From positions 62,096-126,095 of the forward strand of contig JAPLME010000010.1 of NCBI GenBank assembly GCA_026387175.1: a stretch of 64,000 nucleotides of DNA, read 5' to 3'. Positions 1 through 64,000 of this stretch are shown piece after piece. The stretch comes from Candidatus Omnitrophota bacterium (lineage in GTDB: Bacteria > Omnitrophota > Gorgyraeia > 2-01-FULL-45-10). Under the pieces are notes generated by a model that saw only the letters and a list, made by a program, of their open reading frames with translations, had not been told where the DNA came from and searched no databases. Position 1 is the first letter of the stretch, and the number at the start of each line of letters is the position of its first letter. Made by a program: the position numbers and the translations under genes.

Positions 1-3000
1 ATAGAATCCACTATGCGCTATGGTATCACTGATATAGTGACAGGTGCCCCCCTCGCGCAATATTTCGACGCACGTGGTAACGCGAAATACCAGATTACTA
101 CAACCTCAAACCAGTTAAATATTACGGGCGATATAGCAGAGGCGCGTTTCCAGATGGTCGATACGACTCAGCGTGAAAATATTAAATTCGACGACCGTGG
201 CAGGGTCACTTCATATAAAGAAACATCCATAGACGGCGCGACGAACGGCAAAGTTATCACAGAGTCTGTAAATACGATCACCGGCTATGATTATAAGAAT
301 AGGACCACGGCGATCGAGTCGCTCGCGCACAAACATGGCGAGGATGTTGCTACCGGTGAGATCCTTGACGAAACATCCTGGACGAAGCGGGAGATCCTCG
401 AGTATGACTCGCTCGACAGAGCAATAAAGTATGACGAACTTTCGAGAAGCACCACTACCGGAGCTTCTCTTATAAATGGAAAGCTCGATGGAGGCATCCT
501 TGCCACAAAGAATACGACCGGCGTGGAGTACTATTTTAACGATAGCATGAAATCATACTGCGAAGTAACCTCTGCGGATAATATCGATATGAAGACCGAG
601 ACATTACGTTATGACATGAAGTATACCTATCTGAATCAGCTCATCTCCGACACCGAAAAAGCCCATCAGCATGATATAAGAGCCGATCTTACAGTCATTG
701 TCGATATCACAGCCATTACCGAGAGAAGCGGCATGACCTACAATGCTGTGGGCCAGATGACGGAATTCCAGGTTAAGTCCTGGTCGACGGCGGCTACAGA
801 TAGCGTAAGCACCGTTAAGACGACTGGTATGACTTATAATCAGCTAGGACGCATGATTGACTCGACTTCAGATGAGACTACCGGGAATGTTGCCGGAGAG
901 GCGATCAGCCGTATCGAAAGCGCGCTCCAGGGCTTTGACATTCTCACTCTCGAAGAGAAGAACGCGAAACTCGATGAGATAGGCGGCGCTCTCGGCCTCA
1001 AAAAAGGTGATATCACAGCCCGCAAAGCTCTCATAGACATGGGCGTCGCAAACTTTATAACAAGACTTAAGTCTGTCGGGGCTTTTGTCCTGAACTGTGC
1101 CGCCGCCGCTCTCACTTATATACTGGGAGCGTTCGGTAAGGTCCAAGCGGCCTACGAGACCATAAAGAGCCTGATCCTTACTGATCTCCTTACGGGCGGT
1201 ATCAATCCGGCAAATCTCACCGGCGCGATCGAGACATCAATGTACGCCATTATAAAGACGGCCCAGAAGAATGGCCTTAAGTTAGCCGGTGGAGCTGTGG
1301 CTCTCGACAGCCTTATAGGGATTGTGAATACGGTTAATCCCGTAATAGGTGTATTTATGAAAGGCGCCGAGACACACTATGTAGCTATCATCTATATTAC
1401 GCAGACCGTTATCAGCTACGTAGAGTCAGGACAAGTAGTTACGGTCGAGCGAAGCGAATTTGTAAAGCAGTATCAGTATACGGGAAAAGTTATCGCTAAT
1501 GAGGATATGCTTCGCGCAGACGAAATCCTGAATAATGAGGAACAAATTAAAGCCATTCGGGCGACAAAGAGCGCGGTCGAAGAGATAAATCCATTCACTA
1601 CCATAAAGACAACGACCGTGAAGACCAATATCCAATATACCAATATACAGACGGGCCTGGCGACCACATGGCATGAATATACCACGAGCGATAGTTCACC
1701 CGATAAAGTAACCAATGCCGATGTCGAAGCGACCTATAACGACAAAGGCCAGATGCTCAGCTATCGTACGCGTATGACAGAGACGGGCATTAACGGCGAG
1801 CTTGGCAAGTTAGAGAGGTCTTACAGCTTCCTTAAGAACAATTTCAGTTACGATCAAGCAACGGGGCAGGCCTCGCAGTGGCAACAAACCACATATGCGG
1901 ACACTCAGTCACCGGATCTTGTGATAGATTCGACCGTTGAAGTTACTTATGACTCGCTGCTACACATGGCTACATATACTGAGCAGGGCCATAAGAAGAG
2001 TCTCACTGATGAAGCTATATATAACGAAGCTTATACGCTAAAAAAGACAGAGCTTGTCTACAATGCATTCGGCCAGGCAGTATCCTGGACCGAAAAATCG
2101 TCATCAGATCCAGCCTTTGATCCCGCCCTCAATAAAGTGACCACAACAAAGGTCGTTGTCGAATATGATGATCTTGGCCGGACAGCGAAGAAGACAGACA
2201 ACATTAGTGAAAATGGCCCTGGCCTTGACCATACATATACCATAGTAAGCGGGATAACGGGTTATGACGGCCTAGGCAGTGTAAAGCGTGTGACTAAGAC
2301 CACGACCGATGGCGATAAGATATCGATCGAGAGCGATACGGAAGATAAAGAATATGATAGCCAGGGCCGTCTTGAGTATTCAAGGACGGACGTAACCGAG
2401 AAGTCTAAGGATGGCATTAGCCTTAATCACAAATATGCAGTCGAAACTTTCATGAAGGACATTGCCGGTGTTACACAATACTACAATGACCTTGGCCAGA
2501 TCCTCAAAATGAAGCGGGTTACCATAGATGACGGCAAGATTACGACCGAGACTGACACAGAAAACAGGACATACAATTCGCTAGGGCAGTTTAAGTATTC
2601 AAAGGCTGCAATTAGAGAACAATCTAAAGATCTTGTCAGCCTTGACCATACCTATACACAAGAGATGTCGGCAAATGAGTATAATTTGCTCGGCCAGATC
2701 AGCATTATGATCCGTACCACCGTTGATGAAGGTAAGACGACTACCGAGATCGATAGAGCGAAAAGGACCTATACAGAGGCTGGCCAACTCAAAACGTCGG
2801 ATGTTGAAATCACGGAGAAAGGCGGCGCGCTTGATCATATGTATAGGACTTATACCGATATTCAATTATATGACGGCCTCGGCCAGGTTGCGCGCATGAC
2901 CCGCACCACGACCGATGACGAAAAGCAAACCGTAGAGGCTGATGACGCCGTTGTCGTAAGGACCTATGACTCGCAGGGCCGTCTTAAGCATTCGAAGACC

Positions 3001-6000
3001 GCCATCACTGAACAATCGATAGAAGGCAGCGAGCTTAACCTTAACCACACCTACACGGTCGAGACTTCCATTAATACCTATAACCCTCTCGGGCAGACCC
3101 TCAGGATGTCTCATATCACTGTGGATGACAACAAGACTACGACAGAGACCGATACAGCTAATAGAACATATAATGTAAAGGGCCAGCTCGAGACTTCCGC
3201 CACTCGGATAAATGAAACGGGAGGCGTTTTAAACCATACCTATGACACAAAGATGACTATTAACTCTTACAATGATATCGGTCAGATAGAGAATATGACC
3301 CGCACCACGACCGATGACGAAAAGCAAACCGTAGAGGCCGATGATGCCAAAGTTGTAAGGGCCTATGACTCGCATGGCCGTCTTGAACATTCGAAGACCG
3401 CCATCACTGAACAATCGATAGAAGGCAGCGAGCTTAACCTTAACCACACCTACACGGTCGAGACTTCCGTTAATGCCTATAACCCTCTCGGGCAGACCCT
3501 CAGGATGTCTCGTGTTACCGTTGAATATTTAAAGGCTGCGGATGGAAATACTATAGTTGGGAAGACCACGACTGATACTGACGTATCTGATAGAACATAT
3601 AATGTGAAGGGCCAGCTTGAGACTTCCGCCAGCCGGATAAACGAGAAGGGCACAGGCCTGGATCATACTTACTATACAAGCATGAGAGTTGACGATTACG
3701 ATCTGCTTGGTCAAGTCGCGCGCATGACCCGCACCACGACCGACGATGAAAAGACTACCGTAGAGACTGATATAGCACCAAGAGCCTATGACTCGCAGGG
3801 CCGTCTTGAGCATTCGAAGACCGCCATCACTGAACAATCAATAGAAGGCAGCGAGCTTAACCTTAACCACACCTACACGGTCGAGACTTCCGTCAATACC
3901 TATAACCCTCTCGGACAGAACCTCAGGGTGTCTCATGTCACTGTTGATAATGGAAAGACCACGACCGAGACAGATACATCTGACAGGACATACGATATAT
4001 TGGGCCAGCTTAAGACTTCCACAAGCCTGATAGAGGAAAAAGGCACAGGCCTGTACCATATCTATAATATGGGCACGACTATCCTATCATACAATACACT
4101 GGGTCAGACCTTGGAGATGATACGCACCACAATAGAAGAGGACAAGACCACTACTGAGACGGATAAGGCGGAGAGGACTTATAATTCACTCGGGCAACTT
4201 CTGACTTCAGAAACTGATGTGCGCGAATATGGCCCGGGCCTTGACCGTACTTACACAATGAAGACAAGGGAAATATTATATAACGCTATTGGCCAGGCAA
4301 AGCGCATGTCTCGCACCATAGAAGATGGCGGTAAGACCACGACAGAAGAGGATACGGCAGATAGGAGATATGATGACCAGGGGCTTCTCAGCGCCACAAA
4401 CATCCACTACGTTGAGCAGGATATAGGGACTAAGGGCCTTGTGTTCAACCATTCTTATGATACCCAGACAATGATGGAGTGCAATGCGCTTGAGCAGGTT
4501 AAAAAGATGAAGAAAATTACGACAGACAATGGCAAGGTAACCACGGAAGAGGATGTTAGTGAAAGGAAGTATAAACTCGATGGCAAGTTAGAAAGCTCAG
4601 TTACCCAAATCCATGAAGAAGGCACCGTAGACGGGGTCCAGGTTCTGGAAAACGATTATAGGCTGACGACCGATGTTAAGGAGTATAATCTGCTCGGCCA
4701 GGTTAAGCGGATGGTCCGTATTACAAATGATGGATACAGAGTAGTAACTGAGACCGACAATAGTGGCAGGCTCTATGACACAAGTGGCAGGCTCTCAAAG
4801 TCGAATGTGAATAACCATGAAGTCGGCAGCTTGACGAAGTTGGATATGGGCAACAATGAAGTCGGCGGGCTTAACGGAACAGTTGTTCTGGACCATGCAT
4901 ACGACTTGATTACCGAGATCACAAAGTATAACGATCTCGACCAGACCCTGCAGATGACGCGCACGACGGTTGATGGCAAGAAGACCACGGTTGAGCTGGA
5001 CATCGAAAAAGATAGAACTTACGACATTCTAGGCCGGGTACTTGACACGAAAATTGCCATCACCGAACAGTCAGATGATAAACTTAGTCTTAATCATACC
5101 TACACCGTAGAGGCATCTATAACAGTTTACGACATGATGGGTCGGGTGCTTCAGTCGACGCGCACTACTATTGACGGCATTGACGGCGGCAAAAAAACCA
5201 TAGAAATCGATACGAAGGATCGGGCCTATGATATTGATAGCAGGCTCATATATTCAATGATCAAGTGCAGAGATACGAATAAGGCCACAGAAACTGCCGC
5301 CGAAGGCGCCCTCCTCGACCACACATATACGTTAACGACTAATATAAATAAGGAAAACGGCTATAACAACCTTGGCCAGCTTCTCCTTATGGACCGCAAG
5401 ACCGTTGATTACGTGATTGTTAATGGCAAGCTTGTAGAAGGCAAGACTACAACCGAGACTGATATCTCCACCTCGCCCAGAACCTATAACGTGCGCGGCC
5501 AGCTCAAGACCTCTGCTACCAGTATCAATGAATCGGGAGGGGCCTTGCCCGGTAACGTGCTTGATCATACATATACTGTGTCAGTGGAAGCAGCGAAGTA
5601 TGACGATTTCGGCCAAGTTCTTCGGATGACCCGCACGACTATCGACTACGGCCAACTTACTACCGCGATTGATATCAACGCTGGCAAGGTCACGACCGAG
5701 GTTGATACGGCTGACAGAACTTATGATTCAGCGGGCCAGCTCACATATTCAAAGGCAAGGATTACGGAAACTTCCGTAACCGGGATGGCCCTTAATCATT
5801 CATCCTTCCAGGAGAAGACGGTTTATGAGTACAACTCTCTTGGCCAGGCGACGAAATATCGCGACATATCAACCGAGCTTCTCGCTGATGGCGTGACTAC
5901 AGGCGTTGTGACCACTTCCAATACCAGTGATGTGCAATACAATAGGCAGGGTCAGATGGCCAGCATGACCAGCGCTTCATCCGCTTCATCAGGCCCCGAT

Positions 6001-9000
6001 CTCACGACGGTCAGGACCATGTCGGATATAGTATATGACACACTTGGCCTGATGATTTCATATAAGGATGCGGTAACCCAGAAGTCGTATAATATTAACG
6101 GCGATCCGAATTCTGGGATTAAATTCAATACCACGGATACCGTTATAGGTTATCATACGTCAAAAGATAAAGATGACGCAGGGAATCTCACAGGATACCC
6201 TCTCGGAGGCACGGTCATATCAAAATCGGATATTCAGGGTGATGTCACAACCTGGGTATATGACGCGCGTGACCGGCTCGTGAAGATCCAGAATCCGGAC
6301 GGCAGCATAACAGAGTACGTCTACGATGGCGACACCACTCTTATCAGGAAAGAGATCTACACTCTTGCCGATGGCAAAACAAAGACCACTAAAGAATATG
6401 ACGCAGACGGCAGGCTTGTGAAAATAGCTAACCCTGACGGCACCACGATCACATGGCAGTATGACACATTGGATAGGCTGAATATAATAACTGACGCGGA
6501 TGGCATGACTTCTACTTACACCTACTATGGGAATACTTCGATAATAAACTCGATCGAGGATTGTGATAAGAATAGCAGCGTCGTTAAGAAACGGCAGGTC
6601 TACTCCTATTATGACGCTTCCAGAAATCTTGTCGCAGCTGTAAATCTGACCAGCACCTCGGCATATGAAACTTATACTATAACCGAAACTGATCTCGACC
6701 CAGGCTACCTCTCATTCGGCGGGAGCGACTATCTCCAGCTTCCTCTCATACAGTTGAAACAGAATGGCACTATTGCGATGTGGGTGAAACTGAGCAACAC
6801 AGGTGACATGGATATCTATGGCGATGATGCATCAGGAAAAGGCGGCGGCCTGCAGGTGAAGGATGGATTTTTCTGTAGTGTTGTGGGTGCCAATAGATGG
6901 TCGACCGGTGTAGCGGTGGCGGCCGATAAATGGTACTACGTTGCGCAGGTATTTACCAGTACATCGACCACGACTTATATCTACGACGCTGATGGTAATA
7001 AATTATCGGGCGCGACAAAAGCCCTCGCCATTACCCAACAAAATCCGGCTGTCTGTCAGCTCCAGGTAGGAAGATCCTCGACAGACGTTGCTTTAGGCCT
7101 TAACGGTTTCAAGGGACAGATCGATCAGCTTGCGATATATAATACGGCGCTTTCAGAACAAGAGATGGATATGGGTAGGTATTCCGAAGGATCTGCCAGG
7201 AGCATGACCCAGAAGCTTATGGCATTCTATTCGTTCAATGATGGCACCGCGACCGATCTGACCGGCAATAAATATAACGGTTCATTTATCGGAGATCCGT
7301 CTTTTGCCATGGGGGCCAGGCCTGGGGTAAAAACCAGCTTTACTGCCGATCAGTATGATAAGAATGGCACATATATAAAGTCCTATCTTCCTGTTTTTGG
7401 GAGCTGCCCCATAGCTACGGCTGCGCTTTGGCCTAGCGGATGCTGGTCTCAGTCAGGCTTGCAATCGTTTTCTGCAGGTAATGTGAACGATGGAGGCAGC
7501 AGCATCGCTTTTCATACAGACTCGGCTGCTGTTGGTTCATGGCTTACACTAGATGCAGGCTCCGCAAAAGCGTTTACCGGAGTTACGATCTGTTCCGGAC
7601 GATCGATCCAGCCGAATGTTTCCAAATGGGAAATCCAATGGTCCGATAACGCTTCATCGTGGACTACAACAGGAGATAAAATCGATCTTAGCACCAATTA
7701 CGGTGGTTGGGTGGAGGCGCGATGGGCAAGTACCGCAGGCGCCCATAGATATTGGAGATTATATAAGCTGAATGCAGCCTCCGGCGGCGATTATGTCAGA
7801 GAAGTTCAATTCTTTACAGGGACCGATAAATATGCCAATGCCAATCCTGTGTCGAACACCGCCTTTGTTGCGTCCCCTGCGCCTGTACCGCCGATAACTA
7901 CCGGGCCGATTGGACTGACAGTAACTACGCCGCAGGCGAGCACTGCTTCTTACCCGCCGCCGGTAGTTACTTCGGTGCAGGAAGATCCCAACACCCCCGG
8001 TATCCTTCTTGTCACCTGGGGAGATAAGGGCGGCACAACGCAGACGCAGCGAAAATTTGACTTATCGACAAAGGATTATGTGCTGAATCCTGATGGCACT
8101 ATCTTCGAAACATCGATAGCTTTACCTGCCTTGGCTCCGTCAGATACTCAGACCCTTAATCTCGACGGCGGCGCTTCCATAAAGTATTGGGACCAGCCGT
8201 ACGCAGACGGCGCGTTTTACGTAACCGCATACCAGAATTACGATAACAAGGGTAATGCAGTAGGCGAGGTGCAGTATATCGGCCAGGCGCGTTCTTCGTC
8301 CGGGACGCTTCCTGTCATGACAAAACTGTCCGATGGCGGTTTCGCGCTCGTAGGGTGGGATGAAGGCAAAAAGGAGCTATACTATACCGAAATTTCGCCC
8401 AAGATGAGCGTCTCTTCGAATACCTCCCGCACGGATATCAAGTATGATATCCTGGGCCGTCTCATGACATATACCGATGTATCGAGCTCCTCCGCCTCGC
8501 CTGACCTTGAGACGACGACCGATAGGTCGGAGACCAGATACAATGCCCTCGGCCAGGTCACCTCATATATCGAGACGACGGCGAGCAAGGAATATGGCAG
8601 CGCTATATATCTTGAGAATACTAAGAATATGAGCGCTATCACATACAATACCCTCGGTCAAATGACGGAATATGTGGAGAAGAGCCACGATATCAGTACC
8701 GCTCCCGCTTCGGAGAAGATGCTCCTTGACACTGAGACCACCACGACGCGGACCATAAAGACTTATGATAAACAGGGCCGGATGACGGAGTATACGGATG
8801 TGATCGCGCCGGTGAGATCGAATGATGCCGATATTTCCATGATCACTACGACTAAGACCGTAAAGGATATAACTTACGACCCTTCGATCGGAGGCATGAG
8901 CGGATATCATGAAGACTCCAATGATAAAGGCGGCATGGTGCGAATGGATGATGGGAGCGTTACGTACGCGCTTGACATTACAACGACGACAGACCGATCC

Positions 9001-12000
9001 GGCGTCATATATAATTCCCAAAACCAGATCGCCGGATATACGGATAAGATCACGACAGACGGCGATACAAAGATCGAAACTAAGACTATTTCCGGGATGA
9101 AGTATTCGCGCACCGGACGGTCGGCCGGAAGCGTTACAAAGACGCGTGAGACCGGATCCACCGTGTTGGACGGCTATACATACGCGCTTGATTCTACTAC
9201 GACTACCACCCAGACCGATCTTGTTTATAACAAACTGGGGCAGCTTACTAAATATACCAATGTGACGATCGCCGATGCCGCCCCTGAGCGTGCCACTACA
9301 CTATTCATGAAGAATATCAAGTATGACGTGACGGGCCGCATTATAGACTATGACCAGAGTACAGTTGAACGGGCCTCTAATACATATGACCTTAACGGCG
9401 ACGGGGTGCTTGATCAAGGCGATCTTGATGCCCTGACAGAGTATATGGTCAATAAGGCGAAGGCAGATCCGGGGTATGGATATTGCCGCATCGATATCAA
9501 TGGCGATAACAAGATCGATGCAATTGATATCGATATTATCAAGAGTGCGTTGAAACCCTTTAGCGAGGGCGGTTTTGATATGGATGGGAACGGCTATATC
9601 GACGATATGGATAAACAGATATTCAGTCAAAATCTGATGGCGATCATCTCCGAGCACGCTAATATTCAGGGTCCCATTTATGACCAAACCACTCTCGCTC
9701 GTGTTCCCGAAGATACTACGGGGAGGCAGTTCGTCTGTGATGGCTATCTTACCGGAACTAATTATAAGGTCTATGTCGATGGAATAGAGCAGGCCCAAAC
9801 CGGTGTATATACGGTGAGTGAAGCAGATGAAAAAACTACCATCACCTTTAATGCACGAATAAATACCAGCAGTACAGTAGCTCTTAGTCGGCTCATCCAT
9901 GATGCGCAGCCCGGATGGGATAAGCGCTTTGACTTGAATGGCGATAATAAGATCGACCTCTCCGACCTCGAAGAGGCGTCAAAGAGGATACTGGAAATTA
10001 AAACACTCCTTATAGAGAAGTCCAAGGATATAGATTACCTTGCTCTATCTACGAGCGGTAAATATGACCTGAGTTATTCCGGAGGCGGGTACGACCTTAA
10101 TAACGATGGTTATATAAGCGCTGATGATATTAAGACATTCTTCGCGACCGTTACTGTTGATGGCCAACAGATGCCGCTCTACCAGGCATGGCTGCAGGAT
10201 ATGATGGGGAGCGTTGTTCTCAAAAATCCCTCCGGGGGTACGACGGGTAATCAATTCGTCACGAACGGCTCTCTTTCAGGAAAGCTTTGCACTGTCTATG
10301 TCAACGGGGTTGCTCAGGTGCTGAATTCCATCGCATCTAACGGATATACAGTGCTTGAGACAGGGACAGGAAATAATATCGTCAGCACAATTACCTTAAA
10401 AGCAACTATAACTGATCCAAATGCGAAGGTAGAGCTCTCCGTGCGTAAGCTTGAGAATAGCGTTACCCTTGCCAGCGTTTCCGGAGATACCACCGGAAAG
10501 CAGTTTACCCTAGACGGCTCTCTTGCGGGAAGGCTTTACACGGTCTTTGTCGATGGGACAGCTCAGGTTCTGAACAGCGGATATACGGTGAGCGAAATGA
10601 CGGACAGCACTACACATGCTGTTACCACCACGATCACCTTCACTACTGCGATACCCATCGGCAAAACAGTGAAGCTCTCCCAATGGGTGACCACGCCTGA
10701 CAATATCGCGACGGCTAACCTGAAGTCAAATCTCCTACCGCTCTACGTTAACACGGTAAAGGATGGCAAGACGGATGAATTAATGGTTGAAAACCCGTAC
10801 CTTGAAAGCCTTGCTGCCCAGATTAATAAAGTCATAGCGCAGTGTTTTAACATTAAAGCGACAGCACAAGGCACTCCTGGCACGTTTAACTTCTCCAGTT
10901 ACCTGTATTCATTAGCTAATGCTAAATATAACATCACGCTTGATAAGGTAATAGGTACCGGCGATGGATCGACCACGAGATTTGAGACCGGCCTTACGCT
11001 CGCAGATAAGAGCTATCAGATTTTTGTTAATGGTCAACTCAGTAAGTCGACCAGCTACACTGTGGATAGCGCTGGCGCTGTAACTTTCACTGCGGCTCCC
11101 GCCTCCGGCCAGGAGGTCAAGATATCGATTACACAGGTAAGGGAGAATAAAGATATAGGCCCCGGTAATGGGTCGACCAAGAAGTTTAATATCGGCTATC
11201 CGATCGTAGGCAAGACGGTCAATGTCTATGTGGATAGCGTGGTGAACGGCGTGGTAGTGAGCAGTGCGCTAATGGCTAACAACACCTATGACGTTGACCC
11301 GATTTTAGGTACCATTACTTTCAAAACAGGTACTCCGGCACCGCCAGCCAATACGAAAGTCAGGATAAAAGTGGACAATTATGACTGTTCCGTTGATGAC
11401 GCCGCCAAGACCATTACCTTTAACAATAATATTTCTACGTCTGGCATGGATGTCATGATCAAGATCAATAGCTCCGTAGGCACACTTTCCGCCCTGGATA
11501 TCATCCAGACTTTTGACAGCAATGGCAATAAAGTCCTCGATATAGCCGATGTTAATAAGCTATGGAACGACTGGAAGAAAGGAAATTTCGTATTACCTGG
11601 AGACCCTACTGATACTACGGGTGCGGGATTTAGTGGTATTTACGCCCTGGAGCTGGCAAAGTTCCTCGGCGGCGGGCAAGCTAATGGCGCTATCTCCGGG
11701 GTGCTCGATACATCCTACAGCTTTAAACAGGGAACCGCCGACTTTATGGCATTGCTCTCTCTGAGTTCTGGCTTATGGGCAGCGACGGACTATTTAGAAT
11801 TATTGAGCAGGTTCAAAGGCTTCACCAATATTGCCGTGTATGACAGTAATTCCGATAAACAGATCAGCGCAGTAAGGGATACTATTACGGGAAAAACAGC
11901 TGATGAGACCGCGTTTAGTAATCTTATACAGGATCTTCTGTATAAGAGCGGAGTAATAAAGAAAAGTAGCCTCGCCAGCGATGACCCGCTTCTTAATCTT

Positions 12001-15000
12001 AATGTCAATAATGACGACGTGATCAGTAAAGCCGACTGGGATGTTTTTGGCACCCTTATCGGCAAGTACAATAAGACCACGGACGGCCAGATCACTGCGG
12101 AAGACGCAACGGCTACTCTTATTTCTGTGGGAAGCGACGGCAAGAGTTTTGCGCTGCCCTCGAGTTACATGACGACATATTCACTGAAAGGGAAAACCTA
12201 TAAAGTCTTCAGCACTATAGGCGGCACATCGACAGAGATAAAATCAGGTTATACGCTTGACAGCACAGGCAGGATCATAACATTTGCTACAGCGCCTGGC
12301 GCAGGAACAACCATCACGATAGATTTCGATGATAAAGCGACTATCACTACCCTTCTTAGCAATTATGGAGCGGTAATTAAACCGAGTGATATAACCACAT
12401 ACCAGGACGCGATAAAGGTGGCGCTGCAAAATAGAGGATCTTTGGCGAGCGGTCAGACCGGATATCTGCTCGCTTACGATAGAAATAATGACGGCGTGAT
12501 CGATAAGTACGATATCAGCGCGAATGACAAGATCATTGATCAGCTTCTCACGTGGAATGGCGGCGCTGTTACAAACGATAAATTTGTTACCTGGGGACCG
12601 GTTACATCATCATCCGGCGTCTTCTCACAGCTTCATTGTAAAGGGTATGATATCGGCGCTGACGGCGTCATATTTATTGATCCAAAGAATTCATTGGACC
12701 CATCGGATCCATCTAGATATTACAGCATACCTGGCACTGACTATGAATTTACCTATGCCGATGATATCGCCTGGGCAAAGATCACTCAGGCCCATTTCGG
12801 AGACGCGACCCAGGCCGATAGGATCGAGAAATATATATATCTGAGTGAAATACCCGACTCATTTATCAGGAATAATCCCGCGTTTGTCAATCTGACCGAT
12901 ATAAACCAGCTTAATGTTTACCAGTACGGGACAAGCACCACAAAGATCATCACCCAGAAGGACATAGATCTTCTGAAGAAGGACTCATCAAAGAAGGCGT
13001 GGGGTGAAGCGCTTGAGAATTATTTAAACGGAGATACGAAAATAGGGGTTGGCAAGGATGGGAATTGTGTATTTGAATTCGATAAATCTTTGCTTGGATA
13101 CGCTCCTGATGGGAATAATCCTTATGAGATATACGTAAACGATACCAAAGTCACAAATTATACCGCAACCGTAGGCACCAGCACTGTAACCATAACCTTC
13201 ACCGCCGCACCGGCAAGCGATGCGGCAGTGAAGGTGAGGGTGCCCGGTACGGGACGCTTCCATCTGGGGATCATCCTGGAGGACGACGCCCAGTCGATGC
13301 GGTTCCTGGGCAAGGATTACATTACGTTGGGGTATCCGACACCATCGACCGGTTTCGGTCTAAATGAAATTGATAAATCGAGCGCCTGCACGATCGAAAC
13401 GTGGGTCGAATTCACGAATCTTAATACGGCCGGCGATCAGGTCATATTGAGCCAGGCAGATAACGGGAGTGGCCGTGCCATATGGCTAGGGTACAACAAT
13501 AATATAACTACGCCGTCATCCAGCAAGCTGAAGTTCTCTTTCCATGGTGTAACCGCTGAGCTTGATATGAAATTTATCCAGGGCGATTGGCATCATATTG
13601 CCGCGCAATATAACCCGAATGTCAATAGGGCCAGCGGCGAGGCCGGCGTGATCACGTTCTTTATAGATGGTGAGGTCTATGCGCCAAGCCGCTACCAAGT
13701 TGGCTCCCTGGTCCAATATGGAGGTTATCTCAATAAGAATATAATAGTGGGCGCCGATATCGTAGGCGGAGTGGCGACGAACGGATTTAAAGGGTCTATA
13801 GATGAGCTCGCCGTATACTCTTCAGGAGCGCTCACTGCCGCGGACATAAAGAGCCATATGGATAATAAGCGCAAGACGGATCCTTCAACAGGTATTGTCT
13901 CAGTTACGGATACGAGTATGCTGGCATACTATTCTTTCGATGACGGCTCTGTTCGTGACCAGACAGGGCATAGGAATGACGGGTCAATCGCCGTAGGTTC
14001 GACCACGGCCGGCGGGTTTGAGACAGATGTCTTCTGCACGCTGAACCAGAAGAAAGACAGGCTCCTGTTCGACAAAGATGGTGACGGTATTATAGCTATC
14101 TATAAGACATACGCCGGACCGACCGATACGGTCGGCACGTTCCTCGGCGCCCTCGATCTTGTCCCATCGTATGCGAAACTCATCGCTCCGAACTCCGGCG
14201 CTACTTTCATGGTGAGCCAAAAGATGCGGGATATCAATGGCAGATTAATCGACAATGTTCGCTGGGGTTCGGTCGCGCATTTAGACCTTAATGCGGATGG
14301 CTGCGTCTCTATCGATGATACAAAATTCAGAGGCGTTATGGAGAGCTCTGTAGCCAACTATGTCACGTTCACTTATCCCAGCGGCTCAGATATTTTCAGC
14401 GAGCTTTATAAGCATTATGACGCGAATGGCGACGGAATTCTGAGCGCTGTAGATGATGAAGCGGCTTTCTGGTCGAAGGCAAACCTTAACGATGTTAATT
14501 GGGGCGATCCGGAGTACCGCTGGCAAAGCGAGGATGTCGTTTCCCAGGCTGATATAAATACACTGAAAACATATATCTCTACTTATGGCAAGGTGACAAA
14601 GACTGGCGGGTCCTACCGGCTCAAGTATGATATTAATAAGGATGGTATCGTGGATGGTAATGACCTGACCAAGCTCGAGGAGCTTATCTCTACTTACTTT
14701 GATTACCAGACAGATACCGGCAGACAAAATATGAAATATAACGATCTCGGCCAGCTCATCGGTTACGAGGAAACCTCTACCTCCAGCACCGATTCTATCA
14801 CAACGACCACAAAGATGAAAGAGATGAAATATGATGTAAAGGGCAGGATGCTCACTTATATTGATGAGTCACATGAGGCTCTTAGTAAGATTACAGGCAC
14901 ATATACTGATGCCAATGACGTCAAGGTAACATACACAATAGGTAATCTGGCTTCATTGGATGAGTTTAAAAATGTTGTCGATGAAAATGGTATTACAAAT

Positions 15001-18000
15001 AGAGTAGAAGACAAAGACGGCATTCTGGATGAATCTAATGCCGCCGCTATTACAGATACCAATACACAGAGCCTCCTGCGCCGCGCGCTTGCGGAGTACG
15101 GGGTTAATGGCGCGATCGCGCTTATTGACATAACCAAGACCACGAAACGCCTATCCGCCTCATTCAACAATCTGGGCCAGATCGGCGCTTATACCGATGA
15201 AAGCACAGGTACCGATATAACTGGCTCGACCAGAACAGCGATTTTCAGCGGCATCACTTACAACATTAGCGGCCAGATGGAAGGATATAATAATATCTCG
15301 CAGGAAATCGTGAAGGATGGGGACGCGATAGTATACACGACAAATTCCGAGACTGATCGCAGAGATATTAACTATAACCTGAAGGGCCAGGTCAAGGGTT
15401 ATACAGACTACTCATATTCCAAAGATGAGACCTATATACCCAATCTTATAACCGTGAATACTATGTCCGATATCCTCTACGATTCACACGGCATGGTCCT
15501 GAGCTCCAAATCGCTGACTAATGAAGCCTCGACCATGGAATGGATCGACCCGACCGGTAGCAATTGGATTACAACGGGTGCGGATGACCTTAAGATCGAA
15601 AAGTGGTATCTCTCTGCGGACGTTAAAGCCTCATCCGCGTTCACCATTGCTGCTACCGTCACCGATAATAATGGTATCGAATATAAGATCTGTCTGGTGA
15701 GCGGCTACAACGTCGGGGATCCGAAGAAGATATATGATTATAACTCCACCGAAAAAACTATTACATACTACCTTGGCGATGTTGCGAATGGAGAATGGCA
15801 TAACATTAACGTAAAAGAGAGCGATTCACTTAGTTCCGGCCTTAAGTGGCTTATGAAGCAAACGGTCAATGTCGATTTCGGCCATCTGAAGAATATCAAG
15901 ATAAAAGGGTCCGATGTGACGATAAGGAACCTCAGCCTTGCCGAGAATCAAGAGCTTGCCAATATAGAGACGGTTTCGCTCGCTACTTCAGAGTGGATAG
16001 CGCCCGATAACACCACGAAGGCCAATTTAAAGGATACGGTACCTGCCGACAAACCGGCGCTTATTGGCTCAGGATCCGGTACACTTTCGAAGACCACATC
16101 TATCGAAAAGTCCGATGTAAAATATGATCCATTAAACGGTAATACCCTGTCGTATTCCGAAGAGTCGCGCTCCAGCGCAAGTCCCGATCTCAAGACTGTA
16201 AAGACCCTCGCGAACATGGCCTACAACGGCCTCGGCCAGGCGCTCGGATATGATGAGTCGAATCAGGATATAGAGAATGCCCTTGTAATCACGAGCCCCG
16301 CAGGTTACAGCGCCTCGATCAGGAGTATCGAGCCCGGCACCGATTGGGGCTATGGGCCGCGCATAGAGGGTAAGTCATTCCTGAGCTTTGATGTAAAAGC
16401 GACTAACGATTTTAGTTTTTCAGCCTGGGTACATGTCAATAACGGTGTCAATGATTTCACAAGCTGGTATTTTGTCACCTTTAAATCAGGCGATGGCGCC
16501 AATGAGTCCGGGGGCGGCGCCGACCGGAATGTCCTTATCTACCTCGGCTCGAACGCGACCGATGGCGGATGGCAGAGTTACACTTTCGACTTGAAGGATA
16601 TCTGCTCCAGATATATATCGTTATCACCGAAATATTTGAGCGTGGGAGAATTCCATATTACAGCTTCGAATGTTTCGATGAAGAATCTTAAGGTCTCGCA
16701 ATACGAAGATGGGAAGGACCCTACGACAGTTTCACTCGATCCGAAGCTCTGGACAAAGCCGGGCGCAATCTCGTTAGATAACGGCCCCGCGGCGGATACT
16801 AACATCTACCAGGTTCAAAAAGTGCTGACCGCGGTAAGCGAACTTTGTTTCCAGATAAAGCCGGGAGCCGGCGATTATGGCGTGAAAGCCCGTCTTGGAG
16901 TCAAAGATAGCGAAGGCGTAGAGAGTATTTATCTTATAGACTTCGTATCGGATCTCAATAGCGTAAAAGGAACTCTCACTCTTGTGCCCAATGCGGAGAG
17001 CGATAGTGATGTTAAATATACCCTTAGATATAATATGGGGGATCTTACCAATGAGCCGCAGGAAAGCGGTTACTACACTATCAGCGTTGATTTGCAGAAT
17101 ATTCTCAATAACGCCGCCGCGCTGACAGACAGTAGCGTCCAGCTCTTGTCCTTAAATTCCGTTGTATCGCATGGGGACGTTGATTTTATTAATAAGACAT
17201 ACACTTCCGATGAGCTTACAAAGCCTTCCGGCGATGAGGGCGATGCCTCCATGTTTACCAATCCTGCCGCTATTGACCCCGATGCTCAGGGCAGTTGGAT
17301 CAATAGGTACCTGTATTGGTCCGGCAACAGTACTTGGCCGAGCGGCTATGGCGATGAGATGTGGCATAAGCAGTGGCTAAAGGTTTCGTATATACCTAAA
17401 GCCTCTGCGGCAATGACGCTCTATGTAAAAGTTGTCGATAAAGCCGGTAATTCCTATAACCTTACCTATAATAAGCTCGAGACGGCTTCCGGAACGCCGG
17501 AGGTAACGAAGATGTGGAATCTCGCCGAAGACCTGGCGAAGCAATATAAGAACGCCGCGGCGTTCGACCACGTCAAGTATATCTCCCTCGAATGCGCCGA
17601 CGGGACCTTCACCAGCATAAAACTATCGGACAGTTTCAAGGAATGGGATGATCCCACGCGTATTATCGACATTCCTACTCAGAAGGAAGCATGGGTTCTG
17701 AATCCGTTCAGGGACGATACCCAGGATTACACCATAACCACAGACACAACCACAAACAGAACATACTATAAGGTCCGCTCGGCCGCCTTGAGCGATACAG
17801 AACTTTTTATGAACCTCAGAGACGCTGCTGATACATCGGATATCTATAATGATATCCTTAAGAGCAAGAACAAGCTGACATTCTATCTCAGAAATCTTGA
17901 AAGCGGCAAAGATTATATATTTGCGGATGGCGAACCGTTCATTTGCTCGCTCAATGTGCAGGATAAGGACGGCGTTAACCATTCGATCGTAGTCAATTCG

Positions 18001-21000
18001 TCCGAGCTTAAGCCAGGCTCAAAGCCGTGGCTTGCAGTCGATACCTCCGTTGCCGGTGCGACAAAGGTCACTATAGATCTTAAAGCCGCTTCCATTGCCG
18101 ATGGTATGGATCCTGAAAAATTCGATGGGTTGAGGCAGATCTCTCTAAGAGGCGGATACTATGATATTAGCAACATCGGGCTTTGGGAGAATGACGAGAC
18201 AGCGAATACCTCAGTTTTGCCCAGTCTATTAAACCGCCAGGACTGGTCAGTCTCCTTCATTATGCCCCGTGGCACAAATATAAGTTCGAATGCCGAGCTT
18301 GCCTTTAATTCCGGCTCCCGCTTAAAAGGTGAGGCCATTCGCCTTGTCGATGGCATTAGTACTGACTCGGGCGACCTCGGGCTGACTGATAGAAATCATA
18401 TAACCTTCAAACTTAAATCGATCGGCGCGACCACGCTCGGGTCGGACGGAAGGCCATATGCCCTTGATGAGAACTTTGCTATGAATGTCAAGGTTATGGG
18501 CACCGATGGCAAGACCTATGACATTAAGATCTCTCTCTTGGATAGAGAGAAGAAGCTGGATTGGACGATCATCGATCGTGATCTGGCAAAGCTCTTTAAT
18601 GATAACCTGCCAACCGATCCGTTAACCGGGCTGAAGGATGATGTGATGATAGACCATATCATGAACTTCTCGGTCGAAGGAGTTCAGTTCAGTATAAAGG
18701 ACATACGGTTTACCTCGAACGCGCAGACGGTAGTCGCCTTTGACGCGACGCGCAATCCCCAAACAATGTTTAAGGATGATGTGGGTGTATTAAGGAAGGA
18801 CAATGTAAAGGTAAAGGTTGAGTCTGTAGACCAGGACGGACACATTATCAAAGACCAGAACGGGAGAGCTATTCTGAAGCCGGAGACCTACACGGTCACA
18901 TTCCGAACCGGCGGTGTGCGCGGCACCGTTCTTGCGCCCGACTCGAATAAGGATATAGTCTGTTACCTTGGCACGGCTAATTCGTTATCCTCCGACCCTC
19001 AACACTATGAATTCAGCCTTGATTGGATATTGCGGAATGCTCTTGATAATAGCAAGCATCTCCCCGGTGAGCACATAGCCTTTGAAATAGTTGATCCTGA
19101 TATTAAAAATCCAGTTTCTCTTATTGGCGGCATTGACATTATAACGCTGGCACCATCATCCAACTCTGTATTCTCGCTCGTGAAGAAACCCGAGATCGAG
19201 GAAGCCTACCGTAAATACACTATTAACGACTGGGCGCAGTATGGGATACTTGCCTCTCCCTCGGGTTCGGGGCTTTTCAGCAGCGATTTTATGAACGCAC
19301 TCCAGGAGTCGAAGGTTATACAGCCTACCAAGGATTCGACCACGACCCGATCCGATATGGTTTACAATGATTTCGGCCAGGTAGTCTCTTACACGGATAC
19401 CAGCTTAAGCGCCGACTCCCCCGATCTTGAGAGCGTCTTGACCGTTACGGATGTAACCTATGACGAACATAACCAGATGATAAACCTCGTCCAAAATACG
19501 GAGGATTATTCAAAGAACATCAGGCAGTCGGTTATCGCCAAGGACAACGGGACGAACGTCCTTCACCTGAAGGCATCGTCCCAGTATGACTATACTACGA
19601 CCTTCTACGCTGAAGATACGAACGATATCCTTACCAATGGTAAGCATATCAAGTTCGAAGTTAATCAGGATGAGTATGGAGAGCTTTCGTCATTCGAATT
19701 AGACCTAGCTTTTGGCTCGGTTCCCATCCCTTCTGAGATTTCTCTGGTGAATTCTAAACTGCATGTGGTGTATAAAATAGATAAGACAGGCACCGCCGTG
19801 GCATCGTTATCAGGTGACCACAATACCCTCTATCTGCCATTTACGATGTCACAGAAGGCTGGGACCAATACATATGTCTTCGATAGAAGTATCTACACTG
19901 ATATAAAGGACGCTTTCGACAAATGTATAAAGGGCGCAGACGGCAAATCTTACAACGACTATCGAACCGAACTTACGGCGCTTGCCGCCATTCCGAACCG
20001 GAACCCGACCCAGCAAGCTAGATATGATCTTCTGACTGCGAAAATTGGCTCCCTGGCCGGGCTTGATGATAGTAACTATAGCATTACTGCGGGATCGGTT
20101 TTCTGTAAGTTTACGGCCAATACCAAGGTTATTTCCTCCTACTCAAGTGTCGACAACGTTGTAAGTTTTAATGTGAACCAGAATAGCCTGGGGACGCTTT
20201 CGTCATTTGACCAAATCGTTAATGTTTATCTTGTACAGTCCTCTAGCCATTATGAATATGACGCATATGAAGGCTATGTATATGATTCTTCTCTCGAACT
20301 ATATATGTCTGATGGAACGCAATGGTATCGATGGTATCCCCCCGCGCCAGAAGAGGGACAACCCTACACTTATTATTCTCGTGACTACGGTTTACATACG
20401 AGGAGAGAAGTATCTGACACAACTAATGTGCCGGCGCCTGGCCTGACAACCACTGCTCCTCACGTTATTTATGAGGCGGGCCGAACCGTAAACTCAATAT
20501 CATCCGATGGTAAGACTATCTATCTACCGCTTGTATTGACGTTGAATCCAGCCACCAGTATGTATGTATTTAACAAGAATGTTATAACTGATGTACAAAA
20601 CGCGCTCAATAATCCCCTCGCGGGATATACGTGTAGCATAGCAAGCGACCCCACATTCAATTTCACATCCGCTGAAGTTCCCATAACCTATTCCGATGGC
20701 AGAAACGTCAGATTCGATTTTGATCAGGATGCCTATGGAACTCTCTCATCATTCGAGATAAATATGGCCTTTGCGCTTACGCAGGGCCAGAGGATGGATG
20801 GCCTGGGCTTGACAAGCCCTAATCTCCGCGTCGTCTATAGGAAGGGCGATACTATGGCATCACTATCCTCAGATGGTACGACCCTCTATCTGCCGCTCAG
20901 ACTGACACAAGTAGGGACGACCAATACATATACCTTCGATACCAGTGTCCACGAGGATGTAAAGGCCGCGATCAACGGGTTATGCGGCTTATATATCACA

Positions 21001-24000
21001 GAACTCGCGGCCCTTAAGGCCCTCACCCAAAGAAGCACGACTCAACAGGCACGATATGAATTGTTGACCGCAAAAGTGGCCGCTTTTACCGATCTGGGCG
21101 TTAATGGCCTCAATAAATACAGCTATAGCCTGGCAGAATCCGCCTTTGGCATTATACCGATGCCCGCTACTGTTACCGCCGCCTACTCCGGTGATAGCTT
21201 AGACTTGACCGGCAAGGAGTACATCAGGTTCGAGGTTGACCAGAGTAACCCCAAAGACCTTTCATCTTTCGAAATAGACATGAACTTTAAGCTCAGAGAG
21301 GGCCAGACGCTGGCCGGGATCGGCCTGACAAATCCGAAACTCCGCGTGATCTATGGGGCTGACGTTAAGGAAGCATCAAAGTTCCTTGACGGCGGTACCC
21401 TCTATCTGCCGCTTGATGATAACAAATTGAAACTGAAAGAAGGAACGACAAATACATATATTTTTGATACCAATGTCCATGAGGATGTGAAGGCCGCGAT
21501 CCAAAAAATATTCGAGGGATATGCGACAGAGGCCGGCAATCTTGCCAATGCTCCCAGTATGACGCTGAGGGATGAAGATAGATATAAGTGGTTGATGGCA
21601 CAAGTGATTGCCTATACCGGGCTCGACGACTATAGCTATTCACTGGCAAGTCCGGCGTTTGGCCTTAAGCCCACTCCTGTCAAGGCCTCTACCGCATCAT
21701 ATAACCTCACGCCGATCACCGGTAAGAGCGTTCACTTCGAGGTTTATAAACAGAATGGCCCGAAAGATCTTTCATCTTTTGAAGTACAGCTGAATTTCAC
21801 GAAGAAAGATAGTGAGGCGATAACGACTCTTGCAATGAATCCTCTTGGTTTGACGACTACGACACCCAAAGTCGTCTACAGGGCGGATGTCACAACGGCA
21901 TCGAAGTCCCTCGACGGCGGCACCATCTATCTGCCGCTCACTTTGACATTGAAAACGGGGACGAACGATACGTATGTGTTCGATAGGGGCAATATTGATA
22001 CTGACATAATGGCCGCGCTTGGCGTTTCGGCCACGACGCTGGGCGGATATACCTATAGCCTGACAAACCCCCAGCTTGGCTCTATAGGCTCTCCGGTTAA
22101 GGACGCTGTTGCCAAAGAGGTCTTTATCAAGGACTTCTCATTCAGGCCTACGGTTGCGTGCGATGTCGACGAATCTATTCTTACATTCGTTACAAGTGAG
22201 TGGACAGTCGATGATGTGCGTAAGAAGCTCGATATAGAAGCGAGCTCTCCTGTATACGTAGCGTCGAAGGTTCTTACCGGTGCGGACAGCGCCAGGACCG
22301 ATGGAAGGTCGTTCATGTCCATCGACATCGTTACACGCGCCAATGCAAAGTTCGGCGTTAAAGTGCAGATCGCCGCTAATGACGGCGCTGGCAACAATTA
22401 CAATGGAGATTACCTCGTCCTATACGATATATGGAACGGCCGCGCCGAAATCTGGCAATATAAGGATTATAACGATAAGAACGCGGTAAGCGGCGCTCCA
22501 ATACCCGGCCGCAAACTCGTCCTTATCGACGGCGTCAATGAGATCGGCTCGGGAGGATGCGAGGCGAACGAATGGTACCATTTCGAGAGTGACATCGACA
22601 AGCTCCTGATGAAAGCTCTTGCCGTTACCAGCATCAGTAGTTTTGAAGTGAAAGGCCTCTATACAAGCGGCCAGGTCAGCCTCGCCAACCTCGGGTTCAG
22701 TAAAGATGAGGCGACAAAGACGGACCGTCAGGAGATCGGGCTTGGAGACAAGAAATCGGGAGACCCGGATTATGACCCAGCATATATATGGCATGCCGCC
22801 GCAAAGTCCGACTATATCAATTCCGACGGAACTTTAAATACCGCCTCGGTTGTGAAAGACTTCGATATTATGGATATAACCGGTTTTGCCAATTCCGGCG
22901 CTTCCGACCCGCTGTCCGAATACTATCTCTATGCCGATAAAGATAGTATCGACTCAACATCTAACAGTATCATCGATCCATTATCTGGTAGTATGAGAAG
23001 GTATCTGTCATTCGATGCGGCCGCGACATCCGATTTCAAGATCTGCTTTGAAGGGCTCAACAAAGCTGGAAACGCAGTGAAAATATATTTCGTTAATTCC
23101 AATTCCGGCACTGACAAAAAAATCGCGACACCGTATACCGATTCCAGCGGCGCCACCGTATACGAATATAATTTAAAGTCGGAGCTCTATAGTAATAATC
23201 TTATCGAAAACTACTATACTAACGGCGCCTGGAACCGTTTCTGTTTCGATCTTGTGGGGATAATCGGAACCAGCTCCTTTACCATAAATAAAGTGAACCT
23301 CTACGGCGGCGCCTTGAAGGTTGCCAATGTGAAGCGCGGGAATGATATCGTTGCCGGCGGTAATGATATGTTTGGCCATCCGCTCCTTGACAATAGATCG
23401 GCCTCGACCGTATCGCTCTTCTCAACCATGAATGAGATCGCCTGGAAGAAATCGGATAAAGCGAGCAAGGCAACCTCTACCATGACCTACACCGGCGTAA
23501 ATCGGTCCGACGATTTTATCGCATCGAATGGCACAGTCGAAGATACAGAGCCGTATAATGTAAAGACCACGACTATGCGCGGCGGCTCGGTATATCCGGA
23601 CGGTTCGCCTGCGACCAATATAAGCTATGATGAATTCGGCCAGATCTCCGGCTATAGCGACTGGATCACCGATTCGACAACTCCTAACATAGTCACGATA
23701 AAGAAGACGGACCATATTATGTATGACGAAGCCGGAAGGATGCTTGCTTATATCGAGACGAAATCCCAGAAGCCCATTTGCAAACTCAGTGACCCCGACA
23801 AGGCGGACATAGAGAAAGCCCTCATCAATGGCGGTGTCATCGGGGTGGATGATCCGGGGTATCAGGAGGGATACGATATTAACGGTGATAAGCAGATAGA
23901 TATGAGTGATTATATCAAACTCAAGAATTCTCTCACCCAGTCGCTGCTTGATTCTTCTCCTCGTCAGGCGATCGTTGTGGCAAATAACTATGACGAATAC

Positions 24001-27000
24001 AGCAAGTATAATATTGTCGATGATTCCCTCCTTACGGATATGGACCAGAAATATCTTAAATATTACGAAGAGTTCCTTAATGCCCCGAAACAGAATTTCC
24101 TTAATATAAACAGCCTTTCGGAGGCCCAGGTGAACGCCCTGATCAATGATGTCGGAGTGGCTGAAACTATAAATCTTGCGAGAGACGGTACCGTGACGCA
24201 TGCCGATGCCGTCACGCCGGGTTCGACATATCTTATCAGCGGGTGGACAGGGGGAAATGTCACAGTTCCGGAAAGTATGATCGTTCAGTGGCGGGAAGAG
24301 TCGTGGTCGAATCCTCGATTGGGATGGCAACCCGAAGACCTGGATTATAATAAAGACGGTGTTATCAATGGCTCGGATGGTACCAGTTTTGCGGAGATTG
24401 GCACTATGGTTGCTGCCTTCCAAACCCTCTTCGGGTCCGGGGCAAAGCTAACCCCGGAGCTGAGTGCGGCATATCACGCCCTTGATACTAATGGGGATAA
24501 CAAGATCGATATTCTGGACAAAAAGCCTGCTTCGAATCCTGCTAATACCGCGTTCAATGCTTATATTGATGCCCTTTTGAAAGCGGACGGGGCGGTTTCG
24601 CAGGGAGATGCCGGGAGAAAATTCCTCTCCTATGTTAATCTAGTCACGGCGGCCAATATAACTAAGTGTCAAGACCGCATCGCCCAAGTAAACAGAGATT
24701 TAGAGGCAGCCGGGTCGATCAACAGGCTTACGCCCCTTACACCCAACGATATCCTTAGCGGGATAATGGCGAGCGGCCAGAGTTATCTCGACAATCTTGC
24801 GCTCGTCACGAAGGATAGCATAGATACATCTATGCGTACAATCTCCGCGGCCAAAACCATCGTTACGACACTTAATATGAGCGCGGATGATGTCCTTAAA
24901 AATATATTAACGGACGGCGGGAAGTTCCTCGGGAACCTCGCGCTTGCCACGCCGGCTAATATAAATAAACTCCAAGACCGCATCGGCACTGCAAACGGTG
25001 TATTAGATGCGACCAATCAAATCAAGGCTAATCTAGTTATGTCTGTGAAAGATATCTTTAATAAGATATTGACGGATGGCAAGCCGTTCCTCGATAACAT
25101 AGACCTTGTCATAGCAACTAATATAACTGCGTTTCAAGGCCTCATTACCACGATTAATAATGCATTGCCAACAGGGACAGATAAACTTACGACCCCCCGG
25201 AGCGCGAACCAGGTCTTAAACGATATACTAACCGGCGGTAAGCAGTTCATTGACAATATCAATATCACGGATGAGAGTAAGAAACTCTTTACGGCAGCCC
25301 GAATAACCGCAGCTCAAGTTTGCATTGCCAAAGCAAATGAGGGATTGGCGGCGACTGACCAGCAGCTTACGCCTCTTAAGCCGGATGATGTCCTTAACGG
25401 TATAATATCGTACGGTAAGAAGTTCATCGATAATATAGGTCTCGTCACAGCCGGCAATATAACCACGCCTCAAAACTGTATCAGGGCGGCTAATTTGACA
25501 TTAACCGCCAAGATTCAGGTCCTGACAGCGGATCAGATTTATAGCAGGATAATATCGGGCGGCCAATGGTTCCTGAGCAACATTGCGCTCGTAACGGCGG
25601 ACAATATAACAGCGGCGCAAAACACCATTACCAAAGCTAATTTAGGCCTTACACCCCCGACCGTAAGCCAGCTCTTTGACGGGATAATAGCGAGCGGTGA
25701 GCAGGGCTATGAATACGATGTCGATGGTAACGGTCAGGTCAACCTTCAGGACAAGCACACTGTCGAATATGACGATATTGTGAAGAGGATTAAAAATGGT
25801 AATGCTTCCTCAGGTGATTATGCAAGACAAGCTGTCCTTGATAGCATATTCAATGACTATATTATCGCCAAAGGCTCTGTTTCCCGCGGGGAAAAGTCTG
25901 ATGTAAGGCTGAGTGACGCTACGGTAAATTCTGCCCTGGCTGGAGACAGTAAATTCTTATATTCCCGCTCTACGGCGCCGGTATTTAAAGTCGAAGATAC
26001 CGCAAAAGATAAGAAGATCTACTTTAAGATAATCAACGGCCCCGTTATAAAAGAGACGGATCCCGCAATCACATTTAATATCTCAAAAGACGGCGCGGTA
26101 AATGACTTTATGATAGATGAAACGGATGGATGGACATACGTGAGAGAGATCTCGTCCGTAGCTGACCGGGTGCTCATCGATTATAGTAAGGGCGAGAGAG
26201 TACTTATCGACGATGTAGAACAAAAACCCGAAACATATAGAATTGATACCGATGAAACTACAGGAGCCAAGACTATTGTATTCCTGAATTCACCGGTACC
26301 CGAGGGCAAGTTGGTAACGATAAAAGAGATAAAGACCGAAGCGTCTCCATATGTAAACAGTGATACATCCGGCGTAGATCCGGTGACCAAATGCGTTTTT
26401 GACGGGCAGCTCATACCTCTATCCGGTCTTGCTAATGAATATGAGATAAAGGTGGACGGCGTGGTTCGCCCGCATTTTTCCACGACAGACCCGAAATACG
26501 AGAACTACACGGTCACATGGGACGCAAAGACCGGGTATACGACCGTTGTTTTAAAGATGATGGACAGGTCGATCACTCCGACGTATACCACTGACGGTAA
26601 TAATCCTTGGTGGTATGGGTTCCTGGGCAAGCAACTTACGCTCGGCAGAACTATAGGCAGCGCGACTATAGACTGTGCTTATGATCCTCTCAACACCTAC
26701 GTGATATATCAGGACGGCAAAGAGCTAAAGGCCTCGGACTATACCGCCTCATCCGCGCAAGGCGGGAAGACGTTGATAGTATTTACCAATTCTTTACCAG
26801 GCACCGCGATCTTAAAGGCAAAATCCCTGGAAGGTAATCCTGTCATTGTAGCAACATATGCCCGCGTTACTACACCAATTAGTCGTACTTCAACCGATAC
26901 CAATAGGACAAGATATGCTATGAATGGATTCCTCCGCTCCTACGATCCTCTCGTACCCACAGGCGAACCTGCGGGTGAGCTGAAATTGTCGAGCCTGTGG

Positions 27001-30000
27001 CGCCAAGGCATCTTTTACCTTGAGAATGGGTATAATGCAAATCTCGATAAGAATTCTGACGGGTTCATAGAGGTCGCGCCATATCTGACAACGACCGATA
27101 CGACGTCGAAGCTGAGCGGTCTCCTCGACCAATGCAATATCACCCTGGCCCAAGGGTCGAATCCTACGAAATTCTACGCTGACCGGAACAGTGACGGCTA
27201 TATAGATCAGGCAGATGTTAACGATCTGATCCAATCTAGTGATGAGAACCTGAAAGCATGGGGTAATGCTATTCTAGGTATCCTCAATAAGAATAGCGAC
27301 GTTAACAGTATAATTGACGACAATGAGAGACTATGGATTGCGGATCCGGCTCCCAGTGAGGCCGCTCAAAAGGACGCCGCTATGATCCGCAGCTATCTCC
27401 TTACGCCGATGCATATACCCGGCACGATCATTGTGGATAAGGGGTTTGATTATATCGACCAGATGGATATTAATATACTTAAAGACACTTCGACAGAAGA
27501 TGTTGACTGTGTGACGAAAAAAGAATGGGCTAAGACTATCAAAAATTACCTTGCCAATAATAATAAGCGCGATCAGGGTATTCTCTATTGGCAGAGTGAT
27601 TATTATTCCAGCCATATTCTTCCGGATATGGATGGTAACGGTGTTGTAAATAATGCCGATATAACGGTCGTTGTGAAAGATGCCCAAGGCCACGAGACAC
27701 GGGAAAATAAGTCCGACATTTTGAAGGGATGGCTGAACGGCGATGTGCCCCAGGGAGATTACGAGCATATCATAATGCCCGGCGATGCAGGATGGGACTC
27801 TAGGTACGATCTCAATAATGACGGCATATTAAGCGGAGCAGACCTGGAAGTACTCGCAAGAAATCTAACCCTGCCCCAGGATATTGTCACTGAAGCAAAT
27901 AAGACATTGAGTGACGACAACAAGCTTTCGGATCTGACCACGTCCCAGGTTCTTAACGGCATAAAAGCGAATGGCCAGGGCTATTTCACCAATGTCAGGC
28001 TCGTCACGGCGGCTAATATCACCACGGTTCAAGCCCACCTCAATGAGGTGAACAATTTATTGGCGGATGGTAGCAAGTTTACGCGCGCTACTGAAAACCA
28101 GGTCATGACCGCAAATCAGGTCCTCGATCAGATAATATCAGGCGGCCAGAAATTCCTCGACAATATCCTGCTTGTCACAAAGGATAGTATAGAGAGTTCT
28201 CAAGCGCATCTCAATGATGTGAACAGTCAATTGAAGGGGGTTAAGTTTACGCTCACCGAGGGCCAGGTCATGACCGCGGATCAGGTCCTTAACGGTACAA
28301 TAATGAACGGCCAGACGTTCCTGAGCAATATTATGCTTGTCACAAAGGATCGTATAGTCGATTATCAGACTTCGACCAAGGCGATAAACGATGGGTTGGA
28401 TTCAGGCAATCAACTTACGTCCTTTACCCCCGACGAGATCCTTAGCGGGATAGTAGCAAACGGGCTGGTGTATTTCACCAATATCAATCTCGTCACAGTA
28501 GATAATATAACCACGTCTCAGGCCCATCTCAATGAGGTGAACAATTCATTGCCGAACGGTAACAAGTTTACACGCGCTACTGAAGACCAGGTCATGACCG
28601 CGGACCAGGTTCGTGAAGGTATAATAATGGACGGCCAGAAGTTCCTCGATAACATCAAAGATCTCGTCACGAAGGAGAATATAACCAAGTCTCAAAACTA
28701 CATCGTGGAAGCAAACAAGACATTATCGGATGGTAACCAGCTTACGCCACTGACCGCGGACCAGGTCCTTAACGGTATAATAGGGGGCGGCCAGAAGTTC
28801 CTGGACAACATCAGTTCCACACAGGCTGTTTTGGATGAATTTGTTCCTCACGGATTTGTCGCTCGTTTTAACGAATACATGATAAATAACGCGGCGCTTG
28901 TCGATGATCCGAAAGTGAGCACTGATGCTTATAGCGTATTGCTTGCCACTCATCCCGGAATTACAGATATCAATCTCGACCATAAAATAGACCATTTTGA
29001 TCTCGATACCTATTCTCTTAATTCGGAGACGCGTACGGAACGTGATCATGTGACCTATGAGACTTCGGGCAGGCTCTTTGGATACCGCGATACTGTTACA
29101 TCCCCTTCAACCCCATACCAGGTGACTGAGAGCATCGTATCGGACATCTATTATAACGAGAAGGGCCAGATGGAAGGATATAATCAACTGGATAATAGTT
29201 CGACCTTCCTCGAGTTGAACGGCAAAGACAGCGATTATGCCATTACGACCGAGAATGGGACTATGCCGGATCTCAATATAAGGAATGGGTACCTGAATTT
29301 TGATTTCAACGCCGCCACAGGAAAGTCATTCGAAGTGGGGGTGAGTATAGAAGTTGATAAATATATAGGGACATCCTTGACTCAGGAAGAGTACACTATC
29401 CATTTCGCTCTTGGTGAAAATACCGGCGAGATTAGCTACGATTCCAATACGCCATTCGAGGCTACCTATAATCTCGGCGCCGAATCAGATCTCTGCGACC
29501 GTAAATGGCATTCGGCCCTTCCCTTAAATCTGAGCCTTTATAGGATAATTGACCAGATAGCCAGTAAAAATGGCAGTCCTGCCGGCGCCCGCTATAAGCT
29601 TAACCATGTAAAAGCCATAACGCTTAAAGGCGAAGATGTCCAATTTAAAAATATATCGCTTTCGGCGGATAGCCTTCTCACCGATATAAAACCGGTTTCA
29701 GTCAAAAACTCGCAATGGAATAATGTTATTAAGACTGATCTCGGTACCTTCAATGCGCCCTACGAGAGCGAGCTTACCATAAAGGATATCAAGCGTAGAA
29801 ACTTCAAATATAATGAGCTGATGCAGTCCACCGGCTACCAGGATACGGTCTGGAGTTCCGATAACCCGGCTATCGAGACCGTAAGGACCATTTCCGCCAA
29901 CGTCTATAATGGGCTCGGCCAGATCGTAAGCTCTGACGAGAAGACCGAGACGCGCCAGAACTCGCTTACGGTGAGCTCTCCCGGCACATCGCTTTACGGT

Positions 30001-33000
30001 ATCGTCAGTAAGAAGGACAACATCTTATATAAAGACGCGAACCTGAAGTATTACGCGGATTCTATGTCCGCGGGAGTGCCGCTCGGGTTCCTCTCTTTTG
30101 AGATAGACGCCAAGAAGATGGAAGACCTGCGCGATCCTAGCCACAGTTTTAATGTCAACGCCCCGTCCGAGGATTTCGTCATTTATGTCGCGGCGAAGGT
30201 AAAAGTCGATGAAATAAACGGTAAGACAGAAGACGTCCTTGTAGCGGTGCATATTACCGAAGGTACAGAGGGGTGGAGAGATCCTTTAAACGAAGAGAAG
30301 ACAGACGAAGCGATAGGTGTGAAAAAGGTATACGACTATTATCTCTTAAACCATGTGAATAGCGATGGAGTCATTACCGACGCAAAGGATACCGGCCTCA
30401 GCATCTATGATTTTGATGCCAAAGAGAATGACAAAGATAACAATGAAGTGAAGCGCATAGCTCTCGCCAAGGAAAATGGGACCCTTGCCATAGACAGATG
30501 GTTCCGCATAGAAAGTATCAATCTCGAAACGATATGTGCCGGTAATATTCTTTCAGATAGCCACAACACACCATATGTCTTCGACCACGTTAAGTGGTTC
30601 TACATACGCGGCGGCAGTTATACGCTGCGCAACATGGTAGTTGCGGCGGATAAGTACAAATCAAATGCGGAGAAGATCTCTCTGGCGAGCTCTGACTGGC
30701 AGGTCTATGCCAGCAAAGCCACCATTATCAGTAATGATGATGCAAGCGGTTCTTCACCGGAGTCCCTCATACTCGATATCAGCACCGATTCGAGCCAGGA
30801 TACGTCAATCTCCCCCACTGACGCGGCCGGTAATACCCAGAACCTTAATTACACCGGCAAGAACTACCTGGTATTTGATTACAAAAATGACACAGAGGTT
30901 CTGGATACGCGCGACACCTTCTATATAGCCCTGTATGTTACAGGCAAGAATGGCAAGAATTACTCCCTCTATTACTATACTAATAAAATCGGTTCTCCGG
31001 TCTCAAAATATGAAACCATAAGCGGCGGATGGGCAAATTTCGGCATGGCTGAAGCATGCAAGAGCGATGTTGATTACCAGAATAAATTCAACACCGAATA
31101 TGTAGCCAAAACAGAAACAACTCCGGAAAAGGTGGGGGATGGTTTTACGACCGTTGTGAGAAATATCGATCAGGACCTGCTCGACCAGTTCGGCACCGGA
31201 CTGCAGAAGATAGGGTCGCTCTCTATGGTTACCAGGGGCGGCAAGTATCAGATCAGGAGCCTGAGATTTACCGCTTTAACCACTGCAAGTCCTACAGCGG
31301 ACTCTTGCGGCAACATTAAATACACTGACATACAGGGCAAAGAAACCAAGGTCCAGCGCGTGGCCCTTGATAAAAAACGGTGGAAAGCGACCAAGGGCGA
31401 TATATCGCTTGCGAGCGCCGGCAAGGTGACAACATCCCAGAAATGGGATATGAAGTACAATACGCAAGGCCAGCTCCTGTCTTATAAAGACAAATCTTCC
31501 AGTTCGACCGCGAAGATCATCTCTATGAATGGCGCTAAGGATGCCACTGTCTCTGTAACCGCCTCGCCATCAGAACCAGTATATCCATGGGGTGTCACAT
31601 CAGGAACAGCCGAGTTCACGCTGCTTATCGGAAATATGTATGACGACACCGAAAAGAATAATAATATTGTTATCTACTTCGGAGACTCTAAGGTTGGCTA
31701 TCAACTTACTATAAGGGCGACAGATGACCTGGGAGCCGACGCTTGGGCATGGCAGCTTGCCAAGACGGACGCGGAAGGAAACACTATGGGCCAGAGTGAA
31801 ACTAACAGTGGCCTGTGCGTTACCGGCAAGGAAGCGGATGGCTGCAAGCCGCTCAAAAAAGGCGGTTTCTATAAATTCAGAGTGGAGATATCGTCAGGCT
31901 ATGTCAGGTTTAAAGAGATATATACCAATACCGTAATAGAGCTGAAAGATCCCGATTCGCACTGGGACTGCGGCGCTCCGATCCTGAGGGTATCTGCCCG
32001 GAGCATGGACGCATCTATCGGCGCCATGTCATTTAAAGACTGGAGGACCGACGCTGACTATACTTATAACAATAACTCGCGCATCACGCCTTCCACCCCA
32101 TCGAATACGAGCGTAAGCATAACCGATCTGAGCAACCAGACCACCAAAGTCGATGCCATGTCGTACAATGAGAACGGGCTTATTCTTTCTCAGCGCGTTC
32201 GAGGCGTCGGCGCGAGCTCGCTCTACAAATTTACATATATAGATACTGATAAAGCCGCCATTATTGAGGTCAGTAACAGCACATCCTTTACTGTCCTGGA
32301 TGGGAATAATAATAAGATGTATTCCGACAGCTGGGCTGAGACGGGATCATCGGACACAGATCCGTCAAAACTGAAGAGGGACGCGGGCGCGGACAGCGTT
32401 AACTTCATGAGAGAGGTAAGCGGCTGGGACAAGAAACCGTCGTACATGGCCTATAACAATATCAAGTATGAGACGGTTAATGGGGAAGAGGGTGGGAAGG
32501 TAATAGGCATCGACTATATAGTCGACCATAAAGGGTACAGGTATGAGTTTGACAGCGAAGGGAGGCCGTCAGCGCTTTATGCAAAGGATACTTCTTTCCT
32601 TGCGGATAAAGTCGCCCACGTAACTTATTCATATGATCCCGACCTTGTCGTCAATATATACAGGGATAAATATGACGGCGATCACCATACCTCATTGCTT
32701 AAATTCAAGGCTCATTATGATGCGCACGGCACTCTGATAGCTCTCACGGGTACCGATGTCGGCGAGAACGAGAACTGTTATTCGGACTATAAAGCCGAAA
32801 TAGTTTATGATGAGGTGACCGGCGAGATCCTTACCGCCAACATTATGGAGCTCAGCACTACAGGCGATAATAAGACGGTCTTCAGCCAGTCGCAGGAGAT
32901 TTTCTATAACGGGACGCTTGTCTCGTTCACCGGGACCAGCTGGACGCTGGGTTCATCCCTTTCAAACACTGACGGCAATGTATCACTGGATACCCTTTCC

Positions 33001-36000
33001 AAATTCTTCTCCAGCCTACGTTTGAGTATCGGATCGGCGAATCAGAATGACGTTATGGCGCTTCTTACAAAGATCTCGAATAATATCAATGACGGTGATT
33101 CCAAAGCGCTTTTAGCTAAAATCGTTGGCGGAGCTGCGGCCAGTTCTATGATAGCGGCTCTCCAGGCATACGGCGGCCTGTTCGCAAGCCTTTTTGGAGC
33201 CGGTGATTTTACCGGAAAACTGGATGAATCGAAAGGTTATTTCGTATATGCCGGCAACATGCTTGTGGGCTCGGCGACCGACAAGACCTCGTATAACGTC
33301 ACTAAAGGGTCGTCTGCGGTCTCATCCGCCAGTTTCAGCCAGACGTTGATTACGAACGTTGACGAATATGGTAACGCTACCGGAAGCTCTACCGTGAGCG
33401 AAAAAGACGGTGTCATTACCAGTACCAAATGGAAGGGCGGCGATTACGATCAAAATGGCCATACCGGCTGGTATTCGACCGTCTCTTCACGCACGGATGG
33501 CACAACGACGATAACTTCAAAGAGCTCGGTAACTAACGCCAAGTATAACAACTACGGCCAGATAACGGGGTGGACCGACACCTCCTGGTCGTCTGCCACG
33601 CCCAACATAACCACGCTTACGATATATTCGAACGTCTCATACAACACTCTCGGCAAGATCGCAGGCTATACGCTTAATATCCATGATTTTGGCCAAGCGT
33701 ATGATTTTAGCCGCCTCCAGGTCTGGTCCAACATGACCTGGTCTGGCGATTTTATGACGAGCGCTACGTACACCAATATGCTGATAGACCCATCCGTTAC
33801 CGCGGGCTCCATCGAGACTATCAGTATCAACAGCCGTAAGGACGGCACAAATACGATCACCGACAGCGTATCTAACAAAAATGGCGTTCGGACTAATACG
33901 ACGAGCACCGCCAATGCCCTTGGCCTTACGATACACTCCACCAGCACCGTTTATGATGCCAATGTAAATGACCCGAGCAAGCGGACCTCGACAAACGAGA
34001 CTTATGAGATAAAATACAGCGCCTCGGGCAGTAAGATAAGCTCGCTTTCCGCGTCTGATGGCAATATTTCGCGTAGTTATTATAACGGCTACGGTAACAC
34101 ATACTATACCCATACCGACTACGCGGACGGCGGTAAATCCGATACCAGCTATTTGTATGGCAGTACCGGGCATCTCCTCTCCTCCAGCAGTTCTTATGTC
34201 AGCGCGCTACATACCGAGGACAAGGTTGAGAGTATAGACCAGGGCACGATGACATCGCATACCACGTACCGGATATACATTATCTCCGTTACGACCTACA
34301 ATGCCGCAGGCGATGCCGTTAATACCACCAGTGATTATCGTACAGAAGGCAGAACCGACATTGTTGCGATACAGGAAGGCGTTGAAGGGCACCACGATAG
34401 GCAAGACTATTGGCAGGGGCGTACTCATATCATTATAGATAACAATTATGATATCCACTGGAGTTCTACGACGCGTCAGGGAACGCAATGGACACAGACC
34501 CAGCGAACGGTAAGCGATGGCCATGGCAATGAGCTATCGAAGACGGAACTTAATACTGTGGAGAACTCTCTCTATAAGGATACCTCGACGTCCAGCTTCA
34601 TTACAGGGTATTACACGGTCTGGACGCAGACGGTCACCAGGAGCGGTAACGGTTGCAGCGGCTCCAGGCAGACGCAGACGACCTTTACCACATACATTCC
34701 GAATGCAACCGGAACAGGATTTGTAAAGGACGAGAGCAGATCATGGACACACACAACAATCGAGAAGACCGGATGGATGAACTCAGGCTGGTTCTCGATA
34801 CTCAAGATATTCGTCTCAGTCTTGGCGGCCATAAGCGGGCAGTGGTATCTGATCCTGGCAAGCGCCGCTCTCTCCGCTTTTCAGGGCATTGCGACGGGCA
34901 ACTGGATGGCGGTCGCGATGGCGATCGTGGGAGCCGTTGTAGCGATATATTTCCCCAACGGTATAGACTGGCTTCAGAATGGTAATCTCGGAATCAATGC
35001 AGTTTTTAACGGCCTCATCAGCCTGGGTATCGGAGCGGCCGCGTATTTAATCGGCTATCTCCTTAAAGATGTTTGCCCGGTGCTCGGCGCGTTATTACAA
35101 GGTGCAGGCCTTTCCATCGCGATGAGCGGCATCCAGCAGTTAGCGCGAGGTATTTGGGGTTCCTTTAATCAGACGCCAACTGGAAGTGCTGGTACTCAGA
35201 CCACTGAGAAACCGGACTTTTCATGGGCAAAAGTGTTCAGTCCGAGTAATGCCTCAAACATAGCATCAGCTGTAGTATCGGCCGGCGTGCAGATAATGGG
35301 GTTGGTAAGCGAGAGGAATAATTGGAGCCCATTCGTTAAATTCCTTGCATCTGTGGGAGGGGCCATTATTGGCGGCATCGTGGCGTGTGCCATAGGAAGT
35401 AATTTCATAAACGCTAGCCAATCAGTCCTTTCAAGTTTGGCCAATAGCTTCTTTAGCCTGGTTGGCACTTATGTCATACAGAAAATTTCTGAGAACATCG
35501 CGAAACGTTATACGGAGAAGAGAGAGGCGATAAATAAGAAGTATGATGTGCTGTTAGCCCGCCTGAAGAATGAATATAATGACGGTAAAGGCTCGATGTC
35601 ACAAGGGCAGTATGATTCGCAGAGCCAGGCCCTTGAAAATTCGCGCGGGCTGGAGCTGCAAGCCCTGGGAGACCAGCAAAATGTCGAAATGATGGGTATA
35701 AGCACCACTATAGGCGCGATCGGAGATATGTTTGCGGCAGTTATCGGGGCTATCGCCTCTAAGTATTTGATGCCGTTGATCGAGAATATATATGTAGCCG
35801 TTAAATATGACCGCAACCTGGATCAGGTAAATTTTCTACGGATAGCATTACCGAAGACATTCGAAGCTATGAAGACATCCGCGATGGCAGGAAAGCTCTT
35901 CCAGGGTAATATCGACCAATATATTCAGTTTGCTGCAAAGAATTATGGCGCAGATACGATTGAGAGCTGGGGCATTAATTTCGAGTCGTTGGGAGTAGGG

Positions 36001-39000
36001 CCGGCAGACCAGTATAAAGGCGAAGCGCTAAAACAGCAACAGTTGTCGGAAGGTAAGGGAGTCTGGGACGCTAAGGGCACAGGAATGGGCAACGCGCAAC
36101 TTAATGTACAGCAGATGAGCATGATAGACGCCATGATGTCTTTAGGATTATTTGGTGATTCAGCGAGTAATAGGGTTACCGCAGCGACATTCGGCAAGCT
36201 CACGGGTGACCAGACGATTAAAGATACGATAAGCGCGACACTTGGCGATAACGCTGTTGTGACCGATGTAAAGCTGACGACCGAGAACGGTAAGACCGTT
36301 ATAACATTTGCCGTGGACGCCAAGACCGTGACCGGCCAGGCAAAGAACCTTATGGAATCCGTCCTTAAGGCGGACTCTAACGCGAAGATCGAGGGACAGA
36401 TAGATATCCTTACCGGACAAGTCTCATTCGTGACAAAGATCGAGTCCGGCAGTATGGCGGTCCTCCTGGCTAACCTGGTCCAGAACAATGTCCTGAGCCA
36501 GGTGGCGGTCGCCAATATGACAGCTTCCGCGGAGCAAATGTGCAATGGAGATATATTTAGCGATGATGGCAAGCTCGACTTCAAGAAAGCCGCCGCAGGA
36601 GGCAGTGTCACCGTTAGACTTACCGCAAACGGCCAGGGCAGCTTCTCCTTTGATATGAACGCCAATAATCTGAACAACGAAATGAAGACTGTCGCCGGCG
36701 TTCTCGGTATTGTCGACTCTAATAATAACGTCAAAGTCGTTATCGATGCCGGATCCGGACAGATGTTCCTTGCGATGGGAAAATTGACTTCCACCCAGGC
36801 AGATAGCCTTATCGCGTTTGCCAATGATAACGGATGCAAGACATTCACCCAGCAGCTTGGCGGCCTGGGTGGCTGTGAAATCCTCGGTGGGCAGATAGGC
36901 CTGAACGCGGACGGCAACTTTGTCGGCAAGGTCCAGATCAATATTCGCGCCGGGTCGAGCACGGCCTCATTCTCACTGGGCAATGACGTGGCCGGCCTTA
37001 ACGATCTCGCGAGTATCTTTGGAAGCAATGTGCTCGCTACGATGACCGTTGAGGAAGGCGCCCAGCGGCCGACCCTTGACTCTCTGTCGTTCGGCGCGGC
37101 AAACCTTGACGATATCCTTCTCAAGCTTAACCAGATGCCGGATCTCCAGAAGGTCCTGGCCCCAGCTCTCACAAAACTCAAAGAGGCATCGGACCAGAAC
37201 CTTGTCAACCTGAACAATATAGTGGTGAAGACCGACTTTGGCATCGACAAGACGGGTGATGTGAGGGCGCTTGTCAGCTTCGTATTCAGCTCTATTACCA
37301 CGATAGACATTAAGAATATCCAGATCGCGTTCAAGGTCGATCTCTCGAAGGTCTCGATTGAGAATGGCCTGACTATAGCGACCCTGAACGGCAAGGACTT
37401 CTTCGTAGTTACCGCTGAGACCAAGGTCAATATGGCGGCCGCGCCGGTGAGTGAGATCGCGAGGGTTATCAATTCATACGCTGCCGTCCCGGAGACCGAG
37501 AGGCCTGCCGCTATGGATAAGATAAAAGAGTTAGTCGGGGAGGCCGTTGATACGAATGCGTTTTATGGAGACCGCGCTAGCGCCATAGGCGCCATTAAAG
37601 AACTGAGCGATGCCTCGAGCGCTATCCTGAACGGCCTTAAGAACGGTAATCTGACCATGCCTGAAAGATCAGAGATGGCGGATCTGCTTGAGGGCTGCCT
37701 CGATAAGGCGCGCGAACTGCTCGCATCCGACACGATCCCGTTCGATAAAGAGTTTGCGGGCCTCGCGCTAGGGATGCTGGTCAATGCCAATATCAATCTC
37801 GTCGCTCAAATAGGAAGATTCAGCAAAGATTTCGATCTCTTTGCCTGGGGCCAGATAGAAGCGTCTCTGGATGTGGTCATGAACCTTCTTTCCGTAGATA
37901 ACGTCAATAAGCTGCTGGCCGAGGGCGGCAAGGACTTCGTAATTGCCGCATTCAAGGCGCTTGGCGATATGGTCGTCAACCTTATTCAGAATTTTGCAAA
38001 TCTTGAGAAGAATGGTTTAGGCGAAAAGGCGATGAACAAGATAGCTGAGGCGTTTAACACCATAGAGGCATTCCTCACGATCGATAACGTCGTCTCTCTT
38101 CTCGACAAGGGTTTTGTGGATGTCCTTCGCGCCGCAGTCGAAACTCTGGTCAAAATGACCACAGCCCTTATAGCTAACTTTGGTAATATAAAGGATAAGG
38201 CCCTACAAGCGCAGGCCATGGGAATCATTAAAGGTGCGTTCAGTACGCTCTGTGACCAGAAGACAGGCATCCTGGCGATCGACAATGTCCTGAATATCCT
38301 TGATAAGCGGGATGGCGCTATGTTCCTCACTACAGCAGTTAATGCTCTGGGCAGCATGACCAAAGCGCTCATCGAGAACTTCTCGACATTTGCCAAGAAT
38401 GGTTTCGGCAAAGAAGCTATGGATATCATCACAACCTCGTTTAATACGCTCTGTGACCAGAAGATAGGAATTCTCGCCGTGGATAACGCGATGAAGATCC
38501 TGGCTAAGGTCGGCGGTGCGGTATTCCTTATCGCGGCTGTCAATAATCTCACGATGATGGCCGTAGCCATGATAGAGAACTTCGGTGTCTTCGCCAGTAA
38601 GGGTTTCGCGGCAGAAGCCATGAATGTGGTAGAGCTTGCTGTTACTACGGTCTCGAACCTTCTCCAGACGGATGTCATAACCGAAATGCTTAAGAAAGGC
38701 GGAGATTCGGTAAATGTCATTACCGCGGCACTCGCATCACTGACTACTATAACTGCCAAGCTCGCAGAGAACATAGCTAACTTTGGCGGTGAAAATAAGG
38801 AAGCGGCATTAAAGCTTGTACTGAAAGCGCTCGGCACATTGGTCAAGCTGGGGTCTTTTGAGGCCATCAATAATATTCTTGACTCAGCGAGGGCCGGCGG
38901 CGATGTCAAGAAGGGCGAAGCTGTGATAGCGACAGCCGCGGTAGATATCGCCTTACTGTCTAACGCGCTCTTGAATGGTAAAGGTATCGATGCCCTGACG

Positions 39001-42000
39001 ATGCTTAAAGAGAACCACTGTCTCGACGCGGTAGAAAATATGATGGAAGCGTCGATGAAATTCACCGATGACTCAAGTAAATGCCGTGTTGTCGCGGCGG
39101 CCTCATTAATGCTCGAGGGAGCCATCAATAACGTACAGTCGTTCGACAGGTCAAAGATCGAAGCGTTTGCCGCGACGTTCAAGGAGATATTAAAGAGCTA
39201 TATGCTGACCGTCGGCGGCGCCTCTGACACTGCGGTCAAAGAAGCGGACGCGTTCCTGAATGCCGTATTCGGGCCTACTATAGATCTGGACATACTCAAG
39301 AACGGCTTAGAGAAGATGAACAAAATCCTGACGCCGCTTCTCAAGACGACCACCGCTCTCGACATGATGATAGGCCAGTCTAATTATACGGTAGCCCTGA
39401 CTTACGCGCTTGGCGGCCGTGATGGAATGGAGCTTATGGTAACCGCCAGTTTAAGCGTGCTGCCGGCCGCTTTCCGTGACGCGAGAGGTATCATCGATAC
39501 CTTTAAGGTCGACCAGGTCTCAGACCTCCTTAAATTAAGCCCAGTCGATAAGTCGGCATTAAACGGCTCCCTCGCTGGGAAGGATATTGGGCCCGTAATC
39601 TTTACAACGACGAATGGCACCGATTTTACGCTGGGCGCGCTTACTCCTACCACTGGAGCGGCACCTGCAGCTACCGCCGCCGCTGTCGAAGCTGCTAAGG
39701 CATCCGCCATTTCAAAAGATAACGCCCCCGCCGCATTGGGCCTGTCCGAAAATCGTTTATCTGCGGATGCCAGCAGAGAACTGATGTCTTACGTTTCTGA
39801 TGGTATGAGGAAGGCCGCTGGTCTCACAGGCTCAGAGGATATTTACTTTGTTGCCCGTACATCGGGAGGTAAGACAGACTATGTTGCATATAAGGAGGGA
39901 GACAGTAACTCGCCCTTTACCCTATCGAGAAACGGGGAGGGTGTGTGGTATCTCTCTCATTACGGCGATAATTATTTCTATGGCGGCACATATAAGACCT
40001 CATCCGAGATCAAAGAGATCGGCGAGAAACGCGGGATGATAAATTGTTCCTTCGATCTGACCACCGGCACGCTAAGCGGCCAGCTTCTCAAAGACGGTGT
40101 TACGCATGATGTGAAGATGTTCCTGAGCGGATGGCTCATGGCAGTGGACGGGAAAGCGATAGAGACGATTTCCAACTACAAACTGAACGTCAAGAATGCC
40201 GCCGGTGATACCGTTTCAATGGCCGGCAAAATGGAAGTATGGGGCTATGATGCTAGTGACACTCCGTTTGGCAGGTTCAGCCCATCCGAAGCGATAACTA
40301 TACCATGGGTACAGGAGATACTGTCCAGCGCGAGAAGCGCGGCGGATGCAGTGAAGACGGCCTCAGGTTCTGGAATGCCGGCGCTTCCCCCAGAGCTTAA
40401 GAACATTGGCCTGACCGTAAGCACCGGCGCGGACGGTGTGAATTACATCGAGATGACATCCCAGAGCGCTCTCGTAGTGGTGGGTGGTCAGCTTATGCCG
40501 TTTGCCAACCCGCAGGATGTAGCCATTAAAGCCGGATATACGGAGAAGGACGCTTACGGCAAAACGATCATGGTTTATAGTACGGATGCGATTGTAACAG
40601 GTATCGATGCCCAGGGTAACAGAATGTACGCGTCGGAGTGCTTCTATGAAAAGGAAGTCGCCGGAACGATGGTGCAGTATGTGTACGTTAAGGACATGGT
40701 AGTGACGGAGACCGGCGAGAAGGTGACAGGAGAGTTCTGCCTTGCCGGACAAAGGATAACCCGGGACTGTGCATTCTTCGGCGTTCCAGGCACCTATAAA
40801 TTTAACTTTATATCAGGCAGTGATTTTGAATTTGAAATTAACGGAAGAACGGTGAAGGCCGGCGGCTTCGAACTCGATCACGCTGTCGGACAGAAGATAT
40901 CGATTCCGGGCGCGACTTTAGAAGTAGTCGAAAACGATAACGGTGTTAAGAATATCAAGGTCTATTATACAAATGCGATATCCGCCTCGACATCTACCAG
41001 GGTGGGAGAGCTTACTATCGGACCCCGATCGCTTATCTTCGATGCCGCGAGCCTCGCCGCGGGAGGCCCTAGGGTGATCGCGTACCTTGTTGACGATGTC
41101 GCGATACAGGGCTCGACGCTGCGCGAATGCGTGCTGAAGAATGGCGCCCAGTTGGCGATTGGCATGGACGGGTCCTTCGTAATACAGCAGGGCACGATCG
41201 TCTCGGGATGCGTGGAACGCTTAAATATTAATGGTATGCAGGTCGCCCCAGGCCAGCAGAAGGCCGGAGAGTCGGGCGGAGCCGCTCCAGAACCGGTCAG
41301 GCTCGGTCACGACGCGGAAGGTACGCACATTCTCTTCAAATCCATCTCGGTAGTAAACGGTGATTTCGCGCTTTCATTAGGGCAGGAGATGGTCATTGAC
41401 AGCAGCTTTACGTCCGCTCCCGCGGGTACCACATTCGCTCTCGGTAAAGCTATCCTCACCGCGACCGGTAATAACTGCATCCTTAGCGGCACAGACGGCG
41501 TTACGCAGTTCACTGGACAGCGCATTGATATAGTGAGGAATGATAATGGACAGATAGCATGGGGAATACCAGGCCTCGCGGATTATCTGGCCGGTAGCGA
41601 CGTGAAGATGAGGGATATCTATAAGATGACTCTTAGGGGGGAGTCTATCGGATATGTGGCGACGGTCGAGACGGAAGGGGGGACGGCAAGAGTCAGCTTT
41701 AAGAGTATAGATGAGCTTAGAGCGGCCGCAGCGAATTTCGTGGATAATATGGAGAGGCGCGAGGTCACCCTGACAGATATCCATAATACTCTTAACGGAG
41801 AGAGGAATATCCCCGTTTCGAAATCCGATCTCTTGAGCCTGATGTGGCGCTACAGCGCGGCGAAAGGCAATGCCTTCGACGACTTTATTGACAGGATTGA
41901 AAGCGGCGAGATGAACCGCGCTATCGTAGACGGTATTATCAATTCGGGTGCCGGTCTAGAGAATCCGATCAAATATTCCATCCTCGAAGCCCTTACCATA

Positions 42001-45000
42001 GCGGGAGGACTCGACAAGAAGGTCTTTAATGCTCTCAAAAACAGGATAGAGAGCGCCGACGTAACCACTCAAGATATAGACGGAATACAAAATGGCGCCG
42101 CAGCCATTAACAAGAAGTTATCTGAAAAAGATCAGATTAAGCTCACGGATAAGGAGATACACATCGCGCTGATAACGATGAATGATAAAGAGCTTGCGGA
42201 TATCAGGAATAATATAGGTAATCCGGACATAAACGCCAAGAATATAACCGACACGATCAAAATGATCGATGCTGCGGTAGGAGAAAAGTTCAGCAGTACC
42301 CAGGTCTTCATGATGCTGATGAGGATGAGCGAGACAAAGCTCGATAACTTCATATCGCACATAGGTGATGCGAGGATAAACGCCGAAAATGTAAATGCTT
42401 TGGTTGACAAAGCTCAATCCGCCGCAGGAGTTGATCTTTCTAAGATGCAGGCCTTCATGATGCTGATGACTCTGGACGATAAGAAGCTCGATAACTTCAT
42501 CGCGAACCTGGACAACAAAGCCATAAATAGCGGCAGTATAGGCCTTGTGGTAAAGATGAGCGGGATTATGGGCAAGGGGATATCCAGAGAACAGGCCTTC
42601 TTCATGCTGATGTCGATGAGCCCATCTGCGGTGGGGAGTTATCTCGCTGGGATGAGGGAAAAATATGAGTTCTTGACGAATAACCAGGAAAAGATACAAA
42701 ACTACCAGAAAGCTCTTACTGAAGTAACTGGCAAAAAAGCTACACTGGCCCAGGCAATGCAATACGCTATTAGGGCTGGAGAGAATCCGCGGGACACTGC
42801 ACTTTCAAAATACGGCACTTTAGAAATGATCGGCCAAAAACTTCTTGATCAAGATAAGCTTGAAACAGCCATAACTACGGCGCTTAGTTCCTCATTGATG
42901 TTGGATCCGACGGCCCAGCTTGTGGCTGCGCTGACGGATACCTTAAGCAAAGAGTTAAAATCTCCCGCGCTTGAGCCCGGAGTGGAAAAGGCGTTATATA
43001 CTCTTCGAGCAATGAGGCTAGATGAATATGCCCTTCAGGCAAACGAATCCAATAAGGCACAAACATTATTACCAGGTACGAGAGCGGATGCGGCGCTTCA
43101 GTGGTCGGCGGCTGACGGGAAGTCATTTAATCTTGGAGGAGATGATTTTGGAGCTTTGGTTGATTCGCTCAAATATGTCGGCCAGGTAATACAGCTTGAC
43201 GCCGTAGCATACAAATTCTCAGCAGAGATCCAAACATGCCTGGTGCAGAAATTCGGGACCGACATCAAAAATATTGTATCAGGGATCTCTATTGCTGCTG
43301 TGATGCGAAGTTCCGAGGTGTCTGATGAAAAGATCATCGCCGCGTTTTCCGACCAGGCAGTTCAGGCAGTGCTCTATGGTAGATCCGCCGAGATGAGCAT
43401 AGTGACGGATGCGACCGGTACTTACCTGAAAGCCGTGCTCGATTGTTCAGCGAAGCCGATTACGTCAATGGTGAACGGCAAAGAGCTCCTATTCTCGAGC
43501 ATGCTGAGCCCTGACGGGATGACTTCTACGCCATTCTTATCGTTGCGGCTCCTTGGGAACGGCAGCTGGCAGACGCTCAATAGCATGGCCGCCGTTACTA
43601 ATGAAGCGCTTAATTCGGCTGATAAATCGACAGGCATATATACCCTTAATAAAAATGCTGTTATCCGTCTCAATGCCGATGGTGGCATGAATATCGCGAA
43701 TGGCGTGCTTACCCTCGAAGGCAGCGCATATATAAATGCGTCTGTCGAAATGGGTGGTATTGCAGTGGCGAAAGGTCTCCCCGGTAAAGGCGGGGCTGGT
43801 GAAGTGCAGACGATCCATGTTACCGGTGATGGTATTCTATATAATGGCACTATCACTATTTCCGATGACAGGGCGGTGATAACCGAGAAACAGGTCTTTC
43901 TGTTAGACAGCGGCGCTTCCCTTACCGTTCATAATGGTGACATCACAAAAGAATATAAAGTCGATATCTGTATGGTCAATGGCGATTTGCAGCGTTTAGA
44001 CTGGGCGGTTCATGGTGTGACCGCTAAACAGGAGATAGCAAAATTCCTAAACAATCTCCTTGCTGGCGCTCTCGAGATAAGGATGGGCACAGATGCTATA
44101 CGTAGCGGCCTGGGAGATAATGCACCCATAGATTCAAAAGCCATTGAAGCTCTCGCAAAAGGAATCGCGAATAATGATATCGGATACAAGGAGGCATTGG
44201 AAAAGATTTCCGAATGGGGCAAGGTCTTCAAGGTAACGGAATTTGGTACTGCCGCCGATGGCTTCGCGGGTTTAGTCACGGATAGCGGCGCAAGCTACGA
44301 TCTTGTCAAAGAATTTAATGCCAGATGCGTCGATATATCGGCTATGTTCGGGGTAAAAAATGCGGAGACCCTAAGAACGGATATGAGAAAGATGCTTGTT
44401 GAAGGAATCGCTTTGGCGGAAAAAGCCGTGGCCGCAGAAAAGTATAAACCTCTCTCTACCGATGATTCTGAAAGATCCCTGACGACTTATCGAGGCGCTC
44501 TTGCAAGACTTGATAGTGGTGCGCCGTTATCAGAAGTGATGGATATAGTGCGCTATGTCTATCATTCTTCGCTATTCGGCGGAGTAAGCCGGGTAAGCGT
44601 CGAAGATGAGCTTGGTATCGCAAAAGTGGGTATGAGTACGGATGGAGTTCTCGATATGGCAAGGAGTTATGAAAGAGCTATGATCGGTGGTGACCTTGTT
44701 GGGGCTTTTGCCATCCTGTCGAGCGAAAAATACAATGCGGCAGTGCAGGCGGTAACGCTATTGGGTGATGAGATAGGTCAGGATACTGCGCGCCGTATCG
44801 CTTTCGGGGACGATAAGAGTGCCAAGATGCCCACGATAGATCAGCTTACGAATGCGATCATGTTAGGCGGAGAGAATGCCCTTCTCGCGAAAACAAAGGT
44901 GGAGGAGATAAGAAGTAATAATGAGCTCTGGGCAGAGTCGAGATCCACGTGGTGGTATCAGGCATCGAGCGCCCTGATGGGCAAGCAATATGAAAAAGCG

Positions 45001-48000
45001 GATAGCTGGGATATCGCGAAGGGTGCGGCGAAAGGAAGCCTGGCTATAATTGCTGCTACGACCATTTTGGTCCTTTCAGGCGGTACTGCTAGCGTTGCGC
45101 TTGGGACGTTTGGTAATTTCATGCTGGGTGCGGCTTATGTAGGCGCTGGGGCCATGGCACTGAACCTTGGCGCATATACTGCATACGGGATGATTACGGG
45201 GCGTGATCTTTATACAGGACAGCAGGCTTCAGCGTGGGGCGCGATCGGCGGAGCCATTGGTGGTCTTGGCGAGGGATTTGCATTTGCTCTCGCGTTCCAA
45301 GGCGCTGGTGCGCTTCTGGGCAATTTCAGCAAAATCGCATCAGCTGCTGAAACTGGATGGAAAGCATATGCTGTGCAGGGAGTTACCTCCGGCTTGATGG
45401 GTGGCGTTATTAACGTCGGAAGAGAATGGCTTACTAGTGGAAATGACTACTCAATATTCAGTAAGGAAGCGGCTCGAGACTTTGCCATAGGATTCGGGTT
45501 AGGCGCGATCGGTGGATACCTCGGAGCTTGGGGCGTTAATTTCGTGAACTTAGGAGGGGCTGCCCATACAACTATCCAGACGTTGGTTACAGTGGTTAGT
45601 ATGGGCATTGTAAGTGCCATAGGTGGTCTTATCAATAGAGCTTACTTCGGAAGCCAGGGCTGGAAGAGCGGCCTCGGTAACTGGAATACCTTATTAGATT
45701 TTGGCTTTGGGGCGAGTATCGCCGCTGGATTAAAGCTTGCCAGTGCAGGGCCAGCAGGCGCTTCAAGATTTATAAATTTTGCCGGAGTTAATGGCGGTTT
45801 CTGGGGAAGCATGAATGGCGCTATCGCAAGGACGCTTATGGTGACCACATCCTCGATTGCGATAAGCATTTTCCACTACCGTGACAAGATTTGGGTAGGT
45901 GAAGATAACGTTTTCAACTCCTCCAACTTCCTGCTTGCGGCAGCGAATGGCCTTATTACGGGCCTATTCATCTCATATATCTTAAGTCCGCGCGGCATTG
46001 GCCATTTGGCAGGCAAGGAAATCGGTGGTGTTAAAGATGGCGTGGCCCAGAAGATCATCAAAATTACAGATACTACCAGCGCAAATATCACGTGGTGGCC
46101 TGGAAAGACACTACCCATTAATTTCCCTGGTGCAGGTCTTCTTGCGGAAGGCATCAGAGGCGCCATGGTATTCACATTTATTAGTCCAATGTTCTATACC
46201 TTTAATACGCTTGTGTGGAATCCATTGATCAAGGGTGAAAAGACGGGCTGGAGTTGGGAGCAGTTTGCGGCAAGCATACCGCAAGGATGGATCTCAGGGT
46301 TCTATCTACAGCCTCTGATCAGTATATTTACCATAGAGCTTACCCGTCCCGAAGGCTTTGGGCAAGTCTTTACGCAGAGTGGTCTTATAGGCAAGGCGAT
46401 GGCGATAGGAGAATATGCGGTATCATGGATGAGGGGAAAGGCATTTGCTGCTACCGAAGATACTCTATGGATGAGAGGTATTGCTGCTCTGGGCGGGCGT
46501 GTAGGTGCCGGTATAGTCGCGCTTGATCAGTATGCGTGGATATCCGGTTTTGTCACGGGAATAGATGCCGCGCTGGATCTTGTATCGGGTCAACGACTCA
46601 ATCCTCTCACCGGCAAGCCTGAGTCCACGGGACACATCGGTTTCTCGCTAGCCTCCAGAGAGATTCTCTCGTGGGCCGCGCTATTTATACTGCCGATGGT
46701 TAAATATACGGTAGAGGCACAAATAAATATCGCTCTCAGGAGCCTTGACAGGAGCGTGAAGGTTTCTTCCGCAGAGAAGGCAGAGTTCTACAGCTTTGTT
46801 GCCGGTATACGGGAACTGCAGGGAAAGGAGCAGGTGAAAATATTAGAAAGCCTTGCTAAATACGGAGAGACAACTTTCAAGGATCATGCAGGCAGGTTTG
46901 TTTCATATTATCTTAAAGAAGGCATGACTCCTCTTGCTACGAACGAGCTCATAAGGATGGGATATGGTGAAAGGAATTTTGAATTCCTGAGAGATCTCTG
47001 TTTGAGTGACGTGACTAAGCCTGACCAGAATATCAAAATCGAAGGTGTTGACATTAGTATCGATAAGTATATGTCCGGGATAGGGGACTCCCTCTTTATA
47101 ACAGCTATCGCGAATTCTGGTATTAATCTGAGAGATCTATGTCTATCGATCGATCCAGGTAAGATGGAGACGCTTGGTACTGTATTGGACAGGATGCAAG
47201 ACGTGCCGGCTGTTTCCGAAGCCCTCAAGGACGTTACGCTGAGAATGGATGCCCAGATGGCATTAGCAAAACTTGCGGGCCTCGAGACCGCATTTGCGGT
47301 AAACGCGCAACGCAGAGAGGAATATGTAATTAAGTATAATGAAGCGGTGCGTGAGTCAGGGTTAAAGCTGAGCGATGGTGAATTTACCAATGAGCAATTT
47401 GATGGTAGAGCTGTTGAGCAGAACCTTAGGGAGAGAATAAAGTTTGCCCAAGATGCTCAGGCGCGAGGAGAGAAAGTTGATGGGGCTGAGCTTATGAAGA
47501 TGAAAGATCTCCTGACAAGGCTGGATGTTATGAGAGGAGAATATGAGAATATAACCTTCGTTGTCATTGGCAAGGAGAATATTGCCAATTTCAGAGAAAA
47601 GAATATGATCGTCGAAGAAGCGTCGAGCGGTAAAGGCAATATGGACTATATACTCCTCGAAGGCGCTATCGAGAATCTTATCAGATTCAATCAGGATGAT
47701 ATCATGAAGCCGCAGAAGGAAGAGACGGAGACGAATAGAGGCTTTGCTAAAAATTGGGAGAATTTCACTATTCTGATTAAGGACGGACTCAAGGGTGGTT
47801 GGGGTAAGATGATGGAATATTTCACGGAAAAGAAGTTTACCGAGGCTAATGTTATCGAGGTCTTTGGCGGCAAGTTGTCAGGTGATTTCATCGAGCAAAA
47901 AGGTAGAGAGCTTACTGGTGGGCAATTGGTGAATGGAAAAATCGTTGGCGGGAAATCAGATGCCGATGTTAATGGTAAGAATGCTATAAAAGGTGATGCT

Positions 48001-51000
48001 GCGCGCATTATCATGAAGGATGCCCTTGGAAGGCTTCAACAGCAGATGGAGATACTGAGAAGCGCAGGTGACACCAAGTCAGAAAACTATAAGGACCTTA
48101 ATTGCATGACTAGAACGCTCAAAGAGTGGATTGAGTGCAGTGAAATTATGGGCGATGGATTTGCCTTACAGCCATCTCAGTTGGCATATACCTATCTTAT
48201 GGCTCGTTCAAAATTAGCTCAGATGGAAGGGAAGAATATAGGCCTTCCGACGTTTGTAGCAAGGGTCGGTGCAGGAAAGATGGACGGAAATATCATTGGT
48301 TGTTTTATCGCTCTGGGCATGTATAAAGAGGCGACCGGTAAGGGCGCGAAGATGGTAATCATTGTCGATGCATCCAGGACGGATCTTGTTAGTCAGAATA
48401 TTACAGTTGCTGACAGCATGAAACTTGTCCTAAAACTCGCTGGCAGGGGAAGCTACGAAGATCTTGCAGTATATAAGGTGGCTTCCAATGAAGGCGCAGG
48501 CGGCAATGTGCTGGCGCATCAGGCGACCTTAGGTAAGGATACTGCCGGGAAAGATGTGGTAATTATTTCGGAGGATGGCATAACTGATAAGAGCAAGATT
48601 TCTGAACAGGCTATGTTTTTCGCGACGACAAGGGATATCCAGGAACAGATTGCGCGAAGTAGAGATGGCCAGTCAAGCCTCATGACCGAAGGTTTTCTCG
48701 ATAGTCTGCATATAGATGAGATCCAGAATACGATTGCGGCAAATGACCTCATTAAGAGCGCGGGACACGATCTCTATAAGAGGTTGCAGGTGCTTTCGCC
48801 TGACCTTGCGGCCAAAATAGAGTATCGTTCGAAACTCATTGACAGTATGGTCAGATATGTCGCAGGAGTTCTCGATGTAGAAGGTGACTCGTGGGACGCG
48901 GATGTATTGAGACAGGCAGGGCTTATTGAAAGTGTCAAGGGTGCCGCCAGAAGGACATTTACACTCAATGAGGCCTTGACCGGGAAATTAGAGAATATGG
49001 TAAAAAGTGACTCACTATTCAGCGCATATATTAATGAAAAAGGTGAGCTCAGTTCAAGTTTCCATGATTTTATCAGAGAAGTGGTGACATCCTGTCTCAT
49101 GAATGACAGAGAATATTATAAAGACGATATGCGGCAGGCTTATGTGATGACTGATGGGGATAGTGGAATGCCTATGCCTAATACAATATTCGGTGATAAT
49201 CTTAGGGCTGCCTGCGTGGCGGCTAAACATGGCTGGGGGATTGAAAAGATAGCGGATTCATTGTTACAGCACTCTTACATGAATGTTTCGACCGCTGATG
49301 TGATAAAGGCGTTTGGTGCATGGAATACCACGGGAGGCACTGGTACTGCTGAAGGCACAAGAAAGACTATAGAGAATATCAATGATAAAGCGCCAGGCCA
49401 TCTTGCCAAAGCCACCACAGAGACGCCGCTCATCAATAATTACCATTTACTGAGAAATGGTGAGGATGCGACTAGAAATGAAGGAGCTGTCCAGGTAGGT
49501 GAGAGCATTAAACGAGGTACCGATGCAATAGCTATTACAAGTGAATCGAGGAACGTTTGCTATGACATGTATGGCCGCGTGAAAGACGCGTACAAAAATA
49601 TGCCTGTCTATATTCTGATCAGAGGAGAGACAGATGGCGGTCTTACTTGCAGAATGGCGGATGGTAGTTATATGACGTTCAATGATGCCGTTAAAGATAT
49701 AAAGACCAGATTTAATGACGGCGAAAAGATGGTCGTTATTATTCAGGGTCTCTCGACAGGAAGTAACATATTCGGGCTGAGGGAAGGGGTCTCGAGAAAA
49801 GCGGACGTTATAAAACTTGGGCTTACCAGTTACGACAACCTGCGCCAGATAAGCGGTAGAATTAACGATGAAGGCGGAAAGCGTGCCCAAGGAGGGAATT
49901 TCATCCAGATAGTGAATATGTTTGACAGAGATATTAAGGATTCCGAAAAAGCGCTTTTGAGCGATCTCGCCGAAAGCAAGGACCCCGTTGACCAGGAATA
50001 CCTTAAGCTAGCCATTATAGCTATCCAGTCGGAAATTAACATGGAGATCGATGAGAGCAGGCTACAGCAGTTCATGGAGAAGTCTGGTAATTCGCGGGCA
50101 AATATAGCTGAGAAGATGGCTGATATCAGGAGGAGCTCGGAAGGAATGCTGACATTGCAGGATGTGGTATCGAAGAGCATACCGGTCACAGTGGCCGGTA
50201 TAGGAATGATCCAGGGCATATCTCCAAGCGGTAGTAATGCATTGACAAATATGATGGTCGATATGACAGAGTCGGGAGGTGTAGATCTGGTCTTCAGGAA
50301 CAGGAACATAAACGGCGCTTACGATGATATTGTCATCGATGCGGTAACCGGCAAGGTTGATTCGAATACGCGGCTTACTTATGATGGTGCGGTCTTTGTG
50401 AAGAACGTGATTGCCGCCAATAATCTCTTAAGTGCCGCCGCGGATGCCCGTCAAGCGATTGCATTTGCCCTAAAGGATGCGGGGGTAATGACAGATGGTA
50501 TTACGACAGCTTTGGGTAATTATATAGAAGTAGAAAAAGGCGGTTCCACTGGTGTTAATATAGATGCAACGTTAGGGCTTGTAAAGGAACTGCGTACAAA
50601 TGGAATCTATGACGGCATTATGCCCATCAGCGTTCTGATAAATAACCTGGTTGCAATCGGAAACTTCTGGGGCGGTATCAAAGCTATTTCTAACACAGGG
50701 CATACTATGACGAAGGATGAGATAACTTCGATGGTAAAATCTAGTGATATCAGGCAATCTTTTGTGGATTATTGTGGGCGGATCGGTATAGAGACAGTAT
50801 TGATTAATGTCCTTAAGAATAATATAAAGGCAGAGAGAAATTTGCGTTTTATTGAAGAAAATTTGGCGACCGCTATCAAAATTTACGGACCGCAATCGCG
50901 CGAGGTCAAGAGCTTGCAGACCCAGGTTGAAAAAGCCCAGAGTAGCCTTAACATGTACACGATCTCGGTCAGGGAGTTCTTAAAGAATCAGGATCAATAC

Positions 51001-54000
51001 GGTCTTTCGGCAATCAAGCTCTTCGTTAGCAATTCCATTACCGATGAGGAGATGAAGGTGCTTACGCAGATGGCCGAGAACCTTGAGGCGCGTAACCCCG
51101 GAATCATTGCTCAGGTCTCGATGATCGACCTCTACAATATGATGAAGTCGAACGGCACGGTCGAGTCTCTCGAGAAGTCTAAGGCGAAAGCTCCTGTGAT
51201 ACCGGAGCTTAATGCGCGTAAGTACGTAACAGTTATGCTTCCGAAGCTTGGATCGAAGACGTTCGCCATGAGCCTGGAAAGCGCCTATAACCTTATTACA
51301 GGTAAGAGTGTCGCGGGCATGGGCGTCACCGCGGTGATCAGTGTTGCAGTCGCAGGACTAGCGATCGGTGGAATAGTGATGCCCGCGATCATCATTATGA
51401 GCCTCAAAACTATTATTACCGCGGCGGCCGAAGCGGCTAATTACCATTATAGCCTAAAAGTTGCCGAGGGCGGCGCGATTATGATGAAGACCGCCGGCAT
51501 ATTCATCCGGGAAGTAATGCAAGGCGCTATATCAACGTCACTTTACGTATTGATGCTCGGATCAGGTTTCAACTCGCTCGGCGGCTTGGTGTTCGGTGGA
51601 TACAGCCTGGTGAGCGCGGCTCTCTCGTCCGTGAAACAGTCGCTCGGCGAACTTACTTCTTCGCCTATCATCAATGCGATCCTCAATACACTCTTTGTGA
51701 AAGAGCCGGTGGCAAAGACTGCAGTGACATCGAAGGCACAAAAAGCGTCGAATATTGTGCGTGACCTAAAGAAGGCAGATAAGCTTGATTGGAAGAATAT
51801 TATGGACAAGGCGGGCGTTGATAATGAACTTTTACTTCAGATAGTTATCCTTCTGGCGCCAGCGGCGGTTGCCAGGGATGTCGAACGCATGGCAGCTGTT
51901 GACAGTATTCTTCCGAACGCGGTAGACCAGGCACAGGATGTGAGGAATGGCATAAGCGTTTCCGCAGTACTTGCGTCGCTCGCAGCCTATGCTTCAGACC
52001 GAGATGCGGCAGCATCCCTTATCGTCCCATCCATCCTTAAAGGCATAAAATCGGTGAACGCCACGAGCATTCAGCAAGTTGCCGATACCTTAGTAATCGA
52101 CTTCGGTATTGATAAGGCTCAAGCAAAACTTATCGCATACCGGTCCCTCAATTCGAACTACAGTGAATCCGATATTTACAAAATTGAAAATGCCTGGAAA
52201 GGGAAATTTAAGTTCTACGCAGAGAAGACCGGTATACCCGAAGATGTATTCGCAAAGGCCTTTGGTACCGGTGATATGTCGATCGAGAAGATTGAAGCGT
52301 TTATCAGTATTCAGGGCTCTCTCTCCGGGGTTGCTCCGGAAAATATGGGCTTAAGCCGCTTTATGCAGCTTGCCGAAAGTAACGGTATACGAGGTCCTCC
52401 TGAGTTGATAAAACTTGCGATATTCCTTGGTATCCAGCTTCCATTAGAAGTAAAATCCGCAGTAGAGACGGGCAAGATGCTTTCCGCTGATGCCAGAAAT
52501 CTCACGCCGGTGCAAAACGCTATTAGTGCATTAAAACTGAAAGAGAAGTTCGCCGCCATAGAATCTCTGAAAAAGGCGTTCGATGAAGTTGATAAAGGCT
52601 GCGAAACGACGCTTGCCGAAAAGATCTCATTTAATAAAGCGATGGAGATTGCGTTATCGGATGATCCTGCCGCGGCATTTCGTAAGTACATATCTGACAA
52701 AACAGACGGTAACATTAATGATCTTATTAACGCGAGCCTCGCTATGGTCAGTCGAGGCGATATCACTGATCAGAATATAGGGCCGCTCGTTGATCTTGCC
52801 GCAGGTATGCAGGTAGCGGGCCCCATGTCCGCAGACCTTGTCAAAAAGCTTAATATGAATAAATTGGAACGGGATATAAATACCATAGCGTTCCTTGCAG
52901 ATCCTTTTAGGAAAGATATTCCGGTGTCGGCCTTCTCCTTGAGCGGGTATTTGGCCATTGTTTGTTACAACGATGCTAATAGGTGGCTGGATATGGCTAA
53001 AGATCTGTCGAGTCCAATCTTACCTGAAGATAGGAAAGCTTACGCCAAAGAGGCTCTGGTGACATTTGAAATTGCCAGGATAGTTTACGAAAAGCCTGCT
53101 CTTGGGCAGATAACCGAATCAGAAAAACAGATTCAAGATCTTGAGAAGATGGGCCAGAATAATCCCGAATACATCGAACACATAAAGAGCGCAATCGCGC
53201 GTTTACGCGATAGGATCAAGGAGCGCCGGACAGAGGCCGACTCTGGTGTTGAGTTTATATTGTCGCCCACGTTACAAGCGCGCTTGGTGGCTGATCAGCC
53301 GGCGCTGACGGATAGCATTGCAAAAGTGTTTCAAGCTAGGGATGGCAGGCTGTATATAGCCGACTTAGCCAGCATTGCCTTAGAAAGCGTTATTCCCGGA
53401 GCGATGGTAACTCCCGTTGTGATAAAAGGGTTATCAGAGGAGAAGCGGAAAGAATTTGAAAAAGCGTTTGTTGACGCAAGTTTAATATGGAATCCCGAAG
53501 TGGATACGGCGCAGCTTACCATCCGCAGAGATAATTATCTGGCGGCGCTCGAATGGGTTGATATTGCAAAGGATTATGCTAAAGAGAAAGACTTTAGCTC
53601 GGCGCTTGGTGCCCTGAACGAAGGGATCTTGCAGAGTCGCTCCGATGTGCTCGGGAATGACAGCGTAAGCGGCTTAACGAAAGAATGGACGATGCAGTCC
53701 TTGTTACAAGATAAAGAAAAGCGAATAGCGAGCGCTAAGGTATTGAGCGATATGGCCACAGAATTTGCGGGCATTGGCGATTACATCATGGCCGTAGAGG
53801 CGCTTGAACAGGCGGCGGCATTGGATGCCAGGATAGTCGCTAACGCTGATTGGCAGAAGATGGCCAAGGAACAGGATGCGAATAACTGGATAGCTATTGC
53901 TATTGAATATGCCTCTAGTGGCAAAGATAAGTATGCCAGGGCGGCCCTGAAAGAGGCGAAAGATATACTCGGAAGCCGTGCGGCTGAGGTTATTGTCGCG

Positions 54001-56244: not shown

Positions 56245-56269
56245 CGCCGTAGTTTGATTCGCGCATCTC

Positions 56270-56298
56270 TTGCAATACATGCCACCCTACGGTATAAT
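56270..56298 (+). promoter_or_regulatory. Sigma70-type promoter (TTGCAA, 17-nt spacer, TATAAT) for lgt; predicted start site falls on the lgt ATG, giving a leaderless mRNA
   Basis: TTGCAA at 56270-56275, a 17-nt spacer, then TATAAT at 56293-56298. The lgt ATG at 56305 lies about 7 nt downstream with no Shine-Dalgarno sequence. Confidence 0.5.
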
Positions 56299-56304
56299 TA
56301 CTCC

Positions 56305-57081
56305 ATGCATCCATTCCTATTCCAAGGCACGCCTTACGAGACGCCGAGCTGGGATGTTATTTTATTTGCCGGATTTTTTATCGCCTTGACAATAGCGCTT
56401 ATTGTAAAACCCAAAGATTTTCCGGTTACGCGCCGCGGTATCATAGCTTTCACCTTCATTACCTTATTTACCGGTTCACTCGGGGCCAAGCTTCTCTATA
56501 TCTTCCTTCACCGCGAAGAGCTATTCGGCGCTATGCACTTGTCATTCAGTGACGCCTTCCTATCATCCGGATATGCCTTTTTAGGTACCCTTGTCGCTGA
56601 GCTCATTACGATGTGGGCATTTACAAAGATCAGATTAAAACCGATCAGTTTTCTTGTCTTTGCGGACTTCTTAATGCCATTTCTTCTGTTACAGCAGGCG
56701 TTTACCCGCATTGGCTGTTTTTTAAACGGCTGTTGTTATGGCCCGGTAACAAACCTGCCATGGGGATGCGTTTTTGTGGATGAAACGGTCAAACGTCATC
56801 CCACGCAGATATATTTCGCCATAGCCCTCGTGATAATATTCTTTTATACGAGACATCTCTATAAAATGAAGCTGCCCAAAGGCATAGTTTTCTTCACAAC
56901 GCTCTTTACCTACGGCCTTTTCAGGTGTATACTTGAGTCATGGAGGGTCGATAGTCCTCATATCCTGGGGCCTGTCACGCTCGCGCAGGTCACGACATTT
57001 ACGCTCGCCGTTATCAGCGGCGCCTGTTTATATGCGATCATGGTACGAAACGGTCTTATAAAATCAAGGAGGAAGGGATGA
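56305..57081 (+). CDS. lgt: Prolipoprotein diacylglyceryl transferase (Lgt), 258 aa from ATG 56305. The ORF track extends it to a TTG at 56254.
   Basis: Polytopic membrane protein. It has the RIGCFLNGCCYG...WG motif (compare E. coli RLGNFINGELWGR) and HPTQIYFAIALVIIF (compare E. coli HPSQLYE). The N-terminal W..GFF region aligns with the E. coli WYGLMYLVGF region. Confidence 0.8.
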   Translation: MHPFLFQGTPYETPSWDVILFAGFFIALTIALIVKPKDFPVTRRGIIAFTFITLFTGSLGAKLLYIFLHREELFGAMHLSFSDAFLSSGYAFLGTLVAELITMWAFTKIRLKPISFLVFADFLMPFLLLQQAFTRIGCFLNGCCYGPVTNLPWGCVFVDETVKRHPTQIYFAIALVIIFFYTRHLYKMKLPKGIVFFTTLFTYGLFRCILESWRVDSPHILGPVTLAQVTTFTLAVISGACLYAIMVRNGLIKSRRKG

Positions 57082-57725
57082 AGAAATACGCATTCGTTGT
57101 AGCGGTGGTATTTATATGCACAAATGCCTATGCGATCGATTTTCCATGGTCCAAGCCGCCCCAGAAAAAAGATGCCGCTGCGGATACGGCTAAGCCGGCA
57201 GCTCCGGCAAAAGCGGTTGTTGCTAAGCCGGTTGTTCCTGCGGCTCCTGTAAAAGCAGTTGCTGCCGCGCCGGTTCAGCCGGCAAAGGCCGCTGTTGTGG
57301 CTCCCGCAGCCCCGGCGAATGCGACCCAGCCCGCTCCGGTAGTAGCGCCCCAGAAAAAACTCACCAAGGAGGAGATGATAACCCGCATTACTGAGGTGCT
57401 GAAGAGTCGTCCGAACCTGGTCTCCGTTGTCCAGGGGCTTGTGGCGACGCCAGGAGAGGACGGCGTTACAATCTATACATATAATGGTAAAAAGTTGGCG
57501 GATCTCGATGAGGATACGCTCTTCAAGATCCTCTCCCAAATAAATCAGCAGATTTCGCTGGATAATCTTCAGAAACTAGAACGCCAGCAGAGACAACTCA
57601 AGAATCTTCAGCAGATAGACCAAATAAATAAGACTCAGCGTATGCTGCAACAACAGCAGGCGCTTTCAAAGCCCGCGGCGCCTAAGGTCTATACGCCCCC
57701 TAAGGTACCCAGGACACACTATTAA
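57078..57725 (+). CDS. Secreted hypothetical protein: signal peptide, Ala/Pro/Val-rich low-complexity linker, and a C-terminal Gln-rich coiled-coil domain
   Basis: The ATG overlaps the lgt stop (ATGA at 57078-57081), indicating translational coupling. A strong AGGAGG Shine-Dalgarno sequence lies about 8 nt upstream. The N-terminus MKKYAFVVAVVFICTNAYA is a typical signal peptide. The linker is repeats of PA(A/V)PAKAVVAKP. Confidence 0.7.
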   Translation: MKKYAFVVAVVFICTNAYAIDFPWSKPPQKKDAAADTAKPAAPAKAVVAKPVVPAAPVKAVAAAPVQPAKAAVVAPAAPANATQPAPVVAPQKKLTKEEMITRITEVLKSRPNLVSVVQGLVATPGEDGVTIYTYNGKKLADLDEDTLFKILSQINQQISLDNLQKLERQQRQLKNLQQIDQINKTQRMLQQQQALSKPAAPKVYTPPKVPRTHY

Positions 57726-57743
57726 AAAGTAATAGTCTCCATC

Positions 57744-57769
57744 GTAGCCGACATTTAAATGTCGGCTAC
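57744..57769 (+). terminator. Perfect 11-bp stem with 4-nt loop, a plus-strand terminator candidate (no T-run)
   Basis: GTAGCCGACAT-TTAA-ATGTCGGCTAC sits 19 nt after the stop of the 57078-57725 CDS. Confidence 0.45.
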
Positions 57770-57810
57770 GACATTGATGGTACACTTCATTAAGAATAGA
57801 TAATAACTCG

Positions 57811-57844
57811 AAAAAAAGAAGCCCGGCAGGATATGCCGGGCTTC
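57811..57844 (-). terminator. Rho-independent terminator of the cold-shock gene (minus strand)
   Basis: GAAGCCCGGCA-GGATA-TGCCGGGCTTC is an 11-bp stem. On the plus strand it is preceded by seven A (a U-run on the minus-strand RNA). It lies immediately 3' of the csp stop at 57862. Confidence 0.75.
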
Positions 57845-57861
57845 TTCATCCTAAGTCATTG

Positions 57862-58062
57862 CTATAGTTTTACTACGTTTGCCGCCTGTTCGCCTTTAGG
57901 GCCCTGAGTAACATCGAACTCTACATCCTGGCCTTCTTTTAAAGATTTAAAGCCATCCCCCTGGATAACGCTGTGATGCACGAATACATCCTTACCGTTT
58001 TCCGGCGTGATGAAACCGTATCCCTTAGCGTCGTTGAACCATTTTACTTTACCTTTTACCAT
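57862..58062 (-). CDS. cspA: Cold-shock protein, CspA family (66 aa)
   Basis: [16 protein letters not shown] (RNP1) and VFVHHSVI (RNP2-like) are present. An AGGAGG Shine-Dalgarno sequence (58072-58077 on the minus strand) lies 9 nt upstream of the ATG. Confidence 0.95.
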
Positions 58063-58184
58063 TATTCACTACCTCCTTCCGGTGGAATTAATAGTAAATA
58101 ATGGCATTATATGAGGCCCTATTTACTACCGGGCGCATTTTACCATTTTCCTTAGATGCCGGCCAGCACTTTTTTAAAAAACTC

Positions 58185-58214
58185 TTGATATAATGCCCCT
58201 TAAGAGGCTATAAT
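58185..58214 (+). promoter_or_regulatory. Candidate sigma70 promoter for the patatin operon (TTGATA, 18-nt spacer, TATAAT)
   Basis: TTGATA at 58185-58190 and TATAAT at 58209-58214. The ATG of the first patatin gene is at 58230. Confidence 0.4.
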
Positions 58215-58229
58215 CTGGTTGATAAACAT

Positions 58230-59465
58230 ATGATAAAGATATCCCGCATAAAAATACCGCTGGCAATATTATTGATATCGGCATTTATTCTCTCCGGATG
58301 CTCGGAAGGAAGGCGTGCCGTTCCTCAGGCCCTTGCCGATAAAGCGGAAGTTCCGGGAATGCCCGGAGTCCGCTCCAATTGTGATTCTACTAACCCTTTA
58401 ATGGAAAAGAGCCTTCTCGAATCATTTAAATACGAATATCCCACCTATTTCCCGTCAGACGCTGATGGAGTGAAAACATACTCTTCGCTCGCCATATCCG
58501 GAGGCGCCGATAATGGCGCTTATGGCGCCGGAGTATTAAAGGGCTGGTCGGAAGCAGGTTCCCGGCCCGTCTTTAAAGTTGTCACGGGGGTCAGCACCGG
58601 GGCACTCATTGCCCCCTATGCTTTCTTAGGCAGTGAATACGATAAAGAAGTAGAGACTCTATTTACGAATATATCCACTGATGACATAGTAAAACGTAAA
58701 GGCTTCTTAAGCGGGGTCTTCGGAAACTCACTCACAAGCTCGGAACCTCTGGCAAGACTGATATCGGCCTCTGTGAACGATCGTCTATTGAGCGACATTG
58801 CCCGTGAATATGGCCGCGGCAGGCGCCTCTTTGTCGGCACGGTGAATCTGGATGCCTGCAAGCTGATCATATGGGATATGGGAGCGATCGCGGTGCTGGC
58901 ATCGCGCGGAAATCTTCAGGCCAGGGAACTCTTTAAGAAAGTGCTGCTTGCCTCAGCGTCTATACCCGTCACATTTTCCCCGGTACTGATAGACGTGGAA
59001 GCGGACGGGAAGATGTATAAGGAGATGCATGTCGACGGCGGCACGCTCTCCCAGGTCTTCTTTATATACGGCCTGGCGCATAACCTGCGGAAAATGGCCG
59101 GGAAGGCCGGTGTAGATATCTCCAAGGTAAAGGCGAAACTTTACGTGATCCGTAATGGCAAAGTAACACCCGGATATAAGGAGATGAAGAGCTGGCTGGG
59201 CGCGATAGCTGAAAGGTCCATCGATGCCATGACCGGAGCGCAGACTGTAGGCGATATCTACAGGCTATATGCCATCTCCGTGGAAAAGGGCAATGATTTC
59301 AACCTCGCGTATATACCGGACAATTATGTTTCGGGCAAGAAGGAATTTTTTGATAAGTACGAAATGCGCCGGCTCTTCGAGCGCGGTTATCAGGACGCCC
59401 TTAAAGGGTATTCCTGGCATAAAACCCCTCCGGGATGGGAGAAGACATTGGCCGGGGAAGAATGA
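58230..59465 (+). CDS. Patatin-like phospholipase, predicted lipoprotein (411 aa)
   Basis: Lipobox ILSGC after an N-terminal hydrophobic region. Gly-rich oxyanion motif SGGADNGAYGAG. Nucleophile elbow GVSTG (GxSxG). Catalytic Asp in HVDGGT. Confidence 0.85.
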   Translation: MIKISRIKIPLAILLISAFILSGCSEGRRAVPQALADKAEVPGMPGVRSNCDSTNPLMEKSLLESFKYEYPTYFPSDADGVKTYSSLAISGGADNGAYGAGVLKGWSEAGSRPVFKVVTGVSTGALIAPYAFLGSEYDKEVETLFTNISTDDIVKRKGFLSGVFGNSLTSSEPLARLISASVNDRLLSDIAREYGRGRRLFVGTVNLDACKLIIWDMGAIAVLASRGNLQARELFKKVLLASASIPVTFSPVLIDVEADGKMYKEMHVDGGTLSQVFFIYGLAHNLRKMAGKAGVDISKVKAKLYVIRNGKVTPGYKEMKSWLGAIAERSIDAMTGAQTVGDIYRLYAISVEKGNDFNLAYIPDNYVSGKKEFFDKYEMRRLFERGYQDALKGYSWHKTPPGWEKTLAGEE

Positions 59466-59475
59466 AAGGGTGAGG

Positions 59476-59742
59476 ATGATGCGTAAAATATGGGCAATTT
59501 TATTAATGATCGCGGGTATGGCCGTTTCGGCGTTTTCGGTAGCCTTGATGAACGATTTTATCATGTTGGCCCGGCCCATCATCTTAATGGGCTCTAAGCT
59601 TCGGCCGAATAACACCGTTGTCGAAAGCGCCGTTGCGATGGCCCTTATAATGTTAATTTTTATGGTGGGCTTGGCGCTTATCGTCATAGCCGGTGTAAAT
59701 ATAATAAAATCATTTTATAAACAGGGAGGGAGACCTTCATGA
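59476..59742 (+). CDS. Small two-helix membrane protein (88 aa), translationally coupled between the two patatin genes
   Basis: A GGTGAGG Shine-Dalgarno sequence then ATGATG at 59476. Two hydrophobic helices (AILLMIAGMAVSAFSVAL, AMALIMLIFMVGLALIVIAGV). Its stop overlaps the ATG of the next gene (ATGA at 59739-59742). The ORF track extends the frame back to 59269, inside patatin 1, which is unlikely to be real. Confidence 0.55.
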   Translation: MMRKIWAILLMIAGMAVSAFSVALMNDFIMLARPIILMGSKLRPNNTVVESAVAMALIMLIFMVGLALIVIAGVNIIKSFYKQGGRPS

Positions 59743-60956
59743 GGCGCATATTGAGATTCAGGCTTTTTGTTTTTCTGTTAATACTTTGCATGTCCGCGGT
59801 TATTTCAGGATGCGCCACGACACGCCATCCGGTGCCGCTTAATCTGGTTGATAAGGCCCGTATCGGAAATATGGACGATATACGGGCCGTAGTAGGAGAA
59901 TCCAATACCAAACTGCAGGAGAATCTGGTGCAATCGGTCAAAGAGGAGCGCCCCGAAGACTTTCCGATAGGGCAGGATGGCATAAAAGTGTATCCCGTCC
60001 TTGCCATATCCGGCGGCGGGGCTAATGGCGCATACGGAGCGGGCCTTTTGAAAGGGTGGTCGGCGGAAGGTTCCAGGCCGGTATTTAAGGTGATTACAGG
60101 CGTCAGCACGGGAGCGTTAATAGCTCCATACGCGTTCCTTGGCAGTAAATATGATGCCGATCTCGAAAAGCTTTACACGACGATGTCGACCAAAGATGTG
60201 ATGTCGTCGAAGGGCCCCTTCGGGGCTCTTTTCGGAAATTCGCTGGCCAATAATCGTCCTCTCGACAAAAAGATAGCGGGAATATTAAACCAGGACCTGT
60301 TGGATAAGATAGCCACTGAACACAAACATGGCCGCAGGCTATTAGTCGGCACCGTTAATCTTGACGCCCAGCGCTTTGTGATATGGGATATGGGCGCCAT
60401 CGCCGCCAGAGGCGACGCCGATCTATTTCGCAGGGTGATCATTGCCTCCGCCGCGATACCGGTGGTATTCCCTCCCTCGATCTTTCATGTCAAAGTCGAC
60501 GGTAAGCCTTACGACGAGATGCACGTTGACGGCGGGACCCTGACGCAGGTCTTCACCACCTACAAGCTTCTCGAGGGCATGCAGGGGGCCGCTAAAAACC
60601 TGGGTATCGATCCGTCGAAGGTAAAGGCGAAACTCTACATATTACGTAACGGTTATATGTCGCCAAACTATAAGAAAGTGGAAGACAGCCTCCCGTCGCT
60701 TGCCGACAGGTGTTTCGATACGATAATCAATGCACAGGGGATCGGCGACGTATACAGGATATACGTATTTATGAAACAGCGAGGGAGCGATTACAATCTC
60801 GCGTTCATACCGCCCGATTTTAAGCAGGAGTCTAAAGAGATGTTCGACCCCCAGGATATGAAGCGGCTCTTCGACAGGGGGTATCAGGACGCCGTCAAAG
60901 GATACAACTGGAGCAAGTGCCCGCCCGGGTTGACGGAGAAAGAGCCGGTCCAATAA
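59739..60956 (+). CDS. Patatin-like phospholipase, predicted lipoprotein (405 aa); paralog of the 58230 gene
   Basis: Lipobox VISGC, motifs SGGGANGAYGAG, GVSTG and HVDGGT. About 55-60% identical to patatin 1 by eye. A GGGAGGG Shine-Dalgarno sequence lies about 10 nt upstream. Confidence 0.85.
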   Translation: MRRILRFRLFVFLLILCMSAVISGCATTRHPVPLNLVDKARIGNMDDIRAVVGESNTKLQENLVQSVKEERPEDFPIGQDGIKVYPVLAISGGGANGAYGAGLLKGWSAEGSRPVFKVITGVSTGALIAPYAFLGSKYDADLEKLYTTMSTKDVMSSKGPFGALFGNSLANNRPLDKKIAGILNQDLLDKIATEHKHGRRLLVGTVNLDAQRFVIWDMGAIAARGDADLFRRVIIASAAIPVVFPPSIFHVKVDGKPYDEMHVDGGTLTQVFTTYKLLEGMQGAAKNLGIDPSKVKAKLYILRNGYMSPNYKKVEDSLPSLADRCFDTIINAQGIGDVYRIYVFMKQRGSDYNLAFIPPDFKQESKEMFDPQDMKRLFDRGYQDAVKGYNWSKCPPGLTEKEPVQ

Positions 60957-60961
60957 ATATA

Positions 60962-60990
60962 TGGACATAGTTATCGGTTTAGGTTATAAT
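60962..60990 (+). promoter_or_regulatory. Candidate sigma70 promoter (TGGACA, 17-nt spacer, TATAAT)
   Basis: TGGACA at 60962-60967 and TATAAT at 60985-60990, upstream of the 61039 ORF. A direct repeat CGAATAT-C-CGAATAT lies in the leader at 60992-61006. Confidence 0.4.
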
Positions 60991-61038
60991 ATCGAATATC
61001 CGAATATTGAATAATAAGGAAATAAAAAATCTGCGGTT

Positions 61039-61314
61039 ATGTATATGAAAGAAGAGCGTATAGTGGCTGAGACGATAGTGCTGAAGGTAGGCGACGCGAT
61101 CGGGTATCATAGTAACGATAAAGCGGTGATTGAGAAGATAAGGGTGATATCCACCGGTAAGTTTATCGAACAGGTCAAGTATGACGGTGAGAACGATGAT
61201 ATTGTGCTGACTTTAAGGGACGGTGCGGGCATTTGTAGCCTCTGGCTTAAAGATAATCCTGTACGTATATTGGAAGAGAAAAAAGAGAAGGGCAGAGCAC
61301 TCCGCAAAAAATAG
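61039..61314 (+). CDS. Hypothetical small protein (91 aa)
   Basis: ORF with a promoter-like region upstream and no recognisable motif. Weak Shine-Dalgarno sequence. Confidence 0.4.
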   Translation: MYMKEERIVAETIVLKVGDAIGYHSNDKAVIEKIRVISTGKFIEQVKYDGENDDIVLTLRDGAGICSLWLKDNPVRILEEKKEKGRALRKK

Positions 61315-61354
61315 ATCTTTCCCCGGATCGCAATAAATTAAATAGAATAATACT

Positions 61355-61684
61355 ATGGACGACCTGGCTTATAAAATTAAGGCGGATTTTTTGAAAGCGT
61401 TAGCGCATCCGTTGCGCCTGACGATTATAGAATTCCTGAAAAGCGGAGAGCAGAAAGTGGGGGTCATCGCGAAGAGGCTAGGTATCCCGCAGTCCAGCCT
61501 TTCGCGCCACCTTACGATTTTAAGAGAAGGCGGTGTATTAAAATCGAGACAGGTGGGGACGATAATCTTCTACGATATCGAGAGCCGTGATATATTCAAT
61601 GTCCTGAGGCCTGTCGCGGAGATGCTGCGCCGGAAATTAAAGAGAACAGAAAAGGTATTGGACAGTTTGGGGAAGGAAAAATAG
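61355..61684 (+). CDS. ArsR/SmtB-family HTH transcriptional regulator (109 aa)
   Basis: LKALAHPLRLTIIEFL...VGVIAKRLGIPQSSLSRHLTILREGGVL is a winged-HTH of the ArsR family. No obvious metal-sensing Cys motif. Confidence 0.8.
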   Translation: MDDLAYKIKADFLKALAHPLRLTIIEFLKSGEQKVGVIAKRLGIPQSSLSRHLTILREGGVLKSRQVGTIIFYDIESRDIFNVLRPVAEMLRRKLKRTEKVLDSLGKEK

Positions 61685-61689
61685 AAGCT

Positions 61690-63513
61690 TTGTCCGGAAT
61701 ATTGATATTCGATCCGCTTTCGTTATTCTTTCTTGTGGTGATCTCCATCGTTTCGCTGCCCTCGGCCGTTTACTCGATAGGTTATCTAAGAGGGGAATGC
61801 GCCGCCCTGAAGGCCGTCCTGGCATGGTCGCTGCTTTTCTTTTTCGTGATATCGATGGCCCTCGTGGTGACCGCAGGCAACCTCCTTGTCTTCCTTGTCG
61901 CCTGGGAGATAATGTCCCTGGTCTCGTACCTTCTCGTAGTATTCGATACAAAGAACAAAGAATCCGTCCGCGCGGGCACCATCTACATAGTGATGACGCA
62001 CATAGGGACAGCTTTTCTGGTCGCGGCATTCCTGATCATGTATAAGCACGCCAATTCGTTTGATCTCGCCGCTATAAAAAACGCCTGTACGACGATGCCG
62101 CTCCAGGAGCGAAATATCGTCTTCCTGCTTCTCTTGATAGGATTCGGCACCAAAGCCGGCATAGTGCCTTTACACATATGGCTTCCGTACGCCCATCCGC
62201 AGGCGCCGAGCCATATTTCAAGTATCATGTCAGGCGTGATGATCAAGACCGCGATATATGGAATAATCCGGTTTGTAATATTCATACTTGGCGTTAATTC
62301 TTCATGGTGGGGCGTATTAATTCTAATTCTGGCGGTCATCTCCTGTCTTGTAGGTGTCATTTACGCGCTTATGGAGCATGATATTAAAAGGCTTCTCGCG
62401 TATCATAGTGTTGAAAATATCGGGATCATTTTATTAGGAGTTGGAATGGCGATGTTTTTCCTCAGTATGAATATGCCGTATTTAGCTGTATTTTCCATGG
62501 CCGCCGGATTATATCACTTGATCAATCACGCGATCTTCAAGGGGCTCTTATTTTTGTGCGCCGGTAGCGTATATAAAGCCACAGGGACGCGCGATATCGA
62601 AAAATTGGGAGGCCTTATTAAAAATATGCCGCAGACTGCCGCCTGTTTTTTGATCGGAGCGATGGCGATCTCCGCTCTCCCTCCTTTAAACGGCTTTGTG
62701 AGCGAATGGCTGACTTTCCAGGCGTTCTTTATGGGTATTTTAACTGCCGTCGGAGGCGCCAAACTCTTCCTGGGTATCTGCGCGGCGATGTTAGCCCTGA
62801 CAAGCGGTTTGGCGGCTGCCTGTTTCGTTAAAGCGTTCGGCATAACATTTTTGGCGCGTCCGCGGAGCCATTACGCGCAGAACGCGAAAGAGGCCTCTTT
62901 CTCTATGAGGGCGGGTATGTTTTTTCTGGCCATCCTGACAGCCGTTTTTGGTCTGGGAGCCTCCTTTATTATAAAATTACTGGCAAAAGTCGCGGGAGCC
63001 GCGACCGGCATCAATACGCTCGGCATGAATTTCGCTTTAAACAATTTCGGCACGCTTGACGTTCATCACGGAAAAGGTATCTATCTCTCCACGCCTTTGC
63101 TGGCGTTCGTATTGATAGTTTTGGGTATAACGGCTTTTGTCATTTACAGGTTCTTCGGCAGGGGAAAGGCAGTTATCTACAAAACCTGGGACTGCGGTTA
63201 TTACACCCTGGATTCGCGGAATGAATATACCGCGACGGCCTTTTCTAAGCCTTTCAGGGTCGTCTTCAGTTTCTTTCTTCAGCCTTATCGTAAAACGGTG
63301 AAGATAAGAGATTCGTTCTATCACATAAAATCCTTTACATATGAAACGCACACAACGAAGGTTTTTAAAAAATATGTTTATATACCTGTCCTCACCTTGA
63401 TCTTCAGGTCCGCCAGGTTCATGAGAAAGATCCAGCCGGGCAGCATACATCTCTACCTATCCTATATATTTGTTACGGTATTATTGCTGTTATTTTTTAT
63501 GCGGAAATTTTAA
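61690..63513 (+). CDS. hyfB: Hydrogenase-4 component B / NuoL-like proton-conducting antiporter membrane subunit (607 aa; TTG start in the ORF track)
   Basis: Polytopic. It has the NuoL/M/N-family core (WLPYAHPQAPSHISSIMSGVMIKTAIYGIIRF, LAYHSVENIGIILLGVG, GLYHLINHAIFKGLLFLCAGSV). It lies 5 nt after arsR. A GGAAGGA Shine-Dalgarno-like sequence is upstream. Confidence 0.8.
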   Translation: MSGILIFDPLSLFFLVVISIVSLPSAVYSIGYLRGECAALKAVLAWSLLFFFVISMALVVTAGNLLVFLVAWEIMSLVSYLLVVFDTKNKESVRAGTIYIVMTHIGTAFLVAAFLIMYKHANSFDLAAIKNACTTMPLQERNIVFLLLLIGFGTKAGIVPLHIWLPYAHPQAPSHISSIMSGVMIKTAIYGIIRFVIFILGVNSSWWGVLILILAVISCLVGVIYALMEHDIKRLLAYHSVENIGIILLGVGMAMFFLSMNMPYLAVFSMAAGLYHLINHAIFKGLLFLCAGSVYKATGTRDIEKLGGLIKNMPQTAACFLIGAMAISALPPLNGFVSEWLTFQAFFMGILTAVGGAKLFLGICAAMLALTSGLAAACFVKAFGITFLARPRSHYAQNAKEASFSMRAGMFFLAILTAVFGLGASFIIKLLAKVAGAATGINTLGMNFALNNFGTLDVHHGKGIYLSTPLLAFVLIVLGITAFVIYRFFGRGKAVIYKTWDCGYYTLDSRNEYTATAFSKPFRVVFSFFLQPYRKTVKIRDSFYHIKSFTYETHTTKVFKKYVYIPVLTLIFRSARFMRKIQPGSIHLYLSYIFVTVLLLLFFMRKF

Positions 63514-63514
63514 G

Positions 63515-64000
63515 ATGAGAAAGATATTTATTTTACTGAATCCGGTTTTATTTATTGCGGTATCTCCGCTTATAAGCGGCCTGATCGCCAGGATAAAGAA
63601 TAATATCAGGATGCGCCAGGGGCAAAGCATTTTTCAGCCGTATTTCAATCTTTCGAAATTATTTTCCAAGGGAGAGGTGGTCTCGGAAACCGCGTCCTGG
63701 ATATTCAGGACCGCTCCTTTCGTAGTCTTAGCCTCTTCACTTGCGGCGGCTTTATTGATACCCGTATTTATCATGCCTAATCCCATGTGCCGCATGGGGG
63801 ACTTTCTGGCGCTTATATTCATCTTCGCCCTGGGGCGTTTCTTCCTGGCACTTGCGGCGCTGGATGCCGGAAGCTCTTTCGGCGGCATGGGCTCATCCAG
63901 GGAGATGTTCATCTCGAGCCTGGTCGAGCCCGTGGCCTGCCTGGTGGTCCTGTCTATATCGCTGCAGTTCGGCTCGACAAATATTTCGGCGTTCAGCGGC
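63515..64000 (+). CDS. hyfC: HyfC/HycD/NuoH-like hydrogenase membrane subunit (5' portion; runs off the window)
   Basis: N-terminus MRKIFILLNPVLFIAVSPLISGLIARIKNNIRMRQGQSIFQPYFNLSKLFSKGEVVSETASWIFRTAPFVV aligns with the HycD/NuoH pattern (L.SG..R...AR...RRGP...Q.Y.D..KL..K). It starts 2 nt after the hyfB stop. The displayed sequence near 63481-63541 appears shifted by one base relative to the ORF track, so coordinates here may be off by one. Confidence 0.7.
   Translation, partial: MRKIFILLNPVLFIAVSPLISGLIARIKNNIRMRQGQSIFQPYFNLSKLFSKGEVVSETASWIFRTAPFVVLASSLAAALLIPVFIMPNPMCRMGDFLALIFIFALGRFFLALAALDAGSSFGGMGSSREMFISSLVEPVACLVVLSISLQFGSTNISAFSG

Follow-up and report, generated by a model that had tools for sequence, protein, structure and literature searches.

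Introduction

Membrane-anchored giant proteins with an extracellular-type N-terminus have been published for Omnitrophota (10.1101/2023.11.21.568195; PMC10066038). The giant ORFs of Omnitrophia encode multiple TM helices together with discoidin, LamG and dockerin domains (PMC10066038), and 94% of 916 long Omnitrophota proteins have TM helices or a signal peptide (10.64898/2026.06.07.730766). Archaeovorin of Velamenicoccus archaeovorus, a protein of 39,678 aa with 42 predicted TM helices, has been proposed to serve as a surface coat or as an adhesin on prey (cited in PMC10066038). In the published papers on these giant proteins the authors' own TM predictions are called unreliable, and Sec/SRP/YidC insertion at such a scale is described as untested.

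Comparison With Described Systems

The architecture of the protein studied here matches the published dockerin-type giants of Omnitrophota (West-Roberts et al., 2023), with an adhesin-like N-terminus free of TM helices, TM clusters in the C-terminal part, and a weakly supported SecA-like region. The host in both cases belongs to Omnitrophota and the protein is encoded by a single ORF longer than 50 kb; the TM-free N-terminal majority carries dockerin/EF-hand, discoidin, LamG and RHS-like beta repeats, TM clusters appear only towards the C-terminus, and Pfam leaves the larger part of the sequence unmatched. Further common features may be a SecA-like region and a peptidase similar to C39, both being only weakly detected in our case. 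On the other hand, the protein has 18,743 aa, and while its ORF exceeds the >20 kb used for giant ORFs of Omnitrophota (PMC10066038), it does not reach the threshold of the core set of West-Roberts et al., who focus on proteins of at least 30,000 aa. Thrombospondin type 3 repeats and Pfam SecA_DEAD were not detected, type II secretion genes are absent from the visible 8 kb flank, and for the first of the TM clusters no homologue could be detected, while the relative spanning the junction lacks it.

With archaeovorin the protein shares the giant size, the Omnitrophota origin and many internal TM helices between large soluble regions, but in archaeovorins TM helices and enzyme domains are spread over the whole protein, whereas here the first 11,000 aa are TM-free and no enzyme domains were detected. 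Similarity to Rhs/YD-repeat toxins and teneurin-like proteins consists of 34 YDxxG(R/Q) motifs, an RHS_repeat match and YD-like beta repeats extending up to the TM cluster, and a weak match to PT-TG (pre-toxin) in a downstream Gly-rich cluster is a possible further likeness to the polymorphic toxins. However, the DPxGL autoprotease motif of Rhs toxins is missing (no DPxG[LWMIV] anywhere), no toxin family was detected, there is no PAAR/VgrG context, and the TM cluster is internal rather than N-terminal of the prePAAR type.

The Giant Gene and Its N-Terminal Part

The window, that is, the whole analyzed stretch of 64,000 nt, begins 12 nt ahead of the giant gene (13..56244, on the plus strand, as are all features described below), which starts with ATG and forms a single 56.2-kb frame encoding 18,743 aa without an N-terminal signal peptide. 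Approximately 7.7–8 kb are visible 3' of the gene, and none of the genes in the 7.7 kb following it, namely lgt, two patatin-like genes, csp, arsR and a hyfB-like gene, is a secretion gene; on the contig of a relative, a secretin gene lies 6 kb downstream. The neighboring patatin-like gene was also detected in the runs SRR25046533, ERR15302182, ERR15302191 and ERR15302175. The giant gene originates from Omnitrophota, as the hyfB-like gene, 5.4 kb downstream, has 68–80% identity to about 30 Candidatus Omnitrophota MAGs, and the only homologues found for the giant protein, matching the module that adjoins the helix cluster, are Omnitrophota proteins. No relatives of the giant gene were found by synteny at 62 loci around hyfB-like genes.

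Extracellular-type modules had been proposed in the initial annotation for the region upstream of the cluster, and Pfam identifies such modules in the N-terminal part of the protein: within 6397..9552 we observe RHS_repeat (aa 2129–2164, 2e-11), Laminin_G_3 (aa 2235–2384, 8.4e-27), F5_F8_type_C discoidin (aa 2486–2594, 5e-7) and Dockerin_1 (aa 3125–3180, 5.4e-7). Thirty-three of the 34 YDxxG motifs of the protein are located in aa 718–11,145. A weak Peptidase_C39-like stretch is found at 1225..1476 (aa 405–488; E 6.7e-4, 19.9 bits against the Pfam cut-off of 22), where the NCBIfam peptidase-ABC model gives E 0.0067. The thrombospondin type 3 family has no Pfam match at E <= 0.01 in the whole protein, and no extracellular-type Pfam domain was found after aa 11,932.

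A Cluster of Hydrophobic Helices in the Middle of the Chain

Four hydrophobic clusters, all in the last 38% of the giant protein, have been identified, and the first of them (cluster A) coincides with the region flagged initially, nt 34792–35808, which accurately corresponds to aa 11,594–11,932 of the 18,743-aa ORF. Its core, 34792..35481 (aa 11,594–11,823), has 12 charged residues per 230 aa and comprises seven candidate helices, placed by hydropathy, the charge map and AF2 secondary structure: TM1 (34798–34872), TM2 (34897–34956), TM3 (34990–35064), TM4 (35071–35139), TM5 (35248–35310), TM6 (35335–35403) and TM7 (35416–35481), TM4 and TM5 being marginal. An eighth hydrophobic helix, marginal as a TM segment, is located at 35689..35808 (aa 11,893–11,932) and contains D11905.

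The dense cluster noted initially is real, such a concentration not being expected by chance. Five separate 19-residue windows with KD >= 1.6, and eight at KD >= 1.3, occur in a 347-aa stretch here, compared to the mean of 0.34 peaks with KD >= 1.6, and the maximum of three, when 347 residues are drawn at random from the composition of the giant protein (n = 2000); shuffles of the region itself attain five peaks in 0.9% of cases. By hydropathy, 16 of the 17 peaks with KD >= 1.6 in the whole protein fall in aa 11,001–18,743, and just one in aa 1–11,000. The protein as a whole has 21.6% charged residues, whereas adjoining uncharged runs in the cluster span 53, 47, 32, 26 and 25 aa. Gly and Ala constitute 10.4% and 12.4% of the cluster, compared to 8.2% and 8.8% protein-wide.

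The helices of cluster A are moderate in hydrophobicity, with simple Hessa-scale sums ranging from +1 to +5.8. Windows with the sum of at most 2 are absent from aa 1–11,000, while one is present in the 347-aa stretch, together with three at 2.1–2.9. The marginal helices, three out of the eight, have Wimley-White dG of about 1 or below and Hessa-scale sums, in the simple form, from +4.3 to +5.8; for the eighth helix (aa 11,893–11,915) Wimley-White dG is –0.9. Hence, aa 11,594–11,932 form a real cluster of six to eight membrane-type helices, and its predicted embedding in a membrane is well supported, since the charge map is in agreement with three hydropathy scales, and the AF2 model, built from a single sequence, is all-helical in this region.

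Small-Residue Zippers and the Charged Hairpin

Kim and co-workers are said to have described, in 2005, transmembrane glycine zippers (GxxxGxxxG) of channels and pore-formers, such as VacA and MscL. Glycine zippers had been noted in cluster A as well, together with the suggestion of a pore or a translocon. Strict GxxxG occurs only twice in the flagged region, a count at the 37th percentile among 347-aa windows of the giant protein, and GxxxGxxxG is absent. Enrichment is seen only when the pattern is relaxed to [GAS]xxx[GAS], which is matched 43 times (97th percentile) and forms triple zippers 20 times (98th percentile). The region is an Ala/Ser/Gly small-residue zipper rather than a strict glycine zipper, and the glycine zipper of the initial description was not confirmed. 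The maximum of glycine zippers in the giant protein is at aa ~14,990–15,350, where 20 GxxxG and six GxxxGxxxG are found, 3,400 aa downstream of the flagged region.

Similarly to glycine-zipper channels, cluster A has small residues four positions apart on hydrophobic helices, which predicts close packing; on the contrary, its zipper is formed mostly by Ala and Ser, and there is no family homology (the MscL Pfam match has E = 9.6). As the motif is not enriched, and the searches by sequence and by fold brought up no channel, pore-former or translocator, the pore or translocon role of cluster A is unsupported. The top Foldseek matches in PDB, TM domains of ABC exporters, were discarded as meaningless, with E = 0.21 at best and TM-score below 0.2 on a low-confidence model.

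The hydrophobic core is followed by a charged segment, as was stated initially: it includes a charged helix with nine K/R in 33 aa, and the quoted stretch KREAINKKYD... begins at aa 11,836 (nt 35518). The charged helix had been interpreted as a coiled coil; it is present, but is better described as one of the two arms of an antiparallel helical hairpin formed within the molecule at 35482..35688. Helix A of the hairpin (aa 11,824–11,856) has the net charge of +4 and helix B (aa 11,864–11,892) of –4, with the turn DGKGSMS. In the single-sequence AF2 model the hairpin corresponds to H245–303 and H311–379, with pLDDT of 75–93 over aa 11,823–11,893, and is the only confident part, as the mean pLDDT of the cluster is 52 and that of the membrane part is below 50. 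The modeled hairpin bridges the last two hydrophobic helices, so that the eighth one directly continues its return arm, helix B, in a mirror image of TM7.

Downstream Clusters and a SecA-Like Region

Hydropathy defines three more clusters downstream. Cluster B, at 45022..46692 (aa 15,004–15,560), contains the true glycine-zipper hot spot with its 20 GxxxG, and the PT-TG match in it is weak and sub-threshold (E = 0.006–0.016). Cluster C is located at 51307..51642 (aa 17,099–17,210), and cluster D, with an uncharged run of 37 aa, at 54688..54798 (aa 18,226–18,262).

A stretch similar to the SecA preprotein-crosslinking domain is found at 48949..49386 (aa 16,313–16,458), 4,400 aa downstream of cluster A; it ends in GGTGTA, and its support is only suggestive. 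A profile of 14 diverse SecA-family sequences, taken from PLSDB records, has its best match in the whole giant protein at aa 16,313–16,456 (E = 0.042); hhalign yields P = 6e-4 with the probability of 29%, and the Smith-Waterman z is 3.0. Upstream of the stretch are a Walker-A-like GAGKMDG at aa 16,086, where another residue stands in place of the threonine of Walker A (GAGKM), and a DEAD-like IDEIQ at aa 16,234. The region has no match in Pfam (including SecA_DEAD), NCBIfam or, by phmmer, PDB, BLASTP is not significant, and the AF2 model has pLDDT of 36. The HSHP motif at aa 18,425, resembling JAB/MPN by eye, had no Pfam support and was dropped.

Relatives and the Flanks of Cluster A

Cluster A, searched with aa 11,554–11,963 as the query, has no match among 5.8 billion proteins screened with a word index, in GTDB genomes or JGI metagenomes, or, by tblastn, in phage and plasmid records, and nothing meaningful was found in Pfam or NCBIfam. 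The full HMMER search with aa 11,500–12,699 against 1.84 billion representative proteins produced three matches, all of them past cluster A, and no homologue of the cluster itself. The only detectable relatives have in common the module located directly after cluster A, at 36058..40299 (aa 12,016–13,429), which contains HEAT-like helical repeats (aa 12,470–13,050); a second metagenome scan with the alignment of this shared module found no match.

One relative (P0003) is co-linear, within a single gene, with aa 9612–11094 and 12016–12466 of the giant protein. At the junction it has a TM-free low-complexity linker, and no TM segment is present anywhere in it. A second one, partial (P0004), has 51% identity from aa 12,045 onward, preceded by 607 TM-free residues. 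We show that P0003 lacks cluster A, as does P0004 in the part that it covers; the whole junction is visible in P0003 only, P0004 being a contig fragment that may carry a TM cluster further upstream. Cluster A is best read as a lineage-specific insertion at the site of a low-complexity linker, not as a conserved domain. Neither flanking DNA repeats nor a GC3 anomaly, which could mark a recent insertion, were observed. As P0003 joins both flanks by a TM-free linker, this comparison suggests that the flanks are on the same side of the membrane.

Topology and Alternative Explanations

The explanation that we consider probable is that cluster A is a lineage-specific anchor in the membrane of the producer itself. 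It would be a compact integral-membrane module of six to eight Ala/Gly/Ser-rich helices, residing permanently in the cytoplasmic membrane and tethering the fibre of 11,600 aa made of YD repeats, lectin, discoidin and dockerin domains. Small-residue zippers would pack its helices tightly together, and the K/R-rich hairpin would project from the cytoplasmic face by approximately 50 Å, as estimated from a helix of about 33 residues. The number of passes is presumably even, forming an N-out/C-out “staple”, and it may therefore be only at cluster B, which precedes the SecA-like region, that the switch to cytoplasmic parts takes place. The membrane is assumed to be the cell's own, and the N-terminus to be outside, the latter due to the types of its domains only, as the giant protein lacks a signal peptide; we know of no export route for an N-terminal domain of 11,600 aa. 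In the eight-helix N-out model, 13 K/R (14 with K11776 at the start of TM6) are “in” and five (six with K11598 in TM1) are “out”, a tally to which a single hairpin, with no net charge overall, contributes most. Of the initial proposal that the protein crosses a membrane here, with large portions on both sides, the embedding is well supported, but the placement on both sides is not established, given the six to eight helices and the TM-free join in P0003.

An anchor with an odd number of passes, where cluster A would be a true topological divide between about 11,600 aa on the outer side and about 6,800 aa on the inner one, seems to us rather unlikely. It would arise if the marginal eighth helix, with its D11905 and dG of –0.9, did not span the membrane, leaving seven; the K/R-rich helix would then begin the cytoplasmic part, in accordance with the positive-inside rule. 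Intracellular regions following the anchors are described in the literature, and the lack of extracellular-type Pfam domains past aa 11,932 also agrees with this topology. The same compartment for both flanks is, however, indicated by P0003, in which the post-cluster module is joined to the adhesin-like part without TM segments; moreover, the AF2 model has the eighth helix running straight on from the return arm of the hairpin as the counterpart of TM7, and published HEAT repeats are confined to predicted extracellular parts of archaeovorin-type Omnitrophota giants. It is even harder to believe that the helices are not embedded in a membrane at all, an explanation to which we assign very little probability; they would then form the buried hydrophobic core of an all-helical domain that is soluble, or would reflect compositional noise, the protein being very long. 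AF2 confidence in cluster A is low, and elsewhere in the protein isolated hydrophobic helices do occur within HEAT-like repeats (for example, at aa 12,836, KD 2.05) and are conserved in soluble-looking relatives. Against it speak the succession of eight hydrophobic helices, where uncharged runs extend over 53 and 47 aa, the observed number of peaks, matched by none of the 2000 random draws, and the low Hessa sums, the first 11,000 aa having none of at most 2.

Inserting hairpins of colicins, the T domain of diphtheria toxin, the delivery domain of TcdB and T3SS translocators are similarly moderate in hydrophobicity and rich in small residues. By analogy, cluster A might be a facultative insertion or translocon module aimed at prey or host, shielded until contact and then forming a pore or carrying the C-terminal part across the target membrane, which we consider improbable. 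Consistent with it are the moderate, small-residue-rich helices (Hessa sums of +1 to +5.8), the lineage-specific rather than conserved nature of the module, the giant protein lacking a signal peptide, the reported predatory or parasitic lifestyle of Omnitrophota, and the pores proposed for giant ORFs of other small symbionts. However, no pore-former, translocator or channel was found to be similar in sequence or fold, cluster A lacks the strict glycine-zipper motif, and at least five strongly hydrophobic segments in 230 nearly uncharged residues are far above what is usual for a soluble carrier domain; further, the three hydrophobic clusters downstream fit a protein threaded through the membrane of its own cell, and the 8 kb that follow the giant gene show no evident chaperone-like gene. 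A bolder and likewise improbable version has a recently acquired insertion cassette entering the prey membrane on contact, so that a portion of the last 6,800 aa, with the SecA-like motor in it, would act across or inside the prey envelope; in a milder form, cluster A would be a novel kind of mid-chain even-pass “staple” pinning the giant extracellular fibre by its middle to the membrane of the producer.

Implications

Taken alone, cluster A, which we regard as probably an anchor in the producer's own membrane, repeats a class-level feature known from the literature. Still, the making, export and anchoring of Omnitrophota proteins of 10,000–150,000 residues constitute an unsolved problem, and the protein described here is a comparatively clean case, with 11,000 TM-free residues followed by a sharply bounded cluster of helices. 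If the cassette did enter prey, a predatory fibre of 2 MDa would have a translocon of its own. The relative that keeps both flanks without the cluster forms, together with the giant protein, a natural presence/absence pair that could distinguish an anchor from a topological switch or from other functions.

Hydrophobic cluster A and its helical hairpin

The initial annotation placed a bundle of hydrophobic helices at nt 34790–35830 of the window, that is, at aa 11,593–11,939 of the giant protein (ORF nt 13–56244, plus strand, starting with ATG; 18,743 aa), and the charged peptide it quoted begins at aa 11,836. This hydrophobic cluster (cluster A, aa 11,594–11,932, plus strand) is real by hydropathy. 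With a 19-residue Kyte–Doolittle (KD) window, five segments with KD ≥1.6 are seen in the flagged 347 aa, compared to one in the first 11,000 aa, and eight segments with KD ≥1.3. Random 347-aa draws from the composition of the giant protein yield on average 0.34 segments with KD ≥1.6 (maximum three in 2000 trials), and 0.9% of shuffles of the flagged region itself attain five. The bundle is further confirmed by adjoining uncharged runs of 53, 47, 32, 26, and 25 aa, which are five of the 25 longest protein-wide, and by the low number of charged residues, 12 out of 230 at aa 11,594–11,823. The hydrophobicity of the helices is moderate rather than extreme. Out of eight candidates (TM1–TM7 and an eighth hydrophobic helix), the Wimley–White octanol free energy is favorable for TM1, TM2, TM3, and TM7, and marginal or unfavorable for the others. 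The Hessa-scale sums, a crude, position-independent measure (scale of Hessa et al., 2005), lie between +1.0 and +5.8 kcal/mol for all eight candidates, and no window within aa 1–11,000 has a sum below +2. GC3 of the cluster is ordinary (0.556 vs. 0.541 ± 0.044), and a search for flanking repeats marking a recent insertion found none.

The flagged observation is thus real, but its glycine-zipper label is wrong. Strict GxxxG occurs twice, which is average for the giant protein (37th percentile), and GxxxGxxxG is absent; it is small-residue spacing that is enriched, as [GAS]xxx[GAS] is seen 43 times and its triple form 20 times (97th and 98th percentile, respectively). The glycine-zipper maximum of the giant protein is found in another hydropathy-defined cluster, B (aa about 14,984–15,560, window 44962–46692, plus strand), with 20 GxxxG and six GxxxGxxxG motifs within 350 aa, at least eight hydrophobic segments, and two uncharged stretches 56 and 52 aa long. 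Cluster B has a sub-threshold match to Pfam PT-TG (pre-toxin TG, E = 0.006–0.016), and the relative P0001 shows no equivalent of it.

In a single-sequence AlphaFold2 model of the cluster A stretch (mean pLDDT 52), the hydrophobic part is helical throughout with pLDDT <50, and only aa 11,823–11,893 are confident (pLDDT 75–93). Here the seventh hydrophobic helix runs unbroken into a K/R-rich helix (aa 11,824–11,856, net +4), which is joined by the turn DGKGSMS to a Q/S/E-rich helix (aa 11,864–11,892, net –4) returning into the eighth hydrophobic stretch. The charged helix, originally described as a coiled coil, is indeed present; given these two arms of net +4 and –4, the stretch is best read as a predicted intramolecular antiparallel hairpin with complementary charges. 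With roughly 33 residues per arm, its length is estimated at ~50 Å, and two membrane helices would form its base.

Relatives of the region and the junction

No homologs of cluster A were detected in protein, GTDB-genome, metagenome, phage, and plasmid searches. Exhaustive HMMER search with aa 11,500–12,699 yielded three clusters, all of them Omnitrophota hypothetical proteins matching only aa ≥12,016; two of the three, P0003 and P0004, are informative about the junction. P0003 (MBF0252175, 4,103 aa) continues, over a scaffold gap, the giant gene of MAG GCA_015231715.1, and the ORF upstream across the gap matches giant aa 5,558–7,435. Residues 1030–2551 of P0003 correspond to giant aa 9,612–11,094, and residues 3022–3484, to giant aa 12,016–12,466, the 470 residues between these blocks being a linker rich in Ser/Asn/Asp. 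No credible TM segment is found in this linker or in the remaining protein. P0004 is a partial ORF as long as its contig and shares 51% identity with giant aa 12,045–13,429. Upstream of its matched module are 607 residues of repeats rich in Pro/Ser/Thr, with maximum KD 1.24; in the giant protein, only ~115 aa separate the end of cluster A from the shared module. As P0003 lacks the cluster at the junction, and P0004 in the 607 residues covered, cluster A is a lineage-specific feature, gained here or lost there, where relatives have a flexible linker.

The P0003 gene ends ~620 aa past the second matching block and hence lacks clusters B–D and the SecA-like part. The C-terminal membrane part of such giant proteins therefore appears modular. 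This related locus (JADGBB010000001.1, 1–15949), interrupted by the scaffold gap, corresponds co-linearly to aa 5,558–12,466 of the giant protein, and a secretin gene is located 6 kb downstream of the P0003 gene.

Layout of the giant protein and its neighborhood

No signal peptide was found at the N-terminus. The N-terminal 11,150 aa contain 33 YDxxG repeats and Pfam domains RHS_repeat, Laminin_G_3, F5/8 type C, and Dockerin_1. A Peptidase_C39-like stretch (aa 405–488, window 1225–1476; Pfam E = 6.7e-4, under the cut-off), preceded by the Cys motif NCAAAAL at aa ~362, might cleave the giant protein at Gly-Gly sites, a type of processing that has been suggested for other giants of this phylum. 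Two helical-repeat arrays with units of a few dozen residues are seen by eye at aa ~8,170–8,600 and ~9,300–9,620 (window ~24500–25800 and ~27900–28900), with a consensus like LTP..ADQVLNGII.GGQKFLDNI.LVT..NIT..Q and no Pfam match.

Beyond aa 10,000, no match was found in Pfam, NCBIfam, or PDB sequences. HEAT-like tandem helical repeats of roughly 65–70 aa by eye (aa ~12,470–13,050, window ~37400–39200) are 51% identical in the Omnitrophota fragments P0002, P0004, and P0005. Isolated hydrophobic helices at aa ~12,836 (KD 2.05) and ~12,969, within repeats kept in relatives, are probably buried rather than membrane helices, and could be miscalled as TM. Besides cluster B, whose hydrophobic clustering spans aa 15,004–15,560, two more clusters, C (aa 17,099–17,210) and D (aa 18,226–18,262), both on the plus strand, were identified by hydropathy. 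A JAB/MPN metalloprotease, considered by eye for an HSHP...D motif at aa 18,425 (window 55285), had no Pfam support at E ≤ 1 and was rejected.

Downstream of the giant gene are lgt, a gene whose Pro/Ala-rich product looks secreted, a cold-shock gene in reverse orientation, two patatin-like genes, a gene for an ArsR regulator, and a hyfB/nuoL-like membrane subunit gene. The latter is 68–80% identical to genes in ~30 Candidatus Omnitrophota MAGs, and at most 46% to anything outside this set, which assigns the window to an Omnitrophota genome. The patatin-like phospholipase genes form a tandem paralogous pair (window 58230–60956; 411 and 405 aa), both products bearing a signal peptide of lipoprotein type, just 3′ of lgt and the giant gene, and could encode membrane-attacking enzymes of a predatory organism. 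In public read sets, the source organism is represented by short contigs only.

SecA-like region

In the segment that separates cluster B from cluster C, SecA-like motifs are observed by eye in the order known from SecA (aa 16,086–16,640, window 48268–49932): a Walker-A-like GAGKMDG at aa 16,086, IDEIQ at aa 16,234, a stretch resembling PPXD, GGTGTA, and a motif VI-like R-rich stretch. With Met in place of the Walker A Thr, this could be a degenerate ATPase. The region has no Pfam, NCBIfam, or PDB match, BLASTP with E. coli SecA gives E = 0.97, and the AlphaFold2 model has pLDDT 36. Targeted tests converge on one co-linear stretch: Smith–Waterman alignment with E. coli SecA has z = 3.0 (equal or higher score in five of 300 shuffles), a profile built from 14 diverse sequences (SecA, SecA2, and SecA-like), when run over the whole giant protein, scores best at aa 16,313–16,456 (E = 0.042 over 53 chunks), and hhalign aligns SecA residues 269–406 with aa 16,313–16,458 (P = 6e-4, probability 29%). 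We consider the assignment suggestive and rather probable. A SecA-like domain that has diverged to 25% identity with E. coli SecA is also embedded in a 3,473-aa hypothetical protein of the mobilizable Mycolicibacterium arabiense plasmid pJCM18538 (188139–198560), seemingly a further SecA motor inside a very large protein, outside Omnitrophota.

Possible membrane topology

We think that cluster A anchors the protein constitutively in the cytoplasmic membrane of the producer, where small-residue zippers would pack the helices tightly against each other, with the basic hairpin on the cytoplasmic side. If eight helices and an N-out orientation are modeled, 13–14 K/R residues fall in “in” loops and 5–6 in “out” loops, a tally dominated by the hairpin. 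As the flanks are contiguous and TM-free in P0003, we infer that they share one compartment, which would mean that cluster A crosses the membrane an even number of times, like a staple, and that cytoplasmic regions begin only with cluster B, before the SecA-like region. The main rival to the even-pass staple, in which seven helices make cluster A itself the divide between outside and inside, seems to us rather doubtful.

The initial annotation, whose interpretation is borne out in part, also allowed for a pore or translocon directed at another cell, here taken as prey. Its membrane cluster is supported by hydropathy, but the glycine zipper that suggested a pore is not enriched in cluster A, which also has no similarity to any pore-former, and clusters B, C, and D fit threading through the producer's own membrane. 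Moderately hydrophobic helices, lineage specificity, and the predatory or parasitic lifestyle reported for such organisms would agree with a pore; still, nothing positive was found for it, and we regard it as improbable compared to the anchor.

The anchor has parallels in published giants. “Dockerin-type” Omnitrophota giants have EF-hand/dockerin, discoidin, and RHS-like beta-helical regions as well as C39-like peptidases, with TM predictions described by the authors themselves as unreliable (West-Roberts et al., 2023, 10.1101/2023.11.21.568195). In class Omnitrophia, discoidin, Laminin_G_3, or dockerin domains accompany multiple TM helices in the majority of giant ORFs (PMC10066038), and TM helices or signal peptides are present in 94% of 916 long Omnitrophota proteins, in a study stressing untested insertion mechanisms at such scale (2026 preprint, 10.64898/2026.06.07.730766). 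Given these class-level descriptions, cluster A is an instance of a published feature, an orphan within a known kind. The most useful new fact is the relative without cluster A but with both flanks, which constitutes a natural presence/absence pair.

Follow-up and report, generated by a model that had tools for sequence, protein, structure and literature searches.

The window, which is the whole 64,000-nucleotide stretch of DNA analysed here, opens with a giant open reading frame that is followed by two lipoprotein-type patatin-like phospholipase genes just downstream (Table 1 lists the features of the giant protein). The codons upstream of the ATG of this frame (ATA GAA TCC ACT) are free of stops and the reading frame continues to nt 1. 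Given that it runs off the start of the window, the protein size of at least 18,743 residues is a lower bound, the window shows neither the N-terminus nor a signal peptide, and the location assigned to the N-terminal part follows from its domain types only. Internal repeats occupy aa 23-9991, in the N-terminal two thirds, and none is found past aa 11259. The N-terminal part carries Pfam matches above cut-off to Laminin_G_3 (94.6 bits, cut-off 27.6), F5_F8_type_C (30.3 bits, cut-off 28.2) and Dockerin_1 (30.1 bits, cut-off 22.9), together with EF-hand matches below cut-off and, in its repetitive portion, RHS_repeat/YD domains; no bacterial TSP3 repeat was seen in the giant protein. In the C-terminal 7,700 residues, no Pfam match passes its threshold. 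The source organism belongs to Omnitrophota: the adjacent NuoL/Mrp-like gene shares 68-80% identity with sequences from about 30 MAGs of Candidatus Omnitrophota and no more than 46% with those of other phyla. The relatives of this nuoL-like gene have neither a giant gene nor patatin genes upstream.

Table 1. Features of the giant protein, with nucleotide positions in the window and residue numbers where given (KD, Kyte-Doolittle)
Feature	Nucleotides	Strand	Residues	Remarks
Giant ORF	1..56244	+		ATG at 13; in frame back to nt 1
Hydrophobic cluster 1	34798..35754	+	11596-11914	Five KD segments of at least 1.6
Isolated strongly hydrophobic segment	38485..38577	+	12825-12855	KD 2.05, Hessa-scale sum 1.32; between clusters 1 and 2
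Soluble region ahead of the hydrophobic domain	43354..45018	+	14448-15002	Module shared with L070 begins here; 21-39% identity
Gly/Ala/Trp-rich hydrophobic domain (cluster 2)	45019..46710	+	15003-15566	From composition and hydropathy; about 12-14 helix-length apolar segments
TGRDLY, centre of Pre-toxin TG match	45196..45213	+		Pfam PT-TG (PF14449), E 0.006
Best-conserved half of the hydrophobic domain	46102..46710	+	15364-15566	52% identity to P0001; 45-50% to L070
Weakly conserved charged linker	46711..48129	+	15567-16039	Mostly 20-27% identity to L070; 40% to P0001 overall
Second conserved block	48130..50112	+	16040-16700	Candidate degenerate P-loop / SF2- or SecA-like domain; L070 identity peaks 41-60%
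Walker-A-like ARVGAGKM	48259..48282	+		ARVGAGKT in L070, ARVGAGKE in P0001
Walker-B-like HIDEIQN	48709..48729	+		HVDEIQN in L070; sole change I/V at the second residue
GGTGTA, by eye like helicase motif III / SecA GMTGTA	49333..49350	+		GGTGGA in L070
Hydrophobic cluster 3	51304..51633	+	17098-17207	2-3 apolar segments; KD up to 2.48
Hydrophobic cluster 4	54670..54798	+	18220-18262	KD 2.31

Membrane segments were judged by hydropathy scales (Kyte-Doolittle 19-mers and the Hessa scale). Seventeen Kyte-Doolittle segments of at least 1.6 are present in the protein, one within the first 11,000 residues and 16 after aa 11,032, with single segments at aa 11032, 12825 and 12969. A first-pass annotation had described four separated hydrophobic clusters in the C-terminal third, and 19-mers of at least 1.6 fall where it placed clusters 1, 3 (aa 17098-17139, nt 51304-51429) and 4 (aa 18220-18255, nt 54670-54777); those of cluster 2 span aa 15004-15325, and the distance between clusters 1 and 2, put at about 3,100 residues, measures 3,089. 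Given that the protein size is only a minimum, the phrase 'C-terminal third' holds relative to the window. The clusters do lie separately in the non-repetitive C-terminal part, which sets the layout apart from that of ordinary repeat adhesins, as had been proposed. An origin of the four clusters by internal duplication was considered and rejected, there being no paralogy among them and cluster 1 being unlike cluster 2.

Four metagenomic relatives of the hydrophobic domain (aa 15003-15566) were obtained, three by scanning all 1.84 billion representatives with HMMER and one as a JGI metagenome contig. All are fragments, and the complete architecture is therefore seen in this window only. The longest, L070, has an ORF of 4,078 aa at its positions 36-12269 and is collinear with the window over aa 14448-17238 (BLAST), its identity peaking in the hydrophobic domain (42-50%) and in a block at aa 16030-16629 (41-60%) between flanks of about 20%. 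Cluster 3 is also conserved in this relative, at 2852-2893 of L070p and beyond with about 36% identity, so that clusters 2 and 3 are both shared. L070p has a late hydrophobic segment at 3508-3560, and past aa 17240 there is no detectable sequence similarity to L070p, cluster 4 included. A further relative, P0003/L068, aligns with aa 13680-13829 and 14711-15127, and no counterpart of cluster 1 was seen in the available part of L068. A reading of these fragments as products of gene fission was dropped: L070 does not qualify as a stand-alone protein of 4,078 aa, as its frame continues without a stop to the first letters of the contig, nor L068 as three distinct genes, as its sequence contains a stretch of N and open frames that overlap.

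The best-conserved half of the hydrophobic domain contains the motifs FTFISPMFYTFNTLVWNPL, ASIPQGW, LDQYAWISGFV, TGHIGFS and PMVKYT. The conserved motifs of the domain consist of polar or aromatic residues within apolar stretches, a pattern more in keeping with a particular fold than with a generic anchor; conserved Trp residues adjoin apolar segments. The domain has no relative in Pfam, NCBIfam, PHROGs, PADLOC or the PDB; a scan of GTDB genomes with it gave no match, and scans of viral contigs gave either no match or no usable pattern. Word-indexed homology searches with the domain, with the last 3,177 aa and with a two-sequence profile of the downstream block returned no relatives among the candidates considered, of which there were at most 8,000; as P0001 was missed, these negatives may reflect that limit. 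Across the few known relatives, aa 15003-15566 and aa 16030-16700 are conserved jointly while the surrounding sequence drifts, and on this ground both blocks are taken to be the functional core of the C-terminal region.

In composition, the domain is the extreme of the whole protein. When the protein is scanned in 564-aa windows, the highest mean hydropathy, the highest Gly content and the lowest charge all occur at aa 14984-15010, in agreement with the hydrophobic Gly-rich cluster annotated earlier at 45020-46710. In the 500-aa bin from aa 15001, Gly accounts for 17% of residues, Ala for 13.8% and charged residues for 10.4%; the bin holds 23 GxxxG motifs, a count that does not exceed 7 in any other such bin, and Trp is enriched about threefold (3.2% in the domain vs 0.97% in the whole protein). 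Over about 570 residues, in the window and in L070 alike, charged residues make up 10.6-14% as against 20-28% in neighbouring regions, and the domain holds at least 12 consecutive uncharged stretches of 19-56 residues each. Around the first eight apolar segments, Lys and Arg number 11 vs 3 on alternate loops by hand count, two short loops being uncharged; this charge pattern is compatible with helical hairpins whose N-terminal side would lie in the cytoplasm. Among the helix-length apolar segments, three exceed a Kyte-Doolittle value of 1.6 and two have a Hessa-scale sum below 2. The secondary structure given by AlphaFold2 is mostly helical, at low confidence. The reading preferred here, with moderate confidence, is that of a conserved polytopic alpha-helical membrane domain belonging to an Omnitrophota 'Dockerin-type' giant surface protein.

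Weighing against a membrane domain is the largely marginal hydrophobicity of its segments, of which three of about 12-14 reach a Kyte-Doolittle value of 1.6 and the remainder lie at 1.1-1.5; nor does AlphaFold2 yield a fold or a confident bundle, its pLDDT for the two conserved blocks being 37.8 and 38.2 with input alignments 2-4 sequences deep. The counterpart segments of L070 are lower still (1.05-1.5) and several have charges inside. The peptide AWGAIGGAIGGLGEGFAFALAFQGAGALLG, which the first-pass annotation had given as an example of an apolar GxxxG-rich helix, is present within aa 15003-15566, but it contains an internal Glu, and L070 has D, R, R, K, R and E there; this segment is consequently not a conserved membrane helix. 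These observations would be expected of a tightly packed Gly/Ala-rich helical domain that does not span the membrane, being soluble or peripheral, and in which the small residues permit close packing. This is unlikely, however, given the low charge maintained over the same length in both sequences, the succession of long uncharged stretches, the enrichment of Trp with its conserved members beside apolar segments, and the bias of positive charge on alternate loops.

The abundance of GxxxG reported at first is real in the window, where Gly residues at i,i+4 exceed composition-matched shuffles (z=3.0; i,i+7 is weaker, z=1.5), but the excess is absent from L070 (z=-0.5 and z=-0.2 respectively), which has an equal Gly content of 15.5%. 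Some Gly clusters are kept in the alignment, for example GFGLGxxGG. On this comparison, the conserved property would be Gly richness rather than Gly spacing. Transmembrane glycine-zipper helices of the form (G/A/S)xxxGxxxG are found in VacA, MscL and pore-forming T6SS/T7SS effectors. The domain resembles them in its Gly/Ala-rich apolar helices, in the i,i+4 excess of the window and in the conserved GFGLGxxGG, and differs from them in the absence of that excess from L070 and in its size, which is well above that of the known glycine-zipper pore formers.

The Gly spacing of the window, and the marginal hydrophobicity of many helices, which is like that of inserting toxins, raise the possibility of a pore-forming or delivery domain, whose glycine-rich amphipathic helices would be soluble or shielded in the producer and, on contact with a prey or host cell, would penetrate its membrane and form a pore or translocate neighbouring regions as cargo. 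Also in its favour are the RHS/YD repeats at the N-terminus, the two patatin-like phospholipases encoded immediately downstream, a weak match to Pre-toxin TG, and the description of Omnitrophota as predatory or epibiotic. This scenario is improbable for several reasons. First, the analogy with large clostridial toxins and MARTX proteins drawn in the first-pass annotation does not extend to homology: no toxin translocation family, and neither the TcdA/TcdB pore nor the MARTX/RtxA repeat families, was found in Pfam (E up to 5), NCBIfam (E up to 1) or PDB sequences, relaxed thresholds included, and sequence searches of aa 10,000-18,743 gave no glucosyltransferase, cysteine-protease/autoprocessing or effector domain. 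The likeness to TcdA/TcdB and MARTX is one of layout only, namely a cluster of Gly-rich apolar helices set between big soluble regions inside a large protein that is secreted or exposed at the surface, and the protein of the window differs from them in having several separate clusters rather than one and in the co-conservation of the domain with a putatively cytoplasmic block. Second, the Pre-toxin TG match, the only one related to toxins, scores 17.0 bits against a cut-off of 23.5 and covers 25 residues (profile positions 16-40 of 68), and its TGRDLY motif is common to the window and P0003/L068 and absent from L070. Third, the i,i+4 periodicity is itself not kept in L070. Fourth, the domain lies 3,200 aa before the C-terminus, between conserved blocks that are not toxin-like, and not ahead of a variable C-terminal toxin; neither a toxin at the C-terminus nor a neighbouring immunity gene was recognised. 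Finally, few parts of the module evolve as slowly as this domain. Most likely, the domain is the membrane-embedded base of the protein rather than a toxin pore.

The second conserved block begins about 470 residues past the hydrophobic domain. The motifs recognised in it by eye follow the order Walker A-like, hhhhDASRxDL (Ia-like), DEIQ, a gap of about 200 aa, GGTGTA and RINDEGGKRAQGG. The Walker-A-like site lies between a strand and a helix in the low-confidence AlphaFold2 model, and its Mg-binding Ser/Thr is retained in one of three sequences (L070), a departure from SecA, which the block otherwise resembles in motif order. The Walker-B-like H[IV]DEIQN is conserved in the two sequences that reach that site. 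GGTGTA follows about 200 aa past it, a spacing like that made by the preprotein-binding insertion of SecA. No Pfam SecA family was found in the window (E up to 5) or in L070 (E up to 1), and neither NCBIfam, PADLOC, a PDB profile search, hhalign nor hmmsearch --max confirmed the block as SecA or P-loop. Tests against SecA by tblastn and Smith-Waterman were negative or marginal: the Smith-Waterman comparison with E. coli SecA, set against shuffles, gave z=2.9 for the window, between Walker B and motif III, and z=0.4 for L070. Foldseek with the low-confidence model returned nothing informative. From motif inspection only, the block is a candidate nucleotide-binding domain. The first-pass annotation had offered the intervening soluble regions, 46.7-51.3 kb among them, as delivered cargo or cytoplasmic domains; for this stretch the latter suits the Walker-A/B-like conserved block better and the former is less fitting, and no enzyme fold is confirmed in the block because the AlphaFold2 pLDDT is 38.

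C-terminal membrane regions are reported for the 'Dockerin-type' giants of Omnitrophota and for Archaeovorins; Omnitrophota proteins of at least 10 kAA have a mean of 22 TM helices, and in published giants of the phylum SecA_DEAD and SecA preprotein-binding domains lie behind TM anchors (West-Roberts et al. 2023, bioRxiv 10.1101/2023.11.21.568195; 2026 preprint 10.64898/2026.06.07.730766). The protein of the window shares with 'Dockerin-type' giants its phylum, a length of more than 10,000 aa, N-terminal repeats with dockerin/EF-hand, discoidin and concanavalin-like lectin domains, and, on the hydropathy scale, a distribution in which most of the N-terminal part is free of hydrophobic segments and the clusters are C-terminal; a C39 peptidase match, sub-threshold here, and a TM-segment density of about 2% of residues are further points of likeness. 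It is unlike them in that SecA_DEAD after the TM anchors is undetectable by any profile method, and in its Pfam-blank C-terminal 7,700 aa. Membrane segments in Omnitrophota giants are thus already described, and what is added is that this domain is an unannotated family, with four known relatives.

As a membrane domain of such a giant, the bundle may be placed as follows. The N-terminal repetitive residues, at least 11,000 in number (LamG, discoidin, dockerin/EF-hand, YD), would form an extracellular attachment part, and the non-repetitive C-terminal part would cross the producer's cytoplasmic membrane several times, the Gly/Ala/Trp-rich bundle of 560 residues being its largest and best conserved membrane element. 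The order of the module, kept in relatives, runs from the soluble region through the membrane domain, the linker and the P-loop-like block to the helices of cluster 3. The domain would serve to anchor the protein in the membrane of the producing cell itself and to position the adjoining, probably cytoplasmic, block, and it may also aid export or hold the giant extracellular part.

A stronger form of this membrane-base reading, in which the protein would export itself with the domain as conduit and the downstream block as an active SecA-type motor, draws on the collinear series of SecA/SF2 motifs seen by eye with its gap of about 200 aa, on the Smith-Waterman alignment of that very stretch and on the SecA_DEAD domains behind the TM anchors of published giants, and is quite unlikely given the absence of Pfam SecA_DEAD, the negative profile comparisons with E. 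coli SecA, the low Smith-Waterman score of L070, the uninformative Foldseek search, and the Walker-A site itself, where the window has Met and P0001 has Glu in place of Thr. A broader proposal that does not insist on an active motor is also improbable, if slightly less so: that the domain, the degenerate SF2/SecA-like block and the cluster-3 helices together constitute an undescribed self-contained membrane machine of the giant protein, inserting, exporting or holding its own extracellular part of at least 11,000 residues, with the domain as a new protein-conducting or anchoring fold family unrelated in sequence to SecY, YidC and ABC exporters.

In summary, the membrane-embedded base proposed for this protein touches on the question of how proteins tens of thousands of residues long are produced, exported and anchored by bacteria whose genomes are tiny, and it falls in the non-repetitive regions of Omnitrophota giants that published work has left mostly unannotated. 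If the domain is only an anchor, a new domain family gains a useful annotation; should it be coupled to a motor, it would be relevant to the export of giant surface proteins.

The hydrophobic domain at aa 15003-15566 (nt 45019-46710) is the compositional extreme of the giant protein. Across all 564-aa windows, hydropathy and Gly reach their maxima, and charge its minimum, at aa 14984-15010, while in the 500-aa bin from aa 15001 Gly accounts for 17%, Ala for 13.8% and charged residues for 10.4%, and GxxxG motifs number 23, compared with at most 7 in any other such bin. Trp makes up 3.2% of the domain versus 0.97% protein-wide. These values confirm the apolar, GxxxG-rich cluster described at 45020-46710 in the first-pass annotation, and Kyte-Doolittle and Hessa-scale scans place clusters 1, 3 and 4 (aa 11596-11914, 17098-17207 and 18220-18262) where it had put them, along with a few isolated hydrophobic segments elsewhere. 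Its description of consecutive apolar helices holds only in part: there are 12-14 apolar segments, but just three reach the classical Kyte-Doolittle threshold of 1.6, and the helix quoted as an example is not apolar in L070, a metagenomic relative. Likewise, Gly at i,i+4 is in excess over composition-matched shuffles in the window sequence (z=3.0), but this periodicity is not conserved in the homologue. The unequal Lys+Arg content of alternate loops in the first eight segments (11 versus 3, our own count) suggests helical hairpins with the N-terminal side cytoplasmic, although the charge count cannot settle the later part. The sole family match within the domain is to Pre-toxin TG, which covers 25 residues and, with 17 bits, stays below the cut-off of 23.5.

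The domain belongs to a single giant ORF (13-56244, + strand, 18,743 codons; residue n = nt 13+3(n-1)). Given that there is no stop in the four codons preceding the ATG at nt 13 (window 1-60), and that the first residues are YD-repeat-like without a signal peptide, the gene probably extends upstream of the window, and 18,743 aa is a minimum length. Internal repeats span aa 23-9991, with none beyond aa 11259. Laminin_G_3, RHS_repeat, F5_F8_type_C and Dockerin_1 score above Pfam cut-offs in the N-terminal part, EF-hand matches fall below, and the YD repeats at aa 548-1948 reach up to seven copies; neither an Rhs core nor an arrangement with a C-terminal toxin was seen. A Peptidase_C39 match at aa 405-488 is sub-threshold (E 0.002, 18.3 bits versus a cut-off of 22). 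Just ahead of it lies an apolar NCAAAALTYIL segment (window 1072-1476, aa 354-488 for both), which could carry the C39 catalytic Cys. C39 domains have been reported in other Omnitrophota giants, and here such a domain might act in processing of the giant protein. Beyond aa 10,000 nothing in Pfam or NCBIfam scores above threshold, and no PDB relative was found by sequence. On the coding strand, GC skew is ~0.02 across the first 34 kb and reaches 0.10-0.23 between ~40 kb and the stop codon, a rise (window 40000-56000) that coincides with the non-repetitive, module-bearing C-terminal part and could reflect amino-acid usage or another evolutionary origin such as fusion.

Word-indexed homology searches returned no relatives. 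Scanned in full with HMMER, 1.84 billion cluster representatives yielded three proteins, P0001 (L067), P0002 (L069) and P0003 (L068), all fragments on short contigs, and a profile of the window protein and P0001 then retrieved L070 from JGI metagenomes (14.3-kb contig, 4,078-codon ORF, frame open at the contig start). L070 is collinear with the window protein across aa 14448-17238, with hydrophobic segments at the cluster 2 (the present domain) and cluster 3 positions and one more downstream; nothing is alignable beyond aa 17240. Identity, counted per 100 residues of the window protein, is ~20% in the flanks and peaks in two blocks (see table). Given these peaks and the collinearity, the domain is one of two blocks in which conservation is highest within a module kept together across its few known relatives. 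Motifs conserved in it include RxWLTxGxxYS, GFGLGxxGG, FTxISPMFYTFNTLVWxPL, ASIPQGW, LDQYAWISGFV, TGHxGFS and PMVKYT. L068 (GCA_028699255.1) joins the module to YD-type repeats resembling window aa 600-2000, a link (1-6366, 6368-12367) that crosses a gap in the scaffold as well as a change of frame. From these repeats to the counterpart of the hydrophobic domain further downstream it is only ~1,850 residues, with a long acidic low-complexity stretch in between; given this short spacing, the two ends can be linked without the ~11,000 residues that make up the middle of the window protein. In L069 (697-966, on the short JGI contig carrying P0002) open frames overlap at 697-757, so that the apparent stop past the homologous region probably reflects a frameshift in an assembly of low coverage rather than the true protein end. 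Of the checks proposed in the first pass, structure prediction covered two blocks and the Foldseek search one: AlphaFold2 models from an alignment of the window protein with P0001-P0003 reached pLDDT 37.8 for the downstream block and 38.2, mostly helical, for the membrane domain, and Foldseek on the low-confidence downstream model was uninformative, so no fold is assigned.

Features of the giant protein and of the genes that follow it
Feature	Window (nt)	Residues (aa)	Strand	Remark
RHS_repeat, above cut-off	6397-6504	2129-2164	+	among lectin and dockerin domains
DUF2460 (phage-tail-like), weak	10867-11127	3619-3705	+	among lectin and dockerin domains
Hydrophobic domain region		15130-15629		42-50% identity to L070
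Downstream block		16030-16129		43% identity to L070
Downstream block		16230-16429		41-49% identity to L070
Downstream block		16530-16629		60% identity to L070
Cluster 3 and preceding block		16930-17229		~35% identity to L070
Lgt gene	56254-57081
Ala/Pro-rich secreted protein	57078-57725
Patatin-like phospholipase genes (tandem pair)	58230-59465 and 59739-60956
NuoL/Mrp-like gene	61690-63513

Read by eye, the alignments of the downstream block contain the series ARVGAGK(T/M/E), IIVDASRxDL, H(I/V)DEIQN, DSGMPMxNTIFGDNLRAAxVAAKxGWG, GGTG(T/G)A (~200 residues past the DEIQ motif), QG(L/M)STGSNIF and GRINDxGGxRAQGGN, which we take to recall SF2 helicases, SecA above all. The Walker-A Ser/Thr is present in L070 only. 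SecA identity failed each test: no Pfam SecA family matched at E up to 5, a PDB profile search of the block returned nothing relevant, hhalign against E. coli SecA (L071) gave no match at the block and hmmsearch --max against it gave none, and Smith-Waterman alignment to it scored z=2.9 over shuffles for the window (spanning Walker B to motif III) and z=0.4 for L070. The block is therefore reported as conserved and as carrying P-loop-like motifs; it may be a degenerate SecA-like domain, which is a lead and not a result. In published Omnitrophota giants, SecA-related domains follow TM anchors (West-Roberts et al. 2023, 10.1101/2023.11.21.568195), an order that the window block would match by its eye-read motifs but not by testing.

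Directly after the Lgt gene and the Ala/Pro-rich secreted protein lie the patatin-like phospholipases, 52% identical to each other and each with a lipoprotein-type signal peptide (LSGC / ISGC). The NuoL/Mrp-like gene is 68-80% identical to genes of ~30 Candidatus Omnitrophota MAGs and at most 46% identical to all else, which places the source organism in Omnitrophota. Upstream of these relatives there are neither patatin genes nor a giant gene, so the region may be a lineage-specific membrane-attack neighbourhood.

The hydrophobic domain is most economically read as a polytopic domain in the membrane of the producer cell, where it would serve as the base of a giant surface protein of the Dockerin type; such giants have C-terminal TM and intracellular regions (West-Roberts et al. 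2023, 10.1101/2023.11.21.568195). For Omnitrophota proteins that reach 10 kAA or more, an average of 22 TM helices, ~2% of residues, has been reported, and the 17 strong hydrophobic segments of ~20 residues in the window protein, 1.8% of its length by hydropathy, fit this figure. The first-pass annotation drew an analogy, and no more than that, with the pore-forming or delivery regions of large toxins, a possible reading with which the marginal hydrophobicity of the segments, the GxxxG excess in the window sequence, the RHS repeats and the adjoining patatin-like lipoproteins are compatible; however, no homology supports it, the spacing of the glycines differs in the homologue, and the domain is slow-evolving and distant from the C-terminus. 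A soluble helical domain rich in small residues is also possible, but the very low charge across 570 residues in the window protein and L070 alike speaks against it, as does the enrichment of Trp.

Clusters of membrane helices are already known from giant Omnitrophota proteins. What is added here is that the largest cluster is no generic anchor but an unannotated domain family, which is conserved and linked to another conserved block. In this variant the C-terminal module is without a detectable known domain, and a new and rare domain family forms its core. The interest would be greater if it were true that this module is a self-contained export or anchoring machine.

Follow-up and report, generated by a model that had tools for sequence, protein, structure and literature searches.

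Two predicted lipoprotein patatins and a small paired membrane protein near a giant gene of an Omnitrophota genome

Omnitrophota have only one cultured representative, V. archaeovorus, and predatory or host-dependent lifestyles have been proposed for them in the literature, together with surface roles for their giant proteins. The question raised by the locus described here is whether the envelope genes that follow one such giant gene are also linked to it in function. The window, i.e. the whole stretch of 64,000 nucleotides that was analysed (GCA_026387175.1 JAPLME010000010.1:62096-126095; positions are counted from its first letter), is DNA of an Omnitrophota MAG, and the proteins of the locus are already annotated at NCBI. 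A giant open reading frame (13..56244, 18,743 aa) has its stop 61 nt before the start of an lgt-family gene. A reading made from the DNA alone, here called the sequence-only reading, had listed lgt, a secreted protein and an operon of two patatin-like phospholipases 'immediately downstream of the giant gene' and had proposed a membrane-remodelling or membrane-attack module. All genes of that list are present where they had been placed; the list omitted a minus-strand cold-shock gene between the secreted-protein gene and patatin-1. The features are as follows.

56305..57081, + strand: lgt-family gene, 258 aa (Pfam LGT, E 6.7e-37)
57078..57725, + strand: predicted secreted protein with Pro/Ala-rich linker, 215 aa (ORF; signal peptide by reading)
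57742-57771 and 57816-57846, no strand assigned: two 13-bp stem-loops, probably terminators (predicted fold)
57862..58062, - strand: CspA/CspE-like cold-shock gene, 66 aa (PF00313, E 1.2e-30)
58185..58214, + strand: sigma-70-like promoter candidate of the patatin operon (consensus match only)
58230..59465, + strand: patatin-1, 411 aa, predicted lipoprotein acyl hydrolase of pat1-type (PF01734, E 9.4e-19)
59476..59742, + strand: predicted two-helix membrane protein, 88 aa (hydrophobic segments, AlphaFold hairpin, homologues)
59739..60956, + strand: patatin-2, 405 aa, predicted lipoprotein acyl hydrolase of pat2-type (PF01734, E 3.6e-21)

The position immediately downstream of the giant gene holds for lgt with its gap of 61 nt, but not for the patatin operon, from which the giant gene is separated by the cold-shock gene and the hairpins. 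The cold-shock gene also matches the NCBIfam CspE model with 112.6 bits. The hairpin pair lies between the convergent secreted-protein and cold-shock genes, upstream of the patatin genes; the region folds at -55 kcal/mol (z-score -8.4), none of 200 shuffled sequences folds as well, and the hairpins are probably terminators. Just 5' of patatin-1 the sequence TTGATA-18-TATAAT shows 11 of 12 consensus matches and is joint best in the region. Because of the hairpins and this promoter-like site of their own, the patatin genes would form a transcription unit apart from the giant gene, lgt and the secreted-protein gene. The locus is thus read as two independent units, lgt with the secreted-protein gene, and patatin-1 with the small protein and patatin-2; this division is part of a best explanation to which, taken as a whole, we attach a middling probability.

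The product of the lgt-family gene matches Pfam LGT with 127.5 bits (cut-off 24.9), spanning model positions 4-238 of 240, and lies under the NCBIfam equivalog cut-offs (104 bits vs 334; 76 vs 118.9). In the alignment to E. coli Lgt (5azb) R143, G154, the HPxQxY motif, Y235, R239 and E243 are kept, while Leu replaces H103 and Cys replaces both N146 and E151 (RIGCFLNGCCYG); the residues compared are those described as essential for the E. coli enzyme. On these features the protein appears as a divergent member of the Lgt family (prolipoprotein diacylglyceryl transferase-like), and a scan of metagenome contigs delivered no close relative of it. The ATG of the 215-aa gene overlaps the lgt stop (ATGA), from which translational coupling of the two genes is predicted. 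The N-terminus of the 215-aa protein (MKKYAFVVAVVFICTNAYA/ID) resembles, by reading, a type-I signal peptide and is followed by a Pro/Ala-rich stretch; neither a Pfam nor a PADLOC family was matched. This unit may be expressed by read-through from the giant gene or from a promoter-like site of its own.

Patatin-1 and patatin-2 share 52% identity over 397 residues (E 4e-142) and match PF01734 with 68.8 and 76.7 bits, respectively (cut-off 27.7), in agreement with their earlier description as two paralogous patatin-like phospholipases. Both start with a lipoprotein signal of basic n-region, hydrophobic core and lipobox (MIKISRIKIPLAILLISAFILSG and MRRILRFRLFVFLLILCMSAVISG, each followed by Cys). 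The lipoboxes reported before, ILSGC in patatin-1 and VISGC in patatin-2, were recovered, and all 32 aligned relatives have Gly23 and Cys24. Under a relaxed rule that asks for [GAS]C after a hydrophobic stretch, 88 of 89 family members qualify; a stricter pattern scored 62 of 89 and missed the variants CSGC, ICGC and LQGC. By signal and lipobox both patatins are predicted bacterial lipoproteins. The position directly after the lipobox Cys is occupied by Ala, Ser or Gly and in no case by Asp. Loss of the catalytic Ser or Asp had been named as an observation that would speak against the original proposal; the dyad is kept in both paralogues, and GVSTG (Ser122) and HVDGG (Asp269) are invariant in all 32 aligned sequences. 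In the larger family TG[VI]S[TS]G is found in 88/89 and H.DG[GS] in 85/89 members. The SGG of the oxyanion motif SGG[GA][AD]NG is invariant; the position which is Arg or Lys in canonical patatins is here mostly Asn (Asn 63, Asp 7, Lys/Arg 3; 78 members scored).

The AlphaFold model of patatin-1 (pLDDT 82.7, pTM 0.85) has the predicted alpha/beta fold of patatins, and each of its top 24 PDB matches is patatin-fold or cPLA2-type. The best Foldseek match is potato Pat17 (E 1.7e-11; PF01734 patatin, PDB 1OXW and 4PKB), which resembles the present proteins in the Pfam match, in the dyad of GxSxG Ser and DG[GA] Asp and in the whole-chain fold (TM-score 0.52-0.60 over ~370 columns), but shares only ~15% identity with them; here ~60 extra N-terminal residues and a lipoprotein signal precede the patatin domain. 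PlpD of P. aeruginosa, likewise a patatin-fold enzyme, appears among the structural matches (5FYA, E 6.9e-9, target-normalised TM-score 0.66) with marginal sequence similarity (profile E 0.03). The enzyme sits at the outer membrane with its patatin domain in the periplasm, and membrane lipids are changed when it is lost (PMC11116518). In PlpD this domain is fused to an Omp85 barrel, whereas the anchor would here be an N-terminal lipid. Assignment to the type Vd secreted patatins (PlpD/FplA type) was rejected, the proteins being 405-411 aa long with no POTRA and no 16-strand Omp85 barrel. A match of patatin-1 residues 74-116 to interferon-gamma in a single-sequence PDB search was spurious; the profile search reached patatin structures.

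Patatin-1 falls in a divergent pat1-type subclade, which is monophyletic in the tree, has two 3-residue insertions (6 residues in total) and comprises sequences of 58-82% identity. Patatin-2 is of the widespread pat2-type and groups in the tree with single-copy genes of other Omnitrophota. The family is large, with at least 7,927 matches in the sequence search. Relatives are encoded in at least 539 stretches of GTDB genomes; these originate from Omnitrophota, Planctomycetota, Verrucomicrobiota, Desulfobacterota, Acidobacteriota and Pseudomonadota, the latter including Lysobacter, Azospirillum, Accumulibacter and Photobacterium. The family is not confined to host-dependent bacteria.

The tiny two-helix membrane protein which had been described between the patatins is present as an 88-aa ORF with hydrophobic segments at about residues 5-27 and 48-78, on which an independent gene caller and NCBI agree, and is predicted by AlphaFold to form a helical hairpin (H2-37 and H45-83, pLDDT 76). 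The overlapping stop and start codons attributed to it exist at the junction with patatin-2, where the TGA (59740-59742) overlaps the ATG (59739), but not at the junction with patatin-1, where the stop at 59465 and the start at 59476 leave a gap of 10 nt. Homologues lie directly 3' of pat1-type genes in L085, L086/L090, L088, L091 and L093. The small gene follows the pat1-type gene in six of the six distinct loci examined, with gaps of 2-10 nt or an overlap, and a pat2-type gene comes next in four of them (the window, L085, L088 and L093). Searches of 5.8 billion and of 1.84 billion proteins yielded only ~20 clusters of this family; the profile (A3) leaves out an unrelated 111-aa ORF of L087, the source of a few false relatives in the preceding A2. 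The small protein is a conserved partner of pat1-type patatins in a narrow clade of Omnitrophota. At the hairpin turn it carries the conserved loop motif ARxxLMMGSxxQP, predicted to face away from the charged termini. A small, unannotated two-helix family so strictly paired with one patatin subclade would offer a handle on a possible restraint of a periplasmic phospholipase.

The gene order around the patatins was compared over flanks of up to 10 kb in 82 distinct related loci (93 loci fetched). With the giant protein in full length as query, tblastn gave no hit at E <= 1e-5 in any of the 93, hence no homologue in the 82 distinct loci; lgt occurs within 10 kb of a patatin in one of the 82 only (L058). 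The sequence-only reading had itself named a non-conserved neighbourhood as the result that would refute it, and 0/82 for the giant gene and 1/82 for lgt is that result. No ORF of at least 1,500 aa stands beside a patatin in the fetched loci except in L019 (an unrelated Ig/PKD protein, 1,521 aa) and L090. In L090 a large ORF precedes the pat1-type gene; it was considered as a conserved giant neighbour and rejected, being a PATR autotransporter without similarity to the giant protein of the window. Downstream synteny from the patatin to hyfB is common to three relatives (L030, L043 and L044; HyfB 60-71% identical), whose upstream 10 kb hold an efflux operon in L030 and L044 and unclassified ORFs in L043; despite the kept synteny, giant gene and lgt are both absent near these patatins. 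What flanks giant genes in Omnitrophota has been surveyed in two publications. Genes for secretion, pili, sugar transport and glycoside hydrolases are named there together with pilZ, but patatins and lgt are not. The C-terminal 1,000 aa of the giant protein matched nothing among 5.8 billion proteins at E <= 1e-5, and its C-terminal 500 aa had no relative among JGI metagenome contigs; because no relatives of the giant gene were found, its linkage was tested from the patatin side and by the published surveys only. A functional module of giant protein, lgt and patatins is not supported, as the neighbourhood is not conserved across the 82 loci and the units are separated in the window by the hairpins and the cold-shock gene. 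The patatins do not show the recurrent placement beside giant genes that defines an accessory module of such genes, and their adjacency to the giant gene would be a lineage-specific accident of gene order.

Other neighbours recur. Parts of efflux systems (OMF, MFP, RND or MFS) are located within 5 kb of the patatin in 28 of 82 loci; the count is 28 and not 32 because the 'ABC' neighbour cluster, which mixes efflux ATPases with ABC-F proteins (that of L043 is ABC-F), was left out. In 13/82 loci the patatin follows the last gene of an efflux operon with a gap of at most 63 nt, in the patterns OMF-MFP-RND-HDGYP-PAT and TetR-OMF-HlyD-MFS-PAT. A PlsC-type acyltransferase is encoded near the patatin in 7/82 loci (directly adjacent in L012, L015, L022 and L085), and LpxD lies downstream in 4/82. 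The efflux and PlsC loci are not independent events, since they are drawn largely from related Omnitrophota genomes, and the ~3 kb visible downstream in the window itself contain no efflux or PlsC gene. Patatins at the ends of tripartite efflux operons and beside PlsC/LpxD suggest a testable link between the deacylation of envelope phospholipids, reacylation and export in Omnitrophota.

Since relatives do not keep the patatins next to a giant gene and lgt, these are probably ordinary envelope-lipid enzymes and not an attack module. The remodelling part of the original proposal fits the neighbouring PlsC/LpxD-type acyltransferases and efflux genes; its extension to a module with the giant gene is not supported. 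In the explanation which we favour, patatin-1, the 88-aa inner-membrane protein and patatin-2 would be transcribed separately as a three-gene operon. Both patatins would leave the cytoplasm via Sec, receive a lipid on the invariant Cys and stay anchored in the cell envelope, where the Ser-Asp dyad would strip acyl chains from glycerophospholipids or lysophospholipids. By deacylation they would turn over or remodel the lipids of the cell's own envelope; the partner processes would be reacylation of PlsC type and an efflux of the fatty acids or lysolipids set free. The small membrane protein may be a partner that faces the periplasm and holds or restrains the divergent paralogue. For this reading in its entirety, i.e. 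two units, envelope phospholipid turnover or remodelling and an accidental neighbourhood with the giant gene, the chances appear evenly balanced. A comparable enzyme is PlaF of P. aeruginosa, a membrane-bound phospholipase A1 for which fatty acids are inhibitors and a role in a bacterial Lands cycle has been proposed (PMC9132575). The likeness to the favoured model would lie in membrane-tethered deacylation of the cell's own glycerophospholipids with the product fatty acids as regulators, but PlaF is held in the cytoplasmic membrane by a single transmembrane helix and has no lipid anchor. It is absent from both the profile and the Foldseek matches of the patatins and is regarded as an analogy, not a relative; the orthologues that adjoin PlsC-type acyltransferases fit a deacylation/reacylation cycle of this kind. 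If the favoured reading is true, little changes: the lipoprotein patatin-like hydrolases, a very large and already annotated family, gain two more members, and no accessory module is added to the picture of giant genes.

Instead of acting on the own envelope, surface-displayed patatins could hydrolyse the phospholipids of an attached partner cell and harvest fatty acids and glycerol, with the giant protein perhaps aiding adhesion. Such foraging or prey-membrane attack, the idea of the sequence-only reading, would suit an Omnitrophota with an 18,743-aa ORF and the lifestyles and giant surface roles proposed for the group. In L085 the operon sits after a cluster of glycerol kinase, GlpA-like dehydrogenase and MIP channel, which would be as compatible with nutritional lipid breakdown as with remodelling, and in L090 the pat1-type gene comes after genes for the PATR autotransporter (at least 2,232 aa) and for a GYSGG serine hydrolase. 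In E. coli, lipoproteins that lack Asp after the lipobox Cys are targeted to the outer membrane; under this rule the Ala, Ser or Gly found here would direct the patatins to the same place. A surface lipoprotein with a foraging role is known in VolA of Vibrio cholerae, a lysophospholipase that frees fatty acids from exogenous lysophospholipids for uptake; VolA is not known to be a patatin, and the likeness is drawn at the level of function. However, the giant-gene/lgt neighbourhood is not conserved, hairpins and an opposite-strand gene part the two units, and the published flank surveys list no patatins. Moreover, the family is common in free-living Proteobacteria and Planctomycetota, and the genes that recur beside it encode efflux pumps and envelope acyltransferases rather than adhesins or secretion systems, so that we consider foraging unlikely.

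The strict pairing in 6/6 distinct loci, the very narrow family of the small protein and its conserved ARxxLMMGSxxQP loop would also agree with a toxin and its protector. The pat1-type enzyme would then be potentially self-damaging or antibacterial, the two-helix protein its inhibitor, immunity factor or escort, and patatin-2 a housekeeping enzyme. No secretion-system, Rhs, VgrG or polymorphic-toxin genes were seen in the window or the related loci, however, a lipoprotein is no known delivery format for contact-dependent phospholipase toxins, and pat1-type sequences at 58-82% identity are not hypervariable; this alternative is highly unlikely. Speculative to a similar degree, and given here as a long shot, is a reading of the three genes, for the divergent lipoprotein patatin, its dedicated two-helix partner and the canonical lipoprotein patatin, as an undescribed envelope phospholipase module of one Omnitrophota clade, in which the small protein would gate the pat1-type enzyme and the pair would harvest or remodel lipids at host contact and cooperate with the giant protein in this organism.

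Patatin-like effectors are also known from anti-phage defence, and CapE is the best PDB profile match (E 1.6e-7, N-terminal 77 residues), while CapV and CapE, which share the patatin fold, also turn up in the structure search (Foldseek E 2e-10 to 1e-8); both are cytoplasmic, nucleotide-activated and cyclase-adjacent, whereas the present proteins have an export signal and no cyclase. That the patatins are CBASS-type (CapV/CapE-like) phospholipases which kill the infected cell is effectively refuted and extremely improbable, since the lipase-model matches are weak (NCBIfam 24-31 bits, far under the 200-bit cut-off; PADLOC E 5e-12 to 2e-16 for a phospholipase effector), an export signal and lipobox are found here whereas effectors of CBASS work from within the cytoplasm, the patatins of the window have neither a cyclase gene nor another defence gene next to them, and any patatin-fold protein would show such similarity.

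Downstream of the giant gene (13..56244), which encodes a protein of 18,743 aa, the window carries the following features:

56305..57081, Lgt-family protein (Pfam LGT, E 6.7e-37)
57078..57725, 215-aa predicted secreted protein, whose own ATG overlaps the lgt stop codon
57862..58062, minus strand, CspA/CspE-like cold-shock protein, csp (PF00313, E 1.2e-30)
58230..59465, patatin-1, 411 aa (PF01734, E 9.4e-19)
59476..59742, 88-aa ORF (two-helix membrane protein)
59739..60956, patatin-2, 405 aa (PF01734, E 3.6e-21)
61039-61314, 91-aa ORF, flanked by patatin-2 and the ArsR gene
next, genes for an ArsR-family regulator and for a protein resembling hydrogenase-4 subunit B

The sequence-only reading had listed lgt, the secreted protein, the two patatins and the small ORF, all of which are present, and had omitted the cold-shock gene at 57862..58062. 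The overlapping stop and start codons it described for the small gene are found between the small gene and patatin-2, which are joined by ATGA at 59739-59742, and not between patatin-1 and the small gene, which starts 10 nt past the patatin-1 stop. Gene calls made independently on short public contigs from this organism reproduced the 411, 88 and 405 aa products. The 215-aa protein has, by reading, an apparent type-I signal peptide (MKKYAFVVAVVFICTNAYA/ID) and a Pro/Ala-rich segment; Pfam and PADLOC searches gave no family match. The 91-aa ORF has no match in Pfam or NCBIfam and none credible in PADLOC, and recurs only in L001, a contig of the same organism.

Two 13-bp stem-loops (57742-57771 and 57816-57846) lie between the secreted-protein gene and csp, and this stretch has a predicted fold of -55 kcal/mol with a z-score of -8.4 (0 of 200 shuffles fold as well). 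By consensus match, the best sigma-70-like candidate site of the region (11/12) ends 15 nt 5' of the patatin-1 ATG, and a 10/12 candidate is located directly 5' of lgt. The terminator-like structures, the convergent csp and the promoter-like site together indicate that the patatin genes probably form a transcription unit of their own, separate from the giant gene, lgt and the secreted-protein gene. In L044, one of the fetched loci (L001-L093) that encode relatives of the lipoprotein patatin family, a csp with 94% identity lies on the opposite strand, 8 kb before the patatin; csp is also found near genes of the patatin-1 subclade (pat1-type) in L086/L090 and L091.

ORFs were called in all fetched loci and compared with every window protein, and the complete giant protein was run against the loci by tblastn; this covered 82 distinct family loci, each with flanks of at most 10 kb per side. 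In none of the 82 did tblastn detect a giant-protein homologue, and L058 is the one locus with an lgt inside these flanks, where it lies 6 kb downstream of its patatin. The downstream synteny of the window (hyfB 2.4-4.2 kb after the patatin) is kept in three Omnitrophota genomes, with HyfB identities of 71% (L043), 63% (L044) and 60% (L030). Upstream of the patatin these have a TetR-OMF-HlyD-MFS efflux operon (L030 and L044) or unclassified ORFs (L043), with no giant gene or lgt in any of the three. On these counts the link of the patatins to the giant gene, from which a membrane-remodelling or membrane-attack module with lgt had been proposed, fails the conservation test as run from the patatin side. 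In two surveys, the reported flanks of Omnitrophota giant genes comprise type II/IV secretion and pilus genes, pilZ, solute-binding transport and glycoside hydrolases; patatin, lipase and lipoprotein genes are absent from the flank reports of both.

Large neighbours occur in only two of the 82 loci. L019 encodes a protein of 1,521 aa whose domains are Ig, PKD and CARDB, and L090 a PATR-repeat autotransporter (2,232 aa or more) that has no similarity to the giant protein of the window. L090 adds another, unrelated instance of the patatin family sitting beside a large surface protein; its pat1-type patatin is preceded, at 2-7693, by the PATR autotransporter and a 307-aa protein carrying a GYSGG serine-hydrolase motif. 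For the giant protein itself, no homologue of the last 1,000 residues was found in 5.8 billion proteins and no relative of the last 500 in JGI metagenome contigs, and the final 5,000 aa (41242-56241) match no Pfam family at E <= 0.001; with these searches empty, its C-terminal quarter looks orphan.

Along its entire length the Lgt-family protein scores above the Pfam threshold; it stays under the NCBIfam Lgt equivalog cut-offs. In an alignment with E. coli Lgt (5azb) it retains R143, G154, the HPxQxY motif, Y235, R239 and E243; it reads RIGCFLNGCCYG where E. coli has GRLGNFINGELWG, with Cys at the N146 and E151 positions and Leu at H103, and may represent a divergent subtype. Its position about 1.1 kb upstream of two presumptive substrates is unremarkable, since diderm genomes encode many lipoproteins and this arrangement is not conserved across the loci.

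Patatin-1 and patatin-2 share 52% identity (E 4e-142). The catalytic residues whose loss would have counted against the phospholipase assignment are kept: Ser122 (GVSTG) and Asp269 (HVDGG) are invariant in a 32-sequence alignment, as are the lipobox Gly23-Cys24 and the oxyanion-loop SGG. In 88 of the 89 family members that the fetched loci supply, [GAS]-C comes after a hydrophobic stretch without charged residues; the serine motif is likewise present in 88, and the H-x-D-G-[GS] aspartate motif in 85. Asn replaces the Arg/Lys of the canonical GGxR/KG motif in 63 of 78 members, a trait of the family. The AlphaFold model (pLDDT 82.7, pTM 0.85) predicts a single patatin domain spanning the whole 400-aa chain, with no barrel or other domain; in structure comparison it matches potato patatin Pat17 (E 1.7e-11, TM-score 0.52-0.60) and also CapV, CapE and PlpD. 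A phmmer match of patatin-1 residues 74-116 (58449-58577) to interferon-gamma (E 1.6e-5 over ADNGxxxxGxLKxW; 1FYH and 1EKU, both engineered single-chain) was taken as chance resemblance.

The patatins of the window are already annotated, patatin-1 being identical to an NCBI 'patatin-like phospholipase family protein' of a Candidatus Omnitrophica MAG, and the family is huge. At least 7,927 of 8,000 candidates scored are significant relatives, and at least 539 of the first 600 pattern matches among GTDB species representatives encode one. The GTDB relatives belong to Omnitrophota, Planctomycetota, Verrucomicrobiota, Desulfobacterota, Acidobacteriota and Pseudomonadota, the last including cultured Lysobacter, Azospirillum and Photobacterium.

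Neighbours in the 82 loci were grouped by unbiased clustering and annotated with Pfam. OMF, MFP/HlyD, RND or MFS efflux components lie within 5 kb of the patatin in 28 of 82 loci; this and the neighbour counts below overstate independent events because the loci are phylogenetically related. Recurrent orders are OMF-MFP-RND-HDGYP-patatin and TetR-OMF-HlyD-MFS-patatin(-LpxD), and in 13 loci the patatin follows the preceding gene of such an order by 0-63 nt. It is the final gene of a tripartite efflux operon in L021, L022, L027, L030, L035, L037, L044, L047, L048, L056, L058 and others (patatin at about 10,000-11,200 within each locus named). To our knowledge, no functional link between tripartite efflux pumps and a patatin has been described. 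A PlsC-type acyltransferase (PF01553) is found near the patatin in seven loci, directly downstream in L012 (3541-4284), L015, L022 and L085 (10706-11431), which suggests deacylation paired with reacylation; LpxD lies downstream in four. This recurrent efflux, PlsC and LpxD context in Omnitrophota is a minor new item.

Each patatin carries an export signal with a lipobox, retains its Ser-Asp dyad and has a patatin fold, and the two are encoded with a conserved small partner in an operon with tight translational coupling. They would be lipid-anchored in the envelope and would deacylate glycerophospholipids or lysophospholipids. The neighbours of the orthologues (PlsC-type and lipid A acyltransferases, envelope-spanning efflux pumps accompanied by TetR regulators) point to the organism's own envelope lipids, which would be turned over or remodelled and the products disposed of; we give this role about an even chance. 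A precedent is PlpD, whose patatin domain is periplasmic and whose loss alters membrane lipids (PMC11116518). In L085, a glycerol kinase (FGGY), two GlpA/B-like FAD dehydrogenases, DUF1667 and a MIP channel (1747-7209) immediately precede a pat1-small protein-pat2-PlsC operon, hinting at phospholipid breakdown coupled to glycerol use in that organism. This glycerol-catabolism cluster, the phylum of the organism and a residue other than Asp after the lipobox Cys favour lipid foraging or prey attack, which we nevertheless regard as unlikely.

The closest relatives of patatin-1 (58-82% identity) have in common two 3-residue insertions (AVLAS..., six residues in total). In a neighbour-joining tree they form a clade of their own, the pat1-type, and patatin-2 falls outside it among the single-copy genes found in other Omnitrophota. 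The 88-aa protein has a homologue that starts 2-10 nt after, or overlaps, every pat1-type gene with readable context (6/6: the window, L085, L086/L090, L088, L091 and L093), and in four of the six a gene of the patatin-2 kind is next. From this pairing and shared gene order it follows that the duplication and the three-gene order are older than the split of these lineages; an old duplication within one Omnitrophota clade is a further small novelty.

The small protein is 'hypothetical protein NTY76_05760' at NCBI and has no Pfam model. Its family is tiny, with about 22 clusters in 5.8 billion proteins and 21 representatives in 1.84 billion, about 19 of them small (76-97 aa). A helical hairpin (H2-37 and H45-83) is predicted; its termini are basic, and its turn, which carries the conserved motif ARxxLMMGSxxQP, would face the periplasm by the positive-inside rule. 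This strictly paired, unannotated two-helix family is likewise a minor new item. That patatin-1 and the small protein form a toxin-protector pair is improbable, and a CBASS-like defence effector can be given hardly any weight, given the export signal, the lack of a cyclase and scores that reach 24-31 bits where the cut-off is 200.

Three family members occur within 10 kb in the Omnitrophota locus L011 (8584-18924), as two copies in tandem and another one 6.5 kb downstream, with response-regulator genes between the copies and no small two-helix gene.
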